Made by a program: the position numbers and the translations under genes | The notes under the pieces: model-generated | The model's database searches: none | Told to the model about the DNA's origin: nothing | The model's input: the letters and a program-made list of their open reading frames with translations, nothing else | Source: Acidimicrobiia bacterium | GTDB lineage: Bacteria > Actinomycetota > Acidimicrobiia > IMCC26256 > JANYLB01 | Direction of reading: 5' to 3' | Length of the DNA: 64,000 bases | NCBI GenBank assembly: GCA_035646535.1 | Contig: DASRPD010000098.1 | Location: 33,827 to 97,826, forward strand | Part shown: positions 1-64,000 of the stretch, one piece after another | Numbering within the stretch: position 1 is the stretch's first letter | Layout: every line of letters begins with the position of its first letter

Positions 1-261
1 GCACAAGATGTGGCAGGCCCCGAAGGTCGCGTAGGTCCGCTCCGCCAGCTCCTCCACCGACGTCGGGTCGGTCACGTCGGTGGGGACACCGATGACCGCG
101 CCGCGGGGAGCGAGCTCGGACACCGTCTCGTCCAGGAGGTCCGGCTGCACGTCGGCGATGACGACCTTGGCTCCTTCTGCGAGGAGCTCCTCCGCGAGCG
201 CGCGACCGATGCCCCCCGCGCCGCCGGTGACGACTGCGACCTTGTCGTTGAGATCCCTCAT
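1..261 (-). CDS. short-chain dehydrogenase/reductase (SDR), N-terminal 87 codons; the 3' part lies outside the window
   Basis: Reverse translation from ATG (261-259) gives MRDLNDKVAVVTGGAGGIGRALAEELLAEGAKVVIADV..., the TGxxxGxG dinucleotide-binding motif of classical SDRs. A GGAGGGG Shine-Dalgarno sits at 270-264. It is absent from the ORF track because it runs off the edge. Confidence 0.8.
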   Translation of the reverse strand, partial: MRDLNDKVAVVTGGAGGIGRALAEELLAEGAKVVIADVQPDLLDETVSELAPRGAVIGVPTDVTDPTSVEELAERTYATFGACHILC

Positions 262-307
262 CGCCCCTCCGCGACCCTCTCGTTCCCGCTTTCCGAATCT
301 GTTTCAA

Positions 308-404
308 GAATTTCATGACGGCGGCGCGCCCGTCAACTGCCCCGAGGGCGGTCCGCGCGAGCCGGAACCTGGCCCCGAGGGATTTCGAAGGTATTCTGAA
401 ATTC
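308..404. promoter_or_regulatory. candidate operator/promoter region of the divergent SDR and TetR genes
   Basis: This is an AT-richer patch in the 144-bp divergent gap. GAATTTCA (308-315) recurs as its reverse complement TGAAATTC (397-404). There is a TTCGAA palindrome at 384-389. TATTCT (392-397, TANNNT type) ends 8 nt before the TetR ATG. Confidence 0.3.
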
Positions 405-405
405 C

Positions 406-1137
406 ATGGCCCCGCCTCCCGCCAAGACGCGCGATCGTTCCGCGGCCGGCGACCCGGCTCCCTCCGAGCGGCGGCGGGTGGGTCGGCCCCCCAAGCTGGA
501 CCGGCAGATGATCGCCGAGGCCGCGCACGAGCTCGGCCTGAGCGGACTCACGATGAAGGCGGTGGCCGACCGGCTCGGGGTCAGCGTGCCCGGTCTGTAT
601 CACCACATCGAAGGCAAGGGCGATCTCATGCGGCTCGCGGCCGAGTACTCCGCGGGCCGGATCGAGCTCCCCGAGGATCGCGGACAGCACTGGGCGGTCT
701 GGCTCTGCGAGTGGGCCCGCTACAACCGCGCGGCCTTCATGGCCCAACCGGAGCTGCTCAAGCAGTTCATCGAGGGTGCCGTGAGCACCGACCGCACCGC
801 GGCCACGATCGAGATCGTGCTCGCGAAGCTGGGCCGGGACGGGTTCTCGGTCGCGGAGGCCTGGCGCGCGTACGGCACGATCAGCGACTTCGCCGTGGGC
901 GCAGCCGTGATCGGGCTGCGCGAGCGGCGGGCCTCCGAGCAGGGGAGGCCCGCGATCGCGGAGTTCCACCGGGTGCTGGCCCAGAGCGGTCCGGAGGACT
1001 TCCCGCAGCTACGCAGGATGCTCCCCGAGCTCTCGGTCGACGTCGGCGACGCGTTCGGTGAGCGGTTGCTGCTCGTCATCCGCGGCCTGTGCGAGGATCG
1101 GGGCGAGCGCTGGTCGACGGTTCGGGCCAAGCTCTGA
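406..1137 (+). CDS. TetR/AcrR-family transcriptional regulator
   Basis: 243-aa ORF. The N-terminal HTH GRPPKLDRQMIAEAAHELGLSGLTMKAVADRLGVSVPGLYHHI is typical of TetR_N. The gene is divergent to the SDR gene. Confidence 0.85.
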   Translation: MAPPPAKTRDRSAAGDPAPSERRRVGRPPKLDRQMIAEAAHELGLSGLTMKAVADRLGVSVPGLYHHIEGKGDLMRLAAEYSAGRIELPEDRGQHWAVWLCEWARYNRAAFMAQPELLKQFIEGAVSTDRTAATIEIVLAKLGRDGFSVAEAWRAYGTISDFAVGAAVIGLRERRASEQGRPAIAEFHRVLAQSGPEDFPQLRRMLPELSVDVGDAFGERLLLVIRGLCEDRGERWSTVRAKL

Positions 1138-1167
1138 CGCGCAGCGGACATGGCCTGAGGCGCCCGG

Positions 1168-1911
1168 TCAGGCGAGAGCGTTGAGCACCGATGCCACCTC
1201 GTCGGAATCCGTCACCGAAGGGATATGACCGCCATCGATCTCGACGATCGCCGGCGGTCGAGGCAGTCGGCTGATCATCGTCTCCTGGAGGTCGACGGGG
1301 ATGGGACGGTCGCGCAGGTTCTTGATCCAGGTGATGCCGACCTCAGGCACGCCCTTCCATGTCACCGGCTGGAAGTACAGGTTGAACGAGTCGGGCACGC
1401 GCCGCTGCGGGTCCATCATGAAGGTCACCAGGTCGTCGGGCAGTGGGTCTCCTCCGAACGAGGTACGAATCTGAGCGGGATCTGGCTCGCGCATCCCGTC
1501 GAGGCTCGTGATCGCGGTGTCGGTCTCGCGGGCTTGTGCCATCGCGGCGCGGCATCCGTCGGCATGGCGGGGCTTCATGCAGTCGAGTCCCGTACCGCCA
1601 TCGGGCGGTACCGATGCCGAGGACAAGACGATGTGTCGGCATCGGGACCCGAGGTGGCGAGCGACACCCGGGACGCACAACCCGCCGGACGAGTGGGCCA
1701 TCACGACGGCCGCGTCGTCGAGAGCGCTCCGCTCGATTGCATCGCACACCGCGCCGACGCAGTCGTCGATGGTGAGGCTCATCAGGTCGGAGGGATGTTC
1801 CCGACGACCGGGTAGGTCCGGCGCGAGAACGCTTCGGTGCAGCAGGGGGCGCAGTCGGTCCCAGTAGGCGCCCGTGCTCGAGTTGCCGTGGATCAGGACG
1901 AAGCTCGTCAT
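1168..1911 (-). CDS. alpha/beta-fold hydrolase
   Basis: I moved the start to MTSFVLIHGNSS (ATG 1911) inside the 303-aa ORF. It has an HG oxyanion motif, the nucleophile elbow AHSSGG and a C-terminal His (DGGHIP). An ATGA overlap (1908-1911) links it to the upstream ligase gene. Confidence 0.8.
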   Translation of the reverse strand: MTSFVLIHGNSSTGAYWDRLRPLLHRSVLAPDLPGRREHPSDLMSLTIDDCVGAVCDAIERSALDDAAVVMAHSSGGLCVPGVARHLGSRCRHIVLSSASVPPDGGTGLDCMKPRHADGCRAAMAQARETDTAITSLDGMREPDPAQIRTSFGGDPLPDDLVTFMMDPQRRVPDSFNLYFQPVTWKGVPEVGITWIKNLRDRPIPVDLQETMISRLPRPPAIVEIDGGHIPSVTDSDEVASVLNALA

Positions 1912-3536
1912 CGCTTCTCGTAGGTGATCCCGGAGTCGTCGACGCACCAGGTGCTCGTCGTGACCCCCTCTTCTCGGAGCACCCGCTTCAGCACCCGGCC
2001 GACGGGGCTCCGAGGGAGCTCGTCGCGGTACTCGATGTAGCGCGGGAGCGCGAAGTACGGCAGCTCGTCGATGCACCACCGGAACAGTGCTTCCTCGCTG
2101 AGCGTCGAACCGGCTGCGCGTGTGGCGCTGATCTTCAGATCGTCCTCACCGAACTCGCTCGGCACCGCGTGGACGACCACGTCGGCGAGGCCACCGTGGC
2201 GCATGATGATGCGCTCGACCTCGAAGCTGGCAATGTTCTCCCCCCGACGTCGCAGATAGTCGGCCTTGCGGTCGACGAAGAAGAGATAGCCCTCGTCATC
2301 GATGCGACCGATGTCTCCGGAGTGGAACCACAGGTTGCGGCAGGCCTCGACGGTTGCCTCGGGGCGGCCCCAATAGCCCTCGAACATCGCCTGGGGGCGC
2401 TTGGGCCTGAACACGATCTCGCCCTCGGTGTTCGGAGGCCGCTCGTCGTCGGCATCGTCGAAGATGCGGACGTCGAAGTACTCGGAGTTGACAACGCCGG
2501 CTGCGTTGGGCTTGTTCTTGACCCCGGGTGGTTGCCACGACACGAGGGATGCCTCGGTCAGGCCGTAGGCACCGCTGAAAGTGTCGACGCCGAACCGTGT
2601 CCGCAGGGTCGTCTCGATCTCTTCCGGCAGGGGAGCGGCTCCGATCATCCGCAGGGTCGCGTTGGCTTCGGGCGCGCCGGAGCCGGGCATCTCCGGGCGG
2701 TCCTCGTCGTGGGCGATCAGGTAGGCCATCGTCCCCAGCGTCGAGGTGATCGTCGCTCCCGTGCGGTTGATCTCGGGCCAGAAGCCGGACACCGAGAACT
2801 TCCGGTCGATCGCGCCACGGCCTCCGAAGATCAGCGGCCCGAGCACGGCGGTGACCAGCGCGTTGTAGTGGAAGAGCGGGAGGGGGGTCCACACCACATC
2901 GTCGGGCCGCCGGCCCCAGCAATGCCCGATCTGGCGCGAGAGGATCTCATGATAGTTGTGGCTCAGCATGCAGCCCTTGCTGAGCCCGGTCGTACCACCG
3001 GTGTAGATGAACGTGCCGAGATCCGACGGGTGGACATCGGCCGGGCTCGCCGGGTCGAGCTGGAACAGCGCGTCCCAGCTGTGCGACGAGACCGATGGGG
3101 AGTCGCTCGGGCCCTCGCCGATGATGATCACATGCTCGAGGTTCTCGATCTCCGGAGCGACCCGGAGTGCCCGCTCGGCGAGGTCACCCTGGATGATGAG
3201 GACCCGCGAGCCCGAGTCGGCGAGCTGGTGGCGGAGGTAGTCGCCCTTGTACGCGGTGTTGACCGGGACAGCTACCGCGCCGCACCACACGATGCCCCAC
3301 CACGTCAGGAGTGCTTCCGGGCTGTTCTCGATCAGCGAGGAGACCCGGTCGCCTTTGCGGACGCCGAGATCGGTGAGGGCGGTCGCGATCCGGCCGGCGC
3401 GGTCGGCGACCTCTGCGGCGGAGAGCTGGGTACCGACGATGTCGAGATAGGGGTCGTCGGGCCCGGACCGCAACCTGCGGTCGATGAGCTGGAGAAGCGT
3501 GTGCTGGTCCTCGCGGATCCAGACGCTGTCGTTCAT
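1908..3536 (-). CDS. AMP-dependent acyl-CoA synthetase/ligase
   Basis: 542-aa ORF with adenylate-forming motifs FIYTGGTTGLSKGCMLSH, SGAYGLTEAS, WFHSGDIGRIDDEGYLFFVDRKAD and C-terminal LPRSPVGRVLKR. Confidence 0.9.
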   Translation of the reverse strand: MNDSVWIREDQHTLLQLIDRRLRSGPDDPYLDIVGTQLSAAEVADRAGRIATALTDLGVRKGDRVSSLIENSPEALLTWWGIVWCGAVAVPVNTAYKGDYLRHQLADSGSRVLIIQGDLAERALRVAPEIENLEHVIIIGEGPSDSPSVSSHSWDALFQLDPASPADVHPSDLGTFIYTGGTTGLSKGCMLSHNYHEILSRQIGHCWGRRPDDVVWTPLPLFHYNALVTAVLGPLIFGGRGAIDRKFSVSGFWPEINRTGATITSTLGTMAYLIAHDEDRPEMPGSGAPEANATLRMIGAAPLPEEIETTLRTRFGVDTFSGAYGLTEASLVSWQPPGVKNKPNAAGVVNSEYFDVRIFDDADDERPPNTEGEIVFRPKRPQAMFEGYWGRPEATVEACRNLWFHSGDIGRIDDEGYLFFVDRKADYLRRRGENIASFEVERIIMRHGGLADVVVHAVPSEFGEDDLKISATRAAGSTLSEEALFRWCIDELPYFALPRYIEYRDELPRSPVGRVLKRVLREEGVTTSTWCVDDSGITYEKR

Positions 3537-3820
3537 GGGGCATGCCCTTCGTTCCGTGGCTGCGGCGAGATCACGTGCCGCTCATCCTGCCTCATGGCGC
3601 CGTGTATGGCCCCTGGCACGTGGCGCCTTCTCGAAGTACATTTCGTAATGTTGTCCAGGACGTCCCGATCCGGGGGAACACGCGGTACGGGGATCGCCCA
3701 GCTCCCACCAAGGAGAACAGGGGGATCCGCCTGCACTGCGAGTTGTCGAAGCCGCGCTCTTCGGACCCGGCCACGGCGATCGAGCCGGTCGGGGCGCACG
3801 CCACACGGAGTGGAGGAATC

Positions 3821-4156
3821 ATGCCCAGAGGTGTTCTCGTCGTGTACACGGCGCCGGCCGAGGGCGGTGAGGTCGAGTTCAACCGCTGGTACGACGAGCT
3901 GCACGTGCCGCAGCTGGTCGCCCTGCCGGGGTTCAAGTCCGGGACGCGGTACAAGGTCTCGGAGCAACAGGTCAGGCCAGGCGATCCACCGGGCCCGTAC
4001 CTCGCGCTGTACGAGGTCGAGGGCGACGATCTCCACGATGTGGTGGGCGGCATCGGGCGTGGCTTCGCCGACGGATCCATCACCCGAACGGACTCTTCCT
4101 CGCCCTCCAGCTCACTGACCTTGTTCGAACAGGTCTCCGAACGCCAGGACGCCTGA
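3821..4156 (+). CDS. small conserved hypothetical protein; the dimeric alpha/beta-barrel-like (ABM/DUF4286-like) family is a guess
   Basis: ATG 3821 is preceded by GGAGGAA (3812-3818). The protein begins MPRGVLVVYTAPAEGGEVEFNRWYDELHVPQLVALPGF... The upstream part of the 204-aa track ORF is Arg/Pro noise. Confidence 0.6.
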   Translation: MPRGVLVVYTAPAEGGEVEFNRWYDELHVPQLVALPGFKSGTRYKVSEQQVRPGDPPGPYLALYEVEGDDLHDVVGGIGRGFADGSITRTDSSSPSSSLTLFEQVSERQDA

Positions 4157-4182
4157 CGCTGCAATTCACCGAAAGGGGCCCC

Positions 4183-4971
4183 ATGGAATCGTGGATAGGC
4201 CAATACTGCATCTACGTCACCGACCTGGAGAGGGCCGTTGCGTTCTACGAGCTCCTCGGGTTGGAGTGCACGAGCCGGACCGAGATCCCCAACGTGGCCG
4301 AGGCGATCGTCGAGAATTCGAACAAGGGCGCCAAGCTCCAGCTGGCGCAGAAGCTCGACAGCGATGAACCCATCCGAATGGGCAACGCCTTCTGGAAGCT
4401 CTACGTGGCGACCAACGACATCGAGAAGATGTACAGCGATGCGATCGGCTCCGGGTCCAAGTCGGTCACGGCGCCGGCGCGAGGCGACCGGTGGCCCATG
4501 ACGATCGGCTTCATCGAGGACCCCGACGGCTACATGGTCGAGCTCACGCAGCGTCATCCGTGGAAGGACGGCGACGACACGACGTATTCGTGGCTCAACC
4601 AGTACTGCGTCTACGTCAGCGATCTGGAGAGGACGATCGCGTTCTACGAGACGCTGGGGTTGAGCTGTACGAGTCGGACCGAGATCCCAAACGTGGCCGA
4701 GGCGATCCTCGAGAACCCCGCCCAGGGCGGCAAGATCCAGCTCGCGCAGAAGCTCGACAGCAGCGAACCCATCGACATGGGTACCGCGATGTGGAAGCTC
4801 TACGTCAACACCGACGACTGTACGGCCCTGCACGACAAGGCCGTCGCGGCCGGTTACACGTCGGTCGTGGCCCCGATGAGCCCCGAACGCTGGCCGGTGA
4901 CGATCTCGTTCGTGGCTGATCCCGACGGCTACCAAGTGGAGCTGGTGGAGCGCCACGGCCAACCGGCTTGA
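4183..4971 (+). CDS. two-domain VOC (glyoxalase/bleomycin-resistance/dioxygenase) family protein
   Basis: 262-aa ORF made of two homologous halves (QYCIYVTDLERAVAFYELLGL... / QYCVYVSDLERTIAFYETLGL...). Each half ends in DPDGY.VEL, the typical VOC beta-alpha-beta-beta-beta module. Confidence 0.85.
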   Translation: MESWIGQYCIYVTDLERAVAFYELLGLECTSRTEIPNVAEAIVENSNKGAKLQLAQKLDSDEPIRMGNAFWKLYVATNDIEKMYSDAIGSGSKSVTAPARGDRWPMTIGFIEDPDGYMVELTQRHPWKDGDDTTYSWLNQYCVYVSDLERTIAFYETLGLSCTSRTEIPNVAEAILENPAQGGKIQLAQKLDSSEPIDMGTAMWKLYVNTDDCTALHDKAVAAGYTSVVAPMSPERWPVTISFVADPDGYQVELVERHGQPA

Positions 4972-5040
4972 CGGTCATCACTCCGACCTGGCTGGTCGGC
5001 GACTCCGCGGGCGTGCTCGAGGGTTCGTGTCCTCAGGCGG

Positions 5041-5400
5041 TCACGCCGGCGCGGGAACAACGGTCTGGTCGCCGTAGACCTCATCGTGGGATGGACCGAT
5101 CCGCTGGACGAGTGGGGCGAGCGCGGCGCGGTCGACGCCGTACACCTCGGCCGCGGTCTCGCCGAGGATCCGGCGCGTCTCGTCCTCGGGTGCGTCGTGG
5201 AAGCGCTCCCGTATCCAATGGCGCGTGTAGGGAAACGTTCCCTCCGGGTGCGGAAGGTCGTTGCCCCACAGGAGATTGCCGACTCCGATGAGGTGGCGGC
5301 GCTCGATGTCCTCGACGCCCGGCGTCGACGCCGCAAGGAAGCACTGACGGTTGAAGTACTGGCGGGCCCCTCGAGGCCACGATCGCGTTTTCCTCGCTCG
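5041..5400 (-). pseudogene. 3' remnant of an amidohydrolase-2 (ACMSD-like) gene; the 5' two-thirds are missing
   Basis: The reverse frame is bounded by TGA at 5403-5401 and stop at 5043-5041. It reads ...ARQYFNRQCFLAASTPGVEDIERRHLIGVGNLLWGNDLPHPEGTFPYTRHWIRERF...RRILGETAAEVYGVD... This aligns with the C-termini of the intact paralogs at 29773-30996 and 46539-47774 (..ICFETDYPHTDTTWPNS..LRGNAIKML). There is no start codon and no N-terminal HxH region. Confidence 0.7.
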
Positions 5401-5417
5401 TCATCACCCAGATCGAC

Positions 5418-5633
5418 GTGACACCGCGTGTGCTGCCCTACGTCGAGTGCCCGAGCGCGGCGGCGAGCGCGGCGCGCCTCGCCGGTCAGGACCTCGACGC
5501 CCTGCGCGAACGGGTCCGCGCCGACTTCGTCGGTACGACGACGTGCACCCACCTCAACGATCTCCTGCGTAGTCTCGAAGACGTGCGCGCCTTGTGGGCT
5601 GTTTACCGAGATGGCGGAGACGGAGTCGGCTGA
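5418..5633 (+). pseudogene. C-terminal fragment of a DUF2889-like protein (71 codons); possibly still translated
   Basis: The GTG-started ORF reads PYVECPSAAASAARLAGQDLDALRERVRADFVGTTTCTHLNDLLRSLEDV. I recall the CP...G..CTHL..LL pattern from the C-terminal third of DUF2889 proteins. Its stop overlaps the next ATG (TGATG at 5631-5635). Confidence 0.4.
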
Positions 5634-6574
5634 TGAGCGCCCATCCGATCGAGTTCGGTATCTACGTCCCGCAGGTCGCATTCGACTACCCGGACATGGT
5701 TCATCGCGCCCGCCGGTGCGAGTCACTCGGATTCGCGTCGCTGTGGTTGTACGACCATCTGTGGGCGCCGGGACTGCCCGCCGCACCGTCGCTCGAGGGC
5801 TGGACCTTGGCGACCGCGCTCCTGACCGAGACGACCAGCCTGCGGGTCGGTCACATGGTGTTGTGCAACAACTTCCGCCATCCGGCGTTGCTGGCCCGCA
5901 TGGCGACCACGCTCGATGTGATCTCCAACGGCCGGTTGGACATCGGCATCGGCAGCGGCTCGGTCGCCGACGAGCACGACCAGACCGGGCTCGCCTGGGG
6001 AAGCATCGCCGAGCGCTCCGAGCGGCTCGGTGAGGCGCTCGAGATCCTGACCCGCATGTTCGACGGCGGTCCGACCACGTTCGAGGGGGAGCACTACCAG
6101 CTGCGTGACGTCCCGAACCTGCCGCGGCCGGTCCAGCAGCCTCGCCCACCGATCGTGGTCGGTGGGGCGGGGGAGCGGTACACGTTGCCGTTGGTGGCGC
6201 GCTACGCGGACGTGTGGAACGTTCCGACCTACGCGCTGGGTGAGCTCCCGGAGAAGATCGCGGCACTGCGTCGAGCGTGTGAGCGCATCGGTCGCGATCC
6301 CGACGAGATTCGGTACTCGATCGAGGCTGTGCTGGCCCTCGCTCCCGACGAGCCATCACTCGCCGATGTCCGTCGCCTGGCGGAACGTCGGTTCGGTGGG
6401 CCTGGCTTCGGACTCGACGAAGGCGGCCTGGTCGGCACGCCGGCGACGGTGATCGACCGGGTGGGCGAGCTCTCCGGCCTCGGTTTCAGCCACTTCGTGT
6501 TCTTCACTCACGACCGCGCCGCGGACGCCACGCTCGAGCTCCTCGCGACCGACGTCCTCCCTGCCTTTCGCTGA
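5633..6574 (+). CDS. luciferase-like monooxygenase (LLM) class flavin/F420-type oxidoreductase
   Basis: Start at MSAHPIEFGIYVPQ (ATG 5633). It has the SLWLYDHL, LCNNFRHPALLARMATTLDVISNGRLDIGIGSG and PPIVVGGAGE blocks typical of LLM-class enzymes usually annotated F420-dependent in Actinobacteria. Confidence 0.85.
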   Translation: MSAHPIEFGIYVPQVAFDYPDMVHRARRCESLGFASLWLYDHLWAPGLPAAPSLEGWTLATALLTETTSLRVGHMVLCNNFRHPALLARMATTLDVISNGRLDIGIGSGSVADEHDQTGLAWGSIAERSERLGEALEILTRMFDGGPTTFEGEHYQLRDVPNLPRPVQQPRPPIVVGGAGERYTLPLVARYADVWNVPTYALGELPEKIAALRRACERIGRDPDEIRYSIEAVLALAPDEPSLADVRRLAERRFGGPGFGLDEGGLVGTPATVIDRVGELSGLGFSHFVFFTHDRAADATLELLATDVLPAFR

Positions 6575-6647
6575 CCGATGCGCCCGTGCGGTTCCCTCGG
6601 GGTGGTGGCACGAGAAGGCTCACCCGGACCGGCTGTAGCGAGCCCGC

Positions 6648-6669
6648 AGAGATCTCTAGTATCGAGATC
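6648..6669 (+). promoter_or_regulatory. palindrome/hairpin plus TANNNT box abutting the first start codon of the CGSC cassette (possible leaderless promoter/operator)
   Basis: AGAGATCTCT is a perfect 10-bp palindrome (6648-6657). GATCTC (6651-6656) can pair with GAGATC (6664-6669). TAGTAT (6657-6662) ends 7 nt before ATG 6670. There is no Shine-Dalgarno. Confidence 0.35.
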
Positions 6670-7221
6670 ATGACTGCATGGCCGACCATCACCGTGGTGT
6701 CACCCACTGCGCCGCCGATCCCCATCGAGCAGGCACCGACCTTCACCGTCGACCGGCCGCTGGCGGGCCTGCGAGCTGGGATCCGAACCGACTCGGCGTG
6801 GCGATCGTGGCAGCTGATCGCCGGGCTCTGGGCCGACTGGCTCGAGCGCGATGGCGCGACCGTGGAGACCGTCGAGACCAAGGGAATGGTGGGTGACCTC
6901 GGAGCGACGGACCGCAAGCACATCGACGACCTCGCCGCGGTCACCGACTTCGGCATCGTCGGCCTGGGCACCTGCGGGTCGTGTACGTCGTTCACGATCG
7001 CCGACGCCGTCGCGATCGAAGACCACGACAAGCCGGTGATCGCGCTCGTGACCGAAGAGTTCGCAACCCACGGTCGGAACATGGCCAACCATCTCGGTCA
7101 CGGCGGGCTCAAGACCCTCGTGCTGCCGTATCCACTCGAAGCCCGACCCGACGACGAGCTGGCCGCGATCGCCCTGGAGTACTACCCGCAGGCGCTCGAG
7201 CTGTTGGGGGTGACTGCATGA
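6670..7221 (+). CDS. CGSC-motif protein; resembles what I recall as the 'UGSC family (seleno)protein', here in the Cys version
   Basis: Start at MTAWPTITVV (ATG 6670). The motif GIVGLGTCGSCTSF has its CGSC codons at 6973-6984, followed by KPVIALVTEEFATHGRNMANHLGHGGLKTLVLPYPLE. There is no in-frame TGA. An ATGA overlap links it to the next gene. Confidence 0.55.
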   Translation: MTAWPTITVVSPTAPPIPIEQAPTFTVDRPLAGLRAGIRTDSAWRSWQLIAGLWADWLERDGATVETVETKGMVGDLGATDRKHIDDLAAVTDFGIVGLGTCGSCTSFTIADAVAIEDHDKPVIALVTEEFATHGRNMANHLGHGGLKTLVLPYPLEARPDDELAAIALEYYPQALELLGVTA

Positions 7222-8261
7222 CCGCGCTGCTCGCGGTCAGCGCCGATCCGCGCGCCTGGTACGAGCGGTCGCTCGAAGAGCACTTCGGCGATGGTGCGCC
7301 GCTGCTGGCGCCGACGCCCGAGGCCGTCGACGCGCTCGTCGATGCCGCGCCGTACCCGGCCGACCACGTGGTCGCGGTCCTGCCTCCGCGCAACGGAGTC
7401 GCGACCGTCGAGCTGCTCGCGGCCAATGCCGCGATGGCCGGCGCCGAGCCCGCCGCGTTCGGCGTGGTGGTCGCGGCGATCGAAGCCATGAGTGCCCCCG
7501 AATGGAATGCGTTCGGCCTCACCACGACGACGTCCAGCGTCGCGCCGATGCTGATCGTGAACGGGCCGCGCCGTGCCGAGCTCGGCATCGACTACCGCGC
7601 CGGGTGCATGGGTGGCGCCGCGGGCCGAGGCTCGATGACGATCGGCCGGGCGGTGTCGCTCGCGCTGCGCAACATCGGTGGCCAGCGCGCGGGCGAGACG
7701 TCTCGCACCGTGTTCGGCCAGCCCGCCCGTCTCGGGTTCTGCATCGCTGAGTGGGAGGAGCGCTCGCCCTGGCCGTCACTCGCCGAGCGGCGCGGCTACT
7801 CGGCGAGCCAGGACGTCGTCACCGTGCACGGGGGCAAGGGCACGTTCCCGATGGCTGACATCAACAACGACGCGGCGCGGGACCTGCTGTATCTCATCGC
7901 CAAGACGATCGCGTTCCCGCTCAACAACCAGTACCTCGGTGGCGGCGCGAACGGCGAGATCGTCGTGGCGATCAACCCGATGTGGGCCGAGCGCTTCGGC
8001 GCCGAGTTCGGCGATGTTGCCGATCTCCAGGCGTTCCTGCGCGAGCACGCTTCGCATCCCCTCGACCTCTGGCCCGAGGCGAATCAGGAGATCTTCCGTG
8101 ACAAGGGCCGTGTCGCCGACGACGGCCGGATGTACCTCGTGGAGCGACCGGACCAGATCGTGCCGATCGTCTGCGGCGGCCTCGGCAACCTCCACGCGGT
8201 CGCGCTGCCGAGCTTCTCCGAGAGTCAGATGCAGAGCGCGGTGGCGCTCGGAGCCGGTTGA
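7218..8261 (+). CDS. conserved hypothetical protein (347 aa), no family recognised
   Basis: Start at MTALLAVSADPRAW (ATG 7218, ATGA overlap at 7218-7221). Composition is coding-like and non-repetitive (…GCMGGAAGRGSMTIGRAVSLALRNIGG…GKGTFPMADINNDAARDLLYLIAKTIAFPLNNQYLGGG…). The upstream 79 codons of the track ORF are Arg-rich noise. Confidence 0.7.
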   Translation: MTALLAVSADPRAWYERSLEEHFGDGAPLLAPTPEAVDALVDAAPYPADHVVAVLPPRNGVATVELLAANAAMAGAEPAAFGVVVAAIEAMSAPEWNAFGLTTTTSSVAPMLIVNGPRRAELGIDYRAGCMGGAAGRGSMTIGRAVSLALRNIGGQRAGETSRTVFGQPARLGFCIAEWEERSPWPSLAERRGYSASQDVVTVHGGKGTFPMADINNDAARDLLYLIAKTIAFPLNNQYLGGGANGEIVVAINPMWAERFGAEFGDVADLQAFLREHASHPLDLWPEANQEIFRDKGRVADDGRMYLVERPDQIVPIVCGGLGNLHAVALPSFSESQMQSAVALGAG

Positions 8262-8262
8262 C

Positions 8263-8514
8263 GTGGACCAGGATGGTGTGACCGCCGCGGTCGATGAGAT
8301 CGCAGCGCTGCTGCGCGCCGATGGCGGCGACCTCGTCCTCGTCGACGCTGATCCCGCCCGGGCCCGGATCACGCTGCGCCTCGAGCTCGACGGCGTCGAG
8401 TGCCTGGACTGCATCCTCGCCCCCGACGCGCTCGCCGAGACCGTGACCCAAGCCGTGCACCGCCGCGTCCCCGAAGAGTTCGAGCTCGTCCTGCACGACC
8501 CCCGCCGCGGGTAA
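8263..8514 (+). CDS. NifU C-terminal (Nfu)-like small protein with a single CxxC
   Basis: GTG 8263 lies 2 nt after the preceding stop. The protein reads VDQDGVTAAVDEIAALLRADGGDLVLVDADPARARITLRLELDGVECLDCILAPDALAETVTQAV, matching the Nfu/NifU_C pattern (..DGGD..lv......v.v.l.G.C..C...). Confidence 0.6.
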   Translation: MDQDGVTAAVDEIAALLRADGGDLVLVDADPARARITLRLELDGVECLDCILAPDALAETVTQAVHRRVPEEFELVLHDPRRG

Positions 8515-8597
8515 CGCCGGCCGGGCGATCCACCCGCCCGCTGTCGCCATCCCCTACCGGCACCTTGGAGACGCGGCGCACGCCGTTCTGTCCGCGC

Positions 8598-8647
8598 GTT
8601 CTGGGACGGTCAACCGCTCGCGAAGAGCGCGAGAACCGTCGTTCTGG
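8598..8647. repeat. 36-nt hairpin flanked by 7-bp direct repeats GTTCTGG; likely bidirectional terminator or miniature repeat element
   Basis: The element is GTTCTGG (8598-8604), then GACGGT..CTCGCG-aagag-CGCGAG.ACCGTC (8605-8640), then GTTCTGG (8641-8647). Further GTTCTG copies lie at 8585-8590 and 8658-8663. It sits between convergent genes ending at 8514 and 8699. Confidence 0.4.
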
Positions 8648-8698
8648 GCGCGCGCCTGTTCTGGCCGACCACGGACTAGAGCCCGTCGTCCGCCGTGC

Positions 8699-9370
8699 TT
8701 ACCGCCGCCAGAAGAGTAGGTGCGTAACGCCGCTGGGGCTGGGCACGGACTCGAGGTGGAACCGGTCGAGCAGGTCCTCGTGGGAGGTCCAGAGTCGCTC
8801 CCCTCGGCCGATCTCGATCGGCGCGACGGCGACATGGATGGTGTCGATGAGATCCGCCTCGAGGAACTGCCGAACAGTGGCGACGCCGCCTCCAACCCGT
8901 ACGTCCTTCCCCTCAGCGGCGTCCTTGGCTTGCCGCAACGCCTCCGCGGGCGTCGCATCGAGAAAGTGGAACGTGGTGTCGGCCAGCGTGAAGCTGGGTC
9001 GGTGATGGTGGGTGAGGACGAACACGGGGGTGTGGAAGGGCGGGGTGTCTCCCCACCACCCCTTCCAGTCGAGGTTCTCCCACGGGCCACGCTGCGGCCC
9101 GAACTTGTTGCGGCCCATGATCTCGGCACCGATGTTCCGCGTGAAGTCGCGAGTGAAGTAGTCGTCCAGCCCTCGGGATCCGCCGGGCTCGGTTCGGTTC
9201 GGCCAGCTCGCGGTGGCGCCCGCCCACGAGGCCAGGTCGGCCGGGAGGCGGGCGACGCCACCACCTCGGCGGTCGGCATGTCCGAAGGGCGCCTCGAGGC
9301 TCTGGCCTTCGCCAGCGCCGAACCCGTCCATCGACACGCAGAAGTTCTGCACTCGCAGCAGTTGAGACAT
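8699..9370 (-). CDS. dihydrofolate-reductase-like (RibD C-terminal domain) family protein
   Basis: Start at MSQLLRVQNFCVSMDGFGAG (ATG 9370, GAGGA upstream). The C-terminus VRVGGGVATVRQFLEADLIDTIHVAVAPIEIGRGERLW is typical of the RibD_C/DHFR-like family. Confidence 0.75.
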   Translation of the reverse strand: MSQLLRVQNFCVSMDGFGAGEGQSLEAPFGHADRRGGGVARLPADLASWAGATASWPNRTEPGGSRGLDDYFTRDFTRNIGAEIMGRNKFGPQRGPWENLDWKGWWGDTPPFHTPVFVLTHHHRPSFTLADTTFHFLDATPAEALRQAKDAAEGKDVRVGGGVATVRQFLEADLIDTIHVAVAPIEIGRGERLWTSHEDLLDRFHLESVPSPSGVTHLLFWRR

Positions 9371-9495
9371 TCCTCGATCCTTTCTCGATCTGTGCGTACG
9401 CCGTTTTGGGATGGTCTGCATGGTCCGTCGGGGACGGATGACCCCGTCGAGACGTGCCGCGTCGCCGGCGTTCGGGTCACGGCCATCGTGAAGGT

Positions 9496-9984
9496 TCAGG
9501 CGACCCCGAGATGGCGAGCGAGCTTGTGCATCGTCTGCAGACCGAGTTCGACAGCGCCGAAGCCGATTTTTGCGTCTCGCTGCTCGACGGTTGGGTGGAG
9601 CTGTCGCAGGGTCAGCACCGTCTTTCCGTCGGCTTGTTCGTCGAGGGTGATCGTCACTCGGAAGCGTGCCGGGTCATCGTCGGCGTCGGAGCCGTGATCC
9701 AGGACCAGCCTTTCGCTTGGAACGACCTCGAGGTATTCGAAGCGATTCGTGAACACGGTGCCGTCTCCGGAGGTCATGTCGAAGCACGCTCGGCCGCCCG
9801 GGCGCACGTCCATCTCTCGGACTGTGCAGGTGAAGCCCTCGGGGCCAAACCATTGGCAGAAGGCATCTGCATCGGTCCACGCGGCGAACACAGCTTCGCG
9901 TGCGGCGTCAAGAACTCGAACGAGGACGATCTCACGGTCGAGAGCCCACGTCGTCGGGTCGGTGATGGTCGGGGTACTGCTCAT
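9496..9984 (-). CDS. SRPBCC / Aha1-domain (activator of Hsp90 ATPase homolog-like) protein
   Basis: Start at MSSTPTITDP (ATG 9984), with an ATGA overlap to arsR. The blocks REIVLVRVLDAAREAVFAAWTDADAFCQWFGPEGFT...VFTNRFEYLEVVPSERLV are typical of AHSA1/SRPBCC proteins paired with ArsR regulators. Confidence 0.75.
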   Translation of the reverse strand: MSSTPTITDPTTWALDREIVLVRVLDAAREAVFAAWTDADAFCQWFGPEGFTCTVREMDVRPGGRACFDMTSGDGTVFTNRFEYLEVVPSERLVLDHGSDADDDPARFRVTITLDEQADGKTVLTLRQLHPTVEQRDAKIGFGAVELGLQTMHKLARHLGVA

Positions 9985-10346
9985 GACTTCTCCAATGTCG
10001 GTGGGGATGCGGTTCGGTCCGACGTGCGCCGGAGGTGCGCATCCAGGCGGTCGAGACGCTGCTCCCATGCAGCTCGGGTGTGCTCGGCCCATGCGGCGAT
10101 CTCGACCAAAGGCTCCGGCCGCAGCTGGCATGGCCGCCGTTGGCCATCTCGGCCGCGACTGATCAGACCCGCCTGTTCGAGGACCTTCAGATGACGGGAG
10201 ATGGCCGGAAGACTGATCGGGAAGGGTTCGGCCAACTCGAGCACCGTTGCCTCACCGTCGGCCAGCCGACGCACGATCGAGCGCCGCGTGGGGTCCGACA
10301 AGGCGGCGAAGACGACGTCGAACGGATCGGGGACCGTCACGGGCAT
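9981..10346 (-). CDS. ArsR/SmtB-family transcriptional regulator
   Basis: 121-aa ORF. FAALSDPTRRSIVRRLADGEATVLELAEPFPISLPAISRHLKVLEQAGLI is the canonical ArsR wHTH. GGAGGGA is present upstream. Confidence 0.9.
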   Translation of the reverse strand: MPVTVPDPFDVVFAALSDPTRRSIVRRLADGEATVLELAEPFPISLPAISRHLKVLEQAGLISRGRDGQRRPCQLRPEPLVEIAAWAEHTRAAWEQRLDRLDAHLRRTSDRTASPPTLEKS

Positions 10347-10383
10347 CGTTGCTGTCCCTCCGGCTGATACTTCACAGAGTCGT

Positions 10384-10412
10384 TATTTAACAGAATGCCT
10401 ACATATAGTCAA
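10384..10412 (-). promoter_or_regulatory. sigma70-type promoter of the arsR-SRPBCC operon
   Basis: The reverse strand reads TTGACT (10412-10407), a 17-nt spacer, then TAAATA (10389-10384). This is followed about 30 nt later by GGAGGGA and ATG 10346. It lies in the most AT-rich patch of the region. Confidence 0.6.
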
Positions 10413-10615
10413 TGGGCGGCCGGCGTGTCGACGCGGCACATCGCTCCAAAGTGCCGTACTGGGCGCACAACCCCGCGAGCACCAACGGTGGCTGGTGACC
10501 TCAGGACGCGCCCGAGTCGGCGATCTGCTCGCTGTCAAGCCCGCCGGTCGATGTCCCAGAACGCGCGGCGCCGCTTCAGGAGCGTGCCCACCAACGCCGG
10601 ATCCGGGCCGTGGTC

Positions 10616-10960
10616 CTAACCGGGAAGGTCGAGGAGCACGGCGATCGCCTCACGAAGCTGTGCGACCACGGCGGGCCCAACGTTCCCGCGCGTCGCGGCG
10701 ATACGGCTCGGGGACACGGCTCGAAGGTGTTGGCATTGCGCGGCGGAGGTCTCCTGCAGCCCGTTCGCGGTATCGGGATCGATCACGATCTCTGAGCCGA
10801 ACGGCCGGATCGTGGATGTGAGTGGAACGACATGGACGACCGAGGGGGTGGCGTCGAGGACGCGCTGAGCCGTCACCAAGACCGCGGGGTGGAGAAACCC
10901 AGCCTCCCGTCCCTCGGGGACCCCCAGCTCGAGATCGACGACGTCACCCGAGGTCGGCAT
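10616..10960 (-). CDS. mazF: PemK/MazF-family type II toxin (endoribonuclease)
   Basis: 114-aa ORF with GDVVDLELGVPEGREAGFLHPAVLVTAQ...VVPLTST..., the SH3-like PemK signature. It overlaps the upstream antitoxin ORF by 17 nt. Confidence 0.8.
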   Translation of the reverse strand: MPTSGDVVDLELGVPEGREAGFLHPAVLVTAQRVLDATPSVVHVVPLTSTIRPFGSEIVIDPDTANGLQETSAAQCQHLRAVSPSRIAATRGNVGPAVVAQLREAIAVLLDLPG

Positions 10961-11138
10961 CGAGCCAGGCAGTCTCGTCTTTGCGCAGGGGAGTGTTCAG
11001 CTCGTCGCCGATGCGGTCCTGGCGGAGGGCTCGAACCGCCAAGGAGACGGTGTTGCCGACGGTGGTGTTCAGCTCGGCCGCGAGCCGCTTGAGCTCCTCG
11101 TGCGTCGAGACATCGATCCTGACGCTCGTGCTCTGCAT
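10944..11138 (-). CDS. ribbon-helix-helix-type antitoxin partner of MazF
   Basis: MQSTSVRIDVSTHEELKRLAAELNTTVGNTVSLAVRALRQDR shows an RHH pattern. I prefer ATG 11138 over ATG 11150 because TATGCT (11151-11146) lies 7 nt upstream, a leaderless geometry. Confidence 0.65.
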   Translation of the reverse strand: MQSTSVRIDVSTHEELKRLAAELNTTVGNTVSLAVRALRQDRIGDELNTPLRKDETAWLDADLG

Positions 11139-11305
11139 GCAGATCAGCATACACCTCGCACCGTCCCGGATCGCCGGCTATGCGTCCCGACGCACTCGTG
11201 AGCCGATCGGCACTTCGAGGACACCCGAATCGGGGTCTTCAGCCCGCATTGTGGGCGAAACCTTCTGCCGATTCTCGTCTCGGGGACCGGTGTATCGGCC
11301 GGTGG

Positions 11306-11878
11306 TCATACGGCAGTCCCGGTGCCGGCGTCCCACACCGCGAGGAGCGCGTCCACATCGGCCTCGTCGTGCAGCTGCTCGGCGGGGTCGCGCGTGAACC
11401 TGTCGGCGCGCAGAAGCCTGCTGCCCCGCTGGGCGCGCTTCGGTGTTGGCGCGCCCGTAGTGTCGATGCGCTGGAGCGCGAGCACGAACCCGGCCAGGTC
11501 GACCGCCAGCTGGCACAGGTCGACCGGGCCGTCGGGCTTCGGGTTCTCCCCCTCGAGCCACGGCGAGACGTACCAGCGGAAGGAGTAGCCGTCGGCGGGA
11601 TCACCCAGCGCGAGCGGCGCCGGCACCTCGATCGGGAGGTGCGCCGCGAGCCTCGGGAGCCACCGGCTCTCCTTCTCCCCCTGCTGTTCCGCCCACCCGA
11701 TCTTCGGGAGGCGCACCGACCGGTCGTCGCCGAGCCGGAAGATTGCGTGGTCGGTGCCCCACGCCTCGACGCGAGTCAGCGCAAGGTCGGCGAGCGGTGG
11801 GAGCTGGGTCGCGAGCAGACGACGCACGAGCGCGTCGTCGACGTCGACCTCGTCGTCGTGCATCCGCGGGACCACCAC
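11306..11878 (-). pseudogene. truncated aminoglycoside/choline-kinase-type phosphotransferase (N-lobe only)
   Basis: The 190-aa ORF has the APH-type N-terminal region (DALVRRLLATQLPPLADL..EAWGTDHAIFRLGDDRSVRLPK...YVSPWLEGEN). It stops before the catalytic HGDxxxxN / DxD motifs. The 155 nt downstream (11151-11305) contain no matching frame. Confidence 0.6.
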
Positions 11879-12008
11879 GGTCGCTCATTCCAACGTCGGG
11901 CCTGGTCGGCGTCAATCCAATTTCGGTCAGTCGACGACGCCGTGATGGTCCGTGTGTCTCCTCACGCCGGCTCGGTGCTGCCGTTCCCGCCGAACGCCGG
12001 CGTTGTGG

Positions 12009-12851
12009 CTACCTCTGTGCGGGTGTTGCGGCGGCCCGGGCGTCGGCTACCAAGGCGACCATCGCCTGGCGGACCTGTTCGCCGGTGCTGCATTCCTGCG
12101 GGAAGCCGACACGGACCGCGGCACGACCGGCCGGGCTGACCGCGATCATCTCGAAGCCGTAGCGATCAACCGCGGACATGATGGCCTCGGTGGTGTCGGG
12201 TCGCTCGAGGAGGTGACGGCAGAACAAGACCTGCGCCTCAGCGTGGTCCGCGTTCATGTGCTCGATGATCCCTGCCGCCGCGCCGGTGAGCGGATCGGGT
12301 TCCGCCTCGGCGTACCCGGCCGCGTCGACCCAGCTCATCCGCCCGTAGCCACCCACGTAGCGGATGGACTGTACGTCGAGGCGGTAGAAGGTGAAGTCAC
12401 CGAAGTCGATGTAGTACGCCGATGCGGGGTTGGCCGCGAGGTACCGGTCGCGCGCGGTGGGGCGGTCGTCCTCGGCCACGGTCGAGAGCAGACCCAGCAA
12501 CGTGACTCTCCCGCTGGCGAGCGGGTCGGCCCCGTCGGGTACCGGTTCGGTCACCAACAGACTCGCCCGCGGGTCGCGGATCGCGTTTTGGGTGTGTTCG
12601 GCCATGAGGCTGACGAAGAAGAGCGGGTTCCCGCGATCGTCGAGGCCGTAGCTGGCAACTGAGCCGTACGGGTAGCCCGGCGGATCGGCGGCAAGCGTGG
12701 AGAGTGCCCCCCGGCTCGCCGAGGCGACGAGGGTGCGGCAGCGTTCGGCATGGGTGGGCTCGGGCGGTGGAGGCTCGCCCGGCCGCGCACTCGGCGCGGT
12801 ACCGCCCTCGTCGCCGGTGGGAACCTGGTGCCCGGTCGGTCGTTCGTTCAT
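12009..12851 (-). CDS. HugZ-like pyridoxamine-5'-phosphate-oxidase-fold + DUF2470 protein (heme-utilisation/heme-oxygenase-like)
   Basis: 280-aa ORF. ARTLVASASRGALSTLAADPPGYPYGSVASYGLDDRGNPLFFVSLMAEHTQN is the PNPOx split barrel. The C-terminal IIEHMNADHAEA is the DUF2470 motif. Confidence 0.75.
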   Translation of the reverse strand: MNERPTGHQVPTGDEGGTAPSARPGEPPPPEPTHAERCRTLVASASRGALSTLAADPPGYPYGSVASYGLDDRGNPLFFVSLMAEHTQNAIRDPRASLLVTEPVPDGADPLASGRVTLLGLLSTVAEDDRPTARDRYLAANPASAYYIDFGDFTFYRLDVQSIRYVGGYGRMSWVDAAGYAEAEPDPLTGAAAGIIEHMNADHAEAQVLFCRHLLERPDTTEAIMSAVDRYGFEMIAVSPAGRAAVRVGFPQECSTGEQVRQAMVALVADARAAATPAQR

Positions 12852-12917
12852 AGCGCCAAGCTACGGGGTGGCCGAGGGCTCGGTGTGCCGGCCGTTATCC
12901 GGAACGCCGGCGGTGTG

Positions 12918-13847
12918 TCAGCGAAGCAGTTCGATGACCTTGGCCATCGGCTCGAGATCCTTTTCGAACACGGTGATGTAGGAGATGCCCAGATGCTCCC
13001 GCTGCACTCGCAACTGCTCGGCAATCTGGGGCTCGGCGCCGATCAGCACGTAAGGCGACGACAGGACATCGTCGACGGCGAGCGACGGAAGCAACGGCTG
13101 GATCTCCGATGCGACGGCGCTTCGTTTCGGGGTCAACGTGACGCCCTGGACGAGCGTGCTGAGCTCGAGCTGGGCGAAGCGGTCCCCGGCCGTCGACCGG
13201 ACCCACTCGACCTGCGCCGCGAGACCTCCGTCGGTGAAGTGCGTCGGGTTCACCCGCTGTTGGCCCTCCACCTGACTGAAGCCGGTGAAGCTCACGATGT
13301 CAGCGAGACGGGCGGCGGTGGCAAGAACCTTGGGGCCGTTGCCGCCGATCAGCAGTGGAATCGGCGCCTGCACCGGAGGTGGGAAGCAGCGGTGGGTCTC
13401 GATCCGATAGTGCCGGCCGGTGAACGAGACCTCCTCACCGGTCCAGAGCCGGCGGAGGATCTCCGCCGACTCGGCCATCCGCGCCACACGTACTTCCGGA
13501 GCCTCGAAGGCAATGCCGACTTCGGTGTACTCGTGCTGCATGTGTCCAGCACCCAGCCCGAGCTCGAGACGACCGTCGGTCAACAGGTCGACCGTCGCCG
13601 CCTCACGAGCTAAGAGCACCGGATGACGGAAGTCGTTGTTGAGCACCAACGTCCCGACCCGCAGACGATTCGTCGCTTCAGCAGCCGTGACGAGCGCACT
13701 CAGAGGCGAGAGCATTCCCTCCGCCACATGGTCACCCACCAGCAGCGTGTCGAACCCGAGCGCCTCCGCCCGTCGCGCCTTCTCGCGCCACTCCACCCGA
13801 CTCGATGCTCCCGAGATCGAAACGCCGAACCGGAACGCCGCAGACAC
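12918..13847 (-). CDS. LLM-class flavin/F420-type oxidoreductase (second copy)
   Basis: 309-aa ORF with FDTLLVGDHV, LVLNNDFRHPVLLAREAATVDLLTDGRLELGLGAG and PIPLLIGGNGPK. Confidence 0.85.
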   Translation of the reverse strand: MSAAFRFGVSISGASSRVEWREKARRAEALGFDTLLVGDHVAEGMLSPLSALVTAAEATNRLRVGTLVLNNDFRHPVLLAREAATVDLLTDGRLELGLGAGHMQHEYTEVGIAFEAPEVRVARMAESAEILRRLWTGEEVSFTGRHYRIETHRCFPPPVQAPIPLLIGGNGPKVLATAARLADIVSFTGFSQVEGQQRVNPTHFTDGGLAAQVEWVRSTAGDRFAQLELSTLVQGVTLTPKRSAVASEIQPLLPSLAVDDVLSSPYVLIGAEPQIAEQLRVQREHLGISYITVFEKDLEPMAKVIELLR

Positions 13848-13919
13848 GTCAAGATCATTGCAGCCCCACCGCCCCCGAACGTCGCTTCCGGGCTTGGGCC
13901 GAGGTGGGAGGTGGAATGC

Positions 13920-14372
13920 TCAGGCGCTGGCGAAGTGATGGCGGGCGAGCTCGGCCAAGCGTTCAACGTCGACAAGTTCGGGTGCCTGACCGGTCTCGAA
14001 CATCGCGACCTGCAACGCGGGTCCGTGCTTGCCGAAGGCGGTCATCTGTCCTTTGGTGATCGGCTGCACCACGTAGTGGATGTGTACGGGCACTCCGCCG
14101 GCGTGGGACCAGGGGCAGTTGTAGACCTGGTCGGCATCGACGAGGTCTCGCGCAACGGTTGACGCGCGCTGCAGCAGTGGGCCGAGCTCGGTGGTCTCGC
14201 CACCGGACAGTTCCGCGACGGCGGTCACGTGGCGCTCGGGCTTGACGATCAGGGTGCCGGGTCCGAGCGGCCCAATGCAGTGCTCGACGAGCCAGTGGTC
14301 GGTCCTGTGGATGAGCCCGCCCGGTAAGAACCGTCGACCGTCGGACAGCTCGCACGCCACACACTCACCCAT
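13920..14372 (-). CDS. HIT (histidine triad)-like family protein
   Basis: 150-aa ORF. It has an N-terminal CxxC (CVAC) and GTLIVKPERHV. The degenerate triad GGVPVHIHYVVQP is H-x-H-x-Y instead of HxHxH. Confidence 0.6.
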   Translation of the reverse strand: MGECVACELSDGRRFLPGGLIHRTDHWLVEHCIGPLGPGTLIVKPERHVTAVAELSGGETTELGPLLQRASTVARDLVDADQVYNCPWSHAGGVPVHIHYVVQPITKGQMTAFGKHGPALQVAMFETGQAPELVDVERLAELARHHFASA

Positions 14373-14583
14373 CGCCGAAGCATCCCATGTCGCGGTGGCC
14401 GGGACGTCGGTGGTGAGCCCATCAGGACGCGAACGCGAGCGTCACCAAACGCCGGCTGTGGGGCGAGGCGGCCTGCTTTGCGCGGTATGACAGTAGGAGA
14501 CCCGCCGGTGCGCGCGACAAGACCTGAATCCTCGATCTTCCACGTCGTGTGCCTCGCCTCGCGGATTCCGCCCTTGCTCAACC

Positions 14584-14603
14584 GTTACCGTGTCCGGTAA
14601 CAT
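14584..14603 (+). promoter_or_regulatory. perfect palindrome (operator candidate) overlapping a TANNNT box directly upstream of the DUF4160 gene
   Basis: GTTACCG (14584-14590), tgtc, CGGTAAC (14595-14601). TAACAT (14598-14603) ends 6 nt before GTG 14610. There is no Shine-Dalgarno. Confidence 0.5.
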
Positions 14604-14609
14604 CTTGCA

Positions 14610-14804
14610 GTGCCAAAGATCGGCCGCGGTGGCTTCGTCTTCCTTGCCTGGGCGGGTGACCACAGCCCACGGCACGTGCACGTGTATCGGGACGGGACGC
14701 TCGTCGTGAAGTGGGACCTCGACAATTGGCAGCCCATGAAGGGGCAAGCGTCGGCGCGTCTCCAGCGACTTCCGAGCGAACTGGTGGAAGAGGGACGGCT
14801 ATGA
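14610..14804 (+). CDS. DUF4160-family small protein (toxin-antitoxin-like pair, component 1)
   Basis: 64-aa ORF. FVFLAWAGDHSPRHVHVYRDGTLVVKWDL matches the DUF4160 core (..H.PpHvHv...g). Its stop overlaps the next ATG (ATGA at 14801-14804). Confidence 0.7.
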   Translation: MPKIGRGGFVFLAWAGDHSPRHVHVYRDGTLVVKWDLDNWQPMKGQASARLQRLPSELVEEGRL

Positions 14805-15283
14805 AGGTTCTGAGCGTGGAGGCCAACAATCGCAGGCACCTCTTCGAGGTCCGAACGCGAAGGCAGGGCTTCGTGTTCCCCTACGCCAAGGCCGACCCGG
14901 CTCCATCCGCCGGCGATCGGGTTGCCGAGGCCTTCGTGGACCCAGAGCTCGGTCGTGAAGCGTTTACGTTTCGGCTCGCTTCAGGCGCCGAGGGCAGCGT
15001 GCATGTCGACGCCGTCCTCGAGTACAACGAGGACCCGTCACACATGGCTGATCTTGTTCTGTACCGCCTGACCCGGGAGGCACGAACACGCTTCGACAAG
15101 TCGGGTCTGTCGACTCGCGAGGTCGCGCGATCGCTCGGGACGTCTCCGACTCAGCTCTACCGTCTCCTCGACCCGACGAACTACACCAAGTCCCTGCGAC
15201 AGCTCATGGCGCTGCTGTACCTGCTCGGCTGTGACGTCGACGTCGAGGTCAAGGAGCGGCGGCAAGGTCGTGCTGCCTCCTGA
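14801..15283 (+). CDS. DUF2442-like N-domain fused to a C-terminal XRE-type HTH (pair component 2)
   Basis: Start at MKVLSVEANNRRHLFEV (ATG 14801). The C-terminal LSTREVARSLGTSPTQLYRLLDPTNYTKSLRQLMALLYLLG is an HTH_3-like segment. Confidence 0.6.
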   Translation: MKVLSVEANNRRHLFEVRTRRQGFVFPYAKADPAPSAGDRVAEAFVDPELGREAFTFRLASGAEGSVHVDAVLEYNEDPSHMADLVLYRLTREARTRFDKSGLSTREVARSLGTSPTQLYRLLDPTNYTKSLRQLMALLYLLGCDVDVEVKERRQGRAAS

Positions 15284-15412
15284 ACTGGTGGGGGTCGTTC
15301 ATCGGCATCGTTACTGCCGCCACCTGGCTCACCGGTTCCCGGCGCGCTCAGCCCCGGGTCGATCCACTGAGCAACTGCTACCTCGCCCGGGCTGGTACGG
15401 GCGCGCCGGGGG

Positions 15413-16138
15413 TCACGCGTCGTCAACCTTGGCGACGTAGACGGTGCTGGCGGATTCGCCGCCCGTGTAGAAGTTCGCGAAGGTGATGACGTGCGCCTCG
15501 CAGGACGCGAAGACTTCTTTGACGACGGCGATGGAGTCGCGGTCGGGCGGGTCATCGGACCACAGCCCGAAGACGCCCCCCGGGTGGAGGCGGCCGGCGA
15601 GGCGCGCCAGCCCCTCCGGCTCGTAGAAGGGGGCATGGCTGGGATGCAGGAGGTGCCGGGGCGTGTGGTCGATGTCCACGAGAATGGCGTGGCACCGGTC
15701 GGGCGCGTGGGGACCGAAGCTGGAGCCTCCGCCAACCATCGCGAAGAAGTCTCCGTTGATCAGGTGGCATCGCGGATCCGAGGTCAACACGGTGGCGAGC
15801 GGGAGCAGGTCCTGCTGGTGCCACTCGATCACCTCGCTCAACGCCTCGACAACGCGTACGGAGCGCACTCGGGGATCCTCCAAGACAGCTCGCGCCGTGT
15901 AGCCGAGACCGAGGCCGCCCACGACGACGTCGACGTCGATGTCGGTACCCGGTAGCTCGGCGAGCGCAAGCTTGGCGAGCTCGATCTCAGCGACCGTGAA
16001 CAGGCTCGACATGAGGAACTCGTCGTCCAGCTTTACCTCGTAGACGTCGATCAGGAGCGTTGGCTCCAGCCTTCGCCGCACGGTGATCTCACCCATCGGT
16101 GTCTGGCGGCGGTCGATCTCCTCGAAACGCGCACTCAT
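15413..16138 (-). CDS. spermidine-synthase-like class I SAM-dependent methyl/aminopropyl-transferase
   Basis: Start at MSARFEEIDRRQTPMGEI (ATG 16138). It has VVVGGLGLGYTARAVLEDPRVRSVRVVE (SAM motif I) and ILVDIDHTP. Confidence 0.7.
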   Translation of the reverse strand: MSARFEEIDRRQTPMGEITVRRRLEPTLLIDVYEVKLDDEFLMSSLFTVAEIELAKLALAELPGTDIDVDVVVGGLGLGYTARAVLEDPRVRSVRVVEALSEVIEWHQQDLLPLATVLTSDPRCHLINGDFFAMVGGGSSFGPHAPDRCHAILVDIDHTPRHLLHPSHAPFYEPEGLARLAGRLHPGGVFGLWSDDPPDRDSIAVVKEVFASCEAHVITFANFYTGGESASTVYVAKVDDA

Positions 16139-16293
16139 GTGTTTGCTGGCTCCATCGCGGGCACCGTACACACCCGCGGCAGTCCCACTCGGCTGGCCTT
16201 CGACCCTGCGAGCGCGTCGAGGACGGTCGTGCGGGTGCGGTTCGCACCGGGAGAGCGCGGGTTCGAGGTACAGGCCGCCGAGGCCTACCCGGG

Positions 16294-16683
16294 CTAGCGA
16301 ACCTCGACGCCGGGAAGGTCGCGGAACGCGGTGCGGTCCGCGCTGACGACCGTACGATCGAACGCTTTCGCGGTCGCGGCGATGATCAGGTCGTGAGCAC
16401 CGCGCGGCTTGCCCTGGGAGCGGACTTCGACGAGAAGCTCGGCATGGGCCTCCGCGACCTCGACGTCGTAGTCGAGCACCGGGATGGTGGCGACGATGTC
16501 TTCGACGTAAGCGCTTCTCGCGGCTTTGTGCTTGCGCTTGGCGAGGAGGGCACCCACGCGGAGCTCCGCGATCGTGACAGCTGATATTGCGATGTCGTCA
16601 TCGTCGTCGATGGCGTGGTCGAGCTTGTCGCCGGCGCGCTCGGCGTCGATGAGGAAGGTGGTGTCGAACAGGAGCCGAGTCAC
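16294..16683 (-). CDS. vapC: PIN-domain VapC-type toxin
   Basis: 129-aa ORF. LLFDTTFLIDAER supplies the first acidic residue, followed by ISAVTIAELRVG and GAHDLIIAATA...VVSADR. An ATGA overlap links it to the antitoxin. Confidence 0.85.
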   Translation of the reverse strand: MTRLLFDTTFLIDAERAGDKLDHAIDDDDDIAISAVTIAELRVGALLAKRKHKAARSAYVEDIVATIPVLDYDVEVAEAHAELLVEVRSQGKPRGAHDLIIAATAKAFDRTVVSADRTAFRDLPGVEVR

Positions 16684-16922
16684 GATCGCTCCTCGATCTC
16701 GACGAGCGATCGGATCTCGTTGAGGTCATTCGCCCAGACCGGGTCGGGTCGGTGTCGGCGCAACAGTGCCTTCACGTCTGTGCCGAGTCCGCGGTTCATC
16801 GGTTCGAGGTGGGCGATCGCTCTGCCGCGCCGCACGATCGTGAAGTGCTCGCCGCGATGCTCGATGGCGTCGAGGAGGTCAGCGAAGTTCCGAGCCGCGT
16901 CCGTGGCCGTGATGTCGGACAT
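16680..16922 (-). CDS. Phd/YefM-type antitoxin
   Basis: 80-aa ORF. ITATDAARNFADLLDAIEHRGEHFTIVRRGRAIAHL is the typical Phd/YefM N-terminus. TAATCT (16934-16929) lies 6 nt upstream of the ATG and there is no SD. Confidence 0.8.
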   Translation of the reverse strand: MSDITATDAARNFADLLDAIEHRGEHFTIVRRGRAIAHLEPMNRGLGTDVKALLRRHRPDPVWANDLNEIRSLVEIEERS

Positions 16923-17023
16923 GACATCAGATTATCAGAGTCACCCTCCCTGCGATCCCTGCTTCGACCGGGCCCCTACCTGGACAGTCCACCAAGAGGT
17001 TCGGCCGAGGGGGATGAGCGTCG

Positions 17024-18805
17024 ATGAGCGAGACTCGCGCCATGACCGAGTCGTCCCTGGCGTCGCTGCTGATGGCGAGCGCGGTGACGGAGCTGGCCGG
17101 GCCGCGTTCGTACGCTCGTGGGCTCGGCTACCACCACGACGGTCGGGTCGAGCTGGGAGCTGTGGGGGAGCATCGAGTCGACTCGGTCGTGCGGGGCACG
17201 ATGCCGTACCACGTCGCGCTCTGGGCCGACGACGGCGTGGTCGCGTGGTCGTGTTCGTGCCCGATGGGCGACGCCGGCAACTTCTGCAAACACTGTGTCG
17301 CCGTCGCACTGGTCGTGTTCGAGGGTGCAAGCACCGACGCGCCGAAGCGACCTGCCCCGACGAAGGATCGGAAGAAGAGACCTCCCGAAGTCGACGTGCA
17401 GGTGTTCGTCGAGTCCCTGGATGCCGCCGAGTTGGTTGACCTGGTCATGGGGCAGGTCAAAGGCGATTGGCGGCTCCGGGAACGATTGGTCGCCCGTGCC
17501 GCGGCGGAGGCGGGGACCGGGATCGACGTACGGCAGTGGCGAAAGCGGCTGGACGGAGTGTTCGCGCCCTACGGAGACTTCGTCGCCTACCAGGAGGCCG
17601 AAGGCTGGGCCGGGGAAGTCGGCGAGGTGATTGACGCGCTCGTCGAGCTGGTCGACGCGGGTCACCAGGACGCGGTGATCGGACTGGCGGAGCACGCGCA
17701 CGGGCTCGCCGACGCCGCGATGCAGTACGTGGACGATTCCGATGGCTCGCTCACCGACATCTCTGCTCGTCTCGGCGAGCTGCACCTACGAGCCTGTGAG
17801 CTCGGCACTCCGGACCGGGTGGAGCTCGCCCGCCGGTTGGTGAACCTGGAACTGACATCGGAGCTCGACGCGTTCCACCGTGGCGCGGCGACCTACGCCG
17901 ACGTGCTCGGGCCCGAGGGTCTCGAGGAGTATGCGCGGCTGGTGGAGCCCAGGTGGCGCGATCTCGATGAGCGGTCGACGGACGATGAGTGGTCGACCGA
18001 TCGCTTCCAGGTCCGAGAAGCAATGATCGGCATCGCGCTCGCGAGTGGCGACCCCGACGAGCTGATCAGGGTGAAACAGCAGGACCTGCGCTCGCCGGGC
18101 GACTACCTGGAGGTTGCGGAGCAGCTCCGATCCCCGGGCCGTCTCGACGACGCGGCCGAGTGGGCGCGCCGCGGGCTCGACGCGTACGCGAAGCGATCGT
18201 GGCAGACGGGAAGGCTGCGAGAGTTTCTGGCCGAGCTCCTGCGGGAAACCGACGATCTCGATAGCGCGATCGAGCTGTTCTGGGACGCGTTCGAGATGCA
18301 TCCAGGCCTCGATGCCTACCGGCGGCTGCTCAGCGAAGCGGACCTCGCCGGCCCGCACGACGAGTGGTCCCGGCGCGCGATCGAGACGCTGCGAGGACGA
18401 GTTGGTGAGCGCCGGCCCGAGGAGGCGACGGCTCGGTCGACGATGACGCCGACACCAGCCGTGGCCCTGATCGAGATCCTGCTGTTCGAGGGTGACATCG
18501 AGGCCGCGTGGGTGATCGCAGTGGACCATGGGTGCGCGCCACGATTGTGGTTGACCCTGGCCCGGGCACGGGAGGACGACCACCCCGAGGAGGTCATCCC
18601 GATCTACGAACGCGAAGTGTTCGACCAGATCGAGACCAAGAAGAACCACGGCTACCGCACCGCTGTCGACCTCCTCGCACGCATTCGCGCTGCCGCTGAC
18701 CGTGCCGGTCGACCCGAACGATTCGATCAGGTGCTCGGCGAGGTCCGCACACGCCACAAGGCGAAACGCAACCTCATGGCCTTGCTCAATGAGCGAGATT
18801 GGTGA
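17024..18805 (+). CDS. SWIM zinc-finger protein with a long helical-repeat C-terminal region
   Basis: 593-aa ORF. WSCSCPMGDAGNFCKHCVAVAL is the CxCx(n)CxH SWIM motif. The remainder is alpha-helical and TPR/HEAT-like, ending ...RTRHKAKRNLMALLNERDW. Confidence 0.8.
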   Translation: MSETRAMTESSLASLLMASAVTELAGPRSYARGLGYHHDGRVELGAVGEHRVDSVVRGTMPYHVALWADDGVVAWSCSCPMGDAGNFCKHCVAVALVVFEGASTDAPKRPAPTKDRKKRPPEVDVQVFVESLDAAELVDLVMGQVKGDWRLRERLVARAAAEAGTGIDVRQWRKRLDGVFAPYGDFVAYQEAEGWAGEVGEVIDALVELVDAGHQDAVIGLAEHAHGLADAAMQYVDDSDGSLTDISARLGELHLRACELGTPDRVELARRLVNLELTSELDAFHRGAATYADVLGPEGLEEYARLVEPRWRDLDERSTDDEWSTDRFQVREAMIGIALASGDPDELIRVKQQDLRSPGDYLEVAEQLRSPGRLDDAAEWARRGLDAYAKRSWQTGRLREFLAELLRETDDLDSAIELFWDAFEMHPGLDAYRRLLSEADLAGPHDEWSRRAIETLRGRVGERRPEEATARSTMTPTPAVALIEILLFEGDIEAAWVIAVDHGCAPRLWLTLARAREDDHPEEVIPIYEREVFDQIETKKNHGYRTAVDLLARIRAAADRAGRPERFDQVLGEVRTRHKAKRNLMALLNERDW

Positions 18806-18925
18806 CGTCGTGCCTGCCCGACCCACCGGCGCGGCGCCGTCGACCATCGTCGACGTTCTCCGCGGTTCGACGCCGATGGGGGATCTCGAGGACTTCCTGA
18901 TCGAGGACCTGATCCCAGTGTCGGA

Positions 18926-19354
18926 TCAGCGGTCGAGCGTCTCGTATCCGATGCCGAGGTCCACGCAACACTGCCGGATCCCGGGTCCGTCGTCGCGCGC
19001 CGAGACGAGGAGGCGCGCGTCGAGCTCGCGGGTGGCCGCGACCGCCTCGGCCCCGAGTGTCGACAGGCCGCTGAAGTCGGCGACGAGCTCGCCCATCGTC
19101 CAGGCGAGCTCGTGCATCGGGACGACGGCGATGTCGTCGGGCAGCGCGATCAGTCCGGAGATCAGGGCACGCCGCTCCGCGATGCCCCAGCCGCGTAGGA
19201 GCGCGCCCTCCGGAGCGCGCGCCGCGCTCTTGCACAGTCGGGCGTACCAGAGATTCGTGGTCGCGACGCTCTCGCGCGCGAGAGCCTGGACGAGCGCGTC
19301 GTCTCGGCGAGCGAGCCAGTCGCGAAGGAGGTGATCGTCGAGGACGACGGTCAC
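18926..19354 (-). CDS. PIN-like toxin (second VapC-type module)
   Basis: 142-aa ORF with MTVVLDDHLL..., TTNLWYARL and AEAVAATRELDARLLVSARD. It has a 4-nt ATGA overlap with an AbrB-type antitoxin gene. Confidence 0.6.
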   Translation of the reverse strand: MTVVLDDHLLRDWLARRDDALVQALARESVATTNLWYARLCKSAARAPEGALLRGWGIAERRALISGLIALPDDIAVVPMHELAWTMGELVADFSGLSTLGAEAVAATRELDARLLVSARDDGPGIRQCCVDLGIGYETLDR

Positions 19355-19584
19355 GCCGTGGCGAGGTCCGGGTCGTCGTCGGCGGCGACGGCGGCGTAGT
19401 GCGCGTCGGTCGGGAGGATCTCATCGAGGAGGTTGCGGGCTTCGCCGGCGGGCACCGTGAGCACGCCGAAGCCGAGGTCGATGATGTCGACCTGTCCACC
19501 GCGGTCCAGCCGCCAGCGGCGACGAACCGCGGCAGGAAGGCTCATCTGACCCGATGCAGACACGCGGAACGTCTCGGTTGTCAT
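19351..19584 (-). CDS. AbrB/SpoVT-type antitoxin
   Basis: 77-aa ORF. FRVSASGQMSLPAAVRRRWRLDRGGQVDIIDLGFGVLTVP is the swapped-hairpin AbrB/MazE fold pattern. A GAGGTGA SD is present upstream. Confidence 0.75.
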   Translation of the reverse strand: MTTETFRVSASGQMSLPAAVRRRWRLDRGGQVDIIDLGFGVLTVPAGEARNLLDEILPTDAHYAAVAADDDPDLATA

Positions 19585-19595
19585 CGCTCACCTCG

Positions 19596-19627
19596 ACACT
19601 TGGTGAAATCTCTCGTTTACCAAGTGT
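19596..19627. promoter_or_regulatory. perfect 9-bp inverted repeat (operator candidate) upstream of the AbrB-PIN module
   Basis: ACACTTGGT (19596-19604), a 14-nt AT-rich spacer, then ACCAAGTGT (19619-19627). It starts 12 nt upstream of the antitoxin ATG (19584). Confidence 0.5.
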
Positions 19628-19749
19628 AGGTCAGCGAGCGAGGCTCCTTCGCGTATTGGTGGTCGGCGAGCTGTGCGACGGGAAGGTGCTCCCTCTCGGA
19701 CCGGAACCGGCCGGGAACTTCAAGCTGCGAAGTCGACCGGGCCGGCCCG

Positions 19750-19869
19750 CGACGGGTTCCGGTCCTGCCGACACCGTGCCGGGCTCTCGATGACCGCGCG
19801 ACTGCGGGGCAGACCACCGCCTCCGCAGTGGTGCGGACAGCGCTCCGTCGCTACCTGAAGGTCAGTTGA
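19750..19869 (+). pseudogene. possible remnant of a CopG/RHH antitoxin (no start codon)
   Basis: The frame reads RRVPVLPTPCRALDDRATAGQTTASAVVRTALRRYLKVS*, which has an RHH-like ..v.Lp....LD..A...g.s.SavvR.ALrrYL pattern. The open frame (from 19630) contains no ATG, GTG or TTG. Confidence 0.3.
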
Positions 19870-19979
19870 CTCGGCCGAGCCAACCGCAGGGTTCTTGGCG
19901 CATGGTTGTGAGCACCTGCGCGCGAGTTCAGCGACGGCGCTGTGGGTCCTGACGAGCCTCCGGTGAACTGGGTGTCCCG

Positions 19980-20150
19980 ATGTCTGCATTGATCGAGATC
20001 GTCGACTACCAGCCCCGCTGGGTGACGCAGTTCGGCGAAGTGGCGGACACGTTGCGCAGGGCGATGGCCGACGACGTCGTGCGTATCGATCACATTGGTT
20101 CGACCGCGGTACCGGGACTCGCCGCGAAGGATGTCATCGGTGCGTCTTGA
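19980..20150 (+). pseudogene. GrpB-family (UPF0157) gene, intact only for the first 56 codons
   Basis: MSALIEIVDYQPRWVTQFGEVADTLRRAMADDVVRIDHIGSTAVPGLAAKDVI is the conserved GrpB N-terminus, then a premature TGA. Weak GrpB-like strings in other frames (..REHPDAA.. / ..ERHKTPTERR..) up to about 20460 suggest in-situ decay with frameshifts. Confidence 0.6.
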
Positions 20151-20450
20151 CGCAGTCGCCCGGGACCGGGTCGAGCATGCTCAGCTGCTGGAAGCTCCTC
20201 ATTGAACAGCACAAACCTACCAAGATCAGCGGTGGTTGGTTGGTTTGAGTGGTTTCCTGGGTGAGATTCGCTGCCGCTCGATGTCGGAGCGTCACGCACC
20301 GAACGACCCTGCCGCCGAGGGGAAAGACTGTGCTGTCCGAACGCGGGATTCGGGAACATCCCGACGCTGCCTCATCGAGAGGCACAAGACGCCCACCGAG
20401 CGCCGCGTGGTCGCGGGTCCGTTGCGCGCAGGTACGTTCGCAACGTGGGC

Positions 20451-20933
20451 TCAGCGCGCGGTGCTGGGCAGGGGCGACGCCGGGAGGACTCGCACGACAT
20501 CCAGCGGCAGCCGCTCCCCGTTCTCGAACGCCTCGATTGCGAGCTCGATGTGTGAGCCACGCAACTTCCGGTCGCGGGACAGCGAGGCGATCTCGTCGTT
20601 GGTGAAGTAGCAGACCTCCGGGTGGGCCGGTGTGGTGGTGATCGTTCCTCCGACCACGTGGGAGGCGAACACGAAGTTGACGACGCCGAAGCCCTCGCTC
20701 GTCCTCGGGCACTGGTATATGCCGACCAGGTGGTCGACGACGACGTCCAACCTGGTCTCTTCGTTCGCCTCCCGCACGGCGGCTTCGACCAGCGTTTCGC
20801 CGACCTCCGGTTTGCCCGCGGGCAGATTGAACCGAGAACGTGCCGATGGCTTCGCTTCTCTCACGCGGACCGGCTCGCGCCGCCGGCCCTGGTGCCGTCG
20901 GGCTGGGACGGGCAGGATCGAGGAATGGACCAT
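20451..20933 (-). CDS. NUDIX hydrolase
   Basis: The C-terminal 160 codons of the 349-aa track ORF. The Nudix box is LPAGKPEVGETLVEAAVREANEETRL. The start (ATG 20933) is uncertain because it would overlap the divergent gene's start by 9 nt. Confidence 0.7.
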   Translation of the reverse strand: MVHSSILPVPARRHQGRRREPVRVREAKPSARSRFNLPAGKPEVGETLVEAAVREANEETRLDVVVDHLVGIYQCPRTSEGFGVVNFVFASHVVGGTITTTPAHPEVCYFTNDEIASLSRDRKLRGSHIELAIEAFENGERLPLDVVRVLPASPLPSTAR

Positions 20934-21578
20934 GAGGGGCTCGAGCCGTTCTTCGAGGCGTGCGAGCTCGCGTCGCGAGTCATGAACGACCACGCCGTGG
21001 CCCACAGTTGGGGCGACCCGAGTGCTCTGGATGGGTTCACCGTCGGGGGCATCGCCGCTCACCTGTACGCGGCGACGAGACGGTTCGAGGTCGCACTCGA
21101 TGAAGATGTCGCGGAACGCCCGCAGGTGGTTGACCTGCCGGCGTTCTACGGCCTCAACCGGGTGAACGATCCGGGCGAGCTGACCGCCGGGTGGCATCCG
21201 CTGCTCCGAGAGGACGCCGAACGACGCGCCGCGCACGGTCCCGAGGCCGTTGCGGAACGGTTCGGTGCCGTCGTTGCTCGTCTGCAGAACCGCCTTCGTG
21301 CCGAATCCCCAGAGCGACTCATTCCAGTGTGGACGATCGCTGATGGGGCCACGCCGCTCAGGGTGTACGTGGCCACTCGGGTCGTGGAGCTGGTTGTGCA
21401 CGCCGACGATCTCGCGGTCAGCGTCAATCTCGAGGCCTTGGCGATCCCGCGCTCGGCCGCCTTGGTGGTTCTCGACGTCTTCGTCGAGATGGCTCGGCAC
21501 AGAAGCGGCGATCTCGACGTGATCCGCGCGTTCGCTCGCCGCGAACGCGCCGGAGAGGACGCGCTCCGCGTCCTGTAG
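20925..21578 (+). CDS. mycothiol-dependent maleylpyruvate-isomerase-N-terminal (MDMPI_N / DinB-like) domain protein
   Basis: Start at MDHEGLEPFFEA (ATG 20925). SWGDPSALDGFTVGGIAAHLYAATRRF and VATRVVELVVHADDL are typical of the actinobacterial MDMPI/DinB_2 family. Confidence 0.65.
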   Translation: MDHEGLEPFFEACELASRVMNDHAVAHSWGDPSALDGFTVGGIAAHLYAATRRFEVALDEDVAERPQVVDLPAFYGLNRVNDPGELTAGWHPLLREDAERRAAHGPEAVAERFGAVVARLQNRLRAESPERLIPVWTIADGATPLRVYVATRVVELVVHADDLAVSVNLEALAIPRSAALVVLDVFVEMARHRSGDLDVIRAFARRERAGEDALRVL

Positions 21579-21662
21579 CGCGCGCTGTCCCGTTCGCCAC
21601 GAAACACGGCGACCATCTCCAATCCATCGGCGCGGCCTCCCAGACTTGTCCCGATCGTTGGG

Positions 21663-21779
21663 TCAACGCGTTGGTCGTCGGGAGCTGAGGACGCAGAACT
21701 CGTTTCCTTCGGGGTCAGCGAGCACGCTCCAGGGCTGTTCGCCTTGGCCGACGTTGGTTCGGACCGCCCCCAGCGGGCG
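21663..21779 (-). pseudogene. C-terminal remnant of a VOC/glyoxalase-family gene
   Basis: The reverse frame ends ...VGQGEQPWSVLADPEGNEFCVLSSRRPTR*, where DPEGNEFCV is a hallmark VOC C-terminus. The upstream part of the 151-aa track ORF is antisense noise opposite the 21798 gene. Confidence 0.5.
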
Positions 21780-21797
21780 CGGCGCGCGCAGGGCATC

Positions 21798-22202
21798 ATG
21801 GCGGACGTGGAACGGGGGAACAGGCTCGTGACGGTCGTGATCGAGGTCGCCGACCTGGACAGGTCGGCGCAGCTGTATCGCGATGGCTTCGGGGTGGATC
21901 TTCACCTCGCGGATCACGGTGGTGCTGGCCATGGTGAGGACGATCGTTGGGTCAGCGGCCGTCATGCGGCGACGTCGTGGAAGGAAAGATCGTTTCTCCA
22001 CTTCGCGCTCTACCAGTCGAAGGGAGCACCGACATCGGGCGCCCAGCTGAGCTTCGGAGTTGACGACATCGCCGCAGCACATCGTGTAGCGATCGATGCC
22101 GGAGCGGTGGTCGTCCATGAGCCGCGGCGAGAGCCATGGGGCACGAGCGCGCGCTACCGGGACTACGACGGCAACGTGGTGGAACTGACTCAGCCTGGGT
22201 GA
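21798..22202 (+). CDS. VOC (glyoxalase/bleomycin-resistance) family protein
   Basis: Start at MADVERGNRLVTVVIEVADLDRSAQLYRDGFGV (ATG 21798). The C-terminus ARYRDYDGNVVELTQ fits VOC. Confidence 0.75.
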   Translation: MADVERGNRLVTVVIEVADLDRSAQLYRDGFGVDLHLADHGGAGHGEDDRWVSGRHAATSWKERSFLHFALYQSKGAPTSGAQLSFGVDDIAAAHRVAIDAGAVVVHEPRREPWGTSARYRDYDGNVVELTQPG

Positions 22203-22216
22203 GCGACAATGGCGTG

Positions 22217-22546
22217 ATGGCGTCGCTTCTTGTCATCTCTGGCCCGCCCGGCGCGGGCAGCTCGACGGTCGCGCGTGCTCTCGCTGAGAGGATCGAACCG
22301 AGCGTGCTCGTTGACGGCGACGCGTTCTTCGCGTTTGTCGCTCGCGGCGCGGTGTCACCGTGGCTTGCCGAGGCTCGCGACCAGAACGAGGTCGTCACTC
22401 GCGCCGCGGCGTCCGCCGCGGCGTGAGTGACGATCGACGAACGGCACGTGCTCATCGATCCGCCCGATGAAGTCGATGCTGTCGCGGATCGGATCTTGGC
22501 GGCGGTCGACCGCGAGACGCTGGTGTATCGCAGCCGTTCGTCGTGA
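22217..22546 (+). pseudogene. P-loop kinase/AAA-type ATPase gene with an in-frame TGA and apparent internal deletion
   Basis: MASLLVISGPPGAGSSTVARALAERI (Walker A) ...VLVDGDAFF..., then TGA at 22424-22426. The same frame continues VTIDERHVLIDPPDEVDAVADRILAAVDRETLVYRS* to 22546. The total is only 110 codons, so the core (lid/Walker B region) is missing. Confidence 0.55.
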
Positions 22547-22562
22547 GAACGATGGAGCGAAG

Positions 22563-22588
22563 TGTCACCGAACGCCTCCTCGGTGACA
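22563..22588. terminator. stem-loop between convergent genes (9-bp stem, 8-nt loop)
   Basis: TGTCACCGA (22563-22571), acgcctcc, TCGGTGACA (22580-22588). A second small hairpin AGGGA-tgt-TCCCT follows at about 22603-22615. Confidence 0.45.
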
Positions 22589-22641
22589 GGGCCGGCGCTT
22601 CACAGGGATGTTCCCTCGCCGTGAGGTGGCCCGGATTCGAA

Positions 22642-25613
22642 TCAGCGACCGTCGCCGGTCAACACGGCGATCTGCTGCTCGACGAAGTTGACGATCTCAC
22701 TGTCCTTCATGGATGCACCCTGGCGTACTGCGTCGGCGAAGGCGGCCGGTCCCAGCAGCGATCGCAATTGATCGACGCTGTCGGAGAGCCGCTCGGCGTC
22801 AGCTGGTTCGAATGGCAGCGCGTGTGATGCACCGACCGCGGTGAGCGACCCGTGCAGGACGGCCGCGGCCTCGAATGCTCCGAGGTCGACGAGGATCCCG
22901 AGCACTCGACGCAACGACAGCCATTGGTTGGCCCAGTCGCCACCTCGGTACCACGTGTCGACGACGTCGGCGTAGCCGATCAGCGCGGTCATGTGCTCAC
23001 CGTGTTTCGCCCTGAGCCAGTGGACCTCGGTGAGGGCGAAGGCTTCGATCCAACGGTTGCCGGCCTCGGCGGCCACCAGACTGGCTCGCTCGAGGTACGA
23101 GAGCGCCTCGCTCGGGTCGGTGCGCTCGAGAGCAAGTCCGAGGGCGTAATCGGCCTGGGCATGCGCAGTTGGTGACTGGGCTGCGTCCGCCGCGGCCCTG
23201 GCCTCGCGGGCGAGCACGGCGCCGCGGCTCCCAGCTCCGACGCTGGTCTCGGCCACGGATCGCATGTACAGGCCGTGAGCGATTCGAGCCGTGGAGCCGG
23301 ATCGCCGGGCCGAGTCCAGCATCCGATCCATCCAGGCCAACCCTTCGTCGACCCGTTCCATGTAGAAGAACGTGTTGCCCAGGACCCGCTCGGGGAGACC
23401 ACTGTCGGACGTCTCGGTCTTGCCCTCGGCCTCGAGGGCTTGGTGGGCGAGGCTGATTGCTGCCTCCATGTCGCCCCGTACGAAACGGCCGTAGGCCGAC
23501 ACAGCCAGCGCGACCGGCCGATCAGGGTGGTCGCTGGCGCCAGGGAGACGTGCCGACGCGTCGGCCCAACTCGCGACCTCGTACTGGACGCGCCTGAACG
23601 CGAACTCCCACAGTGAAGCGACGAGTCGCAGCGCGCTGTGGGCGTCATCCCGGCGGAGCGCGGTGAGGTGCGCCGCCCGGAGGTTGTCGAAGTCCCGATC
23701 GAGTGCGACCGACCACGACGGCTCATCGGGGCTGTCCAGGCCGGCAGCCCCGCGTTCTGCCAGGTCGAGGAACCAGCTGAGGTGACGATCCTCGACGTCC
23801 TCGAGGATCCCGCGCTCAGCCAGACGATCGAGACCGAACTCGCGCAACGGCTCAAGAAGACGGTACCGAGGCGGACCCGGATCGACGAGCACGACCATTG
23901 ACTTGTCGACGAGGCCGGCGAGTGTGCCAACCGTGGGCGAGTCCTGCGGTCCAATCAGACAGACTGCCTCGGCCGCCGGTAGGTCGAAGCCTCCCGCGAA
24001 GACCGCCAACTGCTCGAAGACCTTCTGCTCCTGAGGTTCGAGGAGGTCGTGGGACCACTCGACGAGGTGGTGAAGCGTGCGTTGACGTCCATCGGCACCG
24101 CGCTGGGTCTGGCCGAGCAACTCGATCCGCTGGTGCAGACGTGCCGCGAGCGTGTCGATACCCATGCTTCGTACCCTGGCCGCCGCAAGCTCCAGGGCCA
24201 GGGGGAGGCCGTCGAGTCGGCGGCAGATCTCGGCGACGACCGCGGCGTTGTCGTCGGTCAGCGTGAACCCGCGGGTTGCGGCGTCGGCGCGGGACGCGAA
24301 GAGCTCCACCGCGGCCGAGCTTCGAATCTCGCCGGCCAGCACGGCATCCGAGGTCGGCAACGACAGCGGGGCGAGGACCTCGACGTACTCCCCGGCCAGG
24401 CCGAGAGGCTCCCTGCTCGTGGCGAGGATCCTGAGTCGGGGACACGACGAGCGGAGACGGTCGACGAGGGGGCGAGGGTGTCGGTGACGTGTTCACAGTT
24501 GTCGAGCACCAGCATGCAGTTCGTCGAGGCGAGGTGCTCCTCGATCGTGGACTCGATGGTCCGGTACTGACGCTGTTGGATGTCGAGGGCGTGCGCGATG
24601 ACCTGCGCGGCTCCCGACGGGTCCCGGAGCGGTGCGAACTCGACCACTGTCACACCATCGTCGAACGCATCCATGACGCCGCCGGCGACGCGCATGGCCA
24701 GCCTGGTCTTGCCGACCCCTCCGGGCCCGGTCACCGTCATCAGCGGCTGATCCCGGAGGGCTTCGGACAGGGCGAGCACATCAGGATCGCGACCGATGAA
24801 CGAGGTCGCCCCCATCAGCTGGGGGACGAGAATGCTCGCGGCTCGAAGTTTGGTGGACGGCTCGCCCGTGGAGTGAAGAGAGGGGTCGTCAGCCAGGATT
24901 CTCACCTCGAGCTCGCGCACCGCCGGCGACAGATCGAGGCCCAGCTCCTGTCCGAGCATCTCGCGGAGCTTGCCGACCCGACGGAGTGCCTCACCCTGTC
25001 GGCCCGTGCGGTACAGGGCCAAGATCAGCAGGCGCCAGTAGCACTCCCGAAGCGGGTGGAGACTCACCAGTGCTTCGAGCTCACCCACCATCGGCGCAGG
25101 ATCGCCGGTTGCCATCCTGGCGTCGGCCCACTGATCGGTTGCCACCAGCCGGAGCTCGTCGAGACGCACCGCCTCGCCGTGCACCTCGGCGAGGTCCGCG
25201 TACTGTCCGAAGGCTGGTCCGTGCCACAGGGCGAGCGCTGACTCGAGCACCGGAACGGACTCGTGAGCACCGAGGGTGTGGCCTCGGGCGAGCAGTGCCT
25301 CGAAGCGGTCCGCGTCGAGTCCGCCGTCGGGCGTGTCCAGCCGATAGCCGGCGGAATCGAGCGTGATCGAGAATCCCGGAGGGAGCGCCGCTCGGAGGCG
25401 CGAGACCTGACTCTGTACCGTCGCCTTCGCCGACTTCGGCGGCCCCTCACCCCACAGCGTCTCGATCAGCCGATCAGAAGACACCGGATTGTGCCGGTGC
25501 GCGATGAGGACCGACAGCAGTTGCTGCGCCTTCGGCCCACCGAGTGGGCGCGGCGCACCCTCAGCCCACAGCACGAGCCCCCCGAGCACTCGCAGCTCCG
25601 TGGGTCCCGTCAT
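22642..25613 (-). pseudogene. AfsR/SARP-type regulator (OmpR-like wHTH + BTAD + NB-ARC P-loop + TPR), split by a frameshift at a G5/C5 run
   Basis: The N-terminal ORF starts at MTGPTELRVLGG (ATG 25613). It reads ..LIETLWGEGPPKSAKATVQSQVSRLR.. (wHTH), BTAD, then GPGGVGKTRLA...LVLDNCEHVTDTLAP and turns to nonsense. The homology continues in the frame one base off: LVDRLRSSCPRLRILATSREPLGLAGE..., which is the 572-aa ORF 22642-24360 with TPR repeats. The junction is at GGGGG 24468-24472. Confidence 0.8.
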
Positions 25614-25635
25614 CGGCTCAGCCTCCCGCGCTGTC

Positions 25636-25694
25636 TGCTTGCAGTCCGCTTGCAATTGGCCGCCGGCTTCGCACGCGCATTGCGAGCCATTTGC
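25636..25694 (+). promoter_or_regulatory. phased direct heptamer repeats (SARP-box-like) in the divergent intergenic region
   Basis: GCTTGCA lies at 25636-25642 and 25647-25653, an 11-bp phase. ATTGCGA (25678-25684) and ATTTGCA (25688-25694) have TTGC cores 11 bp apart. A degenerate GCTTCGCA lies at 25665-25672. Confidence 0.5.
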
Positions 25695-25776
25695 AGGGTG
25701 GGTCCTTCATCATCGCCTCACTGATGGCTCGTCAGCGAGCCACAGTCGCTCACCGACAACAACGGAGGTCCGAGCC

Positions 25777-26373
25777 ATGACGTGGAAGCTGTCCGGAAGC
25801 TACTTCGAGTCCTGCAACTGCGAGGCGGCGTGCCCGTGCGCGTTCCTTGGTCCGCCGACGACGGGGGTGTGCACTGCGATCATCGGATGGCACATCGAAA
25901 ACGGTGAGTACGAGGGACTGCAGCTCGACGGGCTCAACGTGGCCTTGGCTGTGGACTCGCCGGGGCACATGGCCACGACCGAGTGGCGGGCGGCCGTGTA
26001 CCTCGACGATCGGGCCTCCGAGGAGCAGACAGCCGCGCTCGGCGCCATCTTCTCCGGCGCTGCCGGGGGACACCCGGCCGTCCTGGGCTCCTACATCGGC
26101 GAGGTACTGGGCGTCGCCACCGCACCGATCACCTTCGAAGGTGACGACGCGTCGCGGGCGATGCGGATCGGCGACGTGGCTGACGTGAAGATCACCGCGA
26201 TGGAAGGCCAGGGCGGAGCCCAGGTCACGATCGCCAATCACCCCTTGGCAGTTGCTCCCGGCCAAGAGGTGGTCGCGGCTCGGGCAGATCACCTCCGGTT
26301 CACCGATCACGGCTACGAATGGGAGCTGTCGGAGAGCAACGGCTTCTTCTCGCCCTTCAAGTACGAGGGATGA
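25777..26373 (+). CDS. DUF1326-family protein
   Basis: Start at MTWKLSGSYFESCNCEAACPCAF (ATG 25777, ACGGAGG SD at 25762-25768). The Cys-rich N-terminal CNC..ACPC motif is characteristic of DUF1326. Confidence 0.75.
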   Translation: MTWKLSGSYFESCNCEAACPCAFLGPPTTGVCTAIIGWHIENGEYEGLQLDGLNVALAVDSPGHMATTEWRAAVYLDDRASEEQTAALGAIFSGAAGGHPAVLGSYIGEVLGVATAPITFEGDDASRAMRIGDVADVKITAMEGQGGAQVTIANHPLAVAPGQEVVAARADHLRFTDHGYEWELSESNGFFSPFKYEG

Positions 26374-26374
26374 G

Positions 26375-27142
26375 ATGAGAGCGTTGCTCGCACCCCCGAC
26401 TGCGAGGACTCGGCTGTTCGTGGCCGCGGGTCTCGTGTTCGTCGTCGTGCTGTCCTGGGCCTACCTCATCTTCCTCAGCGCCCGCATGGGCGACATGCAG
26501 TCGCCGTTTGCCATGCCGATGACCTCTGCCTGGACGGGTCAGGACGTCGTGCTCATGTGGACGATGTGGGCGGTGATGATGGCCGGGATGATGCTCCCGT
26601 CGGCGGCACCGATGATCGGCGCCTATGCGACGACCGTCCGATCGGACACCCCCGGGCTTCACGGCTCCACCGCATTGTTCGTGGCCGGCTACCTCGCTGC
26701 CTGGAGCGGCTTCGCCGCGCTGGCGACCGGCGCCCAGTGGGTGCTGCACGACGCCGCACTCGTCAATGCCATGGGGGTCTCCACGAGCAGTTGGCTCGGC
26801 GGCCTGCTGTTGCTGGCGGCGGGTGCCTACCAGTTCACGAGGGTCAAAGATGCGTGTCTTCGGCAGTGCCGGACGCCCCTTGGATTCCTCCTCAACGAGT
26901 GGCGCGATGGCCAACGTGGCGCGGTCGTCATGGGTGTGCGCCACGGGGCGGTCTGCGTCGGGTGCTGCTGGGCACTGATGACGCTCTTGTTCGTGCTCGG
27001 CGTCATGAACCTGTGGTGGATCGCGCTCGTGGCCGCGGTGGTCCTGCTCGAGAAGATCCTTCCGAGTCGGGCGATCAGCCACGCGCTCGGAGCCTCGTTG
27101 ATGGTCTGGGGCGCTGCGCTCGTGATGGGGCTCGGCTCATGA
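26375..27142 (+). CDS. DUF2182-family predicted metal-binding integral membrane protein
   Basis: ATG 26375 lies 1 nt after the DUF1326 stop. It has multiple TM helices, Met-rich segments (MWTMWAVMMAGMMLPSAAPM) and a CVGCCW motif. Confidence 0.75.
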   Translation: MRALLAPPTARTRLFVAAGLVFVVVLSWAYLIFLSARMGDMQSPFAMPMTSAWTGQDVVLMWTMWAVMMAGMMLPSAAPMIGAYATTVRSDTPGLHGSTALFVAGYLAAWSGFAALATGAQWVLHDAALVNAMGVSTSSWLGGLLLLAAGAYQFTRVKDACLRQCRTPLGFLLNEWRDGQRGAVVMGVRHGAVCVGCCWALMTLLFVLGVMNLWWIALVAAVVLLEKILPSRAISHALGASLMVWGAALVMGLGS

Positions 27143-27293
27143 GCGCCCGCCCCTTTCCCGTCGGGTGATGGAGGAGACGCATCTCGAGCGTGCCCCGCGA
27201 GGGCGGGTCGACACCTCCTGGAAGCGAACACGACGCTGCTCACCCGGCTCTTCGCGAACAACAGCGCGACACGTCACACCGAGAGGGAGAGAG

Positions 27294-28187
27294 TCAGGTC
27301 GGCGGTGGGTCCTCACGGTGGAGCCAATCCAACAAGTCCGTCGGAGCCAGATGCTCGGCGCGTGCCTGGTAGTCGGCGAGCTCGCGCTCGGAGAGCACCT
27401 CTCGGGCAGCGCCGGACGAACCGCGGCGAAAGAACCGCGCGGGGGACTTGAGGACTCCTGCGGCGTCGGGGGCCAACTGGTCGGCACGAGCTCGCATCCG
27501 CTCGAAGCGCGCCGCGCGCACGAGATCGGGCCACCTCGCCTCGTCGACATGGATGTGGAGCAGTCTCGCGAGGCGGCGCATCTGGCCTTCGAGATCAGCC
27601 GACAGATCGTCGTAGTGCACGAGAACGATGTTCGGCTGGTCGCGACGGGCCCACGCGTCGGACAGGTGCCACAGCACTCCAGCAAGGGAGTCCATCTGCT
27701 CGCGCGGGCTTCCCTGCCAGTTGATCCACGCAACCAGCCACTCGCGAAGCGGCGGCCGAGCGGACGCCGGCGATGGGGGTCGGTCCCGGCCGGTGAGCTC
27801 GCGCATCCGCTCGCGATCGAGGTTGTCGCCCTGGTGGTACAGCGACACTGCCATGTCCAACGGGTGGCGCGCCACCACGATGTAGGTGGCGCGCGGGTCC
27901 AGCGGCACACCGTCGAGCGGCGTGTGGGTCTTCACGAACCGCCGGTGCCCCTGCGCGTCGAGGTGAGCCAAGACGTCGTCGCGTGGAGCCCCGAGCCAGT
28001 CCAACCACGGGGAGAGCTCGGCCAACGGCGCGGGCAGGTCCTCGGTCTGGAACACCAACAGCGCGCAGATCATCTGCACCCAGGTCGTGCCGCTCTTGGA
28101 CCGCGTGCTGATCACGATGTCGCCCGGCCGGAACGAGAACCCCGCCCACCGAGCACTGTCCTCGTCCGCGGAGCGGTATCGGGACAT
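27294..28187 (-). CDS. PAPS-dependent sulfotransferase-domain protein
   Basis: 297-aa ORF. ISTRSKSGTTWVQ is the 5'-PSB loop, and VVARHPLDMAVS is 3'-PB-like. Confidence 0.8.
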   Translation of the reverse strand: MSRYRSADEDSARWAGFSFRPGDIVISTRSKSGTTWVQMICALLVFQTEDLPAPLAELSPWLDWLGAPRDDVLAHLDAQGHRRFVKTHTPLDGVPLDPRATYIVVARHPLDMAVSLYHQGDNLDRERMRELTGRDRPPSPASARPPLREWLVAWINWQGSPREQMDSLAGVLWHLSDAWARRDQPNIVLVHYDDLSADLEGQMRRLARLLHIHVDEARWPDLVRAARFERMRARADQLAPDAAGVLKSPARFFRRGSSGAAREVLSERELADYQARAEHLAPTDLLDWLHREDPPPT

Positions 28188-28205
28188 CGCCCGACCGTGT
28201 CTCTA

Positions 28206-28577
28206 CTACTCGGGGTTGTGGCAGACGACCTCGACGTTGTTGCCGTCGGGATCACGGACGAACGCGCCGAAATAGTTGGGGTGGTACTCGGGCCAGACTC
28301 GCGGTTCGTGCAGCACATCAGCGCCGGCGCTCACGGCGGCGTCGAAGGACGCGTGGACCGCTCCCCGGTCGCCGGCCGTGAGCGCGATGTGGGACTCACG
28401 GAACCCCTCACCGCTTGCCCGCGGGCCGATCCAGAAGTCCGGCATCGGCGCGACACCGAAGCCGATGACCTCACCGAAGTCCATGACGCGCGTTCCGCCG
28501 ATCGGCGCAAGAAATGCGTCGTAGAACGCGGCACTCGCCGCCACATCGGCGCACTGAATCGAGACATGATCGAGCAT
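28206..28577 (-). CDS. VOC/glyoxalase family protein
   Basis: 123-aa ORF with MLDHVSIQCADVAASAAFYDAFL... and FVRDPDGNNVEVVCH. Confidence 0.85.
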   Translation of the reverse strand: MLDHVSIQCADVAASAAFYDAFLAPIGGTRVMDFGEVIGFGVAPMPDFWIGPRASGEGFRESHIALTAGDRGAVHASFDAAVSAGADVLHEPRVWPEYHPNYFGAFVRDPDGNNVEVVCHNPE

Positions 28578-28688
28578 GGCGAAACCCTATCCGCCGCCGA
28601 TTCATCTCCTTTGGCGTCGTAGGGCATGGATAATTCATGGCCTGCGACGCCAAAGCGATGGTTCGGTACGTCCGAGCCCGACGCGGGA

Positions 28689-29747
28689 CTACCGGGACGG
28701 GTCGACCGCTTGGAGCGCGCCGCCCGCGGCGGCCGAGGCGCGCATGGCATCGAGGACGCGCATACCGGCGACGCCGTCGGTGAACGTGGCGGGCGCGACC
28801 GGGCCCGGTTCGCCGCCGTCGATCGCGGTGTAGAACGCACGGGCCAGCGCGGTGTACGGCTCGAGCTCCATCGCCATCCACCGGTGCTCCGAGTCGGCGT
28901 CGGCCTCGACTGGTGTTGCGGTGACGAGCTCGTGTTCGCCGGTCGCGTCGGCGAGCACGACCCGGTCACCCTTGACGACGATGGTTCCCTCGGTTCCGGT
29001 CACGCTTGTCAGGCCTACGACGTTCGGCGTCCACGCGGCGGCGCACTGCTGCAACACGCCCTCGGCGCCGTTCACCGTCGTGAGTCGGGCGACGAAGGAG
29101 TCCTCGACGCCTCGGTCGAGCGCGGACACCGTCGGCAGGGTCGCGCTGACGCTCTCGATCTCGCCGAGCCAGGTGCGGAGTTGATCCACGGCGTGTGATC
29201 CGGACGCGCCGAGCCAGCCGCCACCCGCGGCCGCGTCGTACCACCAGTCGGCGAACAGCTCCGTCGGACCGGAGAGCAGATTGATCGAGCTGACCACGGT
29301 GAAGGTTCGTGGTTCGCCGATGCGGCCTTCGCCGATCACCCGGGCCACCGCCGACTGCGCCGCGGCGAAGCGGAACTCGTGGCCGACCAGATGGACGACC
29401 CCGGCGCGCTCGGCCGCCACGAGCATCGACGATGCCTCGGTGGCGTCGATGGCGAAGGGCTTCTCGCACAGCACGTGACGGCCCGCCGCGATCGCCTGGA
29501 GCGCGAGTGGCGCATGGGTCGCGGGTGGGGTGGCGATGCTCACGGCGTCGATACCCGGGAGTGCGAGCGCGTCTGCCAGCGTCGTGCACGGGTGGCCGAC
29601 CTCGGCGCGTGCCGCCCGTCGAGCCGTCTTGTCGGTGTCGCGTCCGATCAGCGCGCGCACCTCGAAGCCCGCGGCTCGGAGCGCGGGCACGTGGACGCGA
29701 CGCCCGAAGCCGGTGCCGACGACCGCGACCCCCGGAGGCCGGCTCAT
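28689..29747 (-). CDS. Gfo/Idh/MocA-family NAD(P)-dependent oxidoreductase
   Basis: 352-aa ORF. VAVVGTGFGRRVHVPAL is the Rossmann motif and HVLCEKPFA is the EKP motif. Confidence 0.85.
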   Translation of the reverse strand: MSRPPGVAVVGTGFGRRVHVPALRAAGFEVRALIGRDTDKTARRAARAEVGHPCTTLADALALPGIDAVSIATPPATHAPLALQAIAAGRHVLCEKPFAIDATEASSMLVAAERAGVVHLVGHEFRFAAAQSAVARVIGEGRIGEPRTFTVVSSINLLSGPTELFADWWYDAAAGGGWLGASGSHAVDQLRTWLGEIESVSATLPTVSALDRGVEDSFVARLTTVNGAEGVLQQCAAAWTPNVVGLTSVTGTEGTIVVKGDRVVLADATGEHELVTATPVEADADSEHRWMAMELEPYTALARAFYTAIDGGEPGPVAPATFTDGVAGMRVLDAMRASAAAGGALQAVDPSR

Positions 29748-29772
29748 CCGGCGGGCACCACCGGCACGTGGC

Positions 29773-30996
29773 TCAGACGCGGTCGAGCTCGAGCATCTTG
29801 ATCGCGTTGCCCCGCAGCACCTTGTACGCGACCTGCTCGTCGACGCCCACCAGCATCTTCTCGATGTACTCGTGCGAGTTCGGCCACGTCGTGTCGGTGT
29901 GCGGGTAGTCGGTCTCGAAGCAGATGTTGTCCTCGCCGACCTCGTCGAGCGAGCGCAGACCGTGGCGGTCCGCGGTGAAGCACCCGAAGATCCGCCCGTA
30001 GTAGTAGGTCGACGGCGGCTCGGGGATCCGCTCCTTGGAGTGGTGCCAGCTGTCGTGCTGGTCCCAGACGGTGTCGGCGCGTTCGAGGGCGTAGGGGATC
30101 CAGCCGATCTGGCCCTCGGAGTAGGCGAGCTTCAGCTTCGGGAACTGGATGAGCTTGGTCGAGAACAGCCAGTCCGCCAGCGACGCCATCGAGTTGTTGA
30201 ACGCGAGCGTGCCGCCGACGCCGGGAGGGGCGTCGGGCGACGCGGATGGGTTCGTGGACGACGAACCGATGTGCATGCACAGCGTCACGCCGTTGTCGTT
30301 GCAGACCTGAAACACCGGATCCCAACTGCCGCTGTGGATGCTCGGCAGGCCCAGGTGGGTGGGGATCTCGCTGAAGCAGAACGCGCGCACCCCGCGGTCC
30401 GCGTTGCGCTGGATCTCGAGCACGCACTCCTGGACATCCCACAGCGGCATGATGCACAGCGGGATGTTCATCCCACCCGACGGCGCACACCACTCCTCGA
30501 CCATCCAATCGTTGTACGCACGAACGCACGCCAGGCCGAGCTCCTTGTCCTCACCGTCGTAGAACGTCTGGCCGCAGAAGCGGGGGAAGGTGGGGAAGGG
30601 CAGCGAGCCGTCGACCCAGTTGGCCTTGAAGTCCTCGATCCGTGCGTCAACCTCGTAACAGCCCGGACGCATCTCGTCGTAGGTGAGGGCCGTCATGACC
30701 ATCTTCGTGCGGTCGAACTTGGAGAGGTCACCGCCGGGTGTTGCCTCGAGCGGGATGGCGACGAAGCGCTTGTTGACGTAGATGAGACGGTCCTCGTAGT
30801 ACCAGGCGTCGCCCCACATGCCGTTGGGGTCTTCGGTCATCTCGTAGCGAGCGCCGGGCTTCAGGCGGAAGTCTCCCCACTTCTTGCGCTCGACCCGGGG
30901 TCCCTTCGCGCGGTACTTCTTCGCCAGCCAGGATTGCCAGACGTGTGGCGGCTCGACGACGTGGTCATCGACGCTGATGATCTTCGGCAGCTCCAC
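29773..30996 (-). CDS. amidohydrolase-2 (ACMSD/metal-dependent hydrolase or decarboxylase) family protein, paralog A
   Basis: 407-aa ORF with IISVDDHVVEP (HxH-equivalent DxH), MHIGSSS and ICFETDYPHTDTTWP. It shares a clear residue-by-residue alignment with 46539-47774. Confidence 0.85.
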   Translation of the reverse strand: MELPKIISVDDHVVEPPHVWQSWLAKKYRAKGPRVERKKWGDFRLKPGARYEMTEDPNGMWGDAWYYEDRLIYVNKRFVAIPLEATPGGDLSKFDRTKMVMTALTYDEMRPGCYEVDARIEDFKANWVDGSLPFPTFPRFCGQTFYDGEDKELGLACVRAYNDWMVEEWCAPSGGMNIPLCIMPLWDVQECVLEIQRNADRGVRAFCFSEIPTHLGLPSIHSGSWDPVFQVCNDNGVTLCMHIGSSSTNPSASPDAPPGVGGTLAFNNSMASLADWLFSTKLIQFPKLKLAYSEGQIGWIPYALERADTVWDQHDSWHHSKERIPEPPSTYYYGRIFGCFTADRHGLRSLDEVGEDNICFETDYPHTDTTWPNSHEYIEKMLVGVDEQVAYKVLRGNAIKMLELDRV

Positions 30997-31111
30997 AACC
31001 AGCTCCTCGGCTCGGTCTCTGCTCCAAGTTCTCCCATTCTGACACGCGTGTCAGGTCGCGGGCGAGCGGAGACCTCGTGGGCCGCCGGCGCGCGTGGCGC
31101 ACGGCGACACG

Positions 31112-31963
31112 TCAGGGGTCCAGATGCAGCAGTGCGGTCGGGTTGGTGCAAGCCATCCGGCGGATCTCGGCTTCGGCGAGGCCCTCGGCGAAGAGGGCGT
31201 CGGCGTAGGTCTGCAGCCCCGGCGCGGGTCGGGGGTTGATCGCCTGGCCGAAGTCGGTCCCCAGGGTCACGCGATCGGTGCCGACCGCTGCGATGGTGGC
31301 GACCATGTCGGCCACCGAACGGGTCGCCAGTCCGCCGATGCAGGTCATCGCGCACAGCTCGATCCACGCGCCGGCCGCCGCGAGCTCGGCGCACTGGGCC
31401 GCGCTCAGGTTGGGGCCGGCCAGCTCCTCGGTCGCGTGGGTGACGAGCACCGTGCCGCGCGCCGCGAACTCGCGCACGACCGCGAAGTGCTCGGCCGCGC
31501 TGACGTGACCCGTGGCGAGGATCGCGTCGTGCTCGGCGACGAGGTCGAGCACCGCCCGCGTCTCGGCGAGCAGCTCACCGTCGTCGTCGGTCACCACGAT
31601 GCCGGGCCCGGGGATGCCGAGCTGGCCGGCGACGCCGTTCACGACGTCCTGTCGGCTCGACAGGGTGGGAAGCCAGACCACCCGTGCACCCAGAGCCAGC
31701 GCCACCTCCACCGCCGCGGGGTTGACTCCGCCCACCTCCCGGTCGCAGCAGATGCCGCCGATCACGCGCAGACCCTCGACCTGTTGGCCGACCGCCCACG
31801 CGAGCGACGCGGTGGGGAAGGCATGCGACTTGAGCACGATGGCCGCATGACCGGCCGCGGCGGCGTCGGTGGCCGCTTCGACCGCGTCGACCGACCGGGC
31901 GCGGTGCGGGTCGGGCCCGAAGTGGCAGTGCAGATCGGCGGCACCCGCGAGATCGACGCTCAT
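31112..31963 (-). CDS. amidohydrolase-superfamily-like TIM-barrel protein (DUF6282-like, by recollection)
   Basis: Start at MSVDLAGAADLHCHFGPDPH (ATG 31963). It has IVLKSHAFPTA, GGVNPAAVEVALALGARVVWLPT and ILATGH. The N-terminal 234 codons of the 518-aa track ORF are antisense noise. Confidence 0.65.
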   Translation of the reverse strand: MSVDLAGAADLHCHFGPDPHRARSVDAVEAATDAAAAGHAAIVLKSHAFPTASLAWAVGQQVEGLRVIGGICCDREVGGVNPAAVEVALALGARVVWLPTLSSRQDVVNGVAGQLGIPGPGIVVTDDDGELLAETRAVLDLVAEHDAILATGHVSAAEHFAVVREFAARGTVLVTHATEELAGPNLSAAQCAELAAAGAWIELCAMTCIGGLATRSVADMVATIAAVGTDRVTLGTDFGQAINPRPAPGLQTYADALFAEGLAEAEIRRMACTNPTALLHLDP

Positions 31964-31981
31964 GTCGATATCGTCGCACGC

Positions 31982-32929
31982 ATGGCGATTCACTACGAGC
32001 AGAGCTCCGGCCACGTCGTGCTCATCACCATCGACCGGCCCGAGGCCCGCAACGCAGCCGACATGGAGCATTTCAAGCTGCTGCGTGAAGCCTGGGACCG
32101 CTTCCGTGACGACGACGAAGCATGGGTCGCGATCGTCACCGGTGTCGGCGACGCGTTCTTCTCCGGAGCGGATCTGAAGCGCTACGTGCCCGAGATCACG
32201 AAGCTGCAACGCCAGATCAGCGAGCAGGGGCTGACCGAGATCGACGGGTACCGCCTCGACGACGGCGTGAAGGCGGTGCTGCGGAACTACGAGCTCCACA
32301 AGCCGGTGATCGCCGCGGTGAACGGCTTCTGCACCGCGGGCGGGATGGAGATGCTCGGCGGGACCGACATCCGGCTCGCCTGCCCCGAAGCACAATTCGC
32401 GGTCATGGAGCCCAAGCGGGGACTGTTCGCCGGTGGGGGAACGACGGTGCGCCTCCCGCGCCAGATTCCCTGGGCGGTCGCGATGGAGTTCCTGCTCTGC
32501 GCCGACCTCATCCCCGCGTCGCGCGCGTACGAGATGGGTCTGCTCAACGCGGTCGTCCCGGGCGACGAGCTCTTGGACGCGGCGCGGGGCTACGCGGCGC
32601 GCATCGTCGCCAACGCTCCCCTCGCGGTGCAAGCGACGAAGCAGTCCGCCCTCGGTGGCCTTTACCACGATGAGGAAGAGGTGAAGGTCCTCCGCCGGAC
32701 CGTGCGGGGTCTGCGTGACGTGCTCGTGGCGATCGATCCCGATGACCCGCAGACCGCCCGGGTCGCGATCGATGCTGCGGTTGCGCTGTTGGAGGGGGCC
32801 GGTCGGGGCCTGCGCAGCGCGTTCGAGCAGGAGGCGAAGCTCTCGTCGCGAATCTTCTCGACCGAAGACGCTCGAGAAGGCCCACTGGCCTTTGCCGAGA
32901 AGCGCCCTCCGGTCTGGAAGGCCCGCTGA
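31982..32929 (+). CDS. enoyl-CoA hydratase/isomerase (crotonase) family protein with a roughly 45-aa insertion near the C-terminus
   Basis: Start at MAIHYEQSSGHVVLITIDRPEARNA (ATG 31982). It has FFSGADLK and KPVIAAVNGFCTAGGMEM, with C-terminal EGPLAFAEKRPPVWK. Confidence 0.85.
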   Translation: MAIHYEQSSGHVVLITIDRPEARNAADMEHFKLLREAWDRFRDDDEAWVAIVTGVGDAFFSGADLKRYVPEITKLQRQISEQGLTEIDGYRLDDGVKAVLRNYELHKPVIAAVNGFCTAGGMEMLGGTDIRLACPEAQFAVMEPKRGLFAGGGTTVRLPRQIPWAVAMEFLLCADLIPASRAYEMGLLNAVVPGDELLDAARGYAARIVANAPLAVQATKQSALGGLYHDEEEVKVLRRTVRGLRDVLVAIDPDDPQTARVAIDAAVALLEGAGRGLRSAFEQEAKLSSRIFSTEDAREGPLAFAEKRPPVWKAR

Positions 32930-32943
32930 CGTTCTCGTCCCGA

Positions 32944-35010
32944 TCAGGCGCCGACGGTGACGAGCGTGTCGCCGTTGGTGCGCATCTCGGCCCGATCGGT
33001 CGGCCCGAGGACGAGGGCGGTGAACGGGTACTGGACAACGGCGGGTCCCCCGATCACCTGGCCGGGAGCCACGCCGAGTCCTTCGTACACCGCGGCGTCA
33101 TGCCATCCGTTGTCCACGTGGACGCGCCGGATCGCGATCGGCGAGACCTTCTCGTGACCGGCGGTCAGCTCGACGGGCCTGGGTTGGTCGACGAGTCCGG
33201 TGAGCACCAGCCGCACCCCGCGCACGCTGGGCTCCTGGGTACGTGCCTCGATGAGCCGGGCCGCCTCGTTGCGCTGGTGAAACGCCTCGACGGCGGCGGC
33301 GATCGCGTCGCGGGTGATGGGTTCACCCGGTGCCCGCTCGAAGGCCAACGTGGTGTCGAACGTCTGGCCCGGATAGACGAGGTTGACGAACCACTCGGCG
33401 CGGATGCGCTCGTCGGGGACACCGGCCGTACGCAGGTCGTCCAGCCCGCGGCGTTCGAGGCCATCGGCGAGCGCGCTGAGCCGATCGAGGTCGATCTCGC
33501 TCCACGGTGCCAACAGCGCGGCGGTGTCATCGACGACGTGGTCGGCGGTGAGCAGACCGAGCGCCGAGAAGCCCGGCGCGGCGCGCGGCACGAGTACCCG
33601 CCGAACGCCGAGCAGGCGTGCCTGGGTGGTCGCGTGGATACCGCCCATCCCGCCGAACGCGACCAGGTCGACGTCGCGGGGGTCGGCCCCCGCGAGCGAC
33701 AGCACCTTTCGGGTCGCGTCGCTCATGTGCGCGTCGACGAGGCGCACCGCTGCGAGCGCGACCGCTTCCGCGTCGAGCCCGAGCTCGGCGCCGACGCGGC
33801 CGAGCGCGGCGCGTGCCGCGTCGACGTCGAGATCCATCCGACCGCCCCAGAACCCGGCCGGGTCGAGCCGGCCGAGGACGAGATCCGCGTCGGTCACCGT
33901 CGGTTCCGTGCCGCCCCGCCCGTAGCTGACCGGTCCGGGCTCTGCACCCGCCGATCGAGGGCCGACCTGCAGCTGAGAGCGTTCGACGCGGATCACCGAT
34001 CCGCCGCCCGCGCCGATCGCGTGAATGTCGACCATCGGCGTGGCGATGCAGTACCGGTGCCGCCAATTCCAGTCCCGCTTGAGCTCCGGGCGCCCACCCC
34101 GGATCAGGCACACGTCATAGGACGTGCCCCCCATGTCGATGCTCACGACGTCACTCAGCCCCGCGGCTGCCGATGCCCTCGCCGCGGCGACGACTCCACC
34201 GGTCGGTCCCGATCCGATCGTCGTGACCGCTCTTCGGCCGATGACCGACGGTGTCGCCACCCCACCGGCCGCGCTCGCGACGAGCAGCTCCCGCGCGTAG
34301 CCCGCATCCTCGAGTCGAGCCTCCAGCCGGGCCAGGTACCGCACGATCGGCGGACCGACGTAGGCGTTGACGAGCGTCGTGCTGGTCCGCTCGAACTCGG
34401 GCGGCTTGGCGTAGACCTCGTGGGACAACGAGATCAGCTCGACGTCGGGATACTCCTCGCGGATGAGCTCGCGTGCGGCCAGCTCGTGGTCGGGGTTCAG
34501 GTAGGAGTGCAGGAAGACGACCGCAATCGACGTGATCCCGAAGGCCCGCAGGCGGCGGGCCGCGGCGCGCACCGCGGCTTCGTCCAGTGGGGTGTCGACC
34601 TCGCCCTCGGCGGTGATGCGCTCGGCCACCTCGAGGCGCACCCGCCGACGGGCGATCGGCTCCGGCCCGGCCAGCGTCGGGTCCCAGATGTCTTCCTTGT
34701 AGCAGCGGCGCATCTCGATCTCGTCGCGGAACCCCTCGGTGACGATGAGTCCGGTCGGCGCGCCCGACATCTGGATCATCGTGTTGTCGCCGGTCGTGGT
34801 GCCGTGCACGATCGCGTCGGTCCGGGCGAGCAGCTCGGCCGCGCCGCCGAGGCCGACCGAGGCCGCGAGCCGACCGATCCCCTCGAGCACGCCCTCGCTC
34901 TGGTCGTCCGGCGTCGTCGGGGTCTTCTCCAACGTGATCCCGCCGTCGGGGTCCAAGAGCACGAGATCCGTGAACGTGCCCCCGACGTCGATCCCGATGC
35001 GGTAGCTCAT
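32944..35010 (-). CDS. hyuA: hydantoinase/oxoprolinase A-type subunit (HyuA family, ATP-hydrolysing)
   Basis: Start at MSYRIGIDVGGTFTDLVLL (ATG 35010, ATGA overlap with hyuB). 688 aa. DMGGTSYD is present. Confidence 0.9.
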   Translation of the reverse strand: MSYRIGIDVGGTFTDLVLLDPDGGITLEKTPTTPDDQSEGVLEGIGRLAASVGLGGAAELLARTDAIVHGTTTGDNTMIQMSGAPTGLIVTEGFRDEIEMRRCYKEDIWDPTLAGPEPIARRRVRLEVAERITAEGEVDTPLDEAAVRAAARRLRAFGITSIAVVFLHSYLNPDHELAARELIREEYPDVELISLSHEVYAKPPEFERTSTTLVNAYVGPPIVRYLARLEARLEDAGYARELLVASAAGGVATPSVIGRRAVTTIGSGPTGGVVAAARASAAAGLSDVVSIDMGGTSYDVCLIRGGRPELKRDWNWRHRYCIATPMVDIHAIGAGGGSVIRVERSQLQVGPRSAGAEPGPVSYGRGGTEPTVTDADLVLGRLDPAGFWGGRMDLDVDAARAALGRVGAELGLDAEAVALAAVRLVDAHMSDATRKVLSLAGADPRDVDLVAFGGMGGIHATTQARLLGVRRVLVPRAAPGFSALGLLTADHVVDDTAALLAPWSEIDLDRLSALADGLERRGLDDLRTAGVPDERIRAEWFVNLVYPGQTFDTTLAFERAPGEPITRDAIAAAVEAFHQRNEAARLIEARTQEPSVRGVRLVLTGLVDQPRPVELTAGHEKVSPIAIRRVHVDNGWHDAAVYEGLGVAPGQVIGGPAVVQYPFTALVLGPTDRAEMRTNGDTLVTVGA

Positions 35011-36785
35011 GGCGATATCTCGGCTGCGGCCCGTGCGGTACGCATCTCGGCCCGTCGAGCTTCGGTGGCTTCCATGTCGACGGCCAGGTCCATCGCCTCG
35101 AGCGAACCGCTCACGACGACGCCGTAGTCGGCCGTGGCCGCGTCGGCCGAGACGTACTCGTCCCACACGTCGTCGAGCACCGCCTGGGGGTAGCGCAGCA
35201 GCGGGTCACCCCACCCCCCGCCGCCGCCGTACTCATAGACGAGTCGCTCGCCGGTCTCGAGCCGGAAGTCCGCGACGGTGGGCGCGACCTCCACCTCGTC
35301 GGGTGTGCCCGCCCGCAACAGCACCTTGTCGGGCGCGCCGGGGGCGCCGCCGGCGACACCGGGATGCAGGTGAATCCGGTTCACGACGTACTGGTTCAAC
35401 GAGGTCGGCGTGCGCACCTCCTTGATGAACAGTGAGCCGCACCCACCGCGCCACTGACCCGCGCCGGCGGAGTCGGTCCGGTAGTTGCGGCCGCGCAGGA
35501 TGTGCGGGAAGAGCATCTCGTTGATCTCGGCCGGCGCCTTGATGAGATTGCCGTTGCTCGTGCACAGCGCGCCCCACCCGTCCACGCCGCGCACGCCGTT
35601 CACCCAGCCGGCGTTGACCTCGCCGCCGTGATCGAAGAACGGCTGTCCGGAGCGGGGATCGACGTCACCCCACATCTGGCGGGGTGCGCCGTACTTGTAG
35701 GTCTGCGGCGAGCATCGGTCCGGGATGATCTGGCTCATCGCCAGCGTGATCGCGTCACCGACCTCGACGCCCGGGTGATGCGTGCCCGCGCTGACGGGTT
35801 TGCCCTCCACGGGGTTCACGCACGTTCCTTCGGGGATGCGCAGCTCCACACAGTCGAAGAACCCCTCGTTCTTCGGGATCGCCGGGTCCACCATCGACCC
35901 GAGCTGGGCGATCGTGTAGCCGCGGGTGTTGCCGTAGGTTGACCACGCGTTGATCTCGGGTCGGTCGTCGCTGCCGGCGAAGTCGACGATGAGCCGGTCG
36001 CCGTCGACGGTCACGGCGACGTGGACGTGGATGTCGGGGTTGCCCTGCGGGTCCGAGTCGACGTACACGTCGGCCGCATAGGTGCCGTCGGGCCAGGCGC
36101 GGATCTCCTCGGCGAAGCGGTCGTGGGCATCCGCGATGGTCGCGTCGACCGCGGCGCGCACTGCATCGGCGCCGTAGCGATCGACGATCGATTGGAGGCG
36201 TTCCACGCCGAGCTGCGCGGCGCCGAGCTGCGCACGCAGGTCGCCGACGAACCCGGGCATTCGGTTGTTGGCCCGCATGGTCAGCACGACATCGCGACGT
36301 TCCTGACCCCGTTCGATGATCTTGAGGAGGGGGTAACGGACTCCCTCGCTCCAGATGTCACGCGCGAAGACGTTGTAGCCGCCGGCCATTGCACCCCCGG
36401 TGTCGCCGTGGTGGCATTGGATGCTCGCGATGAGGAGCAGGTCGCCGCGCTCGTCGAACAGCGGCGCGAACACGTTCACGTCCGGAAGGTGCCCGCCGCC
36501 GTGATACGGGTCGTTGGCCACGATCACGTCACCCGGGTAGAGCTCGTCGCCGAAGAACTCCAACGCGAAGCGGACCGGCAGTGTGGACGACAACATGAAC
36601 TGCGGGATTCCGACCGACAGCGCCGCGAGGCGCCCTTGCCAGTCGAGGATCGTGGCGTTGCGTTCGTTCGACTGGTTGAGGATCGGCGTCGTTGCCGTGC
36701 GCGACACGTAGGTGGCCATCTCGAAGCAGATGGTCTCCATCGCGGAGCGCACGACCTCGACGGTGACGGGGTCGGTGCTGATCAC
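35007..36785 (-). CDS. hyuB: hydantoinase B/oxoprolinase-type subunit (HyuB family)
   Basis: GTG 36785 is preceded by GAGGAGG. The N-terminus VISTDPVTVEVVRSAMETICFEMATYVSRTA is canonical for HyuB. A GTGA overlap links it to the TetR stop. Confidence 0.9.
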   Translation of the reverse strand: MISTDPVTVEVVRSAMETICFEMATYVSRTATTPILNQSNERNATILDWQGRLAALSVGIPQFMLSSTLPVRFALEFFGDELYPGDVIVANDPYHGGGHLPDVNVFAPLFDERGDLLLIASIQCHHGDTGGAMAGGYNVFARDIWSEGVRYPLLKIIERGQERRDVVLTMRANNRMPGFVGDLRAQLGAAQLGVERLQSIVDRYGADAVRAAVDATIADAHDRFAEEIRAWPDGTYAADVYVDSDPQGNPDIHVHVAVTVDGDRLIVDFAGSDDRPEINAWSTYGNTRGYTIAQLGSMVDPAIPKNEGFFDCVELRIPEGTCVNPVEGKPVSAGTHHPGVEVGDAITLAMSQIIPDRCSPQTYKYGAPRQMWGDVDPRSGQPFFDHGGEVNAGWVNGVRGVDGWGALCTSNGNLIKAPAEINEMLFPHILRGRNYRTDSAGAGQWRGGCGSLFIKEVRTPTSLNQYVVNRIHLHPGVAGGAPGAPDKVLLRAGTPDEVEVAPTVADFRLETGERLVYEYGGGGGWGDPLLRYPQAVLDDVWDEYVSADAATADYGVVVSGSLEAMDLAVDMEATEARRAEMRTARAAAEISP

Positions 36786-37498
36786 GAGGCCTCCTCGGGA
36801 CCGGTTGTGGTCGCGGTCGCGTCGGGCTGGCGGTCTCGACCGGTGCCGAATGCCGACCACGTGAAGCGCAGCAGGTGGGCACGCGCCTGGTCGTAGGTGA
36901 CGAGCGCGCCGACCGCGCGCCGGTGGGCGAGCATGAGGAAGATCACCTGGATCGTCTCGGCGTCGAGCACGGAGCTCGCGTCGGGGAAGCTCCCGTCGGT
37001 CGTGCCCGCTTCGATCGCGCCGCGCAGCAGACGGACGATCGGCTCCTGGACCCGCTGGAACTCACTCGGACGGGTGTGCTGCAGGTACGGGCCCTCTCGC
37101 CAGAAGACCCGGACCCTCGCGGCGCGGCGAGGGTCGAACACGAGCTCGAGGCGATCATCGATCCACGCCGTGACGGCTTCGCGGCTCGAAGTAGTCGCGC
37201 GCATGCGGGCTCCGAGCGTCGCCTCGGATCGTAGGCTCTCGCGCTCCCAGATCGCGACGAGGAACTGGTCCTTCGACTCGAAGTGTCGGTAGAACGCGCG
37301 CGTGCCGACGCCGGCTTCGGTCAGCACGTCTTGGAGGGTGAGTCGCGTGATGCCCTCGCGTTGCAGGACGTCGATGCCCGCGTCGAGCAGGTGGTGCAGC
37401 TCCCCTTCGGCTTCGGCGACGCGACGGCGACCCGCGGCCGCGTCGCTCTCGGTCGGGCCGGACGGGAACGGTTGTGGCGGTGCGGTGAGGCGGGTCAC
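36782..37498 (-). CDS. TetR-family regulator embedded inside the operon
   Basis: 238-aa ORF. LTLQDVLTEAGVGTRAFYRHFESKDQFL is the TetR HTH. Its GTG start (37498) overlaps the ligase stop as GTGA, and its stop overlaps the hyuB GTG as GTGA. Confidence 0.85.
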   Translation of the reverse strand: MTRLTAPPQPFPSGPTESDAAAGRRRVAEAEGELHHLLDAGIDVLQREGITRLTLQDVLTEAGVGTRAFYRHFESKDQFLVAIWERESLRSEATLGARMRATTSSREAVTAWIDDRLELVFDPRRAARVRVFWREGPYLQHTRPSEFQRVQEPIVRLLRGAIEAGTTDGSFPDASSVLDAETIQVIFLMLAHRRAVGALVTYDQARAHLLRFTWSAFGTGRDRQPDATATTTGPEEAS

Positions 37499-39012
37499 GG
37501 CGTCGTCCCTTCAGACGCGAGGAACTGTGCCACGACGTCTCGGCGTACGAGCTTGCCGGTGTCGGTCAGGGGCAGCTCGTCGACGAAGCGGATCTCTTCG
37601 GGAGCCTTGGCGCTGCGCAGCGCCGCGCGGACGAAGTCGGTGAGCTGCGTCTCGGTCGGTGTCGCACCCGGCCGCGTCACGACAGCCGCGGCGATCCGCT
37701 GACCCCACTCCTCGTCGGGCAGACCCACGACGGCGGCGTCGGCGACGCCGCCGTGGCGGCGCAGCACCTCCTCGATCTCGGCCGGCGCGATGTTCTCGCC
37801 GCCTCGGATGATCGTGTCGTCGGCGCGGCCCTCGATGAACAGGTACCCGTCGTCATCGACCCAGGCGCGGTCGCGTGTGGCGAACCATCCGGCCTCGTCG
37901 ACCGTCGCGCCGAGGCCTCGGTACTCGCCGGAGACCTGTTCGCCCCGGACCCACAGGTCACCGGTCTGACCGGCGCCGACCAGGTCACCGGCGTCGTCGC
38001 GGATCTCGATCTCGATGCCGGGTACGACCACGCCCGCCGAGCCGAGCCGAGCGCGCACGGCCGGGTCGTCGCTCGCCAGGGCGTCGCGGTGCTCGTCCGG
38101 TCCGAGCACCGAGATCGTCGAGCTCGTCTCGGTGAGCCCGTAGGCGTTGACGAAGTCGGTGTCCGGGAAGTGCCCCAGGGCCCGTTCGATCACGGTGGCG
38201 GGCATCGGCGCCCCGCCGTAGGCGAGGGTACGTAGCTGCGGCGGCGGCATGGTTCCGGTCGCGTCGAGGTGGTCAACGATCCGGGACAACATCGTCGGCA
38301 CGATGAGCGCGTGGGTGACGGACTCGCGGGTCGCGAGGTCGAGCCAGGCGGCGGGGTCGAAGTTGGCAAGGTGCACGACGCGCCGACCCGCGTAGAGATT
38401 CGTGATTGTGTTCGACACGCCGGCGATGTGGTACGGCGGGACGCTCACGAGGCTCGCGGCGTCCTCATCGGCGTTGGAGAACTCCACCGTCGTCATGACG
38501 TACGCGGCCAGATGGCGATGCCGCAGCACCGCGGCCTTGGGTGCTGCGGTCGTACCGCTCGTGAACAGCAGCAGGGCGGTCGCGTCGGGGTCGCCGTTGC
38601 TTGGCGCGGGTGGACCTTCGGACCAGGCATCGGGCACCGAGGTCGCAAACGAGTCGGTGGTCATCGCCGGGGCGTCGACGTCGGCGACGAGTGAAGCGAG
38701 CGCCGGGTCGTGGACGATGACCGGGTGTTCGAGATCGGCGATGAGGGCGGCGATCTGCTCCGGCGTCTGGCGGTAGTTGAGTGGCACCAGCGGTATCCCG
38801 GCGCGAGCCGCGGCGAACAGCGCGATGGGGAAGGCCGGGCCGTTGGTGCCGACGAACACGAGGTGGCCGGCGTCGAGCGCCGCGAGCCGTTCCGCTCCGA
38901 CCTCGGACCGGGCGGCGAGATCCTCACCAGTCAGCCCGCCGTCGCGCGGCCCGAACGCGACGCGCGAGCCGTGCCCGGAGACCGCCATGTCCAACAGCAG
39001 GTCGAGGTGCAC
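37495..39012 (-). CDS. AMP-dependent acyl-CoA ligase
   Basis: 505-aa ORF (GTG 39012) with LLFTSGTTAAPKAAVLRH, NAYGLTETSS, DGYLFIEGRADDTIIRGGENI and LPLTDTGKLVRR. Confidence 0.9.
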   Translation of the reverse strand: MHLDLLLDMAVSGHGSRVAFGPRDGGLTGEDLAARSEVGAERLAALDAGHLVFVGTNGPAFPIALFAAARAGIPLVPLNYRQTPEQIAALIADLEHPVIVHDPALASLVADVDAPAMTTDSFATSVPDAWSEGPPAPSNGDPDATALLLFTSGTTAAPKAAVLRHRHLAAYVMTTVEFSNADEDAASLVSVPPYHIAGVSNTITNLYAGRRVVHLANFDPAAWLDLATRESVTHALIVPTMLSRIVDHLDATGTMPPPQLRTLAYGGAPMPATVIERALGHFPDTDFVNAYGLTETSSTISVLGPDEHRDALASDDPAVRARLGSAGVVVPGIEIEIRDDAGDLVGAGQTGDLWVRGEQVSGEYRGLGATVDEAGWFATRDRAWVDDDGYLFIEGRADDTIIRGGENIAPAEIEEVLRRHGGVADAAVVGLPDEEWGQRIAAAVVTRPGATPTETQLTDFVRAALRSAKAPEEIRFVDELPLTDTGKLVRRDVVAQFLASEGTTP

Positions 39013-39015
39013 GGG

Positions 39016-39336
39016 TCAGTCCGAGGAGGGGAGGGGCTTGGCACCCTTGATCGGTAGCGGCGTGCCGTTGCACGCGAGCGACCCGTCGCCCGCTTTCGCG
39101 CAGAGCAGCTCCAGGCCGGTCTCGTCGCTCGCGTAGCGCTTGCCGAGCAGCGTCGGATTGTCGGAGTCCGTGGCGTCGGCGCCAAGCGTGCCGGAGTGCG
39201 CGTCGGGTCCGTCGGCCGGCACCATGGCCACCCCGCCACAGGTGATCTCGACCGGTTGGGAGGGTGCGCGGATCACGACGACCTCGGTCGCGCAGACGAC
39301 GCTGGCCAGCTTCGTTCCTGGCTCGAGGTCGGTCAC
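39016..39336 (-). CDS. small conserved hypothetical protein (106 aa, 4 Cys)
   Basis: GTG 39336 forms a GTGA overlap with the CoA-transferase stop. The protein reads VTDLEPGTKLASVVCATEVVVIRAPSQPVEITCGG...LLGKRYASDETGLELLCAKAGDGSLACNGTPLPIKGAKPLPSSD. Its stop lies 3 nt before the ligase GTG. Confidence 0.6.
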   Translation of the reverse strand: MTDLEPGTKLASVVCATEVVVIRAPSQPVEITCGGVAMVPADGPDAHSGTLGADATDSDNPTLLGKRYASDETGLELLCAKAGDGSLACNGTPLPIKGAKPLPSSD

Positions 39337-40553
39337 AGGATCGCTCCCGACGTCTTGAGCTCGATGATCTCGTCCCACGAGTAGCCGAGCTCGAGCATCA
39401 GCTCGTCGGTGTGCTCACCGTGTTCCGGTGCGGCGGTCAGCTGGTGCGGCTGTTCGTCGAACTGCACGGGCGCGCCGACGAGGCTGAGATCGTTGCCTTG
39501 CGCGTCGGTGACCGGGCACAGGTAGCCGTTGGCGATCACCTGCTTGTCGTCATACAGCTCCGGCACCTTCTGTACCGGCGCCCAGACGCCTTCCATCGTC
39601 TCGAGCGCGTCGCGCCACTCGGCGAATGACTTGGACGCGAACGTGTCGGTGATCTCGGCTACGCAGGCCTTCCGATTGTCCGCCCGAACCTTCGCGTCAC
39701 GGTACCGCTCGTCGTCGATGAGATCGGTCCGGCCGAGATGGGTGCAGAAGTCGCTCCAGAACCGGTCGCTCTCCATCATGTTCAGGAAGATCCAGCGACC
39801 GTCGCCGGTGCGGTAGTTGCCGACGAGCGGGTTGGCCGCCGTGTTGTTGGCGAAGCGGGGAATGTCATCGAGTCCGAGCACGCCGCTCATCACGACGTCG
39901 GGTTGCAGTTGCCACATCGCGGTGTTCAGGAGTGACGTGTCGACCACCGCGGCGTGCCCGGTTCGCTCACGCTGGTAGAGCGCGGCGGAGATACCCGCGG
40001 CGATCGCGAGCCCTCCCATCACGTCGCCGATCGCGGGTCGCATCCCGGCCGGCAGGTCCGAATCCGCGGGGCGGAGCGTGTCGCCCATGCCGCCGCGCGC
40101 CCAGAATGACGCGCCGTCGTAGCCACCCTTGGTGGCGTCGGGACCCTTGGCGCCCTGGCCGTGACCGCGCACGTAGATGATGTTCGGATTGGCGGCCCGG
40201 ATGTGCTCGACGTCGATCTGCATGCGGGTCCGCGCGTCGGGCAGGAAGTTGGTGAGGAACACGTCCGCGGTCTTGGCCAGCCGGTAGATCAGCTCGCGCC
40301 CCTCGTCGGTGTGGAGGTCGATCCCGATGCTGCGCTTGCCTCGGTTGGGGAACTGGATCATGAAGTCGGCGCCATCGCCGGACGCGCCGGGCATCACGCC
40401 GAGCGTGGCCAGGCCCCGCTGGGGGTCGCCGGTCTCGGGATGCTCGACCTTCAGCACGTCCGCGCCCCAGTCGGCGAGGATCGCGCCGGCTGCGGGCACG
40501 AAGGTCCAGAAGGCGACCTCGAGCACGCGCGTCCCATGCAGAATGCTGGTCAT
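39333..40553 (-). CDS. family III CoA-transferase (CaiB/BaiF type)
   Basis: 406-aa ORF. GTRVLEVAFWTFVPAAGAILADWGADVLKVEHPETGDP is the typical N-terminus. NFLP and GHG are present. Confidence 0.9.
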   Translation of the reverse strand: MTSILHGTRVLEVAFWTFVPAAGAILADWGADVLKVEHPETGDPQRGLATLGVMPGASGDGADFMIQFPNRGKRSIGIDLHTDEGRELIYRLAKTADVFLTNFLPDARTRMQIDVEHIRAANPNIIYVRGHGQGAKGPDATKGGYDGASFWARGGMGDTLRPADSDLPAGMRPAIGDVMGGLAIAAGISAALYQRERTGHAAVVDTSLLNTAMWQLQPDVVMSGVLGLDDIPRFANNTAANPLVGNYRTGDGRWIFLNMMESDRFWSDFCTHLGRTDLIDDERYRDAKVRADNRKACVAEITDTFASKSFAEWRDALETMEGVWAPVQKVPELYDDKQVIANGYLCPVTDAQGNDLSLVGAPVQFDEQPHQLTAAPEHGEHTDELMLELGYSWDEIIELKTSGAIL

Positions 40554-40577
40554 GAAGGCTTCCCCTCTCGCAGGACC

Positions 40578-40593
40578 GGAAACGTAGTTTTCG
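40578..40593. promoter_or_regulatory. imperfect palindrome in the AT-richest patch upstream of the CoA-transferase operon (TetR operator candidate)
   Basis: GGAAACGTAGTTTTCG has GAAA..N7..TTTC arms and contains AAC-N3-GTT. It lies 25-40 nt upstream of ATG 40553. Confidence 0.3.
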
Positions 40594-40690
40594 TTCGAGC
40601 CGTCGGCAACCCCAGCCGGTCGGGTGTCTTCCCACGCGCCTTGCCCGGCGTGCGGTCAGCGGTGCGAAAGCATGGATTTCACGTCGGGTT

Positions 40691-42106
40691 TCAGGTCGGC
40701 GGCCCGGGCTCGGACGGACCGTGGACGATGTGCCCGCCCAGCAGCGTGAGGCGCACCGACTCCGCCCGAGGAGCGGCGAGCATCGCGGGCACCCCGACCG
40801 ACAGGAGGCAGAGGTCGGCGGGCGCGCCCACGGCGACCGAGCGCGGCCGTGCGGGCTCGTCGGCGGGGCCGAGGAACAGGTCCAGCGCGCGGCGGGTCGA
40901 GATCGTCTCTTCGCCGCCGAGCACCCGTCCGGCGCGGGTCCGGCGCGTCGTGGCGCCCGCAATCGCCGCCCACGGGTCGAGGCTGCCGAACGGCGCGTCG
41001 GAACCGGCGGCCAGGGCCACCCCGGCCTCGAGGAGGCGCCGGCAGGGAAAGAGGTCGTTCCGGTCGGCGGTCTCGACCTGTTCGAGGTACGCGTCGCCGC
41101 GCTCGACCACGAACGACGGTTGGGTGACGACGATCAGGTCCTGCGCCGCGAGCGTGCCCACCAGCTCGTGGGGTATCACGCCGCCGTGCTCGATCCGGTC
41201 GCCGGGTCGGGTCTGGGTCTCGCCGAGCGCGCTGAGTGCGACGACGAGCTCGGCGAGCGTGGCGCAGTGGAATGCGACCGCTCGTCCGTCGGCGCGTGCC
41301 GCGCGGATCGAACCCACGACGCGATCGATGTCGAGGTCTTCGGACTCGTCGACGACGACCTTCACGGGCCCGATCGTGACGCCGTGGTGGTGCGCCGAGC
41401 CGGTCCCCGGCGGAGTCATGGCGAGGATCCGACATCGAAGCGCGCCGGAGACACGCGCCTCGGCCAGCGCGGTCAGGACCGTCGCGTCGTTGGTGGCGGT
41501 CGCGTCGGTGACCCCGGTGACCCCGAACGCGGCGAGGCACCGACCGAGCGGGCCCAGATCCGGAAGGGCCGAGGGGAGCCTCCCGCGAAGCCACAGGTCG
41601 CTCCGGTACAGCCGGCCGGTGGGCGAGCCGAGCGGGTCGCGCTCGAGACCGGGCGGGCCATCGTGCTCGGCCCGGAGCGAGCCGAGCGCGGCGTGGTTGA
41701 ACAGCCACAGCCGCCCCGAACGGTGCTGGATCCGGATCGGGCAGTCGTCGCGCAGGGCGTCGAGCGCGTCCGCGTCGGGCAGGCCCATGACGGACTCGTG
41801 GTACCCGACGCCCCGTATCCAGCCAGCTCGGCCGGGCCGGGCGGCCCGGAGGCGGGCCGCGAGCCCATCACGATCGGCGACATCCGGAGGCCCGCACCGG
41901 ACCGACTCGAGCGCCGCGGCCGCGGCGAGCAGGTGGACGTGGTGATCGTACAATCCGGGGATCAACGCGCCGGCGCGACCGTCGATGACGTCGTCGAAGC
42001 GGTCGCGATCGAGACCGGCGGCGACCCCGACGATCCGATCGCCGATCACACCGACGTCAACTCGGCGGCCGTCGAGCAGCTCGACATCCGCGAGGAGAAC
42101 GCTCAT
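40691..42106 (-). CDS. Amidohydrolase_3-type metal-dependent hydrolase
   Basis: Start at MSVLLADVELLDGRRVDV (ATG 42106). IPGLYDHHVHLL is the HxH motif, with HCAT and AAGSDAPF also present. The N-terminal 178 codons of the track ORF are noise. Confidence 0.8.
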   Translation of the reverse strand: MSVLLADVELLDGRRVDVGVIGDRIVGVAAGLDRDRFDDVIDGRAGALIPGLYDHHVHLLAAAAALESVRCGPPDVADRDGLAARLRAARPGRAGWIRGVGYHESVMGLPDADALDALRDDCPIRIQHRSGRLWLFNHAALGSLRAEHDGPPGLERDPLGSPTGRLYRSDLWLRGRLPSALPDLGPLGRCLAAFGVTGVTDATATNDATVLTALAEARVSGALRCRILAMTPPGTGSAHHHGVTIGPVKVVVDESEDLDIDRVVGSIRAARADGRAVAFHCATLAELVVALSALGETQTRPGDRIEHGGVIPHELVGTLAAQDLIVVTQPSFVVERGDAYLEQVETADRNDLFPCRRLLEAGVALAAGSDAPFGSLDPWAAIAGATTRRTRAGRVLGGEETISTRRALDLFLGPADEPARPRSVAVGAPADLCLLSVGVPAMLAAPRAESVRLTLLGGHIVHGPSEPGPPT

Positions 42107-42169
42107 GGCGGAAGGGTAGGTTCGACCACGACCGGTCCGCGTACGACCCGGGGGAGGTGACCGGAATCG

Positions 42170-43198
42170 ATGGCGCTGGCGACCGAACGTGACCTCGAAG
42201 AGCTCAGGGCCGGGCTGGTCCGATGGCTCGGCGCGCGACGAGCCACCGACGTCGTCGTGACCGGAATCGAGCGACCGTCGGTCGGTCACTCGAGCGAGAC
42301 CCTCCTCGTCGACTACGAGTGGCGCGCCGACGGAGAGACCGACACCGACCATGTCGTCGTCCGGCTCCCGCCGGCGAGCGGTGGGACGTTCCCCGACTTC
42401 GACCTGACCGCGCAGGCCGCAGCCCAGGCGGCCGCGGGAACCGCCGGCGTGGCGGTGGCCGAACCGACAACCGTCGAGCCCGACGCGAGATGGCTCGGCG
42501 CGCCGTTCATGACGATGCCCCGAGTCGAGGGTCACATCATCGGACCGTCGAGCCCGCACGACCCGTGGCTCGCCGCCCTCGGCGCCCGCGACCAGGCGCG
42601 GCTCCACGACGGGTTCATCGCGACGCTGGGTGCGATCCATCGCGCCGACGCCGATCGGGCGCGCCGTGACGGCGTCGCGGTGCGGGACCTCGCGGCCGAG
42701 CTCGACTATTGGGACGACTACCTCACGTGGTCGTCACCGGGAGCACCGGTCGAGACACTCGTTCTCGCGACAGACTGGTGCCGCGACCATCGCCCCGCCA
42801 CCGACCCGCCGCCGTGCCTGTTGTGGGGTGACGCACGACTCGGCAACGTGATCTTCGCCGACGACCTCACCCCGGCCGCGGTGCTCGACTGGGACATGGC
42901 GAGCATCGGTGCGCCCGAGCACGACCTCGCGTGGTTCCTCACCCTGGAAGCAACCGTCGAGCACGTGACGGGTGCGCGGGTGGCCGGGTTTCCCGGTCGA
43001 GCCGAGACGATCGAGTCCTACGAGCGCGACTTGGGTCGGCCGGTCCGGGACTTCGAATGGTTCGAGACCTTCGCCCAGCTTCGGGCCACCGCGATCATGA
43101 CCCGGATCGGCTACCTGCACGCCGCAGTCGGCGGCACAGGATTGGTACCGATTGCCGATAACCCGGTGCTCGACCTGCTGCGCGAGCGGCTGCGATGA
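42170..43198 (+). CDS. phosphotransferase (APH/choline-kinase fold) family protein
   Basis: 342-aa ORF. CLLWGDARLGNVIF is catalytic-loop-like and VLDWDMASIGAPEHDLAWF is the DxD region. This is the type often linked to acyl-CoA metabolism genes. Confidence 0.8.
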   Translation: MALATERDLEELRAGLVRWLGARRATDVVVTGIERPSVGHSSETLLVDYEWRADGETDTDHVVVRLPPASGGTFPDFDLTAQAAAQAAAGTAGVAVAEPTTVEPDARWLGAPFMTMPRVEGHIIGPSSPHDPWLAALGARDQARLHDGFIATLGAIHRADADRARRDGVAVRDLAAELDYWDDYLTWSSPGAPVETLVLATDWCRDHRPATDPPPCLLWGDARLGNVIFADDLTPAAVLDWDMASIGAPEHDLAWFLTLEATVEHVTGARVAGFPGRAETIESYERDLGRPVRDFEWFETFAQLRATAIMTRIGYLHAAVGGTGLVPIADNPVLDLLRERLR

Positions 43199-44841
43199 CA
43201 GCAACCGTCGCCGACCTGCTCGCCCAGCGAGGTGACGACGAGTCACTCGGTCTCGTCGCCGGTGACGAGTGCTGGAGCTGGGCCGAGGTCGTGGGCGAGT
43301 CGAGACGGTATGCCGCGGCGCTGGCCGGGCTGCGCGGCGACGGTCCCTTCCATGTCGGCATCCTGGCCGAGAACACGCCCGAGTTCCTGTTCACCATGTT
43401 CGGCGCGGCGCTTGCCGGCGCGGTCACCGTCGGTGTCAACTCGACCCGTCGCGGCGCCGAGCTCGCGCGTGACATCACCCACACGGATTGTCGGATCATC
43501 GCCACCGAGGCCGGCCAGGTCGACCTGCTCACCGGGCTGGATCTCAACGACGCCGAGATCGTGAGCATCGACGCACCCCGCTGGGCCGAGCTGCTCGCGA
43601 GGGGCGAACACGCGGCGCAGCCGGCGGCCACCGTCGCGGCTGACGACCTGTTCGTCCTGCTGTTCACCTCCGGGTCGACCGGCGCGCCGAAGGCGGTACG
43701 GATGACCCACGGCCGCGCCACTCGCGCCGCGCTGGCCGCGACGTGGTTCACCGCTGACTCGGTGCTGTACTGCACGATGCCGCTGTTCCACGGCAACTCG
43801 CTCAACGCGATCGTGTTCCCCGCGCTGGCCACGGGCGCGACCATCGCACTGCGCCGCCGGTTCTCGGCGTCGGAGTTCCTCCCGGATTGCCGGCGCTACC
43901 ACGCCACGTTCTTCAGCACCGTGGGCCGCGCGCTCGCGTACGTGCTCGCGACACCCGAGCACCCCGACGATCGAGAGCACGAGGTGCAGTACGGCTTGTC
44001 ACCCGAGGCGTCTCCCACCGACATGGCGGCGTTCACTCGGCGCTTCGGGATACCGCTCGTCGCCGGGTACGGGTCGAGCGAGAACGCCATCGTCATGGTC
44101 CCCGCGCCGGGCCAACCGAAGGACGCGCTGGGCGTGCCCCAGGAAGGCATCGACGCCGCCATCATCGACCCCGACACCGGTGCCGAAGCCGCAACCGCGC
44201 GTCTCGACTCCGACGGCCGTCTGCTCAACCCGACCGAAGCCATTGGCGAGATCGTCGGTCGCAACGTCGCTGATCGCTTCGAGGGCTACTACAACAACCC
44301 TGAGGCCGACGCCGAGCGCATTCGCGACGGTATGTACCTCTCGGGTGACCTCGGGTATCGGGACGGGCGGGGGTTGTTCTTCTTCGCCGGCCGGCGAGGG
44401 GAGTGGCTCCGCGTCGACGGCGAGAACTTCACGGCCGGTCTCGTCGAGCGTGTGCTCGGCCGCTTCCCGGGGGTGAGCGCGGTGGCGGTCTATGCCGTGC
44501 CCGACGAGCGCACCGCCGATGACCAGCCGATGGCAGCCGTCGAGCTCGTTGCCGACGCCGAGTTCGATGCCGAGGCCTTCACTCGGTTCTGTGCCGACGA
44601 GCCCGACCTCGGCACGAAGTGGGCTCCCCGTTACGTGCGGATCGGGCGCCTGCCCGTCGGTGGTACGAACAAGGTCGACCGGCGCGCGTTGCGCAGCGAG
44701 CGCTGGGAGAGCGCGGCTCCGGTGTGGTGGCGCCCGGATCGAACCTCGCCGTACCGACTCATGACCGACGATGATCGACGCGCGCTCGACGAGCAGTTCG
44801 AGGCCCACGGTCGCGCCGGCGCGCTCCGCCGGCCCGGATAG
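43195..44841 (+). CDS. AMP-dependent acyl-CoA synthetase
   Basis: 548-aa ORF with an ATGA overlap (43195-43198). Motifs are LLFTSGSTGAPKAVRMTH, AGYGSSENA and YLSGDLGYRDGRGLFFFAGRRGEWLRVDGENF. Confidence 0.9.
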   Translation: MTATVADLLAQRGDDESLGLVAGDECWSWAEVVGESRRYAAALAGLRGDGPFHVGILAENTPEFLFTMFGAALAGAVTVGVNSTRRGAELARDITHTDCRIIATEAGQVDLLTGLDLNDAEIVSIDAPRWAELLARGEHAAQPAATVAADDLFVLLFTSGSTGAPKAVRMTHGRATRAALAATWFTADSVLYCTMPLFHGNSLNAIVFPALATGATIALRRRFSASEFLPDCRRYHATFFSTVGRALAYVLATPEHPDDREHEVQYGLSPEASPTDMAAFTRRFGIPLVAGYGSSENAIVMVPAPGQPKDALGVPQEGIDAAIIDPDTGAEAATARLDSDGRLLNPTEAIGEIVGRNVADRFEGYYNNPEADAERIRDGMYLSGDLGYRDGRGLFFFAGRRGEWLRVDGENFTAGLVERVLGRFPGVSAVAVYAVPDERTADDQPMAAVELVADAEFDAEAFTRFCADEPDLGTKWAPRYVRIGRLPVGGTNKVDRRALRSERWESAAPVWWRPDRTSPYRLMTDDDRRALDEQFEAHGRAGALRRPG

Positions 44842-44851
44842 GAGGCGACTC

Positions 44852-46051
44852 ATGACGATCCCGCTCACGGAGCTGGACATCGATCCGAGCGTGCCCGGAT
44901 TCTTCCTCCGGCCGGACTACTACGACGTGCTGGGCCGCCTGCGTGCCGAGGCTCCACTGTTCGAGGCCACGCCCGGGACGCGCCTTGTGTCGCGCTACGA
45001 CGACATTCGCGAGATCAGCCGCGACCCCGGTCGGTTCTGTTCGAGTCGTGGCGTGCTCGTCAACGACCCGATGCGCGAAGGCCTCGCCATCGAGGGCTCG
45101 ATCCTGCACACCGATCCACCCCGCCACGGCGAGTACCGCCGCCTGCTCAATCGGGAGTTCACTCCACGAGCGGTCGGCGGGATGGAGCCGCGCATCCGGG
45201 CTCGGACCCGCGACCTGCTCGATGCCATCCCCCGGGGCGAGGAGGTCGATCTCGTCGATGTGCTCGCCGCGCCGCTTCCGGTCACGGTGATCGCCGATGT
45301 GCTCGGGGTCGCCGAGTCGGATCGGTCCGAGTTCCGGCGTTGGTCGGACGCGGCGATCGTCGCATCCGACGGGCGCGCGGATCTTCCCACCGAGGACGCG
45401 GTTGCGGTCGGCGAGCTCGTTTCGTTCCTCGGTGCGCTGGCGGAGGCGAAACGGGCCGATCCCGGTGACGACGTGGTGTCACTGCTCGTCGACCGCGAGA
45501 TCGGCGGCGCGCGACTCTCGCCCGGCGAGCTCATGACGTTCAACATGTCGCTCCTCGTGGCGGGCAACGAGACCACTCGCCACCTCATCTCGGGTGGGTT
45601 CCTCGCGCTGGCCGAACATCCGGACCAGCGGCGCCGCCTCGCGGCCGATCCGTCGTTGATGCCCGGAGCAGTCGAGGAGCTCCTGCGGTGGGTGACCCCC
45701 ATCCAGCAATTCGCCCGGACCGTCGTCGCCGACACGACCGTCGGCGGCGAGCAGGTGCGCGTGGGGGAGTACCTCGTGATGCTCTACGCCTCGGGCAATC
45801 GCGACGAAGCGGCCTTCGGGCCGACTGCCGCGGACTTCGACACCCTGCGACCGCTCAGCCCGCCGAACCTCGCGTTCGGTTTCGGTGAGCACCTGTGTCT
45901 CGGCGCGGCCCTGGCCCGGCTCGAGGCCCGCGTCGTGTTCGAAGAGGTGCTCGACCGGTTCGCCGACTTCGAGCTCGCCGGCCCCTCGACGTACCTGCCG
46001 TCGAGTCTCGTGCGTGGCCCCAGCTCGCTGCCGATCCGCTTCGCGCGCTAG
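44852..46051 (+). CDS. cytochrome P450
   Basis: Start at MTIPLTELDIDP (ATG 44852, GGAGG at 44841-44845). It has the I-helix AGNETT, EELLRW (ExxR) and the heme loop FGFGEHLCLGAALARLE. Confidence 0.9.
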   Translation: MTIPLTELDIDPSVPGFFLRPDYYDVLGRLRAEAPLFEATPGTRLVSRYDDIREISRDPGRFCSSRGVLVNDPMREGLAIEGSILHTDPPRHGEYRRLLNREFTPRAVGGMEPRIRARTRDLLDAIPRGEEVDLVDVLAAPLPVTVIADVLGVAESDRSEFRRWSDAAIVASDGRADLPTEDAVAVGELVSFLGALAEAKRADPGDDVVSLLVDREIGGARLSPGELMTFNMSLLVAGNETTRHLISGGFLALAEHPDQRRRLAADPSLMPGAVEELLRWVTPIQQFARTVVADTTVGGEQVRVGEYLVMLYASGNRDEAAFGPTAADFDTLRPLSPPNLAFGFGEHLCLGAALARLEARVVFEEVLDRFADFELAGPSTYLPSSLVRGPSSLPIRFAR

Positions 46052-46542
46052 CGCCGGGTCGCTACGGCGAGCTCGGTCTCCGCGTCGGCCTCCAGGGCAT
46101 CGAGCAGTCCGTCGAGCACGCGAGTCGTTGCGGGATGGAGGCCGGTCGAGTCGAGGTCGGCCTCCCAGCGATGGAGCTCGCGGTTCACGCGACGGACCAG
46201 GGTGTGGCCGCGCGCGGTCAACTCGACCGTGATGCGCCGCCGGTCGTCGGGATCGTCAGCGCGCTCCAGCCGGCCGGCGGCTTCGAGGCGGTCGAGGGTG
46301 AGGGTCATCCCTCCGGTCGTGCGGCCGAGCAGCTCGCAGATGCCGGTGGGCGTCCCTCGCCCATTCGGGGATCGGCGCACGACCGCGAGCACGAGGTAGT
46401 CCGCGGTCGAGATGGCGTTGCGGGCGGTGATCTCGTCGATCGCGTTCCGCAGGAGCATCTCGACGCGTACGAGCCGGGCGAGCAGCCCCGCGTCGGGCGG
46501 GAGGCCGAGCTCGTCCCAGGTGCCTCGCCGGTTCGACGTCAA
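46048..46542 (-). CDS. MarR-family transcriptional regulator
   Basis: wHTH ICELLGRTTGGMTLTLDRLEAAGRLERADDPDDRRRITVELT. I propose the start at TTG 46542, a TTGA overlap with the upstream amidohydrolase stop. ATG 46638 would overlap that gene by 100 nt. Confidence 0.75.
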   Translation of the reverse strand: MTSNRRGTWDELGLPPDAGLLARLVRVEMLLRNAIDEITARNAISTADYLVLAVVRRSPNGRGTPTGICELLGRTTGGMTLTLDRLEAAGRLERADDPDDRRRITVELTARGHTLVRRVNRELHRWEADLDSTGLHPATTRVLDGLLDALEADAETELAVATRR

Positions 46543-47774
46543 CGGTCGATGCCGAAGCGCGCCAGGCCGTAGCACGCGATCGCGTTGCCGCGCAGGAGCT
46601 GGTAGCACTCGCGCTCGTTCATCTGCGCGCTGGTGCACAGCTGATGGGCGATGGCGCGGGAGTCGGGGAAGCTCCCGTTGGGGTGCGGGAAGTCCGTCTC
46701 GAACACGATCGTGTCCATGCCGACCGCCTCACGACTGCGCAGCCCGTGCAGATCGTCGAAGATGCAGCCGAACACCCGGCCGCGGGCGTAGCTCGACGGC
46801 GGATTCGCCAGCTCGACGCCACCGACGTCTTCGTGCCAGACGCCGTCCATCCGTTCGAATTGGAACGGCATCCAGCCCACCTGACTCTCGGCGTAGGCGA
46901 GCTTGATGCGGGGGAAGCGTTCGAGGGTGCGGGACCAGATCCAATCGGCGAGCGACCCTTGGGCGTTCTGGGAGTTGAGTGACATCGACACCGCCAGCGG
47001 CGCGTCCGGGCTCGTGGTCGGCATGGAAGATGACGAGCCGATGTGCATCGACACGGTCGTGTCGGTCTCCTCACACGCCACCCAGAGCGGGTCCCACTCG
47101 CCGGTGTAGAGCGATGGGTAGCCCAGCTTGGACGGGTTCTCGCTGAACGCGATCGCGAAGCTTCCCTTCGTGGCGCAGCGCCGCACCTCGGCGGCGGCGA
47201 GCTTCGGATCCCACAGCGGCACGAGCGTGAGCGGTACGAGCCGGCCTCGTGCCGCGCCGCCGCACCACTCGTCGATCATCCAGTCGTTGTAGATCTGCAG
47301 GCACGCGAGCGCGAGCTCCTTGTCGGCGCGCTCGGCGAAGCCTTGGCCCGCGAAACGCGGGAAGGTGTTCGGGTAGTTGAGAGCAACGTCCACGTGGTTG
47401 GCGTCCATCGCCGCGAGGCGGGCCGATCGGTCGTAGGCCGACGGCTCGAAGTCCTCATAGATCGCGGGCAGGTTCGCGTGCTGCTCGCGCGGCAGGCTTC
47501 CTGCCGCGTGCAAGAGGCCCGTCGGGGCCACCAGGTCGTCGAAGAGCCAGACGTCGCACCACTGCCCGTCGGCGACGTCCCGCTGCAGGTCGAGCTGACC
47601 GCCGGTGAAGGACAACGCGATCCGCTCGCGCGACACCTGCGGGCCTTGGTCACGCCAGCGGGCCGGGAGCTCACGTTGCCAGAGGTCGCGCGGCTCGAGG
47701 ATGTGGTCATCGACCGAGATGATCCCGGGCAGGTCTGTCTCGGCCGGTGTCACCGATGCAACCGTGGCGGTCAT
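46539..47774 (-). CDS. amidohydrolase-2 family protein, paralog B
   Basis: Start at MTATVASVTPAETDLPGIISVDDHILEP (ATG 47774, GGGAAGGGA SD). It has MHIGSSSS and IVFETDFPHPNGSFP. The N-terminal 147 codons of the 558-aa track ORF are rejected. Confidence 0.85.
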   Translation of the reverse strand: MTATVASVTPAETDLPGIISVDDHILEPRDLWQRELPARWRDQGPQVSRERIALSFTGGQLDLQRDVADGQWCDVWLFDDLVAPTGLLHAAGSLPREQHANLPAIYEDFEPSAYDRSARLAAMDANHVDVALNYPNTFPRFAGQGFAERADKELALACLQIYNDWMIDEWCGGAARGRLVPLTLVPLWDPKLAAAEVRRCATKGSFAIAFSENPSKLGYPSLYTGEWDPLWVACEETDTTVSMHIGSSSSMPTTSPDAPLAVSMSLNSQNAQGSLADWIWSRTLERFPRIKLAYAESQVGWMPFQFERMDGVWHEDVGGVELANPPSSYARGRVFGCIFDDLHGLRSREAVGMDTIVFETDFPHPNGSFPDSRAIAHQLCTSAQMNERECYQLLRGNAIACYGLARFGIDR

Positions 47775-47850
47775 GGTCCCTTCCCTGTTCGACGCGGGTT
47801 CGTGCTCGACTCCGGATCGTCTCCCGTTCGCGCCCATGATAGCTTGGGAC

Positions 47851-47882
47851 AAAGTAACTCGCCACCAAAGTAACTCGCCACC
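47851..47882. repeat. perfect 16-bp tandem direct repeat (2 copies) in a divergent promoter region
   Basis: AAAGTAACTCGCCACC lies at 47851-47866 and again at 47867-47882. This is the lowest-GC patch between the amidohydrolase (start 47774, -) and the cupin gene (start 47922, +). Confidence 0.9.
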
Positions 47883-47894
47883 AGCGATCTGGTG
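47879..47894. promoter_or_regulatory. 6-4-6 inverted repeat overlapping the end of the tandem repeat (operator candidate, e.g. for the adjacent MarR)
   Basis: CACCAG (47879-47884), cgat, CTGGTG (47889-47894). Confidence 0.4.
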
Positions 47895-47921
47895 CACCCG
47901 ACACGGCGGAGGAGGACGCGC

Positions 47922-48434
47922 GTGACCGATCCGCCCAGTCCCAGGGCTCCCGGTGCTGCACCCGTGTTTCGCCACCTCGACGACCCCGACGTCCCCTGGC
48001 AGGCCGTGCGTTCGCAGCGCAACGCCGACGGTTCGGTCGCCCACGTCTGGGAGAAGTGGCTCTCGTTCTCCGCGGAGCCGCAGTACCTCTCGCTGTACGC
48101 GCGCTACGACCCCGGGATGATCGTCCGCCGCCACGGGCACTTCAGCCCGCACGTCGTGTTCGTTCTCGAAGGCACGGTGAGCTTCGGCGATCGTCTGTGT
48201 CCGGCGGGCACCCACGTGGAGCTGCCGCTCGGAGCCGCGTTCGGCCCCGTTGTCGCCGGGCCCGAGGGCGCGGTGATGTTCGAGGTGATGATGGGTGACC
48301 CGCGGTCATGGGGCGACGACCCGGAGGCGTTCCAACGAGTGCTCACCGAACGCGGCGTCGCAGTCCTGCCGGATCCTCCGCTCGAGCTCCCACCCTGGCT
48401 CGAGGATCTGCGCCGTCACTGGGTGACCGACTGA
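47922..48434 (+). CDS. cupin-fold protein
   Basis: GTG 47922 is preceded by GGAGGAGGA (47907-47915). RRHGHFSPHVVFVLEGTVSFGDRLCPAGTHVELP is a cupin-type beta-barrel motif. Confidence 0.6.
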   Translation: MTDPPSPRAPGAAPVFRHLDDPDVPWQAVRSQRNADGSVAHVWEKWLSFSAEPQYLSLYARYDPGMIVRRHGHFSPHVVFVLEGTVSFGDRLCPAGTHVELPLGAAFGPVVAGPEGAVMFEVMMGDPRSWGDDPEAFQRVLTERGVAVLPDPPLELPPWLEDLRRHWVTD

Positions 48435-48543
48435 GCTCGAGCCGCCACGACGGGCTCGCTGAACCGTCGGGTCATGCCCCCCGGGCGCGTCGCTGCCCGG
48501 ACCCGGCCGAGGCTCCTAAGCTCACCGGGCCGACGAACCGGGA

Positions 48544-49380
48544 GTGACTGTGGCTGACTTCGAGACGATCGTGTACGACGAGCGCGACGGCGTGGCGTGG
48601 GTGACGCTCAACCGCCCCGAGGTCCACAACGCGTTCAACCTCACGATGCAGGAAGAGCTGCGAGGCGTGTGGACGTCGCTGCGCCGCAACGACGACGTCC
48701 GCGCCGTCGTCCTGACCGGCGCGGGGGAGAAAGCCTTCTGCACGGGCATCGACCGCGCCGAGGCAATGGCCCACTTCACCGAAGGTCCCGATGTCGACAG
48801 TCGCTCGGGCGTCGGCAGCGGCTCGACGCCGTACATGTTCGACGACCCGGGCCGGAACATCTGCCCGAAGCAATGTGACCTCTGGAAGCCCGTCGTCGCG
48901 GCGGTCAACGGCATGGCGTGCGGCGGCGCGCTCTACATGCTCGGCGAGGTCGACATCATCATCGCCGCGGACACCGCCACGTTCTTCGACCCGCACGTCA
49001 CCTACGGCATGGTGTCGGGCTTCGAGTCGATCCACCTCCTCCAGAAGCTCCCGCTGGGTGAGACGCTGCGCCTCGCGCTCTTGGGCAACAGCGAGCGGAT
49101 GTCGGCCCAGCGGGCTTACGAGATGGGGCTCGTCTCCGAGCTCGCGCCGCTCGCCGAGCTGCCCGCGCGCGCCGCGTGGATCGCGGGTGAGATCGCGTCT
49201 GCGCCCCCGCTCGCGGTCCAGGGGACGCTGCGTTCGATCTGGGCCGGCCAGGAGCACACCTGGAAGCAGGCGCTCGAGCTCGCGTACACCTGGGTCGGAC
49301 TCGGCTCGGACCATGACAACCTCGCCGCGGGCCAGACCAGCTTCGCCGGCGGTCAGCGCAAGGAGTGGCGCCTCCGCTGA
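48544..49380 (+). CDS. enoyl-CoA hydratase/isomerase family protein
   Basis: 278-aa ORF with DGVAWVTLNRPEVHNAF, VVLTGAGEKAFCTGID and KPVVAAVNGMACGGALYM. It carries an unusual inserted loop (..GPDVDSRSGVGSGSTPYMFDDPGRNICPKQ..). Confidence 0.85.
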   Translation: MTVADFETIVYDERDGVAWVTLNRPEVHNAFNLTMQEELRGVWTSLRRNDDVRAVVLTGAGEKAFCTGIDRAEAMAHFTEGPDVDSRSGVGSGSTPYMFDDPGRNICPKQCDLWKPVVAAVNGMACGGALYMLGEVDIIIAADTATFFDPHVTYGMVSGFESIHLLQKLPLGETLRLALLGNSERMSAQRAYEMGLVSELAPLAELPARAAWIAGEIASAPPLAVQGTLRSIWAGQEHTWKQALELAYTWVGLGSDHDNLAAGQTSFAGGQRKEWRLR

Positions 49381-49438
49381 CTGCCCGCGGGCCATGGTGG
49401 TCGATCGGGTTCGGGCTGCGCGAGATCCGGCCCGAGCG

Positions 49439-50434
49439 TCAGGGTTCGGCCACGGCGTCGCCGAGCCCGGGGAACACCTTGGACACCTTGGCGAGGAGGT
49501 ATTCGCCGTAGGTGCCCGACCATTCGTGGGGGTTCGTGTGGTCCCACCGGGGGTGGGTCTCGAGGTCGCGGGCGGTGGGGCCCAGCGGGAGCGGGGCGAC
49601 CTCGACGTCCCAGCCCGGGTCGAAGAAGAACGGAGACGAGATGCGATCCCGGTCGATTGGCGGCCGGACCCGATGCGGGGTGGATCGATAGCGCCCGGCC
49701 GTCATTCGCTCCAGCATGTCGCCGAGGTTGCAGACGAACATGCCCGGAGTCGGCTCCACGGGCGCCCAACCATTCGGTCCGCGCACCTCGAGGCCTCCGG
49801 TGTCGTCTTGGACGAGCAGGGTCAGAAGCCCGTAGTCCGTGTGCTCGGCGACGCCCCAATGTGCCGCCTCGACCGTGCCGACCGGCGGGTAGTGAAAGAC
49901 CCGAAAGAGCGTCGTCGGATCGGCCGTGAGCTCTCGCGAGAAGAAGTCGTTGTCGAGGCCGAGCGCCAGCGCGAGCGCGCGCATCACCCGCTGGCCGAGC
50001 GCCGTCAGTTGGTCCATCACGTCGAGCACCGTGGCGCGCAGGCCTGCGGGGTGGACGGGAAACAGATTCGGTCCGTGGAGCGGGACGCCGGCCCGCACCC
50101 GCGGATCGTCGTGGGCGAGCTCCTCACCGAAGTAGATGCCTTCCTTGCCGTCGGGGACGCCGCTCGTGAGCTCACCGCCCGGGGGGAACCACCCGCGCCA
50201 TGCTCGACCGCCGCGCGCCATGGCGATCTCGGCCTTCTCCTCGGCGGGTCGGGCGAAGAACGCGCGCGCCTCGGTGTCGAGTCGTGCCAGCAGCTCGGGT
50301 GCGATGCCGTGCCCGACGACGCAGAAGAAGCCTCGGTCGCGACACGCGTCGTCGAGGGCTCGCACGGCGTCGTCGCGCCGGCGGCGCGGTCTGTCGAACT
50401 CGGCGAGGTCGACGAGAGGGATTCGCGCCATCAT
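49439..50434 (-). CDS. 2-oxoglutarate/Fe(II)-dependent oxygenase (isopenicillin-N-synthase-like)
   Basis: Start at MMARIPLVDLAEF (ATG 50434, GAGGAGG upstream). It has FFCVVGHGI, the HxD in GVAEHTDYGLLTLL, and the distal His/Arg in RYRSTPHRV. Confidence 0.85.
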   Translation of the reverse strand: MMARIPLVDLAEFDRPRRRRDDAVRALDDACRDRGFFCVVGHGIAPELLARLDTEARAFFARPAEEKAEIAMARGGRAWRGWFPPGGELTSGVPDGKEGIYFGEELAHDDPRVRAGVPLHGPNLFPVHPAGLRATVLDVMDQLTALGQRVMRALALALGLDNDFFSRELTADPTTLFRVFHYPPVGTVEAAHWGVAEHTDYGLLTLLVQDDTGGLEVRGPNGWAPVEPTPGMFVCNLGDMLERMTAGRYRSTPHRVRPPIDRDRISSPFFFDPGWDVEVAPLPLGPTARDLETHPRWDHTNPHEWSGTYGEYLLAKVSKVFPGLGDAVAEP

Positions 50435-50527
50435 GCTGCTCCGCCTCCTCGGTTGCCGGACGCGGCGGGTGAGCACCCCGAATGGCTACCGAGGGACGAA
50501 CGGTACTCGCGGCGGTAGGGTGCCGCC

Positions 50528-51349
50528 GTGTACGACACGCTCGCCATCGAGCGCCACGGTCCGGTCGGCTGGCTGGTCTTCGACCGCCCCGACCGGGCCA
50601 ACGCGATGGACGCGCGCATGCTGGCCGAGCTCGAGCCGGCATGGCGTGAGCTGAACGCCGACCCGGATGTGCGGGTCATCGTCAACACGGGTGCCGGCGC
50701 CGCGTTCCAGACCGGTCTCGACGTCGGCCAGCTCAGTCGTGACCCTGATGCATTGCGGGAACAGTCCCGGCGGACCCGGCGGGCCGAGCTGGCGCTGACG
50801 GCGTGGCACAACGGAGTCGACAAGCCGGTCATCGCGGCGGTGAACGGCGTCTGCGCCGGTGGTGGGCTCCACTTCGTTGCCGACGCCGACATCGTCATCG
50901 CGTCGTCGTCGGCGACGTTCTTGGATCCTCACGTGTCCGTCGGTCAGGTCAGCGCGTTCGAGACGATCGGGCTGGCCCGCAAGATGCCGGCAGAGGCGGT
51001 CATGCGGATGGCGCTGGTGGGCCGCCACGAACGGATCAGCGCGGCGCGTGCACACCAGCTCGGCATGGTCAGCGAGGTCGTGGATCCTCCCGAGGCACTT
51101 CGCGAGACGGCGCAGCGGCTCGGTGAGCTGATCGCCCAGAACTCTCCGGCCGCGCTCGCGGCGACGAAGCGGGCCCTGTGGGGCGCGCTCGAGGAGGGCC
51201 TCACCGACGCGTGTCGCACCGGCGCGCGCGAGCTCGCCTCCCTCTGGGGTCATCCGGATCGGCTGGAAGGGCCCGCCGCGTTCGCGGCGGGCCGGGCACC
51301 CGTCTGGCAGCCGCCGGCCGTCTCCGAGCGGGATCGGAGTGACCCATGA
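50528..51349 (+). CDS. enoyl-CoA hydratase/isomerase family protein
   Basis: 273-aa ORF (GTG start) with GPVGWLVFDRPDRANAM and KPVIAAVNGVCAGGGLHF. An ATGA overlap links it to the following P450. Confidence 0.85.
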   Translation: MYDTLAIERHGPVGWLVFDRPDRANAMDARMLAELEPAWRELNADPDVRVIVNTGAGAAFQTGLDVGQLSRDPDALREQSRRTRRAELALTAWHNGVDKPVIAAVNGVCAGGGLHFVADADIVIASSSATFLDPHVSVGQVSAFETIGLARKMPAEAVMRMALVGRHERISAARAHQLGMVSEVVDPPEALRETAQRLGELIAQNSPAALAATKRALWGALEEGLTDACRTGARELASLWGHPDRLEGPAAFAAGRAPVWQPPAVSERDRSDP

Positions 51350-52539
51350 TCGACCTCTACGACTCCGCGACCTACGAGCACGCGCCGCCGCACGCCGAGC
51401 TCGAGCGCCTTCGGCGGGAGGATCCGGTGCACTTCCAGCCCATGCCGGACGGCACCGGCTACTGGGCGGTGCTCCGCTACGCCGACCTGGTCAACGTGGC
51501 GCGCCACCCGAACCTCTACTCGGCCGAGCTCGGTGGCGTCGTGCTCGAGGACCTCCCCCCGGAATCACTCGCCATGATGCGCGACATGTTGCTCGCGATG
51601 GACCCACCGCGACACCTCGACCACCGCCGCAACATCGCCCCGCGGTTCACGCCGGCGGTCATCGGTCAGCTCGAGGGGCGGATCCGGACGATCTGCCGCT
51701 CGATCCTCTCCGGGATTGTCGACGGATCCGAAGTCGACTTCGTCCACGACGTGTGCGCGCACGTTCCTTCACAGGTCGTGGGCGAGCTCGTCGGGATCCC
51801 GCGCGAGGACTGGCCTCGTATCCACGCGTGGTCGGAGCGCAACTCCGGCGGCCAGGATCCCGAGATCGCGGCCGCCGACGCCGACGCGGCAATGTCGGCC
51901 ACCGTCGAGATGGCGATGTACGCGATCGAGCTCGCCGGTCGGCGTCGTGCCGAGCCGGCCGATGACCTCATCACCCATCTCCTGGGTTGCGAGGTCGACG
52001 GTCACACGATGACCGATGTCGAGCTCGGCAGCTTCTTCGTGCAGCTCGTCACCGCCGGCAACGACACCACCCGCACGATGCTTTCCTCCGGTCTGGCCGC
52101 GCTGTTGGAACACCCTGATCAGCTCGCCATCGTGCGGGGTGATCGGGCTTCGATTCCCGGGGCGGTCGAAGAGATCCTGCGGTGGGCCAACCCGCTGCAC
52201 TATTTCCGTCGCACCACGACCGCGGCGACCGAGCTCGCGGGCCGATCTATCGCCGCGGGCGACAAGGTGGCGATGATGTACACGTCCGCGAATCGCGACG
52301 ACGCGGTGTTCTCCGATCCTCACCGTTTCGACGTGCGACGCGATCCCAACCCGCACCTGTCGTTCGGTACCGGCGAGCACTTCTGCCTCGGCGTGCACCT
52401 CGCTCGGCTGGAGGGGCGCGTGTTCTTCGAGGAGCTGTTCGACGAGTTCCGCGCGATCGAGCTCGTGGGGACACCCCGCCGACAGCGTTCCAACCTCAAC
52501 AACGCCCTCAAGGTGCTGCCGGTACGCCTGAGTCGCTGA
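51346..52539 (+). CDS. cytochrome P450
   Basis: 397-aa ORF with AGNDTT, EEILRW and FGTGEHFCLGVHLARLE. Confidence 0.9.
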   Translation: MIDLYDSATYEHAPPHAELERLRREDPVHFQPMPDGTGYWAVLRYADLVNVARHPNLYSAELGGVVLEDLPPESLAMMRDMLLAMDPPRHLDHRRNIAPRFTPAVIGQLEGRIRTICRSILSGIVDGSEVDFVHDVCAHVPSQVVGELVGIPREDWPRIHAWSERNSGGQDPEIAAADADAAMSATVEMAMYAIELAGRRRAEPADDLITHLLGCEVDGHTMTDVELGSFFVQLVTAGNDTTRTMLSSGLAALLEHPDQLAIVRGDRASIPGAVEEILRWANPLHYFRRTTTAATELAGRSIAAGDKVAMMYTSANRDDAVFSDPHRFDVRRDPNPHLSFGTGEHFCLGVHLARLEGRVFFEELFDEFRAIELVGTPRRQRSNLNNALKVLPVRLSR

Positions 52540-52554
52540 CCGCCCCGGCTAGGG

Positions 52555-53904
52555 CTAGGGGGCCGGCGTCGTCGTGGTCGTCGTGGTCGTCGAGGTGGTG
52601 GTCGTCGTGGACGTCGTCGTGGTGGTCGGCGCGGTCGTCGACGTGGTCGATGACGAGGTCGTGGTGGTGGGTTCCGGTCCCGAGCTCACCTTGAGGATCA
52701 CGACGCTGTTGCGCGGCACGTCCGCGTTTGGCATCGGGGACTGAGCGAAGACGAGGTTCAGCCCGAAATCCTCGTTCGACTCGAGCTGCACCGACGGGCT
52801 CAGCTTGGCGCTGGTGATCTCCGCGACTGCCTCGGCGCGGGTCAGGCCCACCACGGGTGGGACGCTCACTCGGTTGGCGTCGCTCGCGTTGGTGTCACGA
52901 AACGCCCACCAGACGAGCCCACCGAGGACCAAGCCGAGCACGACGATCGCGGCAACGAGCCACGGCATCCGGCTCTTGCGGGTCGGCTCCGGGGTCGGTG
53001 TCTTGGCCGTCGGCAGCACGGTCGTCGGTGCCGCGGAGACCGGCGCAATGGCCGCCACGGTTGCGGGCTCGCTCAGGGGAACGTGCATCGTCGCCGAGAC
53101 GCGCCGCAGATCATTCGAGACCTCTCGCGCGCTGGCGTAGCGGCGCGTCGGATCTGTTTCGAGCAGTCGTTCGACGAGCGCGTCCAACGCGGGCGGGACT
53201 CCGGCCACCTTCGTCGAGGGTGCGGGTGGCTTGCCCGCGAGCTTCTGCTCGGTGAGCGCGACCGGGTCCGTGGCTGTGAACGGGGCGGCGCCGGTGATCG
53301 CCTCGTAGAGGACGATGCCGAGCGAGTAGAGGTCGCTGCGAGCATCGGCCGGTCGACCCTGGAGCTGTTCGGGAGCGGCGTAGCGGGCGGCGACGTCCGG
53401 CGCGATCTCGTAGCCGGCGAGTCCTGCGGTGGCGGTCCCGAAGTCCATGACCTTGACGCCGGCCTCCTCGGTGAGCAGGACGTCGGCGGGGCTCAACGAA
53501 CCGTGGACGGTTCCCGCTCGGTGCGCGGCGTCCAACCCGTCGGCGATGCCCATGCCGACCTCGGCCGACCGCCCGGGCGACAAGCGCGTCGACGTGGCGA
53601 GCGTGCTCGCGAGGTCAGAGCCGGGAACGTATTCCATGATGACGTACAGCGTTCCTGCGTCATCTCCCCAGTCGAACACCGTGACGACGTGAGGGTCCCG
53701 AACGGTTGCCGCCGCGGTGACCGCTTCTCGGAGCCGGGGGGCCACGGCGGGGTTGGCGGCGAGGCTCGGGGCGAGGACCTTGGCCGCCACCGTTCGGTCG
53801 AGCTCGCGGTCGTGGGCCAGGTACACCGCTGCGGTCGATGACTGCGAGAGAAGCTGTCGGAGCTCGTAGCGGCCGCCGAGCGCACCCGGGGGTGCCTGGG
53901 TCAT
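52555..53904 (-). CDS. transmembrane Ser/Thr protein kinase with one PASTA domain and a Thr/Ser-rich C-terminal tail
   Basis: The kinase core has GRYELRQLL..AAVYLAHD, HGSLSPADVLL and DFG. There is one TM segment (PWLVAAIVVLGLVLGGLVWW) and one PASTA domain (VPPVVGLTRAEAVAEITSAKL...VVILKVSSG). I prefer the start at ATG 53904 (MTQAPPGALGG). An in-frame GTG at 53928 is the alternative. Confidence 0.85.
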   Translation of the reverse strand: MTQAPPGALGGRYELRQLLSQSSTAAVYLAHDRELDRTVAAKVLAPSLAANPAVAPRLREAVTAAATVRDPHVVTVFDWGDDAGTLYVIMEYVPGSDLASTLATSTRLSPGRSAEVGMGIADGLDAAHRAGTVHGSLSPADVLLTEEAGVKVMDFGTATAGLAGYEIAPDVAARYAAPEQLQGRPADARSDLYSLGIVLYEAITGAAPFTATDPVALTEQKLAGKPPAPSTKVAGVPPALDALVERLLETDPTRRYASAREVSNDLRRVSATMHVPLSEPATVAAIAPVSAAPTTVLPTAKTPTPEPTRKSRMPWLVAAIVVLGLVLGGLVWWAFRDTNASDANRVSVPPVVGLTRAEAVAEITSAKLSPSVQLESNEDFGLNLVFAQSPMPNADVPRNSVVILKVSSGPEPTTTTSSSTTSTTAPTTTTTSTTTTTSTTTTTTTTPAP

Positions 53905-53924
53905 CGGGGTGCCTGGGTCATCGG
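53891..53924. repeat. perfect 17-bp tandem duplication spanning the kinase start codon
   Basis: GGTGCCTGGGTCATCGG lies at 53891-53907 and 53908-53924. On the coding strand this is CCGATGACCCAGGCACC x2, which duplicates the ATG. Confidence 0.9.
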
Positions 53925-54036
53925 GCACTCGACGCTAGCCGCCGCCCACCGCGACCGCTCGGACCAGAAACCGCGCCATGCCACCTACGCCACAGCGACG
54001 GCTCACGGCCCGTCGGGCCGGTCGGGAAGCGCGCGG

Positions 54037-54783
54037 CTAGTAGCGGCCGAGGATGCCGCGACGCGGCAGCTCTTCACCCACGAGCAGGTTCCGGCTGCAG
54101 TCGAGCCGCACCTGCATCACGAGGAACCCGGCGCCGAGCAGGACGAACAGCGTCGCGACGGCGGCGAGGAATCGGGTGTCGGCACCGGTGAGGGCCAGCG
54201 AGCCACTCTTCACGGTCGTGGCGGGCTTGGCCGCCGCCGTGCCGGCGGCCTGGGTGGATACCGGGTCGACGACCGGCTCGGTGTTGCCGGCGGGTGGGTT
54301 CTCACCGCCGGCCGAGATCACGGTCGGGTTGGTGGGCGCACAGTTGAACTCGGGGATGTGGAACGTGATGCTGCCGCCGCCCTCGACCTGCAGGGTGACG
54401 TCACGGCCCGGCGCGCGCGGGTCGGCGACCAGGTGCACGAGCATCCCCTTGCCCGCGGGTATCGGCCCGCCCGGCGTGTAGGTCACGCGCGCCTGCGGGT
54501 CCGAGACGAACACGCTGACCGGAGAGCTGTTGAAGTTGCGGACGTTGAGCCGCGAGTGCTGGTTCCCGTTGTCGCACATCTGCGAGTACAGGATGACGCG
54601 CACCCCGCTCACGGATTGCGTTCCCGGGTCGCTGCGCCGCGGTGTGCTCGCGCCGACCGGTGCAGCGAGCACAGAGAGTGCGAGCGCGCCGATCACAGCC
54701 GCGACGGATGTACGAACCAAGGCGACCAGCGTACGGGGACGCCGACCCCAAGCACCATCCATGGATCCTCCCGTATCGGACAT
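54037..54783 (-). CDS. secreted protein with a C-terminal LAxTG-like sorting signal
   Basis: 248-aa ORF. The signal peptide is RTLVALVRTSVAAVIGALALSVLAAPVGAS. The C-terminal LALTG is followed by a hydrophobic helix (FLAAVATLFVLLGAGFLVM) and a basic tail. Confidence 0.7.
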   Translation of the reverse strand: MSDTGGSMDGAWGRRPRTLVALVRTSVAAVIGALALSVLAAPVGASTPRRSDPGTQSVSGVRVILYSQMCDNGNQHSRLNVRNFNSSPVSVFVSDPQARVTYTPGGPIPAGKGMLVHLVADPRAPGRDVTLQVEGGGSITFHIPEFNCAPTNPTVISAGGENPPAGNTEPVVDPVSTQAAGTAAAKPATTVKSGSLALTGADTRFLAAVATLFVLLGAGFLVMQVRLDCSRNLLVGEELPRRGILGRY

Positions 54784-54875
54784 TACCCCCTCGTCATGCG
54801 TTTGTCATGGGTCGGGTGCCGTGATGGCGGCGACCCGCGTCGAGAGGCGGCAAAAACCGTGTCCTACCAACACCG

Positions 54876-56360
54876 ATGGACGTCATGACCGCGGCCCCGG
54901 GCCGGCCCCGGGCCGGGCTCGGGCCGGCCGATTGGCGAAACCTAGACTCCGCGGCCGTGCGAGGAATCGTGAGCGCGGCCGGGTACATCCCCTTCCGCCG
55001 CCTGGCCCGGGCCGACATCCGGGCAACGTTCGGTGCGGGCGGCGGTGCCGGCACCCGCTCGGTCGCGTCCTACGACCAGGACACGACGACGCTTGGGGTC
55101 GAGGCCGCCCGGCTCGTCCGGCGAGGCGGTAGCGACGGGGGCGGGGTGCCGGCGGTCGACGCGCTCTGGTTTGCGACCGCGAACCCCGCGTATCTCGACA
55201 AGACCAACGCGGCGGCCATCCATGCCGCGCTGCGCCTCGACACGGCGACGCCGGCGTTCGACTTCGGCGGCGCGCTGCGCTCCGGCATCGGCGCACTCCG
55301 TGCGGCTCTCGACGGCCGGGGCGCGACGCTCGTGGTGAGCTCGGACATGCGGACCGGGCTGCCCACGAGTCCGGATGAGTCCGCCGGGGGTGACGGCGCC
55401 GCCGCGATCCTCGTCGGCGACGACTCCGACGGCCCGCTCCTGGCTGAGTACCTCGGGGCTGCGTCGGCGACCGAGGAGTTCATCGACCGGTGGCGCACGC
55501 CCGGCGCGCTCCGTTCGAAGGCGTGGGAAGAGCGCTTCGGCGAGACGAAGTACGGCCCGCTCGGCGAGCGGGCCTGGCGCGAGGCGCTGGCGGCCGCCGG
55601 CATCGAGGCCGGCGACGTCGAGTCTGTCGTGGCCACGGGACTTCACGCCCGCGCGACGCGCGCGTTGGCCCGCATGCTCGGGGTCGACGCGACACGAGTC
55701 GTGGATGACCTCGCGACGACCGTCGGCAACACCGGCACCGCCCACGCGGGACTGTTGTTGGCGAGTGCGCTCGAGTTGGCGACGCCGGGACAAGTGATCG
55801 CGCTCGTCGGTCTCGCCGATGGGGTCGACGTGCTCATCTTCCGCGCGACCGATGCAGTCGTCCGACGGGTTCCGGCTCGGTCGGTGCAGTCCCAGATCGA
55901 CGAGGGCGCACCGGTCGCGTACGGCACGTTCCTCTCGTGGCGTCAGATGGTGGAGCTCGAACCGCCGCGGCGCCCCGAGCCGGCGCGGGTGTCGGCCGCG
56001 GCCGCCGGCCGATCGGAGGATTGGAAGTTCGGGTTCGTCGGTTCGCTCGACGAACACGGCACGCCACAGCTGCCGCCGGTGCCGGGCGCGAGGCGCGTAC
56101 CGATGGCGGACGCGCCGGCCACGATCGTCACGTTCACGGTTGATCGCCTCGCGTACTCGCCGAGTCCACCGATCGTGTTCGCCGTCGTCGATTTCGACGG
56201 TGGTGGACGGTTTCCGGTCGAGCTCACCGACGTCGACGCCGAGAAGGTCGCGATCGGTGACCGGGTCGAGATGACATTCCGGCGTCTGTCCACCGCGGAT
56301 GGCATCCACAACTACTTCTGGAAGGCGCGCCCGATCCCGGGTGCGTCCGAAGGGGAATGA
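54876..56360 (+). CDS. HMG-CoA-synthase-like (thiolase-fold) domain fused to a DUF35 OB-fold domain; the protein contains no cysteine
   Basis: HMGCS-like blocks are GIVSAAGYIPFRRL, SYDQDTTTLGVEAA, LWFATANPAYLDKTNAA, GDGAAAILVG and VGNTGTAHAGLLLASAL. The C-terminal OB fold is ATIVTFTVDRLAYSPSPPIVFAVVDFDGGGRFPVELTDV..IGDRVEMTF. The true start may be GTG 54957 or 54969. Confidence 0.75.
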   Translation: MDVMTAAPGRPRAGLGPADWRNLDSAAVRGIVSAAGYIPFRRLARADIRATFGAGGGAGTRSVASYDQDTTTLGVEAARLVRRGGSDGGGVPAVDALWFATANPAYLDKTNAAAIHAALRLDTATPAFDFGGALRSGIGALRAALDGRGATLVVSSDMRTGLPTSPDESAGGDGAAAILVGDDSDGPLLAEYLGAASATEEFIDRWRTPGALRSKAWEERFGETKYGPLGERAWREALAAAGIEAGDVESVVATGLHARATRALARMLGVDATRVVDDLATTVGNTGTAHAGLLLASALELATPGQVIALVGLADGVDVLIFRATDAVVRRVPARSVQSQIDEGAPVAYGTFLSWRQMVELEPPRRPEPARVSAAAAGRSEDWKFGFVGSLDEHGTPQLPPVPGARRVPMADAPATIVTFTVDRLAYSPSPPIVFAVVDFDGGGRFPVELTDVDAEKVAIGDRVEMTFRRLSTADGIHNYFWKARPIPGASEGE

Positions 56361-56371
56361 GGAGCGCCGTC

Positions 56372-57562
56372 ATGGGTTCGCACGGCATCAAGGATCGGGT
56401 CGCGATCGTCGGGATGGGATGCACGCGCTTCGGGGAGCGATTCGATTGTGGCCTCGATGATCTGATCATCGAAGCCGCGACCCAGACCTACGAACACGCC
56501 GGGATCGACCGCGACGACGTCGACGCGTACTGGTTCGGCACGGCCCAGAGCGGGATGAGCGGCATCACGCTGGCGCGGCCGCTGGGGCTCCAGGACAAGC
56601 CGGTGACCCGGGTCGAGAACTTCTGCGCGACCGGTTCGGAGGCGCTGCGCCAGGCCGCCTACGCCGTGGCCTCGGGCGCGTACGACGTGGCGATGGCCGT
56701 GGGCGCGGAGAAGGTCAAGGACAGCGGCTACGCGGGCCTGAACGCGTTTCCGGTCCCGTCCGACGGCACGGGTCGGACGCTCACCGCGGCCGCGATGTTC
56801 AGCATGGTCGCGCCCGCCTACGGCGAGAGGTACGGCGTGGACGAGGCGGCGATGCGCGAGGTCCTCGCGCGGATCGCGTGGAAGAACCACTACAACGGAG
56901 CGCGGAATCCGCTCGCGCAGTTCCGCAAGGAGCTGACGACCGAGCGGATTGCGGGCTCACCACCGGTGGCCGGTTTGCTGGGAGTGCTCGACTGCGCGGG
57001 TGTTGCCGACGGTGCGGCGGCGGCCATCGTGGTGCGAGCCGAGGACGCCCGGCGATACACCGATCGTCCGGTGTTCGTGAAGGCGCTCTCGTTCGTCGCC
57101 GGAAACGGCTCGGGTCTCGGCGACCCCGACTACGACTACACGCACTTCCCGGAGGTGGCTGTCAGCGCGCGCGACGCGTACGCACAGGCCGGCATCACCG
57201 ACCCGCGCGCCGAGCTCGCGATGGCCGAGGTCCACGATTGCTTCACGCCGACCGAGCTGGTCCTGATGGAAGACCTCGGTTTCTCGGCGCGCGGGAAGGC
57301 GTGGGAGGACGTGCTCGCCGGCGTGTTCGATCTCGACGGTGCCCTGCCGGTGAACCCGGACGGCGGGTTGAAGAGCTTCGGTCACCCCGTCGGTGCCTCC
57401 GGATTGCGCATGTTCTACGAATGCTGGCTCCAGCTGCGGGGAGAGGCACCGCCCGAGCGCCGGATCGTCGGCGAGCGGAGTCTCGCGTTGACGCACAACC
57501 TGGGTGGCTACCCGGGGGAGATGGTCAGCTTCGTGGGGATCGTGGGGAACCAGCCGGGCTAG
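56372..57562 (+). CDS. SCP-x / nonspecific lipid-transfer-type thiolase
   Basis: [22 protein letters not shown] is preceded by GAGGAG at 56360-65. The nucleophile context is [12 protein letters not shown], with HDCFT and GHPVGASG also present. An alternative ATG at 56357 forms an ATGA overlap with the upstream gene. Confidence 0.85.
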
Positions 57563-57568
57563 ATGCCG

Positions 57569-57761
57569 TTGGCAGGTGAGGGGCTGGTATTATGGATGGG
57601 TCTCGGCGAGCCGTCGGGTGAGTGGTCCCGCAACGGGCACGCCAGCTCTTCGCTTCTCAGTGAGATCTCGCGCCGCACATCGTGTGACGTGGGGAGTCGA
57701 GGCAATCTCAGAACGAAACGATTCAGCAACTGACGACTCAGCAACAGGGAGAGCAAAGAAA
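57569..57761 (+). promoter_or_regulatory. cspA promoter candidate and long (about 160 nt) lower-GC 5' UTR
   Basis: TTGGCA lies at 57569-57574 and TATTAT at 57588-57593; the 13-nt spacer is suboptimal. The UTR contains the direct repeat TCAGCAAC (57723-57730 and 57738-57745) and an AGGGAGAG SD. Confidence 0.4.
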
Positions 57762-57962
57762 ATGGCAACCGGATCAGTCAAGTGGTTCAACGCAGAAAAG
57801 GGCTACGGCTTCATTTCGCGTGAAGATGGTGACGACGTGTTCGTCCACTTCTCGGCCATCCAGGGGACGGGCTACCGCTCGCTGGACGAGGGTCAGAAGG
57901 TCGAGTTCGACGTCGCCCCAGGTCGCAAGGGCGAGGAAGCACAAAACGTCCGGATGGTCTGA
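57762..57962 (+). CDS. cspA: cold-shock protein (CspA family)
   Basis: [33 protein letters not shown] carries the RNP1 (KGYGFI) and RNP2 (VFVHF) motifs. 66 aa. Confidence 0.95.
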
Positions 57963-57991
57963 GCTGAGGGCGCCAAGCACGGGAGGGTCTG

Positions 57992-58270
57992 ATGGCCAGA
58001 AAGAGTCGAGCCACGTTCGCGAAGCGGGAGAAAGAACGCGCCCGTCAAGCCAAGCAGGCTGAGAAGCGTGCTCGGCGCCACCTGACTCCGGATCCGACGT
58101 CAGTGCCGATGCCCGAGCCCGTGCCTACGTTCAGCTTCGGTCCAGAGGAAGCGAACGCGGACGAGCCGGGCGTCGGCGCCGATGTCGATGTCGATACCGA
58201 TGTCGACATCGACGAGCCCAGTGCCGGAGCCGACGAGTCGGCCGCCGGCGTCGACGGATCGAGCGTCTGA
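57992..58270 (+). CDS. small bipartite charged protein (basic N-terminus, acidic C-terminus), hypothetical
   Basis: GGGAGGG lies 7 nt upstream of the ATG. MARKSRATFAKREKERARQAKQAEKRARR is followed by ..GADVDVDTDVDIDEPSAGADE.. Confidence 0.55.
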   Translation: MARKSRATFAKREKERARQAKQAEKRARRHLTPDPTSVPMPEPVPTFSFGPEEANADEPGVGADVDVDTDVDIDEPSAGADESAAGVDGSSV

Positions 58271-58291
58271 GGGAAACCGGTGCTGTCGTCC

Positions 58292-59848
58292 TCAGACGGA
58301 CGAGGGCTCCCGCGCCTCGAGCGGCTGCTCCGCGGCCCGGCCTGCCGGTAGGAACAGCGACGCGAGAAGCGCTATGCCCATCACGGCCGCCATGACGAAG
58401 AACACCACGCGGCACGATTGCGCGAAGTCGAGCTGCACGGCTTCGTAGAGCTTCTGCGCGGCCGCGCCTTTGCCCCCGAACCCCGAAGGTGCGCCGCCGG
58501 CCGACTGCGACAAGGCGCTCGCGACCTCATCGGCGCGGCTCTTCGAGAGACCCAGGTCGCCGAGCGACGACTCGACCTGCGACCGGTTCACCGAGATGAG
58601 GATCGTGCCGAGCACGGCCATCCCGAGGCTGGACCCGAAGTTGCGGACGGTCTGGGTGATGCCGGTCGCCTCTCCGTAGCTCAAGCGCGGCGCGCGGTTG
58701 AGCGCGTCGGTGTTCGCCGGGCTCAACATCAGACCGATGCCCGCGCCGGCGAGGACGATGAACGGCCACTGCGAGCCCAGGGACAGGTCGGTGAGCTTCC
58801 ATGCCCACAGGCCGAAACCCACCGCGGCGACGAGGTTGCCGAGGATGACTGCCGGGCGTGCCCCGACCTTGTCGAGGATGCGGCCGCCCACCTGCGAAGC
58901 AGGTGCGAAACCGGCGAAGAACACCAGGAGGTACAGGCCCGCGCTCGATGCTGAGTATCCGAGCGATATCTGGGAGTACATGCTCGCGAAGAAGAAGACC
59001 GGCACGAACGCGATCATCGAGATGAACAGCACGACGTTGTCGACGAAGAACGAACGACTGGCGAAGATGCGCATCTCGATGAGCGGCGACCTCGTGGCCA
59101 GCTCGACAACCACGAACACCACGAGAAGGGCCAGCCCACCGGCGATGCAGCCCCAGGTGGCCGGATTCGACCACCCCCATACGCTCGCCTGCTGCAGACC
59201 GAGGACGCTGATGCCCATGCCCGCGGCGATGAGGATCGCGCCGCGGAGGTCGAGGGGGGCTCGCTCGTAGCTGTCGTCGGGCTTGGACATCACCGTGAGG
59301 ACGAGCGCAATGATGCCGACTGGGACGTTGACCCAGAAGATCGCGCGCCAGTCCCACTCGCTGAGGAAGCCCCCCGCGAGTGGTCCGACCGACGTCAGGC
59401 CGCCGGCGACCGCGAAGAACACGGCAAGCGCGCGGCCGCGCTCTCGCACCGGGAACGCGCTCACCACGATCGCCAGGGCGGCCGGGTACATGATCGCCGC
59501 GCCTGCGCCCTGGACGACTCGGAACGTCACGATCCACCCCTCGGCGATGTCACCGGTGGGCGTGAGTCCACACATGATCGATGCCGAGACGAAGATGATC
59601 ATGCCGACGAACACCATCTTGCGGTGGCCGAGGGTGTCGGAGAGCCGGCCTCCCAGCGCGAACAGCGCCGCGAGCGCGAGCAGGTAGCCGTTCACGATCC
59701 ACTGCACGCCGGTCGCCGAGAGCGCGAGCTCCTTCTGAATCTCCGGAACCGCGATCGAGACGATCGTCATGTCGATCGAGGTCATCGCCACGGCAAAGAT
59801 CATCGCGACCAAGACGAGCTGTTTGCGAGGGTTCGCGGTCGTGGCCAA
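58292..59848 (-). CDS. MFS transporter (DHA2/EmrB-like, about 14 TMS)
   Basis: 518-aa ORF. MTIVSIAVPEIQKELALSATGVQWIVNGYLLALAALFALGGRLSDTLGHRK is the typical DHA2 N-terminus. It is hydrophobic throughout. Confidence 0.85.
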   Translation of the reverse strand: MATTANPRKQLVLVAMIFAVAMTSIDMTIVSIAVPEIQKELALSATGVQWIVNGYLLALAALFALGGRLSDTLGHRKMVFVGMIIFVSASIMCGLTPTGDIAEGWIVTFRVVQGAGAAIMYPAALAIVVSAFPVRERGRALAVFFAVAGGLTSVGPLAGGFLSEWDWRAIFWVNVPVGIIALVLTVMSKPDDSYERAPLDLRGAILIAAGMGISVLGLQQASVWGWSNPATWGCIAGGLALLVVFVVVELATRSPLIEMRIFASRSFFVDNVVLFISMIAFVPVFFFASMYSQISLGYSASSAGLYLLVFFAGFAPASQVGGRILDKVGARPAVILGNLVAAVGFGLWAWKLTDLSLGSQWPFIVLAGAGIGLMLSPANTDALNRAPRLSYGEATGITQTVRNFGSSLGMAVLGTILISVNRSQVESSLGDLGLSKSRADEVASALSQSAGGAPSGFGGKGAAAQKLYEAVQLDFAQSCRVVFFVMAAVMGIALLASLFLPAGRAAEQPLEAREPSSV

Positions 59849-59877
59849 GGTGGCGCTCCTCTGTGTCAGCCGGGACG

Positions 59878-60825
59878 CTAAGGCCGGCGCGCGGGACCGA
59901 CGGGGATGTCCAATGGGTCGAGAACCAGGCCGCGTAGGACGAACACGTACGTCGCCATACCCACGACCAGGAGGCCGAAGATGGCCGACGCGGACGCGAA
60001 GTACGCGGTGTCGACGTCGATCGCGTCGAGCCGGTCGAAACGGATGGCGATGGCGACGACCGCGGTTCCCACGAACGCGACGCCGAGGGCGATCGCGCCG
60101 AGGATCGCGACCACCGGACTGATGAGTGCGCGGCGCGACGGCTCGTCGGGCATCACCGCCGTGTCACCGCCATGGCGCCGCACCAGCCACGCCGACGCGA
60201 GCGATACCCACATGATCACCAGGAGGTAGCTGCCGAGCACGTCACTCGGTCGATGCCAGCCGGTGATGAGGACACCTTCACCGATCGCGAGTGCGTAGGC
60301 GCCGCCCGCCACCGCGACGACCCCGCGAGCCCGCCGGGGCGCCACCATCACGGCCGCCAGGGCCAGCGACGCCGCCACCGCGGTATGCCCGCTCGGGAAT
60401 GATGCAACGTCGCTCGTGCCGTCCGGGGGTATCAGCAACGGGCGGGTGAGGATCACTCGCTTGAGCACCTCCGCGGTGACGTCGGAGACGCCGATGACCA
60501 GCGCGGCGGCGACCGCGAGGTGCCCGCGCCCTCGGGCGAACGCGATCAGGACGATCGCGCCGCCGACGAGAGCGATGGATCCGACGTTGATCGTAGCGAG
60601 CACGGTCTTGGTGGCGTCCTGGACACGCGGTCGGTCGACTCGCACCTGGCGCTCGAGCGTGGCGGCATCGAGTCGTTGTCCCCACGCGGTCCGGACGGCC
60701 ACCGTGTAGAGGGCCGCGAACACCACGAGCGCGACAACGGCCAGTGCGACGAGCTGGTGCGTGCGCCGGCGCGCCGCGACCGGCGTGTCAGAGGCGACTG
60801 ATGTGTCGTGCACCGCGGCCATCAT
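59878..60825 (-). CDS. PAP2-family membrane phosphatase
   Basis: Start at MMAAVHD (ATG 60825). The PAP2 motifs KRVILTRP, PSGH and HRPSD are present. There are multiple TMS. It lies 29 nt upstream of the MFS gene. Confidence 0.75.
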   Translation of the reverse strand: MMAAVHDTSVASDTPVAARRRTHQLVALAVVALVVFAALYTVAVRTAWGQRLDAATLERQVRVDRPRVQDATKTVLATINVGSIALVGGAIVLIAFARGRGHLAVAAALVIGVSDVTAEVLKRVILTRPLLIPPDGTSDVASFPSGHTAVAASLALAAVMVAPRRARGVVAVAGGAYALAIGEGVLITGWHRPSDVLGSYLLVIMWVSLASAWLVRRHGGDTAVMPDEPSRRALISPVVAILGAIALGVAFVGTAVVAIAIRFDRLDAIDVDTAYFASASAIFGLLVVGMATYVFVLRGLVLDPLDIPVGPARRP

Positions 60826-60863
60826 GTTGCGTCGGCGATCGCCATCGCTGGATACTGGCCGGC

Positions 60864-62057
60864 ATGGAGTTCGATCCGTTCTCGAGCGACTTCTTCGACG
60901 ACCCGTACGAGACCTATCGCTGGCTGCGTGATCATGCTCCGGTGTACCGCAACGAGCGGTACGGCTTCTGGGCACTGTCGCGCTACGACGACGTCGTTGC
61001 GGCCCACCGTGACTGGGAGACGTTCAGCAGCTCGCACGGGGTCACGATCGACCAGCTCATCGACGAGCGGCGTACGACGGTCGACGAGAGCATCATCTTC
61101 CTCGACCCCCCGGAGCACGAGCGGCTTCGGCGACTCGTGAGTCGTGTCTTCACGCCGAAGGCGATGGCCGATCTCGAGCCGCTCGTGCGCACTCTCGTCC
61201 GCGGTCATGCCGACGCGATCGGCGATGCCACGTCGTTCGATCTGGTGGCGGACTTGGCGGCGCCCTTTCCCGTGGAGGTGATCTCCACGATCCTCGGCGT
61301 GCCCGAACCGGACCGCCAGCAGATCCGGCACTGGGCCGACGAGATGCTGCGCCGCGAGCCCGACAACCCCCAGCCGACGCAGGCGGGCATGGAGGCCGGG
61401 CTCCACATGATTGCCTACCTCCTCGATCTCACCGCCGAGAAACGCGCCCATCCGACCGACGACATGCTCAGCCAGCTCATCCTTGCCGACGTTCCCGATG
61501 ACGACGGAGGCACCTACCGCCTCACCGACGGGGAGGTGGCGTCCTTCGGCACGCTGCTCGCCGCAGCGGGCAGCGAGACCGTGACCAAGCTGATCGGCAG
61601 CGGGGCCGTCCTCTTCGCGCAACACCCCGATCAGTGGGAGAAGGTGCTGGCCGATCCGGACGCGCTCGGCGGCGCGATCGAAGAGATACTGCGCTACTGG
61701 GCGCCGTCGCAGTACCAAGGTCGCTTCACCCATTCGGCGGTGACGCTGCACGGCGTGACGATCCCTGCGGATTCTCCGGTGCTGTTGATCACGGGCGCGG
61801 CGAACCACGACGAGCGGGCCTACGCGGACCCGGATCGATTCGACATCGACCGGCCGTTGCAACTGTCGTTGGGGTTCGGCCACGGCATCCATTCCTGTCT
61901 CGGCGCGGCGCTGGCGCGACTGGAGAGCCGGGTCGCGTTCGAGGAGATTCGACAACGGTGGCCCCGCTACACGATCGACGAGGCGGGCCTCCGCCGGGTG
62001 CAGATGGCCAACGTGGCCGGCTTCTGCAACGTGCCGGCTCGTTCCGGGCCGAGCTGA
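60864..62057 (+). CDS. cytochrome P450
   Basis: Start at MEFDPFSSDFFDDPYETYRWLRD (ATG 60864). It has AAGSETV, EEILRY and FGHGIHSCLGAALARLE. Confidence 0.9.
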   Translation: MEFDPFSSDFFDDPYETYRWLRDHAPVYRNERYGFWALSRYDDVVAAHRDWETFSSSHGVTIDQLIDERRTTVDESIIFLDPPEHERLRRLVSRVFTPKAMADLEPLVRTLVRGHADAIGDATSFDLVADLAAPFPVEVISTILGVPEPDRQQIRHWADEMLRREPDNPQPTQAGMEAGLHMIAYLLDLTAEKRAHPTDDMLSQLILADVPDDDGGTYRLTDGEVASFGTLLAAAGSETVTKLIGSGAVLFAQHPDQWEKVLADPDALGGAIEEILRYWAPSQYQGRFTHSAVTLHGVTIPADSPVLLITGAANHDERAYADPDRFDIDRPLQLSLGFGHGIHSCLGAALARLESRVAFEEIRQRWPRYTIDEAGLRRVQMANVAGFCNVPARSGPS

Positions 62058-62101
62058 CCGACGCCGGCAGGCTTGGCCGAGCCAGACCCGCGACCGGAGC
62101 C

Positions 62102-62371
62102 TCAGCCGAAGATCCCCCAGAGGATCACGCCGACGTACATCGCGGCGAGGAGCCCCAACCCGCCGACGACCAGCACCTGGGCGATCTTCTTCTGGCGTCC
62201 ACCGCGACGGTTGATGCCGACCACGAAGCGCTGGAGCCTCTCGATCTGGCCCTCGAAGGTGAACGCCGCGTTCTCGGGGTCGGGCGATGGTCCCGGTGGC
62301 GCCTCTTCCGAGCTGTCCGACCCGTCAGGGCGAGAAGTGCCGTTGTCTTCGGCCGCGGGCTCGGGGTCCAC
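62102..62371 (-). CDS. small C-terminally membrane-anchored hypothetical protein
   Basis: The C-terminus reads ..FEGQIERLQRFVVGINRRGGRQKKIAQVLVVGGLGLLAAMYVGVILWGIFG. The start is uncertain. GTG 62371 is chosen so the gene does not overlap the DUF3039 gene. Confidence 0.4.
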   Translation of the reverse strand: MDPEPAAEDNGTSRPDGSDSSEEAPPGPSPDPENAAFTFEGQIERLQRFVVGINRRGGRQKKIAQVLVVGGLGLLAAMYVGVILWGIFG

Positions 62372-62433
62372 GGCCGCATCGTAGGCCCCGAGCCGGTGGA
62401 CGCCTGCGGCGGGGGTGGCGCTACGCTCGATGT

Positions 62434-62691
62434 GTGCCCGCGCAGACTGCAACTCCGGTCGAGACACCCACGGAGGCGCCCGTCGCGCGTCCTGTCCCGG
62501 TCGAAACCGATGGTGGTGAGCACGACCGGTTCGCCCATTACTGTCGCAAGGACGACATCGTGCGGGCAACCGTCACCGGCGAAGCCATCACCGCATTGTG
62601 CGGCAAGAAGTGGGTGCCGGTGCGCGACCCGTCGTCGTACCCGATCTGTCCGACCTGCAAGGAGCGCAAGGCCGCCGGCTGGACGCTCTGA
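62434..62691 (+). CDS. DUF3039-family protein (conserved actinobacterial)
   Basis: GGEHDRFAHYCRKDDIVRATVTGEAITALCGKKWVPVRDPSSYPICPTCKE is the hallmark DUF3039 block. The GTG 62434 start is a guess. Confidence 0.7.
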   Translation: MPAQTATPVETPTEAPVARPVPVETDGGEHDRFAHYCRKDDIVRATVTGEAITALCGKKWVPVRDPSSYPICPTCKERKAAGWTL

Positions 62692-62731
62692 TCCGCCGAT
62701 CCGCGTCGTGGCTGCACTACGGTCGCCGTTC

Positions 62732-63127
62732 GTGGGCGGAGCGTGCGTACGGCAGTTCTGTTCGGCCGTCGCGGCCGTACGGGTGGACTTCGATGGCCGC
62801 GCCCGTGTCGTGTGGATCGATGATCTCGGTGAGGGTCGGCCGGCGGCCGCCATGTGCCTGTGCCGGCATCACGCCGACACACTCCGGCCGCCCCGCAACT
62901 GGGAACTTCGTGATCTCCGGCCCTCGGGAGCTCCTGAGCCGCCCGAGCTGCGCGAACCGGCGGCGACGGCTGAGCCGGTGCCGACGGTCTCCTTCGATGC
63001 TCCGCCCACGCCGGCGATCGAGGAGCCCGTTGCCGGCTGGTCGCCCCGACTCTTCGCCTCAGTCGACGCCGGCCCCGTGCTCGACGCGAGATCGCCGCTG
63101 CTGAGCCGCGCGTTTCGCGGCATCTGA
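62732..63127 (+). CDS. DUF3499-family protein (conserved actinobacterial)
   Basis: This is the last 131 codons of the 497-aa track ORF: CVRQFCSAVAAVRVDFDGRARVVWIDDLGEGRPAAAMCLCRHHADTLRPPRNWELRDLR. It fits the C..C...A..tl.........LC..Ha..l..P.gW pattern. Confidence 0.6.
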   Translation: MGGACVRQFCSAVAAVRVDFDGRARVVWIDDLGEGRPAAAMCLCRHHADTLRPPRNWELRDLRPSGAPEPPELREPAATAEPVPTVSFDAPPTPAIEEPVAGWSPRLFASVDAGPVLDARSPLLSRAFRGI

Positions 63128-63205
63128 GCCGCGGGAGACACCTCACGCGCGTACGCGAGACTGGGCGACCTTCAGAAGGCTGCCCATGCATGCCGATTCA
63201 AATCC

Positions 63206-64000
63206 GTGAGATCTCGCGGGTTGCTCGGGGCTCTGTGCCTCATCGTCGCCCTTGTCACCGGCGTTGCCGTCGGTGGCCTGGGCGCGCGCGCCGGTGCGGC
63301 GCCCGGGGCAGCGTCGCAGCCTGCCGACGTCGGCGCCCGCGTGGCCCGCCTCGAGGCCGCGCTCGCGAGCGCCGAGGCGAATGCTCTGGCCATGGCAGCG
63401 CAACGAGATCGCACCGAAGCCGAGCTCCAGATCGCGCGTACTGAGCGCGGCCGGGCCGAGACCCGCTTGGCCGAGCTCGATCTCGCCCGCGCCCAGGCCG
63501 AAGACGAGCTCGAGCTCGCGGAGGACCGAGTGGCCGAGGTTGTGCGGTTGGCGTACGTCGGTGGCGGTGACGGCGTGGCGTTGCTCGCGGACTTCTTGGG
63601 CTCGGCCGACGCGACCGAGCTGGAACGTCGGAGGGTTCTGACGCGCAGCGTCGGCGACTCCCACGAGCAAGCCGTGCGTGACCTTCGTGCAGCTCGGCGC
63701 CAGGCTCGCCGCGCGGCAGCCGACGCGGAGGCGGCCCGTGAGGAGGTCGACCGGCGGGTTCGTCAGCTCGAGGACGGGCTGGCGGAGGCCACGGGAGCCG
63801 CGACGAGAGCGGAGACCGCCGCCTCCGTCGCCCGGTTCCAGTACGACCGGTGGGCTTCGGTGCGGTTCGGCCCGGCTACGCCGATCCTGGGCGTGTCGCG
63901 TCTCACCGGCCGAGAGCTCGCCCGCTGGTTCCGCGCCGAGCATCACAGCGCGCGCACGACAGTGTCTATCGACGAGCTGGCACAGATCTTCATCGAGGAA
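63206..64000 (+). CDS. secreted coiled-coil protein, probably the N-terminal part of a cell-wall hydrolase; continues beyond the window
   Basis: GTG 63206 gives VRSRGLLGALCLIVALVTGVAVGGLGARAGA (signal peptide). Long Ala/Glu/Arg coiled-coil heptads follow, then ..GPATPILGVSRLTGRELARWFRAE..SIDELAQIFIEE, which resembles the entry to a glucosaminidase/muramidase-type domain. It is absent from the ORF track because there is no stop in the window. Confidence 0.6.
   Translation, partial: MRSRGLLGALCLIVALVTGVAVGGLGARAGAAPGAASQPADVGARVARLEAALASAEANALAMAAQRDRTEAELQIARTERGRAETRLAELDLARAQAEDELELAEDRVAEVVRLAYVGGGDGVALLADFLGSADATELERRRVLTRSVGDSHEQAVRDLRAARRQARRAAADAEAAREEVDRRVRQLEDGLAEATGAATRAETAASVARFQYDRWASVRFGPATPILGVSRLTGRELARWFRAEHHSARTTVSIDELAQIFIEE

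What the first reader, a model, noticed from the sequence alone, without database searches (positions are those of the whole stretch)
54876..57562. Cysteine-free HMG-CoA-synthase-like::DUF35 fusion coupled to an intact SCP-x-type thiolase
The 494-codon ORF aligns block by block with HMG-CoA synthase / KAS-III-like condensing enzymes and ends in a DUF35-type OB fold. The track translation contains no Cys codon at all. At the nucleophile position it reads AFDFGGALRSGIGAL instead of the ..AC.G.. context. The catalytic-Glu context DED reads SYDQD. The four-Cys zinc ribbon that normally precedes the DUF35 OB fold reads GSLDEHGTPQLPPVPGARRV. The next gene is coupled by ATGA at 56357-56360 or by a 12-nt gap. 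It is a thiolase that keeps its Cys/His residues ([20 protein letters not shown]). In archaea, thiolase, HMGCS and DUF35 form a channeling complex in which DUF35 is the scaffold. In actinobacterial steroid side-chain cleavage, a thiolase-like aldolase docks on a DUF35 domain. A condensing-enzyme fold that has lost every catalytic and metal-binding Cys yet remains full length suggests a pure scaffold or substrate-presenting subunit for the thiolase.
Basis: partly seen in the sequence, partly recalled or inferred. Interest (0 to 1): 0.65.

Follow-up and report, generated by a model that had tools for sequence, protein, structure and literature searches.

The report
Dead HMG-CoA-synthase/DUF35 scaffold plus thiolase
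This is a conserved two-gene unit in which a condensing-enzyme look-alike that has lost its catalytic residues is fused to a DUF35 adaptor and sits next to an intact thiolase; this kind of unit was described in 2026, and the one unusual feature here is that the adaptor has also lost its zinc site.

Summary
The feature is real. ORF 54876-56360 encodes an HMG-CoA-synthase-like domain fused to a DUF35 OB fold and has no Cys. An intact thiolase gene (56357-57562) follows, with the stop and start codons overlapping.

DED/DQD is not the catalytic-Glu motif. Aligned to the archaeal HMGCS tetrad E82/C114/H238/N270, the window reads A102/L134/T254/N285.

None of 230 full-length fused relatives has E, C or H at those three positions. 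The gene is not decaying: dN/dS is 0.19, at least 582 species genomes hold relatives, and the thiolase lies directly downstream in 79 of 80 loci.

The scaffold interpretation fits the evidence but is not new:
- PhlA and MucA are catalytically dead HMGS subunits of thiolase/DUF35 complexes.
- Liao et al. (Nat Commun 2026) characterised a fused, tetrad-less HMGS-DUF35 with an intact ACAT from Pseudomonas fluorescens. It only performs thiolysis.
- They reported about 1,000 such loci.

What remains unusual is a deep, mostly Acidimicrobiia clade, including this window, that has lost all four zinc-ribbon cysteines and is largely Cys-free. Rhodococcus and other relatives keep the C4 ribbon.

The most likely function is a non-catalytic scaffold for a degradative thiolase in a beta-oxidation-like pathway. 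The substrate is unknown. Interest is modest.

The parts
54876..56360 (+). Longest ORF of the HMGS-like::DUF35 fusion (494 codons, 0 Cys). The probable true start is GTG 54957, giving 467 aa.
   Evidence: Homologs begin at MRGI. A 100% identical protein, P0001 (491 aa), exists in public metagenomes.
54957..55946 (+). HMG-CoA-synthase / KAS-III-like thiolase-fold domain without catalytic residues. A102 (55179-81) replaces E82, L134 (55275-77) replaces C114, T254 (55635-37) replaces H238, and N285 (55728-30) keeps N270.
   Evidence: - NCBIfam archaeal HMGCS NF003274 scores 103.6 bits, below the 244 cut-off.
- PDB sequence hits: PhlA homolog 9skh_A at 2.6e-16, and 6esq_I at 5.7e-11.
- Tetrad mapping.
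- The AF2 model has high pLDDT over residues 1-330.
- Foldseek top hit is 6esq_I with target-normalised TM-score 0.83, followed by PhlA and MucA.
55959..56030 (+). Conserved linker EPPRRPEPARVSAAAAGRSEDWKF between the two domains.
   Evidence: It is nearly invariant in 81 close homologs. Some positions (R366, R379) are at least 85% conserved in relatives below 55% identity. AF2 pLDDT is below 50 in the monomer model. From this I infer that it becomes ordered only in the complex.
56031..56117 (+). Degenerate remnant of the DUF35 rubredoxin-like zinc ribbon (GFVGSLDEHGTPQLPPVPGARRVPMADAP), with no Cys or His ligand set.
   Evidence: - The four ribbon columns read D, H, gap, gap in the window, against CCCC in 89 of 230 relatives.
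- PF12172 gives no match at E<=1.
- The model shows two short strands at moderate confidence.
56103..56336 (+). DUF35 OB-fold domain, ending in the family motif NYFWKARP.
   Evidence: Pfam PF01796 scores 45.6 bits against a 27.1 cut-off, over aa 410-469. 6esq_E (DUF35) matches at 4e-3. The model predicts five strands.
56357..57562 (+). Thiolase of the SCP2 / archaeal-ACAT type. It is translationally coupled by an ATGA overlap; an alternative start is ATG 56372 behind GAGGAG. Catalytic motifs: C90 in NFCATGS (56618-38), H293-D-C295-F (57233-47), G-H343-P (57380-403).
   Evidence: -.
- NCBIfam NF004810 scores 592.6 bits against a 403 cut-off.
- 6esq_A matches at 1.9e-54.
- HDCF and GHP are invariant in 63 of 63 orthologs.
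- The gene lies directly downstream of the fusion in 79 of 80 related loci.

Best explanation
The two genes encode the two chains of a thiolase complex. The first chain is a non-catalytic HMG-CoA-synthase-like domain joined through a conserved Pro/Arg-rich linker to a DUF35 OB-fold adaptor. Its role is to hold, solubilise and help shape the CoA/substrate cleft of the second chain. The second chain is an intact SCP2/archaeal-type thiolase that carries all the chemistry: Cys90 as nucleophile, plus the HDCF and GHP motifs.

By analogy with the fused Pseudomonas fluorescens complex, the enzyme cleaves a 3-oxoacyl-CoA by thiolysis rather than making HMG-CoA. It probably acts as the last step of a beta-oxidation-like catabolic route for an organic acid that has not been identified.

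Shown here: domain architecture, loss of E/C/H, loss of the zinc ligands, intact thiolase motifs, purifying selection, and strict gene adjacency.

Inferred: complex formation, the thiolytic direction, and the pathway role.
For: Architecture and homology:
- Domain architecture.
- The best solved relatives of each part are the three subunits of known thiolase/HMGS/DUF35 complexes: 6esq chains I, E and A, and 5m3k/9skh/9vbo chain A.

Catalytic residues:
- E82, C114 and H238 are replaced by A102, L134 and T254. In 230 full-length relatives none has E, C or H there, and the nucleophile column varies freely among L, V, A, I and M.
- Thiolase motifs N[FY]C, HDCF and GHP are invariant.

Selection and distribution:
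- dN/dS is 0.19 for the fusion (0.18 for the dead domain) and 0.10 for the thiolase, measured against the closest relative.
- At least 582 species genomes hold relatives, and 572 clusters at 50% identity score E<=1e-30.
- The thiolase lies immediately downstream in 79 of 80 loci.

Genomic context:
- Full-length homologs in cultured Rhodococcus, Mycobacterium, Sphingobium, Variovorax and Paraburkholderia sit in beta-oxidation-like operons.
- 30 of 66 Acidimicrobiia loci carry a divergent operon of two family-III CoA-transferases, two ACADs whose best matches are PimC and PimD, and a MaoC pair.

Literature:
- In the PhlA complex only PhlC residues take part in catalysis (PMC6392133).
- The fused PfACAT/HMGS-DUF35 lacks the tetrad, keeps Cys/HDxF/GHx, cleaves acetoacetyl-CoA and does not condense (PMC12960953).
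Against: - No interaction, stoichiometry or activity was measured or modelled here.
- The sequence of the characterised Pseudomonas protein was not available, so direct orthology is untested.
- In this window the pair is not embedded in a beta-oxidation operon. Its upstream neighbours are a membrane protein and a Ser/Thr kinase, so the pathway assignment rests on relatives.
- N285, the fourth tetrad residue, and many charged residues of the dead domain are conserved. This could reflect a ligand-binding role rather than pure scaffolding.
- The DUF35 part of the monomer model has only moderate confidence.
Confidence: 0.75

Rival explanations
1. The HMGS-like domain is not inert. It keeps a pocket that binds CoA, an acyl group or an effector, and so presents substrate to, or regulates, the thiolase through a shared CoA site as in the archaeal complex.
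For: - N285 is kept, as in 140 of 230 relatives.
- R135 (the residue after the former nucleophile), D157, R159, E168, D173 and R207 are at least 85% conserved even in relatives below 55% identity.
- An interfacial chamber persists in PpATase and SmaATase despite loss of the catalytic residues (PMC12960953).
Against: No ligand data exist. The conservation could equally reflect folding or interface constraints. The nucleophile column itself is variable.
Confidence: 0.15
2. The pair is a Friedel-Crafts C-acyltransferase of the PhlACB/MucABC type that acetylates a small-molecule acceptor.
For: PhlA homologs are the best sequence matches among solved structures. The tetrad is lost, as in PhlA and MucA.
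Against: The thiolase keeps HDCF, which PhlC and MucB have lost. It is much closer to archaeal ACAT (1.9e-54) than to PhlC (6.4e-26). No PKS or NRPS lies nearby. DUF35 is fused here rather than a separate subunit.
Confidence: 0.05
3. The first gene is a working HMG-CoA synthase (mevalonate pathway) that uses an unconventional nucleophile.
For: JGI and NCBI automatic names say 'hydroxymethylglutaryl-CoA synthase'. The best NCBIfam model is archaeal HMGCS.
Against: - The score of 103.6 bits is far below the 244 cut-off.
- E, C and H are all absent, in every relative.
- The E82C/C114G/H238Q/N270D mutant of the archaeal enzyme is inactive, and the fused Pf complex makes no HMG-CoA.
Confidence: 0.02
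4. The thiolase-like protein is an Ltp2/Sal-type retro-aldolase docked on DUF35, as in steroid side-chain cleavage.
For: The DUF35 partnership fits, P450s and enoyl-CoA hydratases lie in the window, and Ltp2 6ok1_A is a detectable relative at 3.8e-24.
Against: The Cys90 nucleophile and the HDCF and GHP motifs are invariant. Archaeal ACAT and SCP2 thiolases are far better matches. No MaoC hydratase is fused to the DUF35 here.
Confidence: 0.02
5. The first ORF is a decaying pseudogene or a chance ORF in GC-rich DNA.
For: Loss of all catalytic and metal-binding residues.
Against: The 81 close homologs have 72% mean column identity. dN/dS is 0.19. GC3 is 0.87, typical of the window's genes. Thousands of full-length relatives exist.
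Confidence: 0.01

Closest known systems
PfACAT/HMGS-DUF35 complex of Pseudomonas fluorescens (Liao et al., Nat Commun 2026, PMC12960953)
   Same: HMGS-like and DUF35 are fused in one chain, and E, C and H of the E-C-H-N tetrad are lost. The adjacent ACAT keeps the catalytic Cys, HDxF and GHx. No PKS or NRPS lies nearby. It belongs to the 'minimal' class that made up 1,001 of their 1,030 loci.
   Different: - Gene order here is fusion then thiolase.
- N of the tetrad is retained here.
- All four zinc-ribbon Cys are absent. Whether the Pf protein has them is unknown to me.
- The window comes from a mostly Acidimicrobiia lineage.
- Direct sequence comparison was not possible.
PhlACB (PpATase, 5M3K/5MG5), CsATase (9SKH) and MucABC (SmaATase, 9VBO) Friedel-Crafts acyltransferases
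   Same: A catalytically dead HMGS-like subunit (PhlA: Cys to Gly115, Glu to Cys83), a DUF35 and a Cys-dependent thiolase-fold subunit. These are the best or near-best sequence and fold matches of the window's first domain.
   Different: They have three separate chains. Their thiolase subunit has lost HDxF and transfers acyl groups to small aromatic or tetramic acceptors. They are linked to PKS/NRPS clusters. Solved DUF35 domains, including PhlB, are reported to coordinate zinc with four Cys.
[quoted passage not shown]
   Same: All three modules are homologous. The thiolase is the closest solved relative (1.9e-54), and the HMGS fold is the top Foldseek hit.
   Different: The archaeal HMGS is active (E82/C114/H238/N270) and channels acetoacetyl-CoA into HMG-CoA. 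Its DUF35 is a separate zinc-binding chain.
BbsAB benzoylsuccinyl-CoA thiolase (7PXP)
   Same: A degradative SCP2-type thiolase with HDxF that needs a DUF35 partner. It sits within a pathway of family-III CoA-transferase, ACAD, hydratase and thiolase, resembling the operon next to many orthologs.
   Different: It has no HMGS-like module. BbsA is a stand-alone zinc-ribbon DUF35. BbsB matches the window thiolase only at 3.9e-36.
Ltp2-ChsH2(DUF35) and Sal-Shy(DUF35) steroid side-chain aldolases
   Same: A thiolase-fold enzyme docks on a DUF35 domain that is fused to another, larger protein. The DUF35 zinc finger shapes the substrate cleft.
   Different: Those enzymes are retro-aldolases without the Cys nucleophile. 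Their DUF35 is fused to a MaoC hydratase and binds zinc (C4 or C3H1).

Membership tests
Fused HMGS-DUF35 / ACAT 'minimal' bacterial thiolase complex (Liao et al. 2026) | HMGS-like domain and DUF35 in one polypeptide | tested here: met
   Pfam ACP_syn_III_C (aa 238-317) and OB_ChsH2_C (aa 410-469) lie in one ORF. Full-length fused relatives range down to 32% identity.
Fused HMGS-DUF35 / ACAT 'minimal' bacterial thiolase complex (Liao et al. 2026) | [quoted passage not shown] | tested here: met
   The window reads A102, L134 and T254, with N285 retained. None of 230 relatives has E, C or H, and N is kept in 140 of 230. Three of the four residues are lost.
Fused HMGS-DUF35 / ACAT 'minimal' bacterial thiolase complex (Liao et al. 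2026) | Adjacent ACAT retains the catalytic Cys, HDxF and GHx | tested here: met
   C90, H293-D-C-F and G-H343-P are present. HDCF and GHP are invariant in 63 of 63 orthologs, and the Cys of N[FY]C is kept in all the motif variants listed.
Fused HMGS-DUF35 / ACAT 'minimal' bacterial thiolase complex (Liao et al. 2026) | No neighbouring PKS/NRPS machinery | tested here: met
   Pfam scans of the predicted genes from about 29.8 to 62 kb of the window found none.
Fused HMGS-DUF35 / ACAT 'minimal' bacterial thiolase complex (Liao et al. 2026) | Forms a complex that cleaves acetoacetyl-CoA but does not condense acetyl-CoA | not testable with these tools
   This needs biochemistry.
Fused HMGS-DUF35 / ACAT 'minimal' bacterial thiolase complex (Liao et al. 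2026) | Sequence homology to the characterised P. fluorescens proteins | not tested
   No accession or sequence is given in the text that is held, and no supplement is held. Proteobacterial full-length relatives at 31-36% identity do exist.
HMG-CoA synthase (functional) | Glu/Cys/His catalytic residues and a score above the family cut-off | tested here: not met
   NF003274 scores 103.6 against 244, and TIGR00748 scores 59.8 against 353. The catalytic residues are absent.
DUF35 (zinc ribbon + OB fold) | C-terminal OB fold (PF01796) | tested here: met
   45.6 bits against a 27.1 cut-off, and 49 bits on the C-terminal fragment alone.
DUF35 (zinc ribbon + OB fold) | Rubredoxin-like C4 zinc ribbon (PF12172) | tested here: not met
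   No match at E<=1, whereas P0125, P0127 and P0164 match above the cut-off. The four Cys columns read D, H, gap, gap.
PhlACB/MucABC Friedel-Crafts acyltransferase | Thiolase subunit lacks HDxF and has an acceptor-binding pocket; PKS/NRPS context | tested here: not met
   HDCF is retained. PhlC is a weaker match than ACAT. No PKS or NRPS is present.
Ltp2/Sal retro-aldolase-DUF35 | Thiolase fold without a Cys nucleophile | tested here: not met
   C90 is present in the window, and the Cys of the N[FY]C motif is kept in all the ortholog variants listed.
SCP2-type / archaeal-type thiolase | Cys nucleophile, HDCF and GHP fingerprints, thiolase N and C domains | tested here: met
   Pfam Thiolase_N and Thiolase_C_1. 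NF004810 scores 592.6 against 403. 6esq_A matches at 1.9e-54 and the SCP2-thiolase 6hsj at 3.1e-42.

The most novel reading that the evidence does not exclude
The Acidimicrobiia-dominated clade to which this window belongs may be a distinct, metal-free subclass of DUF35 adaptors. In solved DUF35 complexes the zinc ribbon shapes the partner's substrate cleft. Here it would be replaced by a Cys-free loop, re-tuning the thiolase toward a particular substrate: for example a dicarboxylic or branched acyl-CoA supplied by the co-located CoA-transferases, PimCD-like ACADs and MaoC hydratase. The change might also make the complex independent of zinc and insensitive to thiol oxidation.
Probability: 0.2. 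Interest if true: 0.5.

Novelty: new variant of a known kind. Interest (0 to 1): 0.3.

Why it matters
The pair shows that inactive HMGS-like scaffolds fused to DUF35 are not a curiosity of a few antibiotic clusters. They are a very large, strongly conserved family in environmental Actinomycetota and in cultured degraders such as Rhodococcus, Mycobacterium and Sphingobium, and automatic annotation still often calls them 'HMG-CoA synthase'. Annotating them correctly avoids false inference of a mevalonate pathway. The zinc-free clade offers a natural experiment on what the DUF35 zinc ribbon contributes to assembly and specificity. The conserved neighbouring operon of CoA-transferases, ACADs and MaoC hydratase gives a handle for finding the still unknown physiological substrate of this class.

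Tried and rejected
The predicted interface therefore remains untested.
- Foldseek against afdb50 was not available.
- The Voegeli 2018 paper is not held, and the supplement of Liao 2026 is not held. I could not obtain the archaeal CoA-site residues or the Pf sequences.
- The listing of cluster members on 10 distant representatives gave no Pseudomonas names. The only named organisms were Effusibacillus and a deltaproteobacterial MAG.
- Rfam found no riboswitch or leader upstream of the fusion. Its only hit was a sub-threshold cspA match downstream. The consensus scan found no promoter and no informative terminator.
- I considered and rejected a pseudogene, an active HMGCS, an Ltp2-type aldolase and a PhlACB-type acyltransferase.
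- The reading of 'Cys-free' as strongly non-random was tempered, because two other long proteins in the window are also Cys-free.
- My first Pfam query for the downstream cold-shock gene was off-frame. Its identity rests on the [12 protein letters not shown] sequence and on the CSD annotation of the syntenic gene in L081.
Full report
**What is in the sequence**

The window holds a 494-codon ORF at 54876-56360 (+) and a 401-codon ORF at 56357-57562 (+). Both have the high third-position GC (0.87 and 0.89) typical of real genes in this roughly 70% GC DNA.

The first ORF contains no cysteine, and the second contains six. The stop of the first overlaps an ATG of the second (ATGA). A second in-frame ATG at 56372 is preceded by GAGGAG. 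Either way the genes are tightly coupled.

Homologs nearly all begin at MRGI(V/L/I)SAAGY, so the real start is probably GTG 54957, giving 467 aa.

**Domains**

Pfam finds a KAS-III/HMGS-type C-terminal thiolase-fold domain and the DUF35 OB fold in the first protein. It finds thiolase N- and C-domains in the second.

NCBIfam's best model for the first protein is archaeal HMG-CoA synthase, but at 103.6 bits against a cut-off of 244. The second protein passes the equivalog NF004810 'acetyl-CoA acetyltransferase' at 592.6 against 403.

Among solved structures, each part is closest to a subunit of a known three-part complex:
- The first domain is closest to PhlA homologs (9skh_A at 2.6e-16, 5m3k_A) and to the archaeal complex HMGCS 6esq_I.
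- The C-terminus weakly matches the DUF35 chain 6esq_E.
- The thiolase is closest to the archaeal complex thiolase 6esq_A (1.9e-54). Next come SCP2-type thiolases and BbsB. PhlC (6.4e-26) and Ltp2 (3.8e-24) are much weaker.

An AF2 model built from 81 homologs is confident for the thiolase-fold domain. It has pLDDT below 50 for the linker (model residues 335-359) and is moderate for the OB barrel. Foldseek ranks 6esq_I first (TM 0.83 normalised to the target), followed by PhlA, CsATase and MucA chains. All of these rank ahead of free-standing HMGCS and FabH.

**Active-site check**

I rebuilt residues 5-316 of 6esq_I and 42-347 of PhlA from the printed HMMER alignments. I then aligned them with the window protein and 230 full-length relatives.

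The published tetrad of the archaeal enzyme is E82/C114/H238/N270. PhlA's substitutes are C83/G115/Q/D (PMC6392133; PMC12960953). Both sets fall in the expected columns, which validates the alignment.

The window reads A102, L134, T254 and N285. Among the 230 relatives none has Glu, Cys or His at the first three columns. Asn is kept in 140.

The nucleophile column varies freely among L, V, A, I and M. A few distant members have a Cys two residues away, but never in the column itself.

The claim that the catalytic Glu is lost is therefore right, but for the wrong residue. The window's Q68 is merely a rare variant, seen in 15 of 230, of a conserved but non-catalytic Glu.

**Zinc ribbon**

In 89 of the 230 relatives the CxxC...CxxC ribbon is intact. 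These have a median of 8 Cys per protein, and all are at most 50% identical to the window. In 138 relatives all four Cys are missing. These have a median of 0 Cys, and 89 are entirely Cys-free.

Pfam's zf-ChsH2 model (PF12172) hits ribbon-bearing relatives above its cut-off. It does not hit the window protein, P0013 or P0121 even at E<=1.

In a neighbour-joining tree of 116 sequences dereplicated at 80% identity, 41 ribbon-less sequences form one pure clade containing the window. That clade extends down to 46% identity. Only four state changes are needed across the whole tree.

Homologs in Rhodococcus keep the C4 ribbon.

A 2025 structural paper states that zinc is bound by four Cys in all solved DUF35 homologs. 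It treats a C3H1 variant as unique, and shows that the zinc finger shapes the partner's substrate cleft (PMC12329534). A DUF35 with no metal ligands at all is therefore a variant I could not find described.

Being Cys-free is less striking on its own. About 5 Cys would be expected (binomial P about 0.006), but two other proteins of more than 450 aa in this window also lack Cys.

**Not a pseudogene**

The protein has thousands of relatives:
- more than 7,700 word-filtered hits, of which the best 120 are 64-80% identical and 455-505 aa long;
- 2,814 clusters at 50% identity with E<=1e-3, and 572 with E<=1e-30;
- at least 582 species-level genomes matching two family peptides, the best 80 almost all Acidimicrobiia or Actinomycetota MAGs.

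The 81 close homologs share 72% mean column identity.

Against the closest distinct relative (L081, 81% aa identity), dN/dS values are as follows:
- whole fusion: 0.19
- dead catalytic domain: 0.18
- linker: 0.27
- ribbon remnant plus OB fold: 0.19
- thiolase: 0.10

**Gene neighbourhood**

The thiolase lies directly downstream of the fusion in 79 of 80 related loci. The one exception is a contig that ends there. Its HDCF and GHP motifs are invariant in 63 of 63 orthologs, and the Cys of N[FY]C is kept in every motif variant listed.

Beyond the pair, context varies. In 30 of 66 loci with enough upstream sequence there is a divergent operon. It contains:
- two family-III CoA-transferases, whose best but sub-threshold matches are dicarboxylate CoA-transferases;
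- two acyl-CoA dehydrogenases, whose best but sub-threshold matches are the PimC and PimD subunits;
- a MaoC-type hydratase pair.

In 21 of 66 loci, and in this window, none of these is adjacent. Here the upstream genes on the opposite strand are a membrane protein and a PASTA Ser/Thr kinase. Downstream is a cold-shock gene, and this arrangement is shared with L081.

The wider window is nevertheless rich in acyl-CoA and oxygenase genes: three P450s, enoyl-CoA hydratases, two AMP-ligases, a family-III CoA-transferase and a 2OG oxygenase.

In cultured bacteria, full-length homologs at 31-50% identity occur on catabolic megaplasmids of Rhodococcus (DK17, PD630, qingshengii), Mycobacterium avium, Variovorax, Sphingobium, Azoarcus and Paraburkholderia. 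They are annotated 'OB-fold domain-containing protein' followed by 'acetyl-CoA acetyltransferase'. They sit inside operons with ACADs, crotonases, SDRs, CoA-transferases or CoA-ligases.

**What is already known**

For PhlACB, the structure paper concluded three things (PMC6392133):
- PhlA lacks the Cys and Glu needed for condensation.
- Only PhlC residues take part in catalysis.
- PhlA and PhlB are probably needed for proper assembly of the complex.

Liao et al. (Nat Commun, January 2026, PMC12960953) solved MucABC and mined bacterial genomes. They reported that:
- 1,001 of 1,030 loci with co-localised HMGS, ACAT and DUF35 lack secondary-metabolite genes.
- One such locus from P. fluorescens has a fused HMGS-DUF35 lacking the E-C-H-N tetrad and an ACAT keeping Cys, HDxF and GHx.
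- That complex makes neither HMG-CoA nor acetoacetyl-CoA, but cleaves acetoacetyl-CoA. An H294Y change in HDxF nearly abolished this activity.

They interpret the class as an evolutionary intermediate with no assigned pathway. Fusions of DUF35 to thiolase-superfamily domains were already noted in 2010 (PMC2954200). My remaining literature searches found no paper that assigns a physiological substrate to the fused class.

**Interpretation**

The best-supported model is that chain 1 is a non-catalytic scaffold. It consists of a dead HMGS fold, a conserved Pro/Arg-rich linker, a ribbon remnant and an OB fold. It assembles with, and completes the CoA/substrate cleft of, chain 2. Chain 2 is an intact SCP2/archaeal-type thiolase that works in the thiolytic direction, at the end of a beta-oxidation-like route.

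The architecture, residue losses, selection and adjacency are shown here. Complex formation, direction of the reaction and pathway role are inferred from homologous complexes and from the neighbourhoods of relatives.

I cannot separate a 'pure scaffold' from a 'CoA- or substrate-presenting' role. Conserved charged residues around the former active site and the retained Asn leave room for the latter.

The other readings are contradicted by tested features:
- an active HMGCS
- a PhlACB-type acyltransferase
- an Ltp2-type aldolase
- a pseudogene

**Novelty and score**

The family is huge and routinely annotated.

The aspect I could not find described is the deep, mainly Acidimicrobiia clade in which the DUF35 zinc ribbon has lost every ligand and the whole chain is typically Cys-free.

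I rate this a new variant of a known kind, with modest interest (0.3). The remaining open question, for the whole class, is the physiological substrate.

Noticed in passing
window 57605-57962 (+): A CspA-type cold-shock gene ([18 protein letters not shown]..., about 57759-57962) lies directly downstream of the thiolase. There is a sub-threshold Rfam cspA thermoregulator match at 57605-57925 (45.9 bits against a gathering score of 78, E 9e-10). The same thiolase-then-CSD order is seen in the closest relative, L081.
   Followed up: partly
window 52555-53928 (-): A Ser/Thr protein kinase with a PASTA domain ends in a long, almost pure Thr/Ser tail (...TTTTSSSTTSTTAPTTTTTSTTTTTSTTTTTTTTPAP). It is Cys-free, like the fusion protein.
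   Followed up: partly
window 29773-52539: A dense set of acyl-CoA and oxygenase genes:
- two P450s here (44771-46051 and 51346-52539), plus a third at 60744-62057;
- enoyl-CoA hydratases at 31094-32929 (a 611-aa protein with two matched ECH stretches), 48544-49380 and 50528-51349;
- two AMP-ligases;
- a family-III CoA-transferase at 39333-40553;
- a 2OG-Fe(II) oxygenase;
- several Amidohydro_2/3 proteins and a hydantoinase B.
This suggests a catabolic island, but the fusion/thiolase pair is not in an operon with it.
   Followed up: partly
window 16294-16922 (-) and 18926-19584 (-): Two apparent type II toxin-antitoxin pairs. The first is a PIN-domain toxin with a Phd/YefM-like antitoxin (below the Pfam cut-off). 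The second is a MazE/AbrB-type antitoxin with a 142-aa partner that has no Pfam match.
   Followed up: partly
L002 1471-7575 (-) and 29 other related loci: A conserved operon runs divergently from the fusion/thiolase pair. It holds two family-III CoA-transferases, two ACADs whose best (sub-threshold) matches are the pimeloyl-CoA dehydrogenase subunits PimC and PimD, and a MaoC plus FAS1-DH-like hydratase pair. It is present in 30 of 66 loci and absent from the window. It is a lead to the substrate of this thiolase class.
   Followed up: partly
window 55077-55079 (Q68): The conserved N-terminal DED motif reads DQD in the window and its closest relative P0002. Only 15 of 230 relatives have Gln here. 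The motif is not the catalytic Glu, and its role is unknown.
   Followed up: partly
L028 4262-8014 (-), also L027, L034 and L049: In the sponge and marine Acidimicrobiia loci, the pair is instead preceded by a molybdopterin aldehyde-oxidase/xanthine-dehydrogenase-family protein and an Amidohydro_2 protein. This is a different conserved context from that of the soil and freshwater relatives.
   Followed up: no
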